From the NCBI RefSeq assembly GCF_046119375.1, contig NW_027368416.1:1-50033 (forward strand): DNA of 50,033 bases. Reading direction: 5' to 3'. This document shows positions 1 to 50,033 of this stretch, piece after piece. The translations under genes were made by a program, and so were the position numbers. The notes beneath the pieces are model-generated. The model searched no databases and had not been told where the DNA came from. It saw nothing but the letters and a program-made list of their open reading frames with translations. This DNA comes from Phyllobates terribilis. Lineage: Eukaryota. How positions within the stretch are numbered: position 1 is the first letter of the stretch; every line of letters begins with the position of its first letter.

Positions 1-255
1 AGTGTCGAGGCAGCTCGGCTTCTCCTTGGGTGTGGTCGTGGTATACTCTTCCTCTAGCTCCATCCCGAATGCACTAAAAGTGAGCACAACCAGGATCTCC
101 ATGGATAAAAACCACTAAATACCGCCTACGAGCATCCCGCTAATCCATAAATGAACTCCAAACCGTATTCCGGGAATACCACTCGTTAAGCACCTAAACA
201 CCACTAATCCTAATCTAATAGTCGCTATTTAACACCGTATAATAAGCTCCTATCA
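1..255 (-). mobile_element. Family A LTR, 5' end only (rest of element lies left of window)
   Basis: Ends ...AAGCTCCTATCA at 255 = reverse complement of the TGATAGGAGCTT start of the family A LTRs at 36266 and 42019; colinear with 10040-10301 and 4340-4604. Right flank ACGGC is the candidate TSD. Confidence 0.9.
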
Positions 256-1230
256 ACGGCATGGAAGTCTACTACCGCATCAATGTACAAAGAGGAATCG
301 CCAAGCATAATTTGGTTATGACAGTTACCCGAGTGTGTGGGATAGCTATCCTCGGAGTCACAAGATATAACGATCAGTCGAAAGCGACCTCCAAGGGGTG
401 GTAATGGTTCATGGTGTACCTCGTTTGAGTCATCACTCTCTAAGCTAAGACGACGGTGAGAGCTTGGTGATGCCTCCTCACTTATTTTGAACTCTTTAAG
501 GTCATCATTGTATTCATGGTGCCTCACCCCTAATATAGAGCGTCTTTCACCTGATTTAAGCTCAAGTTCCTCTACTGGTGCCCTCTGAATGTAGCTCAGA
601 TCCGTACACTTATACCGGAACCCATATTCCAGCAGATCTATGTAATCCCGACATTAACGAGCTTCCTTGCAAATTCGGGAGTTCTCTCTTCGGAGATGCT
701 CTTCTTCTCTACACTTAGCCTTGTATAGCGCTCTATGAGTTGCAATGTCTCTCTCTAGATCTTCAAGTGTATTACGTAGCTTGAGCATCACTTGACTCAG
801 ATTGTCGAGGATATCATTCTTCTTCTCCGAATCTTGGCTAGGAGTGCCGAAAGAATCTTCACTCTCCTCGTCTTGATCAGATCGGTGAGCGCCGATATAA
901 GGATAGAGGTCACCAGAATAATGAAAAAACCACACCACAAGGTACGGTTGTTGGTCACATGTATTTCAACAACTTCGAGATCTTCATCAGTAAATCGAAA
1001 GGCATTGGTAGAGGGGTGATGGGTGCCTAAATAGTTTTTGTTTTCCTTGAAGTCTTTCTCAGATTTTTGTCTGGCGCTGATCATGTTTCTGTTTTCTTTG
1101 AAACTTGTTTAGAATTTTTCATTTTCTGCCCGGCAGGAGCCGATAGATTGTCCTCGGGCACCAAATATGTCTATGTATTCTCAGGCTCTTAGTCCTGGTT
1201 TCCAGCGAGCGCCGCTAGCAAGGAAGCGGT
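256..1230 (-). pseudogene. Family C Gag-protease linker remnant (copy 1)
   Basis: Colinear with 11872-12827 and, inverted, with ~47200-48190, which lies between a Gag zinc knuckle and a protease. ORF fragments 225-527, 654-938 and 797-1084 are pieces of this decayed region. Confidence 0.75.
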
Positions 1231-2312
1231 TGATAGGCACATCAACAACGCATCTGTGAGCATAGATATAGAATCATTTTACTATACTTACGGGCATTAC
1301 TATGACATATTTGGTCTATTCCATTATCCGGCGCTATATTTATAATTCAACCTAATATGGAGCTTCTTAGAGATGAAGAGGGTGTAAGGAATAAGTGAAG
1401 ACGAATACGAGCATATTGAAGATTATAAATGAGCTGAAGGAGTTGGAGATAGAATATATTTAGGCGGTCATCTATGCTTCAACGGCGTCCGCCGATGAGA
1501 GATTTCATGAGGCTTACAGAAGACACTTTGGCGAACCGCTGATTTCCAACCGAGTATTTTTACTATCTTTTTTTCATGTTTCCTTGAATTCTATCCTTAG
1601 TTTTGGAATTTATTTAATTATTTTATTAGTTTGTAGGGTTTAGTTGTCTTACCTTATAAATGGAAATTTAGACTTTTATCATTTATGTTATCACTATCAT
1701 TATCATTGTTTTCTATCATTGAGAGTTTCGAGTTATGTAACTTTGTTCTTGATGATTTTGAGAGTTTTCTCCATAGGTTAATCATGAATTCTTATTTTTT
1801 TTGTAGAACCTGTTATGGAGGGCTAATGTCCGAATTGTTAGTAAATCTTTGAAGTGTTATTTGGTTTTATGTATTGAGTGATTTCGGTTTTGTTCATAAC
1901 TGTTTGGTTCCTCCTCTCTAGATTATAATGCTATTAAATTCTGATTTTTTTCTAGATTCATCACTTAGGATTGATATTGTTATTCATACGTGTTAGGATA
2001 TATTAATGGCATTCCTCGTAAGCTATTCTTTTGAAACAAGCATGGAAACATAGATTTGATTTTAACTAGGTCTTTTGTGTAGAGATTTGGATTGTAGGCT
2101 AGTCGCTAAATGTCTAGTACCTGGTGTTCTTTACATATTTCTCGTGTTTGCGCACTGTGTTACTTGTAACCAAAAAAAACCATATTAGTTCATCACACAT
2201 AACCTGAAACCGGATGATCTAACTCCCTTGGGTACGTTCCCTACTTCCACTATACTCTATAGTGCTAGTTCTGTAATTCTTTGACTTAGGCACGACGACT
2301 TTACCCTAGTCA
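1231..2312 (+). mobile_element. Family C-type LTR (~1.08 kb)
   Basis: Starts TGATAGGC, ends ...CCCTAGTCA. TATAAA near 1656, AT-rich 3' half, U5 end resembles A/B LTR ends (TTTGA..ACGAC..GTCA). Homologous to 12828-13735. Confidence 0.75.
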
Positions 2313-3289
2313 AATTTGTGCTCCTGGTGGAAGAGGACGAAGAGGCACATAAATTCCCATCCAAGGCACAAAGGTCCCATTCCGCGTAATCTTTTCCTTG
2401 GAATGGCAAAGGCTTGGGCCAAGAAGCACAACAGATGGGCGTTCCCGACGCCAAAGAGATAAGTACGGACCTCCCAGTCAGCTCTGCCCTGCTGCTGAAA
2501 AATATCGGTTTGAATCATGTGAAAGTACCTCCAATGGAAAGCGTGGAACCATTACATCTAATAACCGGCTCTCATCGGGGTCCCTAAGTTCTAACACATC
2601 CCTAATCAATGTAATCATCCATGTGATGCAAATTCATCCAGTAGTTTCTCTCTGGAACTTCAAACAACTCTTCAGAAACATTCCTACCTAATCCACAATC
2701 ATGGTGTCATTCGGCGTGAAGGTCCACGTCGCCCTCAAGTAAGTAAAGATCTTTTTGACCTTTGATTGGCCAATGAATGCCATACAAATCACCTTATAGG
2801 TGAGACGAAGGAATGGGTATGACCATGAATAGTTCTAATTCGTTAAGCTCGAGTCGTAGTTCAACCATGTGGACCAGAACCAGAAGTCAAAGTGCCCATT
2901 ATCCTCCGCGGTGAAAGGTACAGGTGCTGCGGTGACACCAAAAATACCGTGTAAATCCAGAAATGTAAGTTGCACCGTTTGTCCACCTAAGGTGAAATTG
3001 ATCATTCCCCCACTCTCGCTAATAATGAGAGTCAATAAAAACTCTCGCGTCCAACTCATATACTTTGGCACATACTAATCCAAAACCCACCCAAACCGGC
3101 GTGAGCGCAAATCTATTGTAAACAGACATCGATCCCGAACCCCTAGTTGAAGTTGGTGTGGAAAAACATGGTTCTCATGACGTCTTTGTTATGCACATTA
3201 GCCGAAATATTCACTGCATTGACTTTCATTGCCACTTTCTTGGGAAGCCCACGGCTCGGACAAGCCCTGGAGGACAGAGAACAATATGT
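2313..3289 (-). pseudogene. Family C extra (env-like / Athila ORF1-like) ORF remnant, 3' part
   Basis: Fragmented minus-strand ORFs 2835-3071 (WTREFLLTLII...F), 3143-3289 and 2306-2518. The frame rejoins with 10307-10405 after removing the A element (...DFPFFDSSMSS|TYCSLSSRACP...). Lies downstream of the protease and post-ORF motif, the Athila env-like position. Confidence 0.6.
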
Positions 3290-3294
3290 GGAAC

Positions 3295-4604
3295 TGACAG
3301 GCATAAAACGGTCGTTGGCCCTATCAAAGATAATCCAACTAAATAATCCACTAGTGAAGTGGTAAGTCGGAGTCGTAAATAGCAACTAGTCCAAGTAGTC
3401 CTAGAAACCCTTGTTGTAAGCAATAACCGAAGAAATCATAAGGTTGAAAAGCGCAACAGCATAAAGATCAAAGATAAGTAGGCCTATGCAATACCATTGG
3501 CAAATCGCCGATACTCGACACAGGTTTATAATCTCTACAAAATAAGCACTCGCAAATAGTCTATGCTAATTCTGATTGCTACCTACAAGACAAGACTTTT
3601 CAAATCAAGTTATCAAGCCTAGCGATATGAATGAATAATAATCAACCTAGTTGGCCACCTAGATAAAATCAATATCAATCAATGACAATAATCACAAGAG
3701 AATATAAAACAATGCTGAAATTATAATTAGAACATAAACAATAGAATTCTCACAAAAAATTCCTAGAATAATGGCTTCAACCTAAGAGTGAACTAGTAGG
3801 AATTTAGCCAGACATAGCCAAGAGAAAGCAATACATAATAATGGAGGAACTAACCAAGGATGAAGTTAGAAGATGGCACAAAGGTGGGAGCTTTCCTCTT
3901 GGCTGCTGAATCTATAAGAATGAATTTGTAAAAGTGGCAAAAGATAATTATAACCTAAAAACTAAAGGTTTATATAGTATCTATCCTCTAGGAAATAAAA
4001 TAACTGAAAATAAAAGATAATATAGAGAAAAACTGATAGAAAATCGGACTGGGTCTGCAATTGGGCCGGGTCCGTCAACGTGGTCTCGGTCGAGACATGT
4101 GAGTCTCAGTCGATACTTTGTCCGAGTCACTCAGAATCGGCGCAGCTCTCGATCGCTACCTCCATGTCGCGGTCGAGACTTTTATATCGAAGCCAAACCT
4201 CGATCGAGACATTTGGGTCTCGGTCGAGACTTTCATGTCGAGGCTGAATCTCGATCGAGATATTTGGGTCTCGGTTGAGACATCTTCTTCGTGGCACTTT
4301 CTCGTCGTGACACCTCCTCTCGGACTGGTCTTCGGTCTTCTATAATCTTCCGAGGTAGCTCGGCTTGCTCTCAGCTTCTCCATGGGTGTAGGTGTGGTAG
4401 TCTTCTCTCTAGCTCCGTCCCAAATGCACTAAAGGTACAAACAGGATCTCCATAATAAAACCATAAAACAACGCTTATGAGCATCCCGCAAATCCATAAG
4501 TGAACATCATACCTGATTCCGGGAATACCACTCAATAAGCACCTAAACACCACTAATCCTAAGCTAATAGTCGCTAGTTAACACCATATAATAAGCTCCT
4601 ATCA
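3295..4604 (-). repeat. A1 3' LTR (1310 bp, carries an internal deletion)
   Basis: TGACAGG... to ...CCTATCA on the + strand; about 95% similar by eye to 8737-10301. Confidence 0.93.
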
Positions 4605-4620
4605 AACCACCCCACACTTA
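4605..4620 (-). promoter_or_regulatory. A1 polypurine tract
   Basis: Minus strand reads TAAGTGTGGGGTGGTT directly before the LTR start TGAT; same motif precedes the 3' LTRs at 42019, 27563, 35685 and 45306. Confidence 0.85.
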
Positions 4621-6129
4621 AACCTTGCTCATCCTCAAGTAAGCAAAATAAAACTCACTCCTCCTAAAAGCACAAAGGTCTACAGTAAGTGTAGAGAAAG
4701 TCTGCTAGCGACTATACTTCAAACTCCAAATGTATCGAGCACTAACCTACTCCGATCTATCTCCTTATGTCTCTGAGATGTCCTACCCAAAACCCTCCTT
4801 ATTTTTCCACTTCATATGTCACCACTCCAATACAATAGTAATAATCGAACCAAGTGGTGTGCGTTTTAAGCACATGTGGAATTCCTAATCTCCTCTAAGG
4901 GTAAGGGTATATAAATATGACATAATAAGGATAAAATCGAGTCTCCCACTCGCTTATACACTTCTTATTCCTCCTCTTCGAGTAATGTCCTAAACCACTA
5001 AATAGTATGATAAATCCACAAATCACAACCACCAATCCTAATTTAAAAATTCTGCATAGTACAACCACAATAATATGCATCAAACTCCAAGAAATTGAAA
5101 TGTAATCCTAGGATCTAACAACAACCGCCGATAAATGTAGCAAAACTAATAAACTAATGGAATGGTAAGCAAGCAAAGTGTAGATAACAATAAGCTCATA
5201 AGTAGAGAGATAAAAGGCCAAAACTAACTCCTTATCCCTCCTTGGTGAATCCTAGAACCCGATACATCCTTCAACTCCCTTCTTATGTCTCCTGCGCCAA
5301 TAGATATGCAATCAATAAAATCAATTAACAAAACAAGTAAATTCGGCACCATTTCGGGTTTTCACCAAATTTTAAGTGGTAGGAACTTTTCTTTTCTAAT
5401 TTTTTTTTTTATTTTTCAGGCACCAACCTTTTCCTTTTTATCCATTTTTGCTTGCTTGATTTTATATTCTTTTAATTTTTCGTATTTTTTCGTTTCTTTT
5501 TCGAAATTTTTTCGTTTTTTTTAAACAATGCAATTGTTCAAGACGCGATATAAGTTCAGGTACAGACTCGATCGAAAAACAACTTAAAGCAATTCAGCAA
5601 AGACTCTAAAAATATAAAGATAGCAAGAAAAACAGCAAAACAACATAAACCTCCTCGGTACGCCAACTCTTCTCCCCACACTTGAACAGCACATTGTCCT
5701 CAATGCAGCAAAAGAGGACATCATATAAAAACGGAAGAGGGGGAAGGTACCGCAATCACTCCTCAGCATCATCATCGTCTCCGTCATCATCCGTCGACTC
5801 ATCATCTGGTAGCGGTCAAGACGCTTTTTTCTCGGAAGATTTTTTGGAAATGAGTTACCATCTCGGTCAAGAACCAATAGTCGCGGTCGAGACTTTTCCA
5901 TAGGGACGAATTCTAGATCAACATGCAAAAGTCTCGATCGAGACATGAGTGATTTCGGTTGATGGTGTCTGTTTTACTCCTCCAATGGCTTCCTTCCTGC
6001 TGACTCCTTAGATTTTCTAGTGGAAATAACAAAAACAAAAAAAACAAATGGGATTAAAGTTAGTAAAAATCCTCGGGTTGCCTCCCGATCAGCGCCTTAT
6101 TTAACGTCGCGGCACGACGTACGATTTGT

Positions 6130-8660
6130 CATTCATTGTTTTTCCAATCCTTTCCGGATCGCATCATCCAACAATAATTTCTTAAACCATGGATGGAAAG
6201 GTTTGAACCTTAGACCATTTTCCTCCTTTACCACTCATACTTGCATGGGCTTCTTCTCCTTTTGCTCTCCACACTCTTATTTTTGCCTTTGCTTTTGCTT
6301 TTTTGGCAACCTGCACAGCAACTTTAGCAGGTTTCTTTTCCTGTGTGGTTAGCGAGGTGGGGCCACTGCCCAAAACAACATTTGATCCTAGCTCGGGAAT
6401 TTTAATAACATCATTATGCAAAATACTGAGCTATCATCCCAGGGCTGTGTCGCAGTCCCAAATATATTAAAGTTAACAAACATCCCCATTAAACTCGAGC
6501 GTAAGCACCCCACTATCTAGATCTAGCTTAGTTTTGGCTGTCCGCATAAAAGGTCTACATAGAAGGATAGATGTAGCATGCGTATCATGTTTATCATCTA
6601 GCACATAAAATTCCGTAGGAAATATAAGATTCCCTACCTTAACCAACACATCTTCGACCAACCCTCTCAGGTAGATCGTAGACCCGTCAGCTAACTGAAG
6701 CACAACCCCTGTTTTATTCATATATCCTAATCCTAATGATTCGTACATTGAGTATGGAAAAACGTTAATAGAAGCTCCCAAATCTAGCATGGCTCTATCA
6801 ATTCTTGTTTTACCTATAGTGCAGGGGATACTTACCATACATGGATCCGCGCGCTTGGTAGCTATCATTCATTGGATGGCCGCAGAGACCCTTCTGCTTA
6901 CCTGAACCTTCTGCCTTCCGTGCAGCTTCTCATTCCACTTCTTAGTGCAAAGCTCCTTTAAATGTGTAGCATAATGAGGCATACTCTTGATGCGTTGGAG
7001 CAGAGGGATGTTCGCCTTACACTTGGCGAGCTTCTTGAAGATCTCATTGTCATCCCGAACATCATCTTCTGGAAATCATGGTCGAGACAAAGAGTCGCGG
7101 TCGAGACATTTTTCGGAAAATGTTTCGTATTCTGGATCACCGCCTTCTCGATTGAGAGTTTGGAGTCGCAATCGAGATTTCTCCTCGGGGCTAAATTCTC
7201 GGTCGAGACTTTCTTGTCTCGGTAGAGACATCTCCTCGGTGCTAAAGTCTCGGTCGAGACATCTCTGCAGCCTCTTCCTCCTGGTTCTTTGCAATGTCCC
7301 TTTGCTCTCCTAACGTCGAGATTACACTCACATTCTCTCTTGGCGCTGCTACGGCTTGTGATGGCAACTTCCTCGAGCTCTGATGTTGAAGATTATTGAC
7401 CGCTTCCGCTATTTTTGCGGCCTGCTTCTCTAGACTCCGGATGCTTGACTCGGTTGTTTGAACATGAGCGGTAAAGTGTCTGGTCAAGGACTCGATCATT
7501 TCCCTCATAGATGGCTCGTCGGATTTCGGTGGATATGTAGCACGGTACTGGTTGTTGTATTGATATGGTTCATTCTGCGCCCCAGCCGAGTCTCCCCATC
7601 TAAATCCAGGATGATCATTACCTCTCGGATTGTAATTGTTCTCTCGCTGATTGTAGTTATTGTTGTTGTTTTCATAGAGAGGTCGGGGAGGTCCGAAACC
7701 CCCTACGGCATGTACTTCAGCAATGGTCTGGTCCTGGAGCTGCGGGCACATGTCGGTAGGATGACTCTCGTCCGCACAAATACCACATACACTCGCAGGT
7801 CTCCGATTTCCGATGGCAATGTTCTTGATCATACTCTTCAACTCTGTTATCTCACTTTTCCATTCAGGCTCTTCGAACCTCACAGCATTGGCTCCTCTCC
7901 TCGTGTACGTCCTTCTGAAGCTCCCTCGTTCCTTCAGCAATCTTCATTCATTCGTGCTCTAGCTTCGGCGGGAGTCAAATTCAGCACACTCCCATTACAC
8001 GCAGCATCAACTAGTCTCCTCTCATTGTCAAGTAACCCATTATAGAGGCGGATCACCAAATATTTCTCCTCAAACCCATGGAATGGGCAGCTAGCACATA
8101 ATCTTGCAAATCTTTCTACGTAGTCATACAGCGTCTCAGCGTCCTGCTGTTCCACCATTACAATAGCTCTTTTCAACGGAACCGCCTTCTTGGACGGGAA
8201 ATACTTATTAAGGAAGGCTTTCTGAAGTTTCTCCCATGTGTCGATACTGTCGGTGGGTAGCAAGTAGTACCACTGACGCGCGCTGTCTTTCAGAGTGAGA
8301 CCGAAAGCTCTCATCTTGATTTGCTCATCGGTGACGTTACTCGGCTTGCTGCAGCTGCAGATGTCGTGGAACTCACTAAGATGCATGATCAGGTCCTCCC
8401 CAACCAAGCCATGAAATTTCGGTAGCAAAACTGATGAATCCGTTCTTTAGATCGAACGTGACGCCGGCATTCAGGGTAGGCAGCGTCACTCCTAGATGTT
8501 GTTGCGTCAAATCAAGGTCTATAAGCTCTCGCAACGTTCTGGCCGCCATTGATTGAATTACTAGATTCTGCAGGGATTGTCGCAGATTCCGCAGATGCGT
8601 CCGCTCTATCTCTGGAATAAAATCAAGCAAATTTGAATTAGTGGCTCGAGTGTGGACCAT
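6130..8660 (-). pseudogene. gag: A1 gag-aspartic protease (frameshifted)
   Basis: MVHTRATNS... start; retrotransposon Gag core (LPKFHGLVGEDLIMHLSEFHDIC, SARQWYYLLP); CCHC knuckle CGICADESHPTDMC (CX2CX4HX4C); protease AMLDLGASINV at 6473-6868; multiple stops and frameshifts. Confidence 0.92.
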
Positions 8661-8713
8661 AAGATAGGTCCACACCAAGATAACACAAACAGAAACAAAC
8701 TATAACAGTTGGC

Positions 8714-8731
8714 TCCCTGGCAACGGATCCA
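8714..8731 (-). promoter_or_regulatory. A1 primer-binding site (tRNA-Asp type, degenerate)
   Basis: Minus strand TGGATCCGTTGCCAGGGA vs TGGCGCCGTTGCCGGGGA (complement of the plant tRNA-Asp 3' end); 5-nt spacer from the LTR. Confidence 0.85.
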
Positions 8732-8736
8732 AAATT

Positions 8737-10301
8737 TGACAGGCGTAAAACGGTCGTTGGCCGTATCAAAGGTAATCCAACTAAATAATCCACTAGTGAA
8801 GTGGTAAGTCGGAGTCGAATCCCAAGGGAGCCAAAACGATAGCCTATTTCAATTGTGTTACCTAGTAATAACTAGGGGGTATTGTTGGTTGTAAAACTAA
8901 CTAGTAAATAATAAAACGTAAATTGTTGGATTTGTAAAATATAACGATGGAAAACTCACTCTTTTAGCATCAACGCATTATTCTTATGGAAAGTTGATCA
9001 TCGAATTCTATAAAAGTTATGTTCTTTAAATAAATAATCTAGTTGTCCTACTCTTTGTTCGTAAATAGCAACTCGTCCAAATAGTCCTAGAAACCCCTGT
9101 TGTAAGCAATAACCAAAGATATCCTAAGGTTCAAAAGCGCAACAGCATAAACATCAAAGATAAGTAGGCCTATTCAATACCATTGGCAAATCGCCGATAC
9201 TCGACACAGGTTTATAATCTCTACAAATAAGCACTCGCAAATAGTCTATGCTAATTCTGATTGCTACCTAAAAGACAAGACTTTTCAAATCGAATTATCA
9301 AGCCTAGCGATATGAATGAATAATAATCAACCTAGTTGGCCACCTAGATAAAATCAATATCAATCAATGACAATAATTACAAGAGAATATAAAACAATGC
9401 TGAAATTATAATTAGAAAATAAACAATAGAATTCTCACAAACAATTCCTAGAATAATGGCTTCAACCTAAGAGTGAACTAGTAGGAACTTAGCCAGACAT
9501 AGCCAAGAGAAAGCAATACATAATAATCGATGAACTAACCAAGGATGAAGGTAGAAGATGGCACAAAGGTGGGAGCTTTCTTCTTGGCTGCTGAATCTCT
9601 AAGAATGAATTTGTGAAAGTGGTAAAAGATAATTCTAACCTAAAAACTAAAGGTTTATATAGTATCTATCCTCTAGGAAATAAAATAACTAAAAATAAAA
9701 GATAAAATAGGGAAAAACTGATAGAAAATCGGACTGGGTCTGGATTTGGGCCGGGTCTGTCACTGTTGTCTCGGTCGAGACATGTGAGTCTCGGTCGAGA
9801 ATTTGTCCTAGTCACTCAGAATCGGCGCCGCTCTCGATCGCTACCTCCAAGTCGCGGTCGAGACTTTTATGTCGAAGCCAAACCTCGATTGAGACATTTG
9901 GGTCTCAGTCAAGACTTTCATGTCGAGGCTGAATCTCGATCGAGACATTTGGGTCTTGGTCGAGACATCTTCTTCGTGGCTCTTCTCGTCGTGACACCTC
10001 CTCTCGGACTGGTCTTCGGTCTTCGGTCTTCTATAAGCTTCCGAGGCAGCTCGGCTTCGCCTCTCAGCTTCTCCATGGGTGTAGGTGTGGTAGTCTTCTC
10101 TCTAGCTCCGTCCCAAATGCACTAAAGGTGAGTACAAACAGGATCTCCATAATAAAACCACAAAACAACGCTTATGAGCATCCCGCAAATTCATAAGTGA
10201 ACATCATACCTGATTCCGGGAATACCACTCAATAAGAACCTAAACACCACTAATCCTAAGCTAATAGTCGCTAGTTAACACCATATAATAAGCTCCTATT
10301 A
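8737..10301 (-). repeat. A1 5' LTR (1565 bp)
   Basis: Bounded by the PBS on the left and TSD GGAAC on the right; terminal TATCA mutated to TATTA. Confidence 0.93.
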
Positions 10302-10306
10302 GGAAC

Positions 10307-12827
10307 TCATACTTGAATCGAAGAATGGAAAATCTTGGCAAAAGAAAGTGTCGAATATGCGAGTAGAAGTGTAATCGACGGGTGCGGCAGGAGGTTCGGC
10401 GGCGGCTGAAAAAAACACACACTTGTCAACTCTTTCTTTTCACACAACTCTTTTGTTATTTGGTTTGATCTCATCGACCATCTCACACCAAAGAAACACT
10501 TCCTCAATCACTTTCTTTTTCACACTTGATGACTTTTCCTCTTCCCTCACCTCTTTCGCATAATTTTTTTCATTATTTCCTATTTTTCTTTCTGCACTAT
10601 TATTTACACTCTATATTTTTATCGCCCATATCTTTTTCACACTAAACATTTTTTTCCTCAAAAAACCTCGCTTTCACTCGGTTTTTAAAAAACATTGGTT
10701 CAAAAGGGAAAATGATTATACAATATAGCTCAAATTTTGTTTTAGGGAAACGACTCAATGACTCCATCTAACCTACGAATTCAAAATGCAACCTAAATTA
10801 AGAGAAAAAAGAAAAACTACCTTGTTCGGGTTGCCTCTCAAGAAGCACCTTGTTTAGAGTCATGGCTTGACTCTCATCTAGCTCAACTCCCGGAAGAGTT
10901 GTCCACACACTTGGGAGTTTTCACTCACCCAATTTGAAGACGGTTAGAATTCACAGTTGTGTGAGTATGCCCTTGTTGGCATTTATTCCTAGGCTTCCTC
11001 ACCCTAGGTCCATACTTCTTCTTGGCCTCCCCACACTTAGACTATTGTGGGGTCCCTCTAGTGTTGTGCTCAACCTGCACAAGTATATCAACATCTCGTG
11101 GACTAGGTCTTCCTAGTAAATTTAGTCTGGTGTTTGATCCTGACACAACTAGTTCAATCTCGTTGAGGGAATGAACCAATGCATCATTGATGGTCTTATC
11201 GTCCACTGTGAATTTAAAGGTTTCTCCACCGAATACCAAAGGTAGTTGTGCTTTCACTCACATCTATAACCTCTCTTGCGGCTTTCATATATGGTCTCCC
11301 TAGAATGAGAGGCTCATACTCCATTTCCATTATGTAAGGTTTCGTGGGGAAAGTAAACTCACCCTTACAAACCCATACATTCTCCACTTTACCGAGTGGG
11401 AGTATGTTGGTCTTGTCGGGCAACTGAATGGCGATTCTATTAAAATGCATAGGACCTAGACCAAGGTCATAGTGAAGGTAAGAAGAGAGAACTAAAATAG
11501 ACACACCTAGATTGAGCAAGGCTCGGTCGACATCCATCTTCCTGATATTGATGGGAATAGTGAACATCCCGGGATCCTCCTCCTTCATTGGCTTGGGGTT
11601 GGCATTCTTCTTCTTCCACTTAAGAGCAATTTGCTCTTGCATTTTCTTTGTGGTCCCGATCTCATCTAAAATTTGTGCAACAACCAGATTTGTCATCATC
11701 TCCATGTAGAGGGGTGAGTCTTCATTGACGTCGCAGAATGTGTCGATCAAACTCTTCCGCGTGTCAGAGATTTCCAACTCGCTTAGAGTTGATGATACCG
11801 TCTCCTCAGAGGGTATCTCTTCTCCACGAAACTCCTCTATTTTCTTATAACTAATTGTCGCGTCATGTCGTACGACGCGGGAGTCTACTACCTCATCACT
11901 GCCCAAAAATTCGCCAAGCACAATCGGGTTATGACGGTTACTCAAGTGTGATGGACAACTGTCCTCAGAGTTGCTGGATATAAAGATTAGTCAAAAGTGA
12001 CCTCCATGGGGTGGTAATGGTTCATGGTGTACCTTGTTCGAGTTGTCACTCTTAAAGATAAGACATCGGTGAGCGCTTGGTGACGTCTCCTAGCTAATTT
12101 TGAACTCTTTAAGTTCATATTTTTCGTCATGGTGCCTCACCCGTAATATAGAGCGTCATTCACCGGTGTCAAGCTCAAGTTCCTCTCCTGGTGCACTTCG
12201 AATGTAGATCCGATCCGTTCACTTATACCGGAATCCATGTTCAAACAATTCTATGTAATCCCGACGTTCACGAGCTTCCTTGCAAATGCGGGAGTTCACT
12301 CTTTGGAGATGCTCTTCTTTTCTACACTTAACCTCATATAGCGCTCGACGAGTTGTAATGTCCCTTCAAGGGTATTACGTAGCTCACGCAGCTCTTAACT
12401 TTGATTATCAAGGCTATCATTCTTCTTGTCTGAATACCGTCTAGGAGTGCCAAAAGAATCTTCACTCTCCTTGTCTCGCTCAGATCGGTGAGCGCCGGTA
12501 TAAAGGTGGTGGTCACTGGTATAAGGGAAACGACCAAGGTACTGCGGATGCTCACATGTGTTTCAACAACTTTGAGTTGTTCATCGGAAAAGAGAAAGGC
12601 GCAAGTAGTGGTTAGTTGGGTACCTAAATAGTTTTCTGTTTTCCTGAAAGTGTGCCTCAGATTTTCGTCGGGTGCAGATCATATTTACGATTTCATTGAA
12701 TCATGTTGCAAATTTTTCATTTCCGCTCGACAGGCACCGGTAGATTGGCCTTGGGCGCCGAATATGCCTCTGCATTCTCAGGCTCTCAGTCCTAGATTTT
12801 GGCGGGCGCCGCTAGTAGGGAAACGGT
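10307..12827 (-). mobile_element. Family C (-) internal region: env-like ORF start, post-ORF motif, protease, Gag-AP linker (copy 2)
   Basis: Continues the sequence left of the A1 TSD; contains the protease ORF 11214-11945 and the conserved post-ORF motif at ~10826-10874. Confidence 0.8.
10924..11945 (-). pseudogene. Family C aspartic protease remnant plus C-terminal tail
   Basis: EDPGMFTIPINI..DRALLNLGVSI..IQLPDKT..PLILGRPYMKAAREVID is the Athila-type AP context. Frameshifts into 11042-11257; tail ends TVNSNRLQIG*. Confidence 0.85.
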
Positions 12828-13800
12828 TGATAGGGACATCTACAACACGTCTATGAACAAAGATATATCATCATTTTACTAGACGTAGGGGAATTATTAT
12901 GACATATTATGTCTATTCCATTATCCGGTGCTATATTTCTAATTCGAGCTATTATGGAGCTTCTTAGAGTTGACGAGGAGCTAAGGAAGAAGTGAAGACG
13001 GATACCAACATATTGAAGATCATAAATAAGCTGAAGGATCTGGAGATAGAAGACATTTAGGCGGACGCCTATGCTTCATCGGTACCCGCCGATGAAAGAT
13101 TTCACGAGGTTTACAAAATACTCTTCGCCGGCCGCCGATTTCCTTTCGAGTCTTTTTACTATCTTTTTTGTCATGATTTCCTTTAATTCTATCCATAGTT
13201 TCCGAATTTAATTAATTATTTTATTAGTTTTTTTGGGTTTAGTAGTCCTACCCTATAAATAGGGCTTTAGAATTTTATCATTTATGTTATCGTTATCATT
13301 ATCATCATTTTCTATCATTCATAGTTTGGAGTTATGTTACTTTGTTCTTGAGGATTTTGAGAGTTTTTTCCACATGTAAATCTTGAATTCTCATTTTTTT
13401 ATCCTTGTAGAACCTGCTATGGATAACTAAAATTCTTAGTAGCGCATTGATGTGTTATTTCGTTTGATGTATTGAATGATTTCGGTTTGGTTTAGCATTG
13501 TTTGGTTCTTTTTCTCTGGATTTTAATCCTATTAAATTCTGATTTTCGATGCTAGATTGATTACCTAGGATTGATATTGTTATTCATACATGATAGGATA
13601 GATTAACGACATTCCTATTAAGATATTCTTTTGAAACAAGCATGGAAATATAGATTCAATTTGAACTAGGTCTTGTGTGTAGAGATTTGGATTGTATGCT
13701 AGTTGCTAAATTCGTATTCACTAGTGTTATTTACTTATTGCTTCCATTGATCTGAACTATAGGCGTTTTTCATAGCTAAATGCCTATTCATTGGTGCTCT
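12828..13800 (+). mobile_element. Family C-type 5' LTR of C'(+), 3' end and PBS deleted (right boundary approximate)
   Basis: Starts TGATAGGG; homologous to 1231-~2130; TATAAATAGGG at 13254; no LTR end or PBS visible before the gag-like sequence. Confidence 0.7.
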
Positions 13801-13864
13801 TTACTTAGTGCCGAATTTTTAGGCTAGTCGCGCTTGTTTTGCTGAATCTTCTCCAATTTTACCC

Positions 13865-14591
13865 ATGGCAAAGATAAAACGTGAATTCCACCGTCTTAGG
13901 AGAGGAAGAGTTTGGAAACAAAGAAAAGAAGAAACTAAAAAGTTGTCCGAAGATATGGATCAAACCTTGGATGTTTTGACTGACCGGACTTGGGTTTCCC
14001 AACAAGAGCTCTAGCTCTACCAACGCCTAGTTGGCTAGAAAATCGAGGACAAGACTAGTTCACTTACTACCAAATTCAGCGGCAAATCGATAGAAGATCC
14101 CATCCAACATCTTTAAGAATTTGTGGAGGTTTGATTCAATCTTCAACCATAGGATATGGATGAGGAGCAAATGAAGATGAGATCCTTCTCCTAGAGGGAT
14201 TCTGCGAAGGGCTGGTACCCACACCCTTGCCCCGGGAAGTGTTATGAACTGGGTGTATATGAAGAAGTTTTTTCAAGCAAAGTACTTCCCCGCCATTAAA
14301 TCCAACTCCTTGAAGAAGAAGATTTGCAACATCGAGAAAGAAGGCAACGAGTCTCTCTAACGACTATCTTGAGAGGTTCAAGAACCTAATCAAGACCTTC
14401 CCATATCATGGCTATAAAGACCACCACTTGTTATTGTACTTGCATAGCGGCCTTTGTGGGGATGACTATTGAATGGTTAACGTGGCATGCCAAGGGAACA
14501 TATTAGGCTTAACTAATTCCACAACCATGAAGATATTCACTACTCTAGCAGATGACTCGATACAGTATAATAGGCGTGGAAGAAAGAGTGT
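13865..14591 (+). pseudogene. gag: C'(+) gag, N-terminal half
   Basis: Fragments TKFSGKSIEDPIQHL, DMDEEQMKMR, KYFPAIKSNSLKKKICNIEK, DYLERFKNLIKTFPYHG. Reads in frame into 46594 (RRGRKSV|SSATIAESDEVELLKEE) once B1 is removed. Confidence 0.85.
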
Positions 14592-15035
14592 TGATTGGCG
14601 GCATCTCGTACACCATAAAGAGTGGAAATTACCATCAACTACATGCATAATAGGCCACAAATAGACCATATTGTCGTAATCTTGACTTCGTGGAACAAAG
14701 TGGCTAAATACGAGGATTACGTGCACAAGGAAGAAGACGTGGTAGGCGAGGAGCAAAGCACGCGCCAAGAAGAGACACAAGAAGGCTAATTTACCCTGGG
14801 CGCGGCCGCGCCCTAGGATGTGCGGCCAAGATAAGGCAATCAACTAGTGGAGCGACCGCGCCACACACGACGCACTCGCGCCCTATCCACTAGAGGTCGG
14901 CGCGATCACGCCGACAGAAGCGCGCCAGGGTCTTCAGCAGCCCCTGCGTTGCGAGAAGCCCTAATTTCGGGAGCTTAAGTGTGCTTTTTACCTAGATTTT
15001 TGTATAGTTTCGGGCTGGGACTTCCACACACTTTC
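14592..15035 (+). repeat. B1 5' LTR, truncated by deletion
   Basis: TGATTGGCGG start; matches 45306-45742 up to CTTCCACACACTTT, then jumps to Gag C-terminal sequence. Confidence 0.85.
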
Positions 15036-16744
15036 TCTCTAACGTCGAAGGGAGAATCAACAGATGAACATACAACCTTGTCAAGGATTTCCGACTGTGG
15101 AGATGCTCAAGGACTTGGAAAAAACCGTCGCCACTCTTGCATCAACTGCCCAAAACACCGACTCAAGGTTGAAGAATCTAGAAGTTCAAATCGGGCAGAT
15201 CGTGCAGACCGTCTCGACGTTAGCATAGAAAAACTCCAATTCACTACTGGTCAAGGCGGTGGTGAACCAAAAACAAAACGTGGTGAGTACGAGTCAGAAT
15301 CTGAAGAATGCCAACGCGATAGCGTTAAGAAGCGGTAAAAACTCCGAGACAAAGGCAAGTCAAGAAGAAGAAGTATTACAAGAACTAGAAGAGGCATGCC
15401 CGCCCAAGGAATTGCGTGACCTTGCACCCCCTTACATAAGCAAACCAGCGTCGTGCACAAAGACACGCGCATGTGCATTACCTACTGGAGGACGGCGAGA
15501 CCGCGTCACCCAGGCGCGACCACGTGATGACGGAGCCATCTTCCAATAGTTTGGCGTGACCGCGCCCTACCGAGCACGACCGTGCCTTGCCTACAGAGAC
15601 AAAGATGCGACCGCGTCTGGCTAAGCGTGGCCGGGCCGTACCCACTGTTGTGGAAGAAGCGATCGAAAAGGAGAAAAGTGAAAAAGAAGGCCAGATGGAG
15701 GAAGAGGAAGAGCTAGACGATCCAAGAGGCAATTTGAAGCTCCGACGGAGCAACTATGTTTTCCCGAACTTCCCTCTGCCCTATTAGGAGAAAACACCGG
15801 CCCCATTCCCAGAAGCATTGAAGGATACTAGAAGGCCAGCTGACGATAAAGAGCTATTCGAAATCACCAACAAATGTGTCGCGAACATCCCATTACTCAA
15901 ACTGGTCCAAAGCATACCACGGTACACGAAATTACTCAAGGAACTCTGCATGGTCAAAAGGAAGAAAAGATGAAATAGACCAGCAGAGTAACATCATGAG
16001 AAAGAGTGTCAGCAATCTACCAGTAGTGCATGCCTTGTATGTTCAATGATCCTGGTATGGTAATTTTCCACTCCTAAATTGGCAATACTAATTTTGACAG
16101 AGCTATTTTAGACTTAGGGGCTACTATAAATGTCTTCCCATGTTCTCTATGCAAGCAATTAGGACTTGGACCTTTAAATGAAACAAATATTCTAGTCTAG
16201 TTAGCTAATGGGTTGACTATTCTCCCTATGAGAGTGGTAGAGAACATGCTAGTTAAGGTAGATAGGTTTTTCTTCCCTATGGACATTTATGTGCTGGACA
16301 TGGAGAATGATAGAGAGGGTGTACTTATCATGTTAGGAAAGACTATTTATGAGAACACCCGACACTAAAGTGGACTTAGTGAGAGGGACATTATCTTTAG
16401 AGTTTGATGGAGATGCCATTAGCTTTGACATTGGTAGTGATGAGTAGTCTGGAGATGAGGCAGCAGGTGTTTTTTCTATTAAGTTAGTGGATCTCGAAAT
16501 GGATGTTGACAGGTTAGAGCTAGCATTGGTCGATATGACCCCCATGCTAATATTAGAAGGAGAAATCCCTCTTTTTATTCCACTCATATTTCAAGTAACC
16601 AAAGTGATGTCTAAGTTACCACCGGGACACTACGTGGAGAAGAAGAAGGGATACGATAAGGGGTTCACAAAGAAGAAAAAAGGAATTAAACAGTATTGGA
16701 TACGGAAGGATGAGCTGGCCAAGAGATTGGTCGAAGCAAGATGA
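15036..16744 (+). pseudogene. B1 Gag C-terminus, linker and protease remnant
   Basis: Homologous to 19430-21083 and 24700-26363; fragments NAIALRSGK, DRAILDLGATINV, tail ...GIKQYWIRKDELAKRLVEAR*. Confidence 0.85.
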
Positions 16745-16902
16745 GAGAGAGGTACGTGGAGCCAACAACGTTAAACAAAGGCGCTGACCGAGAGGCAACA
16801 CATCAAAGAGGTAATTAATCTTTTCCCCACTTAAGTTATATATGTCCTTGCTTCACAATAAGGTCATTGTGTTGTTTAAGTGTGGGAGAGGGGAATAGCC
16901 TC

Positions 16903-18189
16903 TAATTGGCAGCATTTTGTACATCATAAAGAGTGGAAATTAGCATTAACTATAGGCGTGCAAGGCCACATAAGCAGAGTATTGTTGTGATCACGACTTC
17001 GTGGAGAAAAGAGTATAAATACGAGGACTACATGAAAAAGGGAAAAGACGCGGAAGGCGAGGAACGAATGCAAGTTAATAAGAGATGCGAGAGGGGCACT
17101 TTTCTCTAGGAGCGACTGTGCCCTAGCTCGCGCGGCCCAGAAATGCAAGCCGCACAGTGGCACGACCACGCCACACATGACGCATCCGTGCACCACCTTC
17201 TTAGGACGGCGCAATCGCGTCGACCAAAACGCGACCGCACCTTCAGCCGCGACAGTCCTGGGAGAAGCCCTAGTTCCGGGAAATTAATTGGCTTTCTACC
17301 TAGGTTTCATATGTATTTTGGGATGGACTTCCACACACTTAATTTAGGGTTTATAATTTAGGTTTAAGTTAGTCACTTTTTATAAATAGGGCTCATCCCT
17401 AGTATCTCATATTCCAATATACATTTCATTTTACGCTATTAGTAATGAGCCAGGAGTACTCTCCTTAGACTTTGTATGGTTAGGTTCGCGCCCTAGACTG
17501 ATTCAACGTGATGTTCCTATCCTTGGTTCTTAATGTAATTATGTCTCTATTGCTTTAATCTCTTGTGTGTAATATGTACTGAATTGAATATACTTTCTAG
17601 ATTAATCATCTAGGTTGTTTAGTTCGATTTAATATTGTTATGGCATGGTTTATCCTAGTTGGAGAACCTTGCCTGCTTAGTGGTACAAATCTCTACTTGG
17701 ACTAGTTGGACTTGTAGGATAGGGAGATTAATGAGGTATAGCCGTCAAGGGTAATATACCTTCCTATTTATTGATGAACTTAATTATGCCTCGGAGTTAG
17801 TCTTGATAGTTTCAAGCCTAGGTTGGTAGGTAAGACGTTGTTAGGACTAGTTGACCTAACTAGTAGTATTAGTACATGGATTAGGAAAATTAAGAAGACA
17901 TATAGAAATTAGGTATAGAGATAGAACCCGAGTAGAAGGAACCTAGGACCATTAAATCAGCCTAGTAGATTAGACCAACCATATGAAGTGTTCGTCCCAT
18001 TTAATCAAAACAAACAAAATAGTTTTCATAATTCCCCAATTAGTTACTTTTCATTAGTTAGTGTTTCTAATACTATAAGAATTGATTACCTTCGGTTCCT
18101 TGTGGGATTCGATCCCGACTTGCCACTCTACTTGAGTAGAGGAGTTATAAGGGATTACTTTGATTAAGGGCCTAACGACCACTTTGTCA
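16903..18189 (+). repeat. B2 LTR 1
   Basis: TAATTGGC (TG mutated to TA) to ...TTTGTCA; TATAAATAGGG at 17381; followed by a PBS. Confidence 0.9.
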
Positions 18190-18192
18190 AAT

Positions 18193-18210
18193 TGGCGCCG
18201 TGGCGTGGAA
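18193..18210 (+). promoter_or_regulatory. PBS (tRNA-Asp type, degenerate)
   Basis: TGGCGCCGTGGCGTGGAA, 3 nt after the LTR end. Confidence 0.8.
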
Positions 18211-18264
18211 CCAATTTTCTTTTCTTATGATATTAGCTTGATTAACAGGGGGTCTGACTAGTGC

Positions 18265-21083
18265 ATGGTCAGTACCCGCGCTACTAATCCTTACCTTGTT
18301 GAGTTTATTCAAGATATTGAACGTATTGCTAGAAGAAGACTAAGAGAGAGAGCCGTTGAAACGATGCAGCAGGCAGACATTTCAGTCAACAATGAGTCGC
18401 CGGTGCAAATGCCGGAACAGCTGGAGGCCAAACAATTTCTTATGAACCAACTTCTTGATGCATGCGTGCAGCAGAACAACCTCACTGGAAACAGGACGTT
18501 GCGGGAGTGCACTACTCCCAACTTGACGCAGCAGCTTCAAGCGGTGATTCTACCACCACTTGCACCGGGAGTGACATTCGAACTCAAGTCCGGAGTGATC
18601 AACTTACTCCCCACCTTCCATGGGATTCCCGAAGAAAACCACATTATGCATCTAAATCAATTACACGACAATTGTATGACGATGATGCCATGCAACGTGT
18701 TGAAGGATCAAATCAAAATGAGGGCATTCGGCTTTACCTTGAAGGTTACATCTAGAGCATGGTACTACCACCTCCCTACAGGCACTATTGACAGATGGAG
18801 AAGTTGCACTGGGAGTTTCTCAACCGCTACTTTCTGGTGAAGAAAGCAAACGCGCCGAAGAGGGAGATCGCGCAGGTTGAACAAAAGGAGGGAGAATCGT
18901 TGTACAACTATTTAGAGAGGTTCAAAGGGTTGTGCGCTAGTTTCCCTTTCCATGGCTATGAACAATATAACATGGTGTTGTTTCTTACTCAAGGGCTGCT
19001 ATCTAATGAGAGATGGATATAGATGCATTGTATGGATGAAGTGTTCTTAATATGACCCCAGAGGACGTGATGTACAAGTTGCAGGATACGGCCGAGAGAA
19101 CAAGGAGCTTTTGAAGGACGTACACTTCAAGGCATGTGAACGCTGCAAACTCGAGCATAGAAGGATCAAACATAGTCGTAGACTTAGCCGAGATCCAGAA
19201 AATGATCACAAAGTTGGTACCTACTGGAGAGCAGCGCCTCACTCGACTCTGCGGTATTTGTGCAAGTACTAGTTACCATTATGAGGCATGTCCCGAGCTT
19301 AGGGACGATACAATCATGGAAGTGAACGCGATGGGAGGATATGGACCTCCTCCTCCATGGGAGAATCACAGAATTTCCAACCACGTTATCAAGACAAGCA
19401 AGACAAGCAGAGGTGGAGACCTCGTGAGCAGCAACAGAAGAATCAAGGAGCTCCGACTATGGAGATGATTAAGGAGAAGAAAGTTGCCACTCTCGCATCA
19501 ACTGGCCAAATTCCGACTCAAGGCTGAAAAATGTAGAAGTTCCAATTGGGCAGATAGCGCAGACCGTCTCGACGTTAGTGCTGAACAACTCCAACTCATT
19601 ACCAGCTCAGACGGTTGTAAATCCAAACCAGAATGTGGCAAGCACGAGTCAGAATCTGAAAAATGTTAGTGCAATGGCGTTAAGAAGTGGTAAAGACTCC
19701 GAGAAGAAGGCAAGACTAGAGGAAAAAGAAGTATAAGACTCGACAGAGGCGTGCTCGTGCATGGAAATGTGTGACCGCACGTCCCTTACAGAAGCCGACC
19801 TGTGACCACGGATAGACCCACACGCCCGTGTTGGAGGACCGCGTGACCGCGCAACCTTGGTTCGCGATCGCGTGTCGACGGAGCCAGTTTCCCAAAGTTT
19901 GGCGCAATTGCACCCTACCGAGCGCGACCCTGCCCTGGCTACAGAAACAGAGACGCGACCGCGTCTGGATGAGTGCACCCGCGCTATACCCTCTGCAGAA
20001 GATGACGTGACTGAGAAGGAAAAGGGTGGAAAAGAAGGTCCGATGGAGGAAGAAGAAGAACTAGAAGATCCAAGAGGCGATTTCAAGCTCTGCCAGAGCA
20101 ACTATGTTTGCTCGAACTTCCCTCCGCTCGATTCGGAGAAGCCTGTTGCCCCATTCCTAGAAGCACTACAAGATACTAGAAGGTCAGCGGACGATAAAGT
20201 GCTATTCGAAATCTTTAATAAACGTGATGTGAATACTCCCTTACTCAAGTTGGTCCAAAGTATACCGTGGTATGCGAAGTTCCTCAAGGAGATTTGCACG
20301 GTAAAAAGGAAGAAAAGGAAGAAAGAAACTAGTACAATAGCGGCCGGAGAGAGAGTGTCTTCAATCTACCAGCAGTGCACCTTGTAAGTTCAAAGACCCA
20401 GGTATGGTCACTGTCCCTTGCAAAATTGGCAATACCAATTTTGATCGAGCTATGTTAGATCTAGGGGCTTCTATATATGTATTCCAATATTCCCTATGCA
20501 AGCAATTAGGATTTGGACACTTAAATGAAACTAATATTCTAGTCCAATTAATTGATAGGTCGACTATTTGCCCTAGAGTAGTTGTAGAGAATGGTCTAGT
20601 TAAGGTAGATAGGCTTTTCTTCCCTACGGACTTTTATATGCTGGACATGGAAAATGATAGAGTGGGTGTACCTATACTGTTGGGTAGACCATTTATTAGA
20701 ATAGCTGGCACTAAAGTGAACTTAGGGAGAGTGACATTATCTATGGAGTTTGATGTAGATGTAGTCAGCTATGATATCGGTAGTGATGGGGAGTCTAGAG
20801 GTGAAGAACGTATGTTTTTTCTATTAAGATAGTGGATCCCGAGAGGGATGTTGATAGGCTAGAGCTAGTATTGCCCGATGGGACCCCATTCTAATATTAG
20901 AAGGAGAAATCCCTCTTTTTCTTCCACCAATATTTCAGGTACCGAAAGTGACGTTTGAGTTACCACCGGACATATGTGGTTAAGAAGAAGGGATACGATA
21001 AGGGGATCACAAAGGAGAGAGAGGGAATTAAGAAATACTGGATACGGAAGGATGAGATGGCCAAGAGATTAGTCGAAGCATGA
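18265..21083 (+). pseudogene. gag: B2 unit 1 gag-protease
   Basis: MVSTRATNPYL...; FELKSGVINLLPTFHG; knuckle CGICASTSYHYEAC; protease AMLDLGASIYV (20404-20832); frameshifts and stops. Confidence 0.9.
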
Positions 21084-22167
21084 TGAGAGAGAGGTACGTC
21101 GAGGCAATGACGTTAAACAAAGGTGCTGACTGGGAGGCAACCCAGCAAAGAGGTAATTTATATTTTTCCCACTTGAGTTATATGTGTCCTTGTTTCACAA
21201 TGAGGAAATTGTGTAGTTTAAGTGTGGGGAAGGGAATTAGCCTCGCATATCCCTGCATTTAAAATTTTGAGTCAGTTTAGCCCTTTTGTTAAATTTTGAA
21301 TTTTTAGAGTTGTTATCCCTAGTTTTTCCCTTGTTTGTGATGGTGTGAACTTCGACAAAGATGTATGGTCTTCACGTTTTCTTACTATGCCTTATATGTT
21401 AATATTTCATGTTTGTGTAGTGAGGATATGTTGGATTAAGTAGAGGACTTAGGCTCGAGCATGTAGAGTATGATTAAGACGCCCTAGAATCTTATTTAGA
21501 GTACATAATCACCACCTTTTCTCTAAATTTTATCATTATGTCATAATAAACTGTTTTCGTCCTTTTTACAAGTAAAAAGAAAAACAATAAGTATAAAATA
21601 GAACCAAGGGATCAATCCTCCATGATCTATTGAGAAAAGAGTCTCATACCAGCTCGGACCATAAAATGGACAAGCTCTATCTAGAAAAACAAAATTTTGG
21701 TCTGGACCATAAAATGGACGGACCCTGCACCCAAAATGTAATGTTGTGAAAAGTGTAATAGGATAAAGGGAGAAAGGAAAAATGCATGTGGTATAACTTG
21801 AGTGTAGTGTGGTTGATGGTTGTTTTTCAACAAATTTGGAACTTTGTTATTCACATTTATATATTAGTTGCGTAGAGACATCTTCGGTATAGTGTGGAGG
21901 TTTAGGTGATTGCATTTGCGTTGAAGTAAACATAGTTAAAATATTGGGGGATTCTTTGTACCATCGTTAGAGTCTAGCTAGTTAGATTGCATTACTTTGA
22001 AGTTGTTATCTAGAATCGGAATCTACACCCGTTATTCTATGATGGAAGCTACCATGAGCTAGAAGTTGATCGATGACCACTCCGGCTGTACCATCCGTAC
22101 TCATTGTGCCCACCAAGCGATAGTCGCAGTTTACTTGAGGACGAGCAATAGTTCAAGTATGGGGGTA

Positions 22168-23465
22168 CGATTGGCGGCATTTCGTACATCATAAAGATTG
22201 GAAATTATCATCAACTACAGGCGTATAAGGCCACATAAGGAGCATATTTCCGTGATCATGACTTTGTTGAGAAAAGTGTATAAATACGAGGATTACGTGC
22301 ACAAGGGAGAAGACGTGGAAGGAAAGGAGCGAACGCAAGTGAAGAAGAGACGCGAGAGGGGCACTTTGCCCTGGGCGTGACCACGCCCTAGATCGCGCGG
22401 CCAAGAAATGCAAGACGCACAGTGAAACGACCGCGCAACACATGACGTGCTCGTGCACCACCTTCTGAGGACGGCGTCGCCGCAACAACAGAAACGCGCT
22501 CGCGCCTTCAGCCGCCACAGCGTCACGAGAGGCCCTAGTTGCGAGACTTCAATTGGGCTTTCTACCTAGGTTTCATATGTATTTCAGACTGGACATCCAC
22601 ACCCTTCATTTAGGGTTTATAATTTTGGTTTAAGTTAGTCATTTCTTATAAATAGGGAGAGCTTTGCCTCCTCTCCAATATCTCATATTCCAATATACAT
22701 TTCATTTTACGTTATTAGCAATGAGCCAGGAGTAATCTCCTTAGACATTGTATGGTTAGGTTCGTGCGCCTAGGCTGATTCAATGTGAGGTTCATATCCT
22801 TTGTTCTTAATGTAATAATGTCTCTATTTCTTTAATCTCTTGCGCATAATATCTATTGAATTGAACATACTTTCTAGATTGATCACCTAGGTTGTTTAGT
22901 TCGATTTAATATTGCTTGGGCCTGGTTAATCCTAGTTGAAGAACCTTTCTTGCTTAGTGGTACAAATCTCTACTTGGACTAGTTAGACTTGTAGGATAGT
23001 TAGATTAATGAGGTATAGGCTCCAAGGGCAATATACCTTCCTATTTACTCATGAACTTAATTATGCCTAGGAGTTAGTCTTGATAGTTTCAAGGCTAGGT
23101 TGGTAGGTAAGACGTTGTTAGGACTAATTGATCTAACTATCAATATTAGTACATGGATTAGGGAAATTTAGAAGACATATAGGAATTACGAATAGAGATA
23201 GAAGCTGAATAGAAGGAACCTAGGACCATTCAATCAGACTAGTAGGTTAGACCAACCATATGAAGTGTTCGTCCCATTTCATCAAAACAAACAAAACAAT
23301 TTTCATTACCCCAAATTAGTTACTTTTCATTAGTTATTCTATCTAATATCATAAGAATTGATTACCTTTGGTTCCTTGTGGGATTCGACCCCGACTTGCC
23401 ACTCCACTTTAGTTGAGGAGTTAGAAGGGATTACTTTTATTGAGGGCCTAACGACCTCTCTGTCA
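22168..23465 (+). repeat. B2 LTR 2 (shared: PPT upstream, PBS downstream)
   Basis: AAGTATGGGGGTA precedes CGATTGGC; ends CTGTCA followed by AAT-TGGCGCCGTTTCTGGGGA (23469-23486). Confidence 0.92.
22647..22654 (+). promoter_or_regulatory. TATA box of the family B LTR promoter (equivalents at 17381, 28072, 36163, ~45780)
   Basis: TATAAATAGGG conserved at the same LTR position in five B LTRs and in the C LTR at 13254. Confidence 0.65.
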
Positions 23466-23541
23466 AATTGGCGCCGTTTCTGGGGAACCAATTTTCGTTT
23501 CTTACGATATTAGCTTGATTAACAGGGGGTCTGACTAGTTC

Positions 23542-26363
23542 ATGGTCAGTACCCGCGCTACCTTGCTGAGTTTATTCCAGAGATTGAACGTATCGGTAGA
23601 ACAAGACTACGAGAGAGAGCTGCTAAAACGATGAAACAAGCAGACTTTCCAATCAACAATGTGGCAACGGTGCAGACGCCGAAACAGCTGGAGGCCAATT
23701 GATTGCTTATGAATCAATTTCTTGAAGCATACGTGCAGCAGAACAACCTCACTTGAAACAGGATGTTGCTAGAGTGCACTACTCTCAACCTGACGCAGCA
23801 GCCTCAAGCGGTGATTCTACCACCACTTGCGCCGGGAGTGGCCTTCGACCTCAATTCCGGAGTGATCAACTTACTCCCCACCTTCCATGGGAAGCCTGTA
23901 GAAGACCCTATTATGCATCTAAATCAATTCCATGACATTTGTATGACGATGAAGCCAGGCAACGTGTCGGAGGTGCAAATCAAAATAAGGGAATTCGCAT
24001 TTACATTGAAGGATACGGCTAGAGCATGGTACTACCACCTCCCTACAGGCACCATTGACAGTTGGGAGAAGTTGCACTGGGAGTTTCTCAACCGCTACTT
24101 TCTGGTGATGAAAGCAAACGCACTAAAGAGGGAGATCGCGCAGGTTGAACAAAAGGAGGGAAAATTGTTGTACAACTATTTAGAGAGTTTAAAAGGGATG
24201 TGCGCTAGTTGCCTTTTTCATTGCTATGAACAGCAAGACCTTGTGTTGTTTCTTACTCAAGGGCTGTTATCGAATGAGATAAGGATTGTAGACACAGCGT
24301 GTAGTGGAAGTGTTCTCAATATGACCCTATAGGACATGATGTACAAGTTCCAAGATATGGCCGAGAGCACGAGGAGTTTCAGAAGAACGTACACTACAAG
24401 GGATGTCAACGTCGTGAACTCGAGCATAGAAGGATAAACTTGGATGGAGACTTAGCCGAGATCAAGAGAATGCTCGCTAAGTTGGTACCTACTGGAGAGC
24501 AGCGGCCCGCGCGACTCTGCGGAATTTGTGCGAGTACTAGTCACCATTCAGAGGCATGTAACGAGCTTACGGATGATACAATCGCGGAATGGAACGCGAT
24601 GGGAGGATATGGACCTCCTCTTCCATGGGAGAATTAGTAGAATATCCAACCATGTTACTGAGATCAGTAGGTTCAGTAGAAGTGGAGACCTCGTGAACAA
24701 CAACAGCATAATTAAATAGCTCCGAATATGGAGATGATTAAGGACTTGGGAAGACCGTCGCCACTCCCGCATCAACTGCCCAAAACTCCGACTCAAGGTT
24801 GAAAAATCTAGAAGTTCAAATGGTGCAGATAGCGCAGACCGTCTCGACATTAGCGCAGAACAACTCCAACTCACTACCAGCCTAGACGATGGTAAATCCA
24901 TACCAGAATGTGGCAAGCACGAGTCAGAATCTGAAAAATATTAGTACAACGGCGTTAAGAAGTGGTAAAAACTCCGAGAAGAAGGCAAGACAATAGGAAG
25001 AAGAAGTACAAGACCCGAGAAAGGCGCACCCGTGCATGGAAATGCGTGACCGCGAGCCCCTTACAGAAGTTGACCCGCGACCGCACATAGACCCACGTGC
25101 CCGCGTTGGAGGACTGTGTGACAGCGCCACCCTGGTGCGCGACCGCGTGTTGACCGAACCAGTTTCCGAAAGTTTGGCGCCATCGCGCCTACAAAGCACA
25201 ACAACATCCTGGTTACAGAAATAGAGACACGACCGTGTCTGGTTGAGCGCGCCCGCATTATACCCTCTATTGAAAATGACTACACTGAGAAGGAAAAGGT
25301 GGAAAAGAAGGTCCGATGGAGGAAGAAGAAGAACTAGAAGATCCAAGAGGCTATTTCAAGCTCCACCAGAGCAACTATATTCGCCCAAAATTCCCTCCGC
25401 TTGGTTCATAGAAGCCTCCTACCCGATTCCCAGAAGAACTAAAGGATACTAGAAGGCCAAAGGACAATAAAGAGCTATTCGAAATCTTCAATACATATGC
25501 CGTGAATATTCCCTTACTCACGCTAATCCAAAGTATATCGTGGTACGCGAAGTTCCTCAAGGTGCATTTCATGGTAAAAAGGAAGAAAAAGAAGAAAGAA
25601 ACCAGCAAAGTAGAGGCCGGAGAGGTAGTGTCCGCAATCTACCAGCAGTGCATGCCTCGTAAGTTCAACAATCCAGGTATGGTCACTGTCCCTTGCCAAA
25701 TTGGCAATACCAATTTTGATCGAGCTATGTTAGATCTAGGGGCTACTATAAATGTCTTTCCATATTCCCTATGAAAGCAATTAGGACTTGGCCCCATAAA
25801 TGAAACAAATATTCTAGTCCGATTAGTTGATGGGTCAACTATTCTCTCTAAAGGAGGTGTAGAGAATATGTTGGTTAAGGTAGATAGGCTTTTCTTCCCC
25901 ACATACTTTTGTATGTTGGAAATGGAAAATGATAGAGAGGGTGTACCTATAATTTTGTGTAGACCATTTATTAGAACATCTGACACTAAAGTGGACTTAG
26001 GGAGATGGATATTATCTTTGGAGTTTGATGGAGATGTAGTCAGCTTTGATATCGATAGTGATGGGGAGTCTGGAGATGAAATAACGAATGTTTTTGTTAT
26101 TAAGATAATGGATCCCGAGAGGTATGTTGATAGTGTAGATCTAGCATTGGCCGATGGTCCCCCATGCTAATATTAGAAGGAAAAATCACACTTTTTCTTC
26201 CACCAATATTTCAGGTTTGAAAGTGACGTCTGAGTTACCACCGGGACACTATGTGGTGAAGAAGAAGGGATACAATAAGGAGCTCACAAAGGAGAGAGAA
26301 GGAATTAAGCAATAATGGTTACGGAAGGATGAGTTGGCCCAGAGATTGGTCGAAGCAGGATGA
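23542..26363 (+). pseudogene. gag: B2 unit 2 gag-protease
   Basis: ORF pieces 23763-24332 (Gag core), knuckle CGICASTSHHSEAC, protease AMLDLGATINV (25502-25774, 25868-26170). Confidence 0.9.
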
Positions 26364-27562
26364 GAGAGAGGTGCGTCAAGCCAACGATGTTAAACAAAGG
26401 CGCTGACCGGGAGGTAATCCTGCGAAGAGGTAATTTATATTTTTCCTACTTGATTATATGTGTCCTTGTTTCACAATGAGGACATTGTGTAGTTTAAGTG
26501 TGGGGGAGGAGATTAGCCTCGCATATCCCTGCATTTAAAATTTTGAATCAGTTTTCCCCTTTTTGTTGAATTTTGAATTTTTAGAGTTGGTATCCATAGT
26601 TTTTACCTTGTTTGTGACAGTGTGATCTTCGACAAAGATGATCTTCAAGTTTTCTTACTATGCCTTAGATGTTAATATTTCAAGTATGTGTAGTGAGGAT
26701 ATGTTGGATTAAGTAGAGGACATAGGCTCGAGCATGTGGAGTATGATTAAGACGCACTGGAACCTTATTTAGAGTACATAATCACCACATTTTCTCTAAA
26801 TTTATGATTATATCATAATAATAATGTTCTCGTCCACTTTACAAGAAAAAAAGAGATAAAGAAAAAAGCATATAGGTAGTGAGCTCCAAGTAAAGAAAGT
26901 CGGAAGAGCACACGATGTCCAAGGTGTGAAAAAGAACAAAGGGATCGATCCACCATGATCTATTAATCAAAGAGTCTCATAGGAACCTGGACCATAAAAT
27001 AAACAGGCTCTACCTAGAAAAGCAATATTTTGGTCTGGACCATAAAATGGACAGACCCTGCAGCCAAAATGTAAAGGTGTAAAAAGTGTAATAGGATAAA
27101 TGGAGAAAGGAAAAATGCATGTGTTATAACTTGAGTGAAGTTTGGTTGATGGTTGTTTTTCAATAATTTTGAAACTTTTGTAGAATTATAATAAGTAGGA
27201 AGCATGTTAGGACCATCTCTAGTCGCTTATTTAATACTTCATTATTCATATTTATATATTACTTAAGTAGAGACGTCTTCGGTATAGTGTGGAGGTTTAG
27301 GTGATTTCATTTGCGTCGAAGTAAACATAGTTCAAATCTTGGGGGATACTAGGTAGCATCGTTAGAGTTTAGCTAGTTACATTGCATTACATTGAAGTTG
27401 TTATCTAGAGTCAGAATCTACACCTGTTATTCTATGATGCTAGGTACCATGAGCCAGAAGTTGATCGATGACCACTTCGGTTGTACCATCCGTACTCACA
27501 GATCCCACCAAGAATTAGTCGCAGATTACTCAAGGACGAGCAGTAGTTCAAGTGTGGGGGTA

Positions 27563-28174
27563 TGATTGGCGGCATTTCATACATCATAAAGAGTGGAAAC
27601 TATCATCAACTACAGGTGTACTAGGCCACATAAGGAGCATATTGTCATGACCATGACTTCGTGGAGCAAAGAGTATAAATACAAGGATTATGTGCACAAG
27701 GGAGAAGATGAGGAAGGCAAGGAGCGAACGCAAGTGACGAAGAGACGTGAGAGGGGCACTTTGCCCTGTGCGCGACCGTGCCCTAGCTTGCGCGGCCAAG
27801 AAATGCAAGTCACACAGTGGCGAGGCCGAGAAATGCAAGTCGCATAGTGGCGTGACCGCGCCGCACATGACGCGCCCGCGCACCACCTTCTGAGGACGGT
27901 GTGATCGCGCCTACAGAAACACGCCTGTGCCTTCAGCCTCCACAGCGCCGCGAGAAGCCCTATTTTCGGGACATTAATTGGGCTTTCTACCTAGGTTTCA
28001 TATGTATTTCGGGCTGGACATCCACGCACATCGTTTAGGGTTTATCATTTAGGTTTAAGTTAGTCTTTTCTTATAAATAGGGAGATCTTTTCCTCCTCCC
28101 GAGTATCTCCTACTCCAATATACATTTCATTTTATGCTATTAGCAATGAGCCAGGAGTAATCTCCTTAGACTTT
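27563..28174 (+). repeat. B2 LTR 3, 5' half (duplicate copy 1), interrupted by family A
   Basis: PPT AAGTGTGGGGGTA then TGATTGGC; stops at ACTTT where the A LTR begins. Confidence 0.9.
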
Positions 28175-31100
28175 TGATAGGAGTTTATTATATGGTGTTA
28201 ACTAGCGACAATTAGCTTAGGATTAGTGGTGTTTAGGTGCTTATAGAGTGGTATTCCCGGTATCCGGTTTGGTGTTCATTTATGGATTTGCGGGATGCTC
28301 GTAAGTGGTATTTTATGGTTTTATTATGGAGATCCCGGTTGTGCTCACTTTTAGTGCATTCGGGATGGACATAGAGAGAAGGATACCATGCCTACACCCA
28401 AGGAGAAGCCGAGTGGCAAAAGCGAGCTGCCTCGACGCTTGTAGAACACCGAAGACCAGCTCGAGATAGGAAGTCACGGCCGAGAGAAGGTGTCGCGACT
28501 GAGATCCCGCCCCAGAGAAGAAGTCACGACCGAGACCTACATGTCGCGATCGAGACTTAGCCTCAGTTGGCTTGTCATGACCGAGACCATCCTGTCCCGA
28601 TCTTTTCCTTACACTGACCTGGGAAATGAGGCCATATCGCGATCGTGACCTACATGTCTCGGTCGCGACAACATAAACGAAGGCCCAATATGAATATTTT
28701 ATCCGAGATTCTGATTAGTTTTTCCACATCGTTTTAGTTATTTTGATTATTAATGTTTCCCTTTACTAGATACTATATAAGTCATTAGAAATTAGGTTAG
28801 AAGGACCATTGATTCTTTTTCCAACTTCATCCTTAGAAATTCAGCAGCCAAGAAGAAAGCTTCCACCTTTGTTCCACTTTCATCATCCTCCCTAGTTTGT
28901 TTTCATCATTATTATGTATTGCTTTCGATTGGCTATGTCTGGCTAAGATCCTTCTAGTTAACTCTTAGGTTGAAGCCATTATTCTAGGAAACGTTTATGA
29001 GAATTCTTATGTTTATGTTTTAAGTTTAATTTCAGGATTGTTTTATGATCTCTTGTACTTTATTGATTATTGATTGATCTTGATTTTATCTAAGTTTCAA
29101 ACTAGGTTGATTAATTATCCATCATGTTGCAAGGCTTGATAATTCGATTTGAAAAGTCTTGTCTTTCAGATAGCAATCAGAATTTGCATAGACTATTTGC
29201 GAGTGCTTATTTTGTAGAGATTATAAACCTGTGGCGAGTATCGGTGATTTGCCAATGGTATTGCATAGCCCTACTTATCTTTGATCTTTTTGTTGTTGTG
29301 CTTTTGAACCTTGGGATTTCCTTGGTTATTGCTTACATTAAGGGTTTCTAGGACTATTTGGACTAGTTGCTATTTACGAACAAAGAGTAGGACAACTGGA
29401 TTAGATAATTAAGAATATAGGATTAAAGGAATTCGATGATCAACATCCCAATAGAATAATGCGCTGATGCTAAAGGAGTAAGCTTTCCATCATTATTGTT
29501 TACAAACTCAACGTTATTTGCTTTATAATTGCTAGTTTAGGATTACAATCTTAAACCCCAATCTGTTACTACTAGGTAGAACCAATAGAAATAAACTATC
29601 GTTCTGGCTCTCTTGGGATTCGACCCCTTCTTACCGCTTTACTAGTGGATTTATTAAGTTGGGTATCTTTGATAGGAACATAGACCGTTTTACGCCTGTC
29701 AAATTTTGGCCCCGTTGCCGGGGAGCCAACTGTTTTAGTTTTATTTCTTTTTGTGTTACTATTCTGGTGTGGACCTATCTTATGGTCCACACTCACGCTA
29801 CTAATTCATATTTTCTTCATTTCATTCCAGAGACAGAGCGGACGCACCTTCGCAACCTGCGACAATCTCTACAGAATCTAGTACTCGAATTGATGGCTGC
29901 AAGAACGTTGTGAGAGCTTATAGACCCAGATCTGACACAACAACACTTAGGAGTGATGATGCTTGCTCTGAATGATGGCGTTACATTTGAGTTAATGACC
30001 GGTTTCATCAACCTGCTACCAAAGTTCCATGGCCTGGTTGGGGAAGACCCGATTGTGCATCTTAGTGAGTTCCACGACATCTGCTGCTGCAGTAAGCCGA
30101 GTAATGTCACCGACGAGCAGATTAAGATGAGAGCCTTTGGTCTTACATTGAAGGACAGCGCGCGTCAATGGTATTATTTGCTACCCACCGGAAGTACCGA
30201 AACTTGGGATAAGATACACAAAGCCTTGCTCAGTAAGTATTTCCCGTCCAAGAAGGCGGTTGCGTGGAAAAGGGCGATTGCTATGGTGGAGCAACACGAT
30301 GATGAGTCGTTGTACGACTATGTGGAAAGATTCGCGAGATTATGTGCTAGCTGCCCATTCCATGGGATTTGAGGAGAAAGATTTGGTAACACACCTTTAC
30401 AATGGGTTACTCGACAATGAGAGAAGGTTAGTGGACGATGCATGTAACGGGAGTGTCCTGAATTTGACTCTTGCCGAAGCCAGAGCCTGACTAAATGAGA
30501 TTGCTGAGGGAATGAGAAGTTTCGGAAGGACGTACACGAGGAAAGGAACAAACGCTGTGAATTCTGGAGAGCCCGAATGGAAGGATGAGATAGCTGAGTT
30601 GAAAAGTATGATCAAGAACATTACCTTTGGAAATCAGAAACCTGCGAGAGTATGTGGCATTTGTGCGGAGTAGAGCCATCCTACCGATATGTGCCCGTAA
30701 CTCCAGGACCAAACCATCACTGAAGTACATGATGTAGGAGTTTTTGGACCACCTAGACCTCGGTATTAGAACAACAACTACTACTACAACCAGCGAGAAA
30801 ATAACAACTATAATCCGAGAGGTAATGATCACCCTATTTTTAGATGGAGCGGCCCAGCTGTGGGGCAGAATAGACAATATCAATACAACAACCAGTACCG
30901 TGCTCCATACCCACCGAAATCCGAAGAACCGTTGATGGAGGAAATTCTCAAGTCCTTGACCAAACACTTCATCGCTCATGTTCAAACAAACGAATCGAGC
31001 ATAAGAAGTATAGAGAAACAGTCCGCACAGATAGCGGAGGCGGTTAATAATCTGCAACAGCCGAGTTTGGGAAAGCTATCATAGCAAACTGTTACAGCTC

Positions 31101-33156
31101 CTAGAGAAAATGTGAGTGCCATCATGATACGAGGTGGACAAGCTCTTGATGAAAAGGTAGAAGAAGAGATGTTGAGAAAGGAGGCTGAACATCTGTCACG
31201 ACCGAGACAAGAAGGTCGCGATCAACATTCGGCCACCGAGAAGGTTCCTGAGCTGATGTCACAACCGAGACAGGAAGGTCGCGACCGAGATTTGCCCCAG
31301 TAGAGATGTCGCGATCACGACAGGCACATCACTACCGAGATGACGGTACTTCAATTTTTGAAAAAATGATCGAAAAGGATCACGATCGTGACAAAATGTC
31401 ACGACCGCGACTTAGCCCCATTTTACCCTGTCACGATTGTAATCAACCACCTTGACCGCGACCAAGTGTTGATGTCTGTGAGGAAAAGGAGATCTTTGAA
31501 ACACTCAGTAAGTGTAAGGTGAATATCCCTCTCCCAAAACTCATCAAGAGTGTTCCTCGTTATGCTACACGTTTAAAGGAGCTCTGTACTAAGAAGAGAA
31601 GTTAGAAGCTGCAAGGAAGGTAGAAGGTTCAGGTAAGCGAAAGAGTTTCGGCGGCCATCCAACGAAAGATAGCTACCAAGCGTTCAGATCCATGGATGGT
31701 AAGTATCCCCTACACTATAGGTAAAACAAAAATTGATAGGTCCATGCTAGATTTAGGTGCTTATATTAATGTTTTGCCATACTCATTGTACAAATCATTA
31801 GAATTAGGACATATGAGTAAAACAGGGGTTGTGCTTCAACTAGCTGACGGGTCTATGATTTACCCGAAAGGGTTAGTCGAAGATGTAATGGTTATGGTAG
31901 AGGACCTTATATTTCCTGCGGATTTTTATGTTCTAGGTGATAATCATGATACGCAGGCTGCACCTGTCCTTCTAGGTAGACCCTTCATGCGGATAGCTAA
32001 AACTAAGCTAGATCTAGATACCGGGGCGCTTACGCTCGAGTTTGATGGGGATGTTGTCAATTTTAAAATATATGAGACCGCGACACAATCCCTGGATGAT
32101 GGCTTGGTATTTTGTATTAATGATGTTATTAAAACCCCCTAACTAGGCTCGAATGTTGTTTTGGGCAGTATCCCCACCTCACTAACCACACATGGAAAGA
32201 AACCTGCTAAAGCTGTTGTGCAGGTTACGAAGAAAGCAAAACAATGACCCAGGGTAAGTCTAAGTGTGGTGAGAGTAAGGAGAAAAAGAAACCCAAGAAA
32301 AAATGGGTGGTTAAGGAAGAGAATGGTCTAAGGTTCAAACCTTTCCATCCGTGGTTCAAAAAGCTACTGTTCGATGATGCGATCTGGAAGGGATTGAAAA
32401 ACGATGGTTGAGTCATTCTACGTCGTGCCGCGACGTTAACTAAGGCGTTGATCGGGAGGCAACCTGAGGGAAGAGTACTAACGTTTCTCCCATTATTGTG
32501 TTGTTTTTGTGTTCTTTTTCAGGAAAAATCACGGGAGCTAGCAGGTAGGAAGCCATTGGAGAAGTAAAACCAACACAACCACCCAAACTCACCCATGTCG
32601 CGATCGCGGACAATGCATCACGATCGAGAGTTTGTCCCAGTAGAGATCTCACGATTGCGACCTACACAACACGACCGCGACACGGCACCAGCCTTTGCTC
32701 AATTTGGACGACGACGACGATGGTTGATCGGGGTGTTTTCTTCCTCTGCCCTTTTTAGGAGTCCTCTTTTTCTACATTGAGGACAATGCGCTATTCAAGT
32801 GTAGGGAGAGGATTTGACGTGCCGAGGAGTTCTATGATGTTGTTTTTGGTGTTTTTGCTTTGTTTTGGGTCTATTCTATTGATGTCTTGTGCTGTTTTTT
32901 CCCAGTTATCGAGTCTGTACCGGATTTGTCTTTCTTGAACTCTTGCATCGTTTTGTTTTAAGAAAAAAAAAAATTGAAAAAATCAGAAAACCCTGGAGAG
33001 TAAAAAGTGAATGAATCAAAAAGGGGGGCTCAAACAAAAAATATTAAAAAATTAAAAAATAAAAGAATAAAACCAGGCAAGTAGAAAAAGATTAAAAAGA
33101 AAAAGGTGGGCGCGTGAAAAATAAAAAATAAGAGAAGAAAAAGAAATAGTTCCTAC
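28175..33156 (+). mobile_element. A2: 5' portion of the family A element (duplicate copy), truncated in its 3' non-coding region
   Basis: LTR 28175-29701, PBS 29707-29724 (TGGCCCCGTTGCCGGGGA), gag-AP, post-ORF motif; switches to B sequence at AGTTCCTAC|GTGCCCC. Confidence 0.9.
29782..32411 (+). pseudogene. gag: A2 gag-protease
   Basis: ORF pieces 29953-30372 (Gag core) and 31696-32142 (SMLDLGAYINV protease). Confidence 0.9.
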
Positions 33157-35684
33157 GTGCCCCTTACAGAAGTTGACCCACGAGCCCTTTACAGAAGTTG
33201 ACCCGCGACTGCGCATAGACCCACGTGCCTGCGTTGGAGGACTGTGTGACAGCGCCACCTTGGTGCGCGACCGCGTGTTGACGGAGCCAGTTTCCAAAAG
33301 TTTGGCGTGATCAGGCCTATCGAGCACGACCGCAACCTGGCTACAGAAATAGAGATACGACCGTGTCTGGTTGAGCGCGCCCGCATTATACGCTCTGCTG
33401 AAGATGACTAGACTGAGAAGGAAAAGGTGGAAAAGAAGGTCCGATGGAGGAAGAAGAAGAACTAGAAGATCCAAGAGGCTATTTCAAGCTCCATCAGAGC
33501 AACTATATTCGCCCAAACTTCCCTCCGCTCGGTTGATAAAAGCCTCCGACCCGATTCCCAAAAGCACTAAGGAATATTAGAAGGCCAACGGACGATAAAG
33601 AGCTATTCGAAATCTTCAATACATATGCTGTGAATATTCCCTTACTCAAGCTAGTCCAAAGTATATCGTGGTATGCGAAGTTCCTCAAGGAGCATTCATG
33701 GTAAAAAGGAAGAAAAAGAAGAAAGAAACCAGCAAAGTAAAGGCCGGAGATGTAGTGTCCGCAATCTACCACCACCGCATGCCTCGTAAGTTCAACAATC
33801 CAGGTATGGTCATTGTCCATTGCCAAATTGGCAATACGAATTTTGATCGAGCTATGTTAGATCTAGGGGCTACTATAAATGTCTTCCCATATTCCCTATG
33901 CAAGAAATTAGGACTTGGCCCCATAAATGAAACAAATATTCTTGTCCGATTAGTTGATGGGTCGACTATTCTCCCTGAAGGAGCTGTAGAGAATATGTTG
34001 GTTAAGGTAGATAGGCTTTTCTTCCCACATACTTTTATGTGCTGGACATGGAAAATGATAGAGAGGGTGTAACTGTAATTTTGGGTAGACCATTTATTAG
34101 AACGTCTGACACTAAAGTGGACTTAGGGAGATGGACAATATCTTTGGAGTTTGATGGAGATGTTGTCAGCTTTGATATCGATAGTGATGGGGAGTCTGGA
34201 GATAAAATAACGAATGTTTTTGGTATTAAGATAATAGATCCCGAGAGGTATGTTGATAGTGTAGATCTAGCATTGGCCGATGGTCCCCCATGCTAATATT
34301 AGAAGGAAAAATCACACTTTTTCTTCCACCAATATTTCAGGTGCCGAAAGTGACGTCTTAGTTACCACCGGGACACTATGTGGTGAAGAAGAAGGGATAC
34401 GATATGGAGCTCACAAAGGAGAGAGAAGGAATTAAGCAGTACTGGATACGGAAGGATGAGTTGGCCCAGAGATTGGTCGAAGCATGATGAGAGAGAGGTG
34501 CTTCAAGCCAACGATGTTAAACAAAGGCGCTGACTGGGAGGCAACCCGGCGAAGAGGTAATTTATATTTTTCCCATTTGAGTTATATGTGTCCTTGTTTC
34601 ACAATGAGGACATTGTCTAGTTTAAGTGTGGGGGAGGAGATTAGCCTCGCATATCCCTGCATTTAAAATTTTGAGTCAGTTTTCCCCTTTTGTTGAATTT
34701 TGAATTTTTAGAGTTGGTATCCTTAGTTTTTCCCTTGTTTGTGACAGTGTGATCTTCGACAAAGTTGATCTTTAAGTTTTCTTACTATGTCTTAGATGTT
34801 AATATTTCAAGTATGTGTGGTGAGGATATGGTTGGATTAAGTAGAGGACATAGGCTCGAGCATGTGGAGTATGATTAAGACGCACTGGAATCTTATTTAT
34901 AGTACATAATCACCACATTTTCTCTAAATTTATCATTATAACATAACAATATTGTTCTCGTCCATTTTACAAGAAAAAAAAAGAAAAAAGTATAAAGGTA
35001 GTGGGCTCCAAGTAAAGAAAGTCGGAAGAGCACACAATGTCCAAGGTGTGAAATAGAACAAAGGGATCGATCCTCCATAATCTATTAATCAAAGAGTCTC
35101 ATAGGAACCTGGACCGTAAAATGGACAGGCTCTACCTAGAAAAAAAATATTTTGGTCTGGACCATAAAATGGACAGACCCTGTAGCCAAAATGTAAATAT
35201 GTAAAAAGTGTAATAGGATAAATGGAGAAAGGAAAAATGCATGTGGTATAACCTGAGTGAAGTGTGGTTGATGGTTATTTTTCAACAATTTTGAAACTTG
35301 TGCAGAATTGTCATAAGTAGGAAGCATGTTAGGACCATCTCTAGTCGCTTATTTAATACTTCATTATTCACATTTATATATTACTTAAGTAGAGACGTCT
35401 TCGGCATAGTGTGGAGGTTTAGGTGATTTCATTTGCGTTGAAGTAATCATAGTTCAAATCTTGGGGGATACTTGGTAGCATCATTAGAGTTTAGCTAGTT
35501 ACATTGCATTACTCTGAAGTTGTTATCTAGAGTCAGAATCTACACCTGTTATTCTATGATGCTAGGTACCATGAGCTAGAAGTTGATCGATGACCACTTT
35601 GGTTGTACCATCTGTACTCACAGAGCCAACAAAGAATTATTCGCAGATTACTCGAGGACGAGCAATAGTTCAAGTGTGGGGGTA
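33157..35684 (+). pseudogene. Family B linker-protease and 3' non-coding region (duplicate copy 2)
   Basis: About 88-90% similar by eye to 25056-27562; AMLDLGATINV in ORF 33668-34072; PPT before 35685. Confidence 0.88.
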
Positions 35685-36265
35685 TGATTGGCGGCATTTC
35701 ATACATCATAAAGAGTGGAAACTATCATCAACTACAGGCGTACTAGGCCACATAAGGAGCATATTGTCGTGACCATGAATTTGTAAAGCAAAGAGTATAA
35801 ATACAAGGATTATGTGCACAAGGGAGAAGACGAGGAAGCCAAGGAGCGAACGCAAGTGAAGAAGAGATGTGAGAGGGGCACTTTCCCTATGCGCAACCGT
35901 GCCCTAGCTTGCGCGGCCAAGAAATGCAAGTCGCACAGTGGCGCGACCGCGCCACACATGACGCGCCCGCACACCACCTTCTGAGGACGGTGTGATCGCG
36001 CCTACAGAAACGCGTCTGTGCCTTCAGCCTTCACAGCGCCTCGAGAAGCCCTAGTTTCGGGTCATTAATTGGGCTTTCTACCTAGGTTTCATATGTATTT
36101 CGGGCTGGACATCCACGCACATCATTTAGGGTTTATCATTTATGTTTAAGTTAGTCTTTTCTTATAAATAGGGAAATCTTTTTCTCCACCCTAGTATCTC
36201 CTAATCCAATATACATTTCATTTTATGCTATTAGCAATGAGCCAGGAGTAATCTCCTTAGACTTT
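35685..36265 (+). repeat. B2 LTR 3, 5' half (duplicate copy 2)
   Basis: TGATTGGC start after the PPT; ends ACTTT; continues at 43548. Confidence 0.9.
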
Positions 36266-37796
36266 TGATAGGAGCTTATTATATGGTGTCAACTAGCGAC
36301 TATTAGCTTAGGATTAAAGGTGTTTAAATGCTTATCGAGTGGTTCCCGGTATCCGGTTTGGTGTTCATTTATGGATTTGCGGGATGCTCGTAAGAGGTAT
36401 TTTGTGGTTTTATCATGGAGATCCCGGTTGTGCTCACTTTTAGTGCATTCGGGATGGAGCTAGAGAGAAGGATACCACGCCTACACCCATGGAGAAGCCG
36501 AGAGGCGAAGCCGAGCTGCCTCGACGTTTGTAGAAGACCGAAGACCAGCTCGAGATAGGAAGTCACGACTGAGAGAAGGTGTCGCGATCGAGATCAAGCC
36601 CCAGAGAAGAATTCACGACCGAGACCTACATGTCGCGATCAAGACTTAGCCTCAGTTGGCTTGTCATGACCGAGACCACCCTGTCGCGATCGCAACCTTA
36701 CACCGACTTGGGAACTGAGGCCATATCGCGATCGCGACCTACATGTCTTGATCGCGACAACGGAAACGAACGACCCAAAACGAAGATTTTATCCGAGATT
36801 AGATTAGTTCTTCCACATCATTTTATTTATTTTGATTACTAATATTTCCCTTTTACTAGATACTATATAAGCCTTTAGAAATTATGTTAGAAGGACCTTT
36901 GATTCTTTTTCCAACTTCATCCTTAGAAATTCAGCAGCCAAGAAGAAAGTTTCCACCTTTGTTCCACTTTCATCATCCTCCCTGGTTTGTTTTCATCATT
37001 ATTATGTATTGCTTTCGATTGGCTTTGTCTGGCTAAGATCCTTCTAGTTCACTCTTAGGTTGAAGCCATTATTCTAGGAAACATTTATGAGAATTCTTAT
37101 GTTTATGTTTTAAGTTTAATTTCAGGATTGTTTTATGATCTCTTGTGCTTTATTGATTATTGATTGATCTTGTTTTATCTAGGTTGCAAACTAGGTTGAT
37201 TAATTATCCATCATATTGCAAGACTTGATAATTCGATTTGAAATGGCTTGTCTTTTAGGTAGCAATCAAAATTTGCATAGATTATTTGCGAGTGTTTATT
37301 TTGTAGAGATTATAAACCTGTGTTGAGTATAGGTGATTTGCCAATGGTATTGCATAGGCCTACTTATCTTTGATCTTTATGTTTTTGTGCTTTTGAACCT
37401 TGGGATTTCCTTGGTTATTGCTTACATTAAGGGTTTCTAGGACTATTTGGACTAGATGCTATTTACGAACAAAGAGTAGGACAACTGGATTAGATAATTA
37501 AGAATATAGGGTTAATAGAATTCGATGATCAACATTCCAACAGAATAATGCGCTGATGCTAAAGGAGTGAGCTTTCCATCATTATTGTTTACAAACTCAA
37601 CGTTATTTGCTTTATAATTGCTAGTTTAGGATTACAATCAAAAAAACCCAATTTGTTACTACTAGGTAGCACCAATAGAAATAAACTATCGTTCTGGCTC
37701 TCTTGGGATTCGACCACTTCTTACCGCTTTACTAGTGGATTTATTAAGTTGGGTATCTTTGATAGAAACAACGACCGTTTTGCACCTGTCAAATTT

Positions 37797-37814
37797 TGGC
37801 GCCGTTGCCGGGGA
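37797..37814 (+). promoter_or_regulatory. A3 PBS, tRNA-Asp
   Basis: TGGCGCCGTTGCCGGGGA = 18-nt complement of the plant tRNA-Asp(GUC) 3' end (from memory of that tRNA); AATTT spacer after the LTR, the Athila pattern. Confidence 0.92.
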
Positions 37815-37869
37815 GCCAACTATTTAATTTATTTCTTTTTGTGTTACTATTCTGGTATGGACCTATCTT

Positions 37870-40494
37870 ATGGTCCACACTTGCGCTACTAATTCAGATT
37901 TGCTTGATTTCATTCCAGAGATAGAGCGACGCACCTACGCAACCTGCAACAATCTCTACAGAATCTAGTAATCAAATCGATGGCTGGAAGAAAGTTGCGA
38001 GAGCTTACAGACCCAGATCTGATGCAACAACACTTAGGAGTGACGTTGCCTGCCTGAATGCTGGGGTTACATTTAAGTTAAAGACTGGTTTCATCAACCT
38101 GCTACCAAAGTTCCATGGCCTGGTTGGGGAAGACCCGATTATGCATCTTAGTGAGTTCCACGACATCTGCATCTGCAGTAAGCCGAGTAATGTCACCGAC
38201 GAGCAGATTAAGATGAGAGCCTTTGGTCTTACATTGAAGGACAGCGCGTGTCAATGGTATTATTTTCTACCCACCGGAAGTATCGACACTTGGGATAAGC
38301 TACACAAAGCCTTCCTCAGTAAGTATTTCCCATCCAAGAAGGTGGTTGCGTGGAAAAGGGTGATTGCTATGGTGGAGCAACACGATGATGATTCGTTGTA
38401 TGACTATGTGGAAAGATTCGCGAGATTATGTGCTAGCTGCCCATTCCATGGGTTTGAGGAGAAAGATTTGGTAACCCACCTTTACAATGGGTTACTCGAC
38501 AATGAGAGAAGGTTAGTGGACGATGCGTGTAACATGAGTGTACTGAATTTGAGTCCTGCCGAAGCCAGAGCCCGACTAAATGAGATTGCTGAGGGAATGA
38601 GAAGTTTCGGAAGGACGTACACGAGGAAAGGAGCAAACGCTGTGAATTCCCGAGAGCCCGGATGGAAGGATGAGATAGCTGAATTGAAAAGTATGATCAA
38701 GAACATCACCTTTGGAAATCAGAAACCTACGAGACTATGTGGCATTTGTGCGGACGAGAGCCATCCTACCGATATCTGCCCGCAACTCCAGGACCAAACC
38801 ATCGCTGAAGTACATGATATAGGAGGTTTTAGACCTCCTAGACCTCGGTATGAGAACAACAACAACAACTACAACCAGCGAGAATATAACAACTATAATC
38901 CGAGAGGTAATGATCACCCTGGTTTTTGATGGAGCGACCCGGCTGGGGGGCAGAATAGACAATATCAATACAACAACCAGTACCGTGCTCCATACCCACT
39001 GAAATTCGAAGAACCATCTATGGAGGAAATTCTCAAGTCCTTGACCAAACACTTCACCGCTCATGTTCAAACAACCGAATCGAGCATAAGAAGTCTAGAG
39101 AAATAGGCCACAGAGATAGCGGAGGCGGTTAATAATCTGCAACAGCAGAGTTTGGGAAAGCTACCATCACAAATTATTGCAGCTTCGAGAGAAAATGTGA
39201 GTTCCATTATGATACGAGGTGGACAAGCTCTCGATGAAAAGGTAGAAGACGAGATGCTGAGAAAGGAGGCTGAATATTTTTCACGACCGAGACAAGAAGG
39301 TCGCGATCAAGATTCGGCCACAGAGAAGGTTCCTGAGCTGATGTCATGATCGAGACAGGAAGATCGCGACCAAGATTTGGCCCCAGTAGAGATGTCGCGA
39401 TCGCGACAGGCACATCACGACCGAGATGACGGTACTCCAGTTTCCAAAAAAAAGATCGAAAAGGATCACGATCGTGACACAATGTCAGGATCGCGACTTA
39501 GCCCCAGTTTACCCCATCACGATTGTGAACCACCTCGACCGCGACCAAGTGCTGATGTCTGTGACGACAAGGAAATCATTGAACACTCAGTAAGTGTAAG
39601 GTGAATATCCCTCTGCTCAAACTCATCAAGAGTGTTCCTCATTATGCTACACATTTAAAGGAGCTCTGCACTAAGAAGAGAAGTCAGAAGCTGCAAGGAA
39701 GGCAGAAGGTTCAGGTCAGTGAAAGAGTTTTTACGGCCATCCAACGAAAGATAGCTACCAAGCGTTCAGACCCAGGGATGGTGAGTATCCCCTGCACTAT
39801 AGGTAAAACAAAAATTGATAGGTCCATGCTAGATTTAGGTGCTTCTATTAATGTTTTTCCATACTCATTGTACAAATCATTAGAATAAGGACCAATGAGT
39901 AAAACAGGGGTTGTGCTTCAGCTAGCTGACGGGTTTACGATTTACCCGAAAGGGTTAGTAGAAGATGTGTTGGTTATGGTAGAGGACCTTATATTTCATG
40001 CGGATTTTTATGTGCTAGATGATAATCATGATACGCAGGCTACACCTGTCCTTCTAGGTAGACCCTTCATGCGGACAGCTAAAACTAAGCTAGATCTAGA
40101 TACCGGGGCGCTTACGCTCGAGTTTGACGGGGATGTTGTCAATTTAAATATATATGAGACTACGAAACAATCCCTGGATGATGGCTTGGTATTTTGTATT
40201 AATGATGTTATTAAAACCCCCGAACTAGGCTGGAATGCTGTTTTGGGCAGTAGCCCCACCTCACTAACCACACAGGGAAAGAAACCTGCTAAAGTTGTTG
40301 TGCAGGTTACGAAGAAAGCAAAAACAATGACCCAGGGTAAGTCTAAGTGTGGGGAGAGTAAGGAGAAAAATAAACCCAAGCAAAAATGGGTGGTTAAGGA
40401 AGAGAATGGTCTAAGGTTCAAACCTTTCCATTCGTGGTTAAAAAAGCTGCTGTTAGATGATGCGATTCGGAAGGGATCAAAAAACGATGGTTGA
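37870..40494 (+). pseudogene. gag: A3 gag-protease with C-terminal tail
   Basis: ORFs 38141-38929 (Gag core + CGICADESHPTDIC), 39601-39888 (SMLDLGASINV), 39895-40494 (AP C-half continuing to ...EENGLRFKPFHSW...NDG*). Confidence 0.92.
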
Positions 40495-42018
40495 GTCATT
40501 CTATGTCGTGCCGCGACGTTAACTGAGGAGCTGATCGGGAGGCAACCCGAGGGAGGAGTACTAATGTTTCTCCCATTATTGTGTTGTTTTTGTGTTCTTT
40601 TTCAGGAAAATCACGGGAGCTAGCAGGTAGGAAGCCATTGGAGAAGTAAAACCGATACAACCACCCGAACTCACCCATGTCGCGATCGTGACTAATGCAT
40701 CACGATAGAGAGTTTGTCCCAGTAGAGATCTCACGATCGCGACATACACATCACGACCGCGACACGGCACCAGCCTTTGCTCAATTCGTACGATGACGAT
40801 GATGTTTGATCGGGGTGTTTTCTTCCTCTTCCCTTTTTAGGAGTCCTCTTTTTCTGCATTGAGGACAATGCGCTATTCAAGTGTGGGGAGAGGATTTGAC
40901 GTGCCGAGGAGTTCTATTACGTTGTTCTTAGTGTTTTTGCTATGTTTTGAGTCTATCTGTTGATGTGTTTTGCTGTTTTTTCCCAGTTATCGTGTCTGTA
41001 CCGGATTTGTCTTTTTTGAACTCTTGCATCGTTTTGTTTTATGGAAAAATTTAAATAAAAAATCAGAAACCCTGGAGAGTAAAAAGTGAATGAATCGAAA
41101 AGGGGGGCTCCAACAAAAAAATATGAAAAATATAAAAAATTAAAAATAAAAAGAATAAAAACCAGGAAGTAAAAAAAGATTAAAAAGGAAAAGGTGGGTG
41201 CCTTAAAAATAAAAAATAAGAGAAGAAAAAGAAAGAGTTCCTACCACTTTGAATTTTGGTGAAAACCTGAAAGGGCGCCGGAATTACATTGTTTGTGATT
41301 GATTCTATTGATTGCATCATTTATTTGCGTCGGAGACATAAGAAGGGAGTTGAAGGATTGTCTCAGGTTTTAGGATTCACCAAGGAGTGATAAGAAGTTA
41401 GTTTTTGGCCTATTATATCTTTGTTTATTAGCTTATTATTATCCACACTTTGCATGCTCACCATTTAACTAGTTCAGGAGATTTGTTACACATTATTTGC
41501 GGTTGTGTTAGATTCTAGGATTAGATTTTATTTCTTGGAGTTTGATGCATATTGTTGTGGTTGTGCTATGCAGATTTTTGAATTAGGATTGGTGGTTGTG
41601 ATGTATGGATTGATTATATTGACTAGTGGTTTAGGACATTAATTGAATAGGAGGAATAATAAGTGTATAAGCGAGTGGGAGACTCGATTTTATCTTCATT
41701 ATCATATATTTATGTACCCTTACCCTTAGAGGAGATTAGGAGTCCACTTGTGCTTTAACACACACCACTTGGTTCGATATTACTATTGTTACGGAGTGGT
41801 GACATATGAAGTGGAGAAATATGGAGGGTTTTGAGTAGGACATCTCGGAGACATAAGAAGATAGATCGGAGTTAGGTTAGTGCTCGTTTACACTTGGAGT
41901 TTGAAGTATAGTCGCTAGCAAGCTGTCTCTACACTTACTATAGACCTTTGTGCTTTTAGGAGGAGTGAGTTTTGTTTTGCTTACTCGAGGACGAGCAAGG
42001 TTTAAGGGTGGGGAAGTT

Positions 42019-43542
42019 TGATAGGAGCTTATTATATGGTGTTAACTTGCGACTATTAGCTTAGGATTAGTGGTGTTTAGGTGCTTATCGAGTGGTATTC
42101 CCGGAATCCGGTTTGGTGTTCATTTATGGATTTGTGGGATGCTCGTAAGCGGTATTTTGTGGTTTTATCACGGAGATCCCGGTTGTGCTCACTTTAATGC
42201 ATTCTGGATGGAGCTAGAGAAAAGGATACCACGCCTACACCCATGGAGAAGCCGAGAGGCAAAGCCGAGCAGCCTTGGCGCTTGTAGAAGACCAAAGACC
42301 AACTCGAGGTAGGAAGTCACGACCGAGAGAAGGTGTCGCGAACGAGATCCATCCCCAGAGAAGAAGTCATGACTGAGACCTACATGTCGCGATCGAGACT
42401 TAGCCTTAGTTGGCTTGTCGCGACCGAGACCACCCTGTCGCGGTCGCGACCTTACTCCGACCTGGGAACTGAGGCCATATTGTGATCACGACCTACTTGT
42501 CTCGATCGCGACAACGGAAACGGACGGCCCAAAACGAAGATTTTATCCGAGATTCTGATTAGTGTTTCCACATCTTTTTAGTTATGTTGATTATTAATAT
42601 TTCTCTTTTACTAGATACTATATAAGCCTTTAGAAATTAGGTTAGAAGGACCTTTGATTCTTTTTCCAACTTCATCCTTAGAAATTCAGCAGAATAAAGC
42701 TTCCACCTTTGTTCCACTTTCATCATCCTCCCTGATTTCTTTTCATCATTATTATGTATTGCTTTCAATTGGCTATGTCTGGCTAAGATCCTTCTAGTTC
42801 ACTCTTAGGTTGAAGCCATTATTCTAGGAAAAGTTTGTGAGAATTCTTATGTTTATGTTTTAAGTTTAATTTCAGGATTGTTTTTATGATCTCTTGTGCT
42901 TTATTGATCACTGACTGATCTTGATTTTATCTGGGTTGCAAACTAGGTTGATTAATTATCCATCATATTGCTAGGCTTGATAATTTGATTTGAAAAGTCT
43001 TGTCTTTTAGGTAGCAATCAGAATTTCCATAGACTGCTTGCGAGTGCTTATTTTGTAGAGATTATAAACCTGTGTCGAGTATCGGTGATTTGCCAATGGT
43101 ATTGCATAGGCCTACTTATCTTTGATCTTTATGTTGTTGTTCTTTTGAACCTTGGGATTTCCTTGGTTATTGCTTACAATAAGGGTTTCTATGACTATTT
43201 GGACTAGTTGTTATTTATGAACAAAGAGTAGGACAACTGGATTAGATAATTAAGAATATAGGATTAATAGAATTCGATGATCAACATTCCAACAGAATAA
43301 TGCGCTGATGCTAAAGGAGTGAGCTTTCCATCATTATTGTTTACAAACTCGACATTATTTTCTTTATAACTGCTAGTTTAGGATTACAATCAAAAACCTC
43401 CAATTGTTACTACTAGGTAGCACCAATAGAAATAAACTATCGTTCTGGATCTCTTGGGATTCGACCCCTTCTTACCGCTTTACTAGTGGATTTATTAAGT
43501 TGGGTATCTTTGATAGGAACAATGACCGTTTTACGCCTGTCA
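42019..43542 (+). repeat. A3 3' LTR
   Basis: TGATAGGAGCTT ... TACGCCTGTCA. Confidence 0.93.
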
Positions 43543-43547
43543 ACTAT

Positions 43548-44265
43548 GTATAGTTAGGTTTGAACTCCTAGGCTTATTCAATGTGTGGTTTTTATACTTG
43601 GTTCTTAATGTTATTATGTCTCTATTTTCTTTAATCTCTTGCGCGTAATATCTATTGAATTGAATATATTTTCTAGATTGATCACCTAAGTTGTTTCGTT
43701 CGATTTAATATTGATAGGGCCTGGTTTATCCTAGTTGGATAACCTTGCCTGCTTAGTGGTACTAATCTCTACTTGGACTAGTTGGACTTGAAGGATAGGG
43801 AGATTAATGAGGTATAGGCGTCAAGGGCAATATACCTTCCTATTTATTCATGAACTTAATGTTGCCTAGGAGTTAGTATTGATAGTTTCAATGCTAGTTT
43901 GGTAGGTAAGACGATGCTAGGACTAGTTGACCTAACTAGAAATATTAGTACATGGATTAGGGCAATTTAGAAGACATATAAGAATTAGGAATAGAGATAG
44001 AACCTGAATAGAAGGAACCTAGGACCATTGAATTAGGCTAGTATGTTAGACCAACCATATGAAGTGTTCATCCCATTTAATCAAAACAAACAAAACAGTT
44101 TTCATAATCCCCCATTTCGTTACTTTTTATTAGTTAGTCTTTCTAATATCATAAGAATTGATTAGCTTCGGTTCCTTGTGGGATTCAACCCCGACTTGCC
44201 ACTCTAATTTAGTAGAGGAGTGAGAAGGGATTACTTTGATTGAGGGCCTGAAAACCTCTCTGTCA
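43548..44265 (+). repeat. B2 LTR 3, 3' half
   Basis: Matches 22752-23465; ends CTCTCTGTCA; not followed by a PBS. Confidence 0.9.
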
Positions 44266-44270
44266 TCCTA

Positions 44271-45305
44271 GCATATCCCTGCATTTGAAATTTTGAGTCA
44301 AATTTCCCCTTTTGTTGAAATTTGAATTTTTAAGAGTCGGTACCGTTAGTTTTTCATCTTGTTTGTGACGGTGTGAACATTGACAAAGATGCATGATCTT
44401 AAATTTTTCTTACTATACCTTAGATGTTAATATTTCAAGTATGTGTAGTGAGGAAATGTTGGATTAAGTAGTGGACATAGGCTCGAGCATGTGGAGTATG
44501 ACTAGGATGCGCTAGCACCTTATTTAGATTGCATAATCACCACCTTTTCTTTTGTTTGTCGTTATGTCATAATAATTTATTCTCATTCTTTTTACAAGTA
44601 AAATAAATAACAAAAGTATAAAGGTAGTGAGTTCCAAGTAAAAGAAAGTTGGAAGAGCACACGATGCCCAAGGTGTGAAATAGAACCAAGGGATCGATCC
44701 TCCATTATCTATTAAGCAAAGAGTATCACAACAGCCTGGACAATAATGGATAGGTTTTACCTAGAAAAAAAATATAATTTGGTCTGGATCATAAAATGGA
44801 CGGACCATGCACCCAAAATGTAAAGGTGTAAAAATGTAATAGGATAAAGGGAGCATGGAAAAATGCATGTGGTATAACTTGAGTGAAGTGTGGTTAATGG
44901 TTTTTTCAGCAATTTTGGAACTTGTGCAGAATTATCATAAGTAAAGCATGTTAGGACAAGCTCTAGTCGCTTATTTAAAACTTTGTAGTTCACATTTATA
45001 TGTCACTTGGATAAAGACATATTCGGTATAGCGTGGAGTTTTAGGTGATCGCATTTGCATTGAGGTAAACATAGTACAAATCTTGGGGGATACTTGGTGC
45101 CATCGTTAGAATCTAGGAAGTTAATTTGAATTGCTTTGAAGTTTTGTTCTAGAGTCAGAATCTACGCCCGTTATTTTATAATTCTAGGTACCATGAGCTA
45201 GAAGTTGATCAATGACCACTCTGATTGTGCCATCCGTAATCACTGAGCCCGCCAAGAGTTAGTTGCAAATTACTCGAGGAAGAGCAAAATTCAAGTGTGG
45301 GGGTA
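44271..45305 (+). mobile_element. B1 3' non-coding region and PPT
   Basis: Homologous to 26521-27562; ends AAGTGTGGGGGTA. Confidence 0.88.
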
Positions 45306-46588
45306 TGAATGGCAGCATCTCGTACATCATAAACAGTGGAAATTAGCATCAACTACAGGCATAATAGGCCACAAATGGAGCATACCATCGTATTCATGAA
45401 TTCGTGGAACAAAGTGTCTATATACGAGGATTACGTGCACAAGGGAGAAGACGCGGATGGAGAAGAGCAAGCAAGCGCCAAGAAGAGACATAAGAAGGCC
45501 AATTTGCCCTGGGTGCGACCGTGCCCTAGGACGCGCAGCCAAGCTAAGGCAATCGCCCAGTGGTGCGACCACACCACACACGACACGCCCTAGCCACTAG
45601 AGGGCGGTGCAATCGCGCCAACAGAAGCGCGCCCGCGTCTTCATCCTCCCCTGCGCCGTGAGAAACCCTAATTTCGGGAGCTTAAGTGGGCTTTCTACCA
45701 AGATTTTTCTATAGTTTTGGGTTGGTCTTCCACACACTTTATTCTATGGTTTTCTTTAGGTTAAGCATTGTCATCTCTTATAAATAGGGAGAGATTTACC
45801 TCCAACCTAAGCATCCAAAAATTAATACATATTTCATATTACGTTATTAGCAATGAGCCAGGAGTAGTCTCCTAACACTTTGTATGGTTGGTTCGAGCCT
45901 GTAGGCTGATTCAATGTGAGATTTATATCTTTGGTTCTATTATTATTATGTCTCTATTGCTTTAATCTCTTCCGCGTATTTATCTATTGAATTGAATCTA
46001 CTATCTAGATTTATCACCTTGGTTGTTTAGTTCAATTTCATGTAGCTAGGCCCTGGTTTATCCTAGTTGGAGAACCTTGCCTACTTAGTGGAACAAAACT
46101 CTACTTGGACTTGGAGGATGTGGAGATTAATGACGTGTAGGCACGAAGGGCAATATACTTTTCTATTTATTCATGAACTTAATGCTGCCTAGGAGTTAGT
46201 CTTGATACTTTCAGGGCTAGGTTGGTATGCAAGATGCTATTAGGACATGTTGACCTAATTAGCAACTCTAGTACATGGATTAGGGCAATTTATAGGACAT
46301 ATAAGAATTAGGAATAGAGATAGAACCCCAATAGAAGGAACCTAGGACCATTGAATCATGCTAGTAGGTTAGACTAACCATATGAAGTGCTCATCCCATT
46401 TAATTAAAACAAAAAAAACAGTTTTCCAAATCCCCCCGTTAGTTACTTTTCATTAGTTGGTCTTTATAATATCATACAAATTGATTGTTTCGGTTCCCTG
46501 TGGGATTCGACCCCAACTTTCCACTCTACTTTAGTAGAGGAGTTTGAAGGGATTATTTTGACCTGACAGTCTAACGACACGTCAGTCA
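45306..46588 (+). repeat. B1 3' LTR
   Basis: TGAATGGC ... CGTCAGTCA; TATAAATAGGG at ~45780; followed by TSD AGTAT. Confidence 0.9.
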
Positions 46589-46593
46589 AGTAT

Positions 46594-48842
46594 GTCCAGT
46601 GCTACCATAGCCGAATCAGATGAGGTAGAACTACTTAAGGAAGAAACCAAGAGGCTAAAGCTCTAAGGCACCACTCAGCAAGTGAAGGCATGTGAAGCAT
46701 GCGGTGATGACTTACATCCTACGGACGCTTGTTTGTCATTCTAGGAATAGGTAAATGTGGTTGGTATCCAACAAGGAATGCCAAGGCCCCCTATCAAGGC
46801 CAAAGCAACCATCCTTGGAGGAATCATCCTAACTTTAGGTGGAATAATACTGAAAATTAACTCAGCCCTCCTCCTTGTCAAAACTAACAATTCTACGATG
46901 AGATCATATGAGCACTCGTGGAGAGCAACACCGATATACAAAGTGGGATCAAACAAGTTACTGTCGATGTCACCAAAATCAATGATTCAATGGGTAATCT
47001 GTTGTAGAAGGTGAGTAAAAGAACCAAAACTGTAGTACAACTTCAATAGAAAATTTTGGGTCTTCTCCTATCCGAAACTGAGAAAAATCCCAACATACAC
47101 AATGTAAGTGTGTTGGTGGTGTATGAGGCCATATAGCGAAGAAGGTGAACAACGTTGAGGAGGAAAAGAGTCATAGTCCTGATGAGTTTGTAAAAGCCGG
47201 AGAAGAAATGGACAGAAACATGAGCGGTGCCCGTCGCCCTGCTATCGGTCCCCGCCGAAATTAAAGACCGACAGCCTAAAAATACAGAGACATGTTCGGC
47301 ACCCACAGATAACTTACCGGTGGCCGCCACCCTGCTATCAGTGCCTTCCGAAATTCTACAGGCGCCCGCCAAAAGTCTGAGGCAAACTTCGAGGAAAATA
47401 GAGACATGTTTGTGGCCCGTCCATCTACTGATAAAGAGCTCGAAGTTGTTGATACACAACTGCGCGACCGCCGCACCTTGTGGTGTGGTTGTTTCCCATC
47501 TAGGAAGTCTTCCGGCGACCATCATCCTTCTATCGGCGCTCGCCGATCTGAGAAAGACAAGGAGAGTGAAGATACTTTCGGCATTCCTGTCTGGAATTTG
47601 TAGAAGAGGAATGATAACCCCGAAAATCTAAGTCAAGAGTTACGCGAGCTACGTCAAAACCTTGAAGATATATAGAGATATGTTGCATCTCTCTGAGCGC
47701 GATATGAGGCTAAGGTTAGAGAAGAAGAGCATCTCCGAAGAGAGGATTTCCGCATTTGCAAGGAAGCTTATGAACGTCGGATTTACGAGCTGCTGGAACA
47801 AGGGTTCGAGTACCAGTTTACGGACCTAAGCTACATTCGAAGGGCACCGATAGAGGAACATGAGCTTGACTCCTTTGACCGAGGCTTCATATTAGATGTG
47901 AGTCACCATGACAACAAAGATGAACTTAAAGAGTTCAAAATCCGCGAGGAGACGTCATCAAGTGCTAGTCGTGTCTTAGCTTTGAGAGTGAAGACTCGAA
48001 CAAGGTATACCACAAACCACTACCACCCCTTGGAGGTCCCTTTCGACCGATTGTTATACCCAGTGACTCCAAGGGAAGTTCTCCACCATATACGAGTAAC
48101 CGTCATAACCCAATTGTGCTTAGTGATTCACCTTCAGACAGAGATGAAGTAGTAGACTATCACGCCATATGACGTGTCGCGGTAATCAGTTGTGAGAAAA
48201 AAGAGGAGTTTAGTGGATGCGAGATACACTATTAGGATACGTCGTCATCAACTCTAAAAGAGTTGGAAATATATGAGACAAGGAGGAGTTTGATCAAGGC
48301 ATTCAGCGACATTGATGAAGACTCACCCCTCTACACGGAGATGATGATTGATCCGGTCATTGCATGCATTTTAGATTGGTTCATGACAACGTAGGAAAAT
48401 CAAGAGCAAAAGGCTCTTAAGTGGAAGACTAAGAATGCCAACCACATGCCAATGAAGGAGGGGGATCCCGGGATGTTCACTATTCCCATCAACATCAAGA
48501 AGATGGATGTCGACGAGCCCTGCTCGATCTACGTGCATCAACTAACGTTCTCCCTTCTTACCTTTATTATGATCTTTTTCTAGGTCATATGCATTTTACT
48601 AGATTCTCCATTCAATTGGCCGACAAGACCAACATACTCCCACTCAGTAAAGTAGAGAACATATGGATTCGTGTGGATGAGTTTACTTTCCCCATATACT
48701 TTGACGTAACAAAAATTGAGTATGAGCCTAAGGCAGTTCTCATCATTCTAGGGAGACCGTTTATGAAAACCGCCAACGCGGTTATAGATGTGCGAGCATG
48801 CACAACTACCTTGGGATTCAGTGGAAAAACCATTACATTAAC
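46594..48842 (+). pseudogene. gag: C'(+) gag C-terminal half, long linker and protease
   Basis: CEACGDDLHPTDAC knuckle, NHPWRNHPNFRW, linker homologous to inverted 256-1230 and 11872-12827, protease region GDPGMFTIPINI...IILGRPFMKTANAVID. Confidence 0.85.
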
Positions 48843-50033
48843 TGTTGGTTTGATCTAGACTTGGAATCATCTAGCTAAACCATTCCACTTGTTTTGATGA
48901 TAACAGACCTAAGTATTTAATGCCTTTTGTGTGTTTTAAGCTAGTCAGGTATAGCTTGATGAGTTCTTAGAGTAGCTTAAGACAAGCAAAGCTTTGACTA
49001 GTAAGAGTCTAGCATAAGGTCTAGCGGGAAAACATGAATCTCTCCAAGACTTAATAAAGGACATGGAATATGCTACCATAATGAGACTTGTCAGTAGAAA
49101 GAAATTCCAACAAAATGAAACAACCGGATAAATAACAAAAGAAAGCCAAAGGTGTTCAAAAACATGATTCAAGCTCTCTCTCTCACTTAAGCTCATCCTG
49201 CCTTAGGCAGCATAAGGCCTAGGCACACAGGTCAACACAGAAGATGAAGGTAAGAGTAGTTGGTATATCGACAGCGGGTGCTCTTGTCATATGACAAGGG
49301 ACTCCTCTATTCTACTCTCGTTTCATGCTAAAAATGGAGGAAATGTTTCCTTTGAAGATAAGAAACAAGGTAAGATCATTGGTAGTGGTAGCGCTCAGCT
49401 TGTTAGTGTTATCAAAGTGCATAATGTTAACCTTGATGATAATCTCAAATTTAACCTCCATAGTGTAGCTCAGTTGTGTGACCAAGGGGGAAATGAGGTT
49501 ACATTTATCACAATAGCTTGTGTTGTAAAAAATTCTAACTAGCAAATTCTGTAAAAAAAAAAAGCGGGTTGATAACACTTACCTGTTTGATCATGAATTT
49601 TCCCCAGTAAGACAGATGTGCCTTGCCACACTCCAGCAGCAGTCCAATCTATGGCACCATCAATTGGGACATGATAGCCTATATTTGCTACACAAGCTAC
49701 AGTCTAAAGGTCTTGTGCGAGGTCATCCTCAAATCCATCTAGAGTCAATGACCTATTGCGCAAAATGCTCCAAATCTAAAGGAACCAGATGTTCTTTCAC
49801 TCAGAAAAAGGTAGTGTCCACCAAAGCGCCTCTTGAACTCATACACATGGATTTGTGTGGACCTATGTGAACACAGAGTAAGGGAGGTAATCGATACATC
49901 TTTGTTCTTTTTGATGATTTTTCTCGTTTCACCTGGACTCTCTTTCTAAAGAGTAAGAATGAAGCATTGGTGCTTTTCATGACTTAGCTGCTCTTTAGGA
50001 AAGGAATCTAGGACTCCTTATTCGAATGATTCG
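48843..50033 (+). mobile_element. Ty1/copia element, SIRE-like, internally deleted (left boundary +/-10 bp)
   Basis: Family C homology stops near 48843. TGTTTTGATGATAAC is an LTR-5'-like motif recalled from SIRE LTRs. Copia pol starts only ~400 bp later. Confidence 0.75.
49240..50033 (+). pseudogene. pol: copia protease, GAG-pre-integrase zinc-binding region and start of integrase core
   Basis: SWYIDSGCSCHMT; NLHSVAQLCDQG; LWHHQLGH...CAKC (HHCC); LELIHMDLCGP; RYIFVLFDDFSRFTWTLFLKSK. Protease-before-integrase order is copia; contains stops and frameshifts. Confidence 0.92.

Follow-up and report, generated by a model that had tools for sequence, protein, structure and literature searches.

The closest tested RNA to the element described here is coremin, or xrRNA-C, of beny-, cucumo- and other plant viruses, for which the cited passages give the second hairpin as required (PMC6546385, PMC10520033, PMC10321173). 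The Watson-Crick variant of coremin, xrRNA-WCC, is presented in the cited parts of two of these papers with a 3-bp pseudoknot between loop and spacer, and its natural example begins 8 nt into a 3′ UTR (PMC6546385, PMC10321173). The −1 frameshift pseudoknots of luteoviruses (BWYV, PLRV) appear in the same source, as far as its cited part goes, as H-type knots of similar size with an A-rich strand along stem 1 (PMC10321173).

Here we describe an element of ~55 nt behind the main stop codon of many plant Athila retrotransposons that, judged by comparative sequence analysis, is a conserved base-paired RNA. Over 45 families, it has in common with coremin a GUC/GAC stem (intact as GTC/GAC in 38 of 45), a C-G closing pair (the pyrimidine-purine closure that coremin places on a hairpin 1 of 3–5 bp is present as C-G or U-A in 42 of 45), AAA after the stem (40 of 45) and a second hairpin. 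Like xrRNA-WCC, it lies at the start of a 3′ UTR with a predicted 3-bp pseudoknot between loop and spacer. The three pairs are supported, the bridge has 2 nt rather than a single G (G comes first in 26/45), and 2–4 extra loop bases follow the pairs. Unlike coremin, its loop 1 has 7–9 nt with a purine first and fits YGAD or YG(N)nAD in only 1/45 families, its spacer has 15–18 nt rather than 8–10 nt and carries AAACTA (AAACUA in coremin) in 1/45, its hairpin 2 loop is conserved where that of coremin is free, and its host is a retrotransposon. By these loop and spacer rules the Athila motif reads as no member of coremin; by analogy, it possibly works like coremin. Unlike the BWYV and PLRV knots, it stands after a stop codon, has no conserved slippery site or downstream frame, and carries an attached second hairpin.

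A search of the window against Rfam at gathering score returned no match, and Rfam holds no family for the motif. Below that score, the SAM-II riboswitch (RF00521) matches weakly on the same strand and at the same place (21.2 bits, E 0.006), spanning the 3′ strand of stem 1, the A-rich strand and CGCU. We rejected SAM-II identity, as the gathering score is 36 bits, 2 positions stand where the model has 20 for its ligand-binding loop, and SAM-II is bacterial. Because the same stem-AAA-CGCU signature matches SAM-II, the likeness to coremin may reflect a common fold rather than a function. In the literature searched, no description of a structure was found, in line with what the earlier note had stated, and a search with the literal motif returned unrelated papers only; the primary motif is possibly mentioned in the founding Athila papers. 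The cited parts of PMC1142308, PMC6317226, PMC3276544, PMC11728184 and bioRxiv 2024.04.02.587720 mention no structure at the pol end.

Two hairpins behind the stop codon

The window, the whole 50,033-nt stretch of DNA analysed, hosts three families (A, B and C) of non-autonomous Athila-type elements with gag and protease and, by Pfam, no reverse transcriptase. Their assignment to Athila rests on Pfam gag and protease and on a primer-binding site (PBS) 5 nt after the LTR, as likewise in Diaspora/Calypso according to the cited part of PMC1142308. Autonomous relatives carry reverse transcriptase, integrase and PF03078. Pol-less gag-only and gag-env Athila families are known in Arabidopsis, and the window elements are of the same kind; the passages on them in PMC2410132 mention no RNA structure at the pol end. 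Two elements are delimited as follows.

3373..10299, minus strand: element A1, non-autonomous Athila without reverse transcriptase; truncated LTRs 95.7% alike; PBS at 8731, gag 8446-7934, protease 6868-6473
36266..43542, plus strand: element A3, which has gone into a B LTR; its own LTRs agree at 93.5%, its PBS is at 37797, and its 5-bp target duplication has a single mismatch

An 8.1-kb tandem duplication (25050-33156 versus 33178-41244, 92.7%) runs through the window; its unit comprises a partial B element and a partial A element that sits inside the LTR of the former. The B elements form a 5.3-kb tandem array with common LTRs at 16905-27565. Elsewhere, L035:2644-6802 is a further non-autonomous family in 4.1-kb tandem units, whose frame of 270–360 codons matches no Pfam family and ends 11 nt before the motif.

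The earlier note had described twin stem-loops in eight copies across the three families. The stems that it quoted for both hairpins are present in the sequence, and a covariance model (R1) built from 45 family representatives and run without filters over the whole window returned exactly the same eight copies at E ≤ 1 (51–67 bits), all in element sense and none elsewhere; one of them, A2, is also in the R1 training set. They are not eight independent cases, as A2/A3 and B3/B4 are duplicate pairs of the one tandem duplication. The seven copies other than A1, which is dissected below, are:

10821..10877, minus strand: motif copy C, followed by a donor-like GT
16750..16808, plus strand: motif copy B1, decayed, matched by R1
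21092..21150, plus strand: motif copy B2, matched by R1
26369..26427, plus strand: motif copy B3, duplicate of B4, matched by R1
32416..32472, plus strand: motif copy A2, duplicate of A3, matched by R1
34496..34554, plus strand: motif copy B4, matched by R1
40499..40555, plus strand: motif copy A3, 8 nt past the stop of the frame 39889-40494

In A1, the parts of the motif and their neighbors are arranged as follows.

6129..6135, minus strand: two TGA codons, 12 and 8 nt before stem 1, closing the frame of the gag-protease-integrase-tail
6116..6120, minus strand: stem 1, 5′ strand, read from the sequence
6109..6115, minus strand: loop 1, in which GCY (6113-6111) would form the 5′ strand of pseudoknot 1
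6104..6108, minus strand: stem 1, 3′ strand, from sequence and covariation
6097..6103, minus strand: A-rich linker, TAAA plus 2–5 nt, predicted to lie along the minor groove of stem 1
6091..6096, minus strand: hexamer RGCGCT, self-complementary
6073..6088, minus strand: hairpin 2, stem of 5–6 bp, loop AGGCAA (6083-6078)
6017..6065, minus strand: acceptor-like site (branch-point-like TACTAAC, U-rich tract, AG), in family A only, a reading of the sequence

Some claims about the window copies stood in part. The stem of hairpin 1 is kept, but the extra G-C pair that closes its 5-nt loop in family A lacks conservation, ranking 1266th among 1275 column pairs with 64% pairing; once it is dropped, stem 1 has 4–5 bp and a loop of 7–9 nt. 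The motif does follow an ORF stop directly in A (8–12 nt downstream, 3/3) and B (9 nt, 4/4), but in C the stop, also 9 nt upstream, belongs to a broken frame. The surroundings, said to be unalignable between families, are near shuffle level in the 100-nt flanks (0.56–0.65 versus 0.56–0.59 for shuffles and 0.63–0.75 for the motif), but the protease regions of A and B align at 65–68%. The predicted fold stability of single copies reaches z = −2.85 for C and lies between −0.76 and +0.57 for the other seven. Single copies thus mostly fold no better than shuffles, which makes the case a comparative rather than a thermodynamic one.

For that comparison, 180 structure-blind hits (177 above threshold, 164 distinct) were sorted by flank similarity into 45 groups, and one real copy per group was aligned. 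Seven column pairs lead the 1275: a pair of stem 1 ranks first, pairs of stem 2 rank 3, 6 and 7, loop 1 with the hexamer ranks 4, and non-pairing columns take ranks 2 and 5; some input loci had been found by patterns fixing parts of stem 2 and the hexamer, which biases those columns. The top-ranked stem 1 pair, next to GTC/GAC, is C-G in 14, G-C in 11, A-U in 10 and U-A in 2 of 45 families. Such C-G/G-C/A-U swaps are transversions and thus not the product of methylation decay. In a model of four helices, 89.3% of 764 cells are paired, compared with 79.7 ± 0.8% in shuffled and at most 45% in slid controls, and 92 cells are double changes versus 37.7 in shuffles, with 0/500 shuffles as high. Shared changes on a 35-row integrase tree number 5, 5, 2 and 2 for the stem pairs, which are 91–97% paired, compared with a mean share of 0.28 across 496 column pairs, among which some non-pairing columns are similarly high. 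The compensatory substitutions that had been read from the window therefore recur as strong covariation over 45 Athila lineages and on the integrase tree. Both hairpins are well supported by these alignments. The invariant U.G pair and the family-fixed G.U pairs favor an RNA of the sense strand.

The linker hexamer and candidate pseudoknots

Pseudoknot pairing that the earlier note had missed likely connects the two hairpins. The hexamer in the linker likely engages loop 1 before it and possibly also loop 2 behind it, which would make two H-type pseudoknots in tandem. In this arrangement, the first three bases of the hexamer are predicted to pair with loop 1, whereas its last three would possibly pair with loop 2. 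The motif is real, Athila-wide and more intricate than two hairpins, and as a structure it is apparently undescribed.

Pseudoknot 1, formed by GCY of loop 1 with RGC of the hexamer, is probable on the alignment. The Y of loop 1 covaries with the first hexamer base (the rank-4 pair), which is C-G in 21 families, U-A in 18 and unpaired in 6, including C.A in four, and the G of loop 1 is invariant in 45/45. By eye, the knot is kept in 7/7 divergent copies outside the training set, four of them with a longer helix. The C-G/U-A switch maps to one deep change in the tree. A shifted register (loop AGC with GCT) is 94% paired and was rejected for having no double change. Pseudoknot 2, hexamer GCT with GGC of loop 2, is evenly poised between forming and not: it is 98.5% paired, changes from G-C to U-A in one family, is picked by RNAalifold, and both its halves are lost together in L126; a directed search for more double changes found three decayed copies, one of them complementary. 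A kiss between loop 1 and loop 2 is compatible with the sequences, with an invariant partner and no covariation.

The hairpin 2 loop is exactly AGGCAA in 41/45 families, and the linker, 6–9 nt long, has two A invariant in 45/45; its predicted groove contact is modeled on luteovirus and coremin structures in the cited part of PMC10321173. The hexamer is self-complementary in 39/45 families, and its palindrome is broken in the divergent families L127, L126 and L044. Retroviral dimer-initiation palindromes are self-complementary hexamers exposed in a hairpin loop; that of Athila, by contrast, sits in a linker.

Position and distribution among Athila elements

The distance to the stop codon is narrow. 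Stem 1 starts 7–15 nt past it in 17 of the 19 families with a readable integrase end, compared with 56–1041 nt to the next downstream landmark (23 of 45 families). Of 52 rows, 30 show a long frame that terminates at this stop; the other 22 are too badly broken or terminate in another place. Seven of 14 integrase-less copies have a frame of their own, 68–363 codons long, that ends 8–11 nt before the motif. A pseudoknot ~8 nt past a stop codon is found in an LTR retroelement, MLV, where it drives readthrough of gag. Unlike MLV, the Athila motif has no conserved frame or product past the stop, and all three stop codons are used. No readthrough signature was found among these families: the +4 base varies, and the 6–55 open codons that follow encode no shared peptide. 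A readthrough signal is accordingly not supported, for want of conserved in-frame coding, for its mixed stops and for indels that are not multiples of three. Nor is a coding signal, because loop plus linker measure 14, 15, 16 or 17 nt and the frame varies.

To see how general the motif is, the survey took the integrase C-terminus, rather than the motif itself, as its anchor. The motif stands behind the pol stop in 65/65 loci of this assembly, made up of 30/30 (three of them in the training set) and 35/35 (after exclusion of 18 repeats of earlier places). In other sources, namely metagenome and viral records and contaminated prokaryote ones, it lies behind pol in 55/99 loci; these 99 are part of 110, some end short of the site, and 31 distinct copies belong to a single family. 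In a 53-row integrase tree, the motif occurs on both sides of the deepest split, and 14 of the 17 motif-less rows are one clade. In 600 kb taken blind from small contigs, we found 16 copies, 2 behind integrase and 14 not, together with only three integrase stretches, all Athila-like; the 16 copies keep 90% pairing. The motif is thus a general feature of the 3′ end of Athila pol. That it is a structured cis-acting RNA kept by non-autonomous elements, as had been proposed, is supported by its strong covariation and by its outlasting decayed flanks and integrase tail, but autonomous elements keep it too.

The motif depends on neither env nor a splice acceptor. It occurs with an env-like ORF (L033, L219) and without room for one (window B), and is absent from the env-bearing L110 and L120, so that no link to env was found across the surveyed elements. 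A splice acceptor regulated by the motif had been suggested; an acceptor-like site is present in A, but B and C show a donor-like one in its place. Within 15 nt past hairpin 2, a donor-like site occurs in 13/30 families of this assembly (0–3 in six later bins) and in 3/15 others. B2 has a donor-like GT immediately after the motif and a purine tract ~70 nt on, with no env room. The donor-like GTs near hairpin 2 in B and C are at 21155, 26432, 34559 and 16813 (plus strand) and 10818 (minus strand). Such a GT falls ~70 nt past the stop, and a 3′ UTR intron there would be expected to promote decay.

Matches to a pattern for the 5′ half were rejected as chance: 80 lie on contigs C1-C1075 among the 100 of 375 matches listed. 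Twenty of these places were taken, and those viewed fall in the frame of a Penelope-like reverse transcriptase or in unrelated DNA, have no hairpin 2 and reach only 11–18 bits. Viral contigs gave two pattern matches, both chance matches in unrelated sequence, and one integrase locus that ends before the site. A young multi-copy Penelope-like element (L314-L333) occurs on chromosome-scale contigs, often inside a larger repeated unit with Tc1-like transposase pieces.

The motif-less clade has a different conserved stretch 20–90 nt past the pol stop (L124:1665-1730, L078:2875-2940 and 21 more loci), which is common to two record sets, folds inconsistently as single sequences, and may take the place of the motif there. 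Other plants have Athila-type elements, some with the motif and some lacking it, in which an ORF directly after pol matches carlavirus-type nucleic-acid-binding PF05515/PF01623 (best E 4e-8; L046:2895-3404, L124:1736-2344, L076:2930-3466, L061:1219-1596, L069:3171-3554). A motif-less family has a LOG/SLOG (PF03641) ORF ~1 kb past pol (E to 3e-31; L083:3869-4291, L097:1502-1885, L069:3755-4216, L061:2083-2481), possibly a cytokinin-activating or nucleotide-processing gene captured by a retrotransposon.

The window is probably plant DNA that contaminates a vertebrate assembly. An MHC class II beta exon lies on the chromosome-scale contig C7, whereas all 109 exact motif matches and, among the integrase matches listed (150 in each listing), all of these fall on contigs numbered 2810 or higher (58–105 kb for those retrieved). 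Those integrase homologues that carry a name are plant proteins; the RuBisCO small subunit was looked for in the assembly and not found. Plant-type retrotransposon DNA is confined to small unplaced contigs (C2755-C8438). Twenty-nine prokaryote reference genome loci with plant Athila integrase (L124-L152) are likewise plant contamination. Contamination leaves the motif finding untouched, while making copy counts uninformative on the host genome.

Candidate functions of the fold

The very start of the 3′ UTR of Athila genomic RNA likely folds into a compact pseudoknot and a second, possibly knotted hairpin. Pseudoknot 1 would consist of a stem of 4–5 bp, a 2-nt loop, a 3-bp helix between loop and hexamer and an A-rich strand of 6–9 nt; together with pseudoknot 2, four short helices could stack end to end. 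By analogy with coremin, we tentatively read the motif as a mechanical roadblock to 5′-to-3′ decay (XRN4) arriving from the reading frame, and hold this, the leading reading, at less than even confidence. Ribosomes would leave at the stop 7–15 nt upstream and so spare the fold. Should the genomic RNA lose its cap, or be routed to decay on account of its very long 3′ UTR, the exonuclease would come to a halt at the fold and leave a stable 3′ RNA with the env-like ORF where present, or otherwise with the 3′ non-coding region and LTR. Both the stall and the 3′ fragment are proposed because of the likeness to coremin. The fragment would also span the region from which the 21–22 nt Athila siRNAs derive, env and the 3′ non-coding part (cited part of PMC3817159), which we count in favor of the roadblock. 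The fuller claim is rather doubtful: a tandem-pseudoknot exoribonuclease-resistant RNA across flowering-plant Athila, the first in a retroelement and related to or convergent with coremin, would give rise to a subgenomic 3′ RNA, uncapped and stable, and so supply the abundant Athila 3′ siRNAs as well as env-like expression. Three RNA runs returned only scraps of 33–42 nt, none covering the motif. Against the roadblock, Xrn1 is not stopped by a luteovirus knot of comparable size in the cited part of PMC10321173, not even once a hairpin is added, and passages on Arabidopsis Athila ascribe env RNA to splicing (PMC7197481) or, alternatively, to an internal promoter (PMC4977677). Moreover, one clade of 14 sampled rows does without the motif, and a protected 3′ fragment is a shared benefit, which accounts for strict retention by parasites less well than would a private gain, for example in packaging or stability.

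A gain of the private kind, required whether or not env is present, would arise if the fold, placed at the mRNA entrance of a ribosome bound at the stop, shielded genomic RNA with its kilobase 3′ UTR from nonsense-mediated decay. Rous sarcoma and Moloney viruses have stop-proximal elements of an analogous kind. This termination-coupled stability is unlikely, although it would account for the tight spacing behind an unconserved spacer sequence, for the open gag-derived frame that several non-autonomous families keep up to this stop, and for the U-rich tract after the motif (T fraction 0.48–0.60 at 15–45 nt). The spacing, however, could be inherited with the integrase tail, which is weakly visible in 8/22 integrase-less copies (E 3e-4 to 0.12), and the readthrough signature is missing. 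Quite unlikely is a packaging, dimerisation or Gag/Pol-binding signal in which the hexamer switches from intramolecular knots to a kiss between two genomes. Its common self-complementarity, the strict retention in parasitic families that must be packaged and a nearly invariant loop 2, as expected of a protein site, point that way; yet the three families that break the palindrome keep pseudoknot 1, a packaging signal needs no fixed distance to a stop, and a whole clade lacks the motif.

An element for export or splicing control of unspliced genomic RNA, as in mouse MusD/IAP with their transport elements behind pol, is very unlikely. The donor-like sites close behind hairpin 2, the acceptor-like site in A and the report of spliced Athila env RNA in the cited part of PMC7197481 suit it, but the neighbor is a donor, an acceptor or neither, depending on the family, and presence and absence of the motif do not follow env. 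Least probable of all, we consider that there are only two hairpins, or a signal at the DNA or coding level, with loops conserved for other reasons. The pseudoknot evidence comes from few independent events and single copies fold no better than shuffles, as such a reading would have it; the varying lengths of loop plus linker and the varying frame rule out coding, and the U.G and G.U pairs argue for RNA over DNA.

Plant centromeres are filled with Athila elements, the principal source of epigenetically activated siRNAs, and the motif has been kept by helper and parasite families over 40–50% integrase divergence. A 55-nt element with a testable fold therefore offers a handle on Athila RNA survival, packaging and 3′ fragment production, and its covariance model shows where pol ends in Athila copies now devoid of every enzyme. 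If the fold does stall XRN4, a viral strategy would extend to the mobile DNA of plant genomes themselves.
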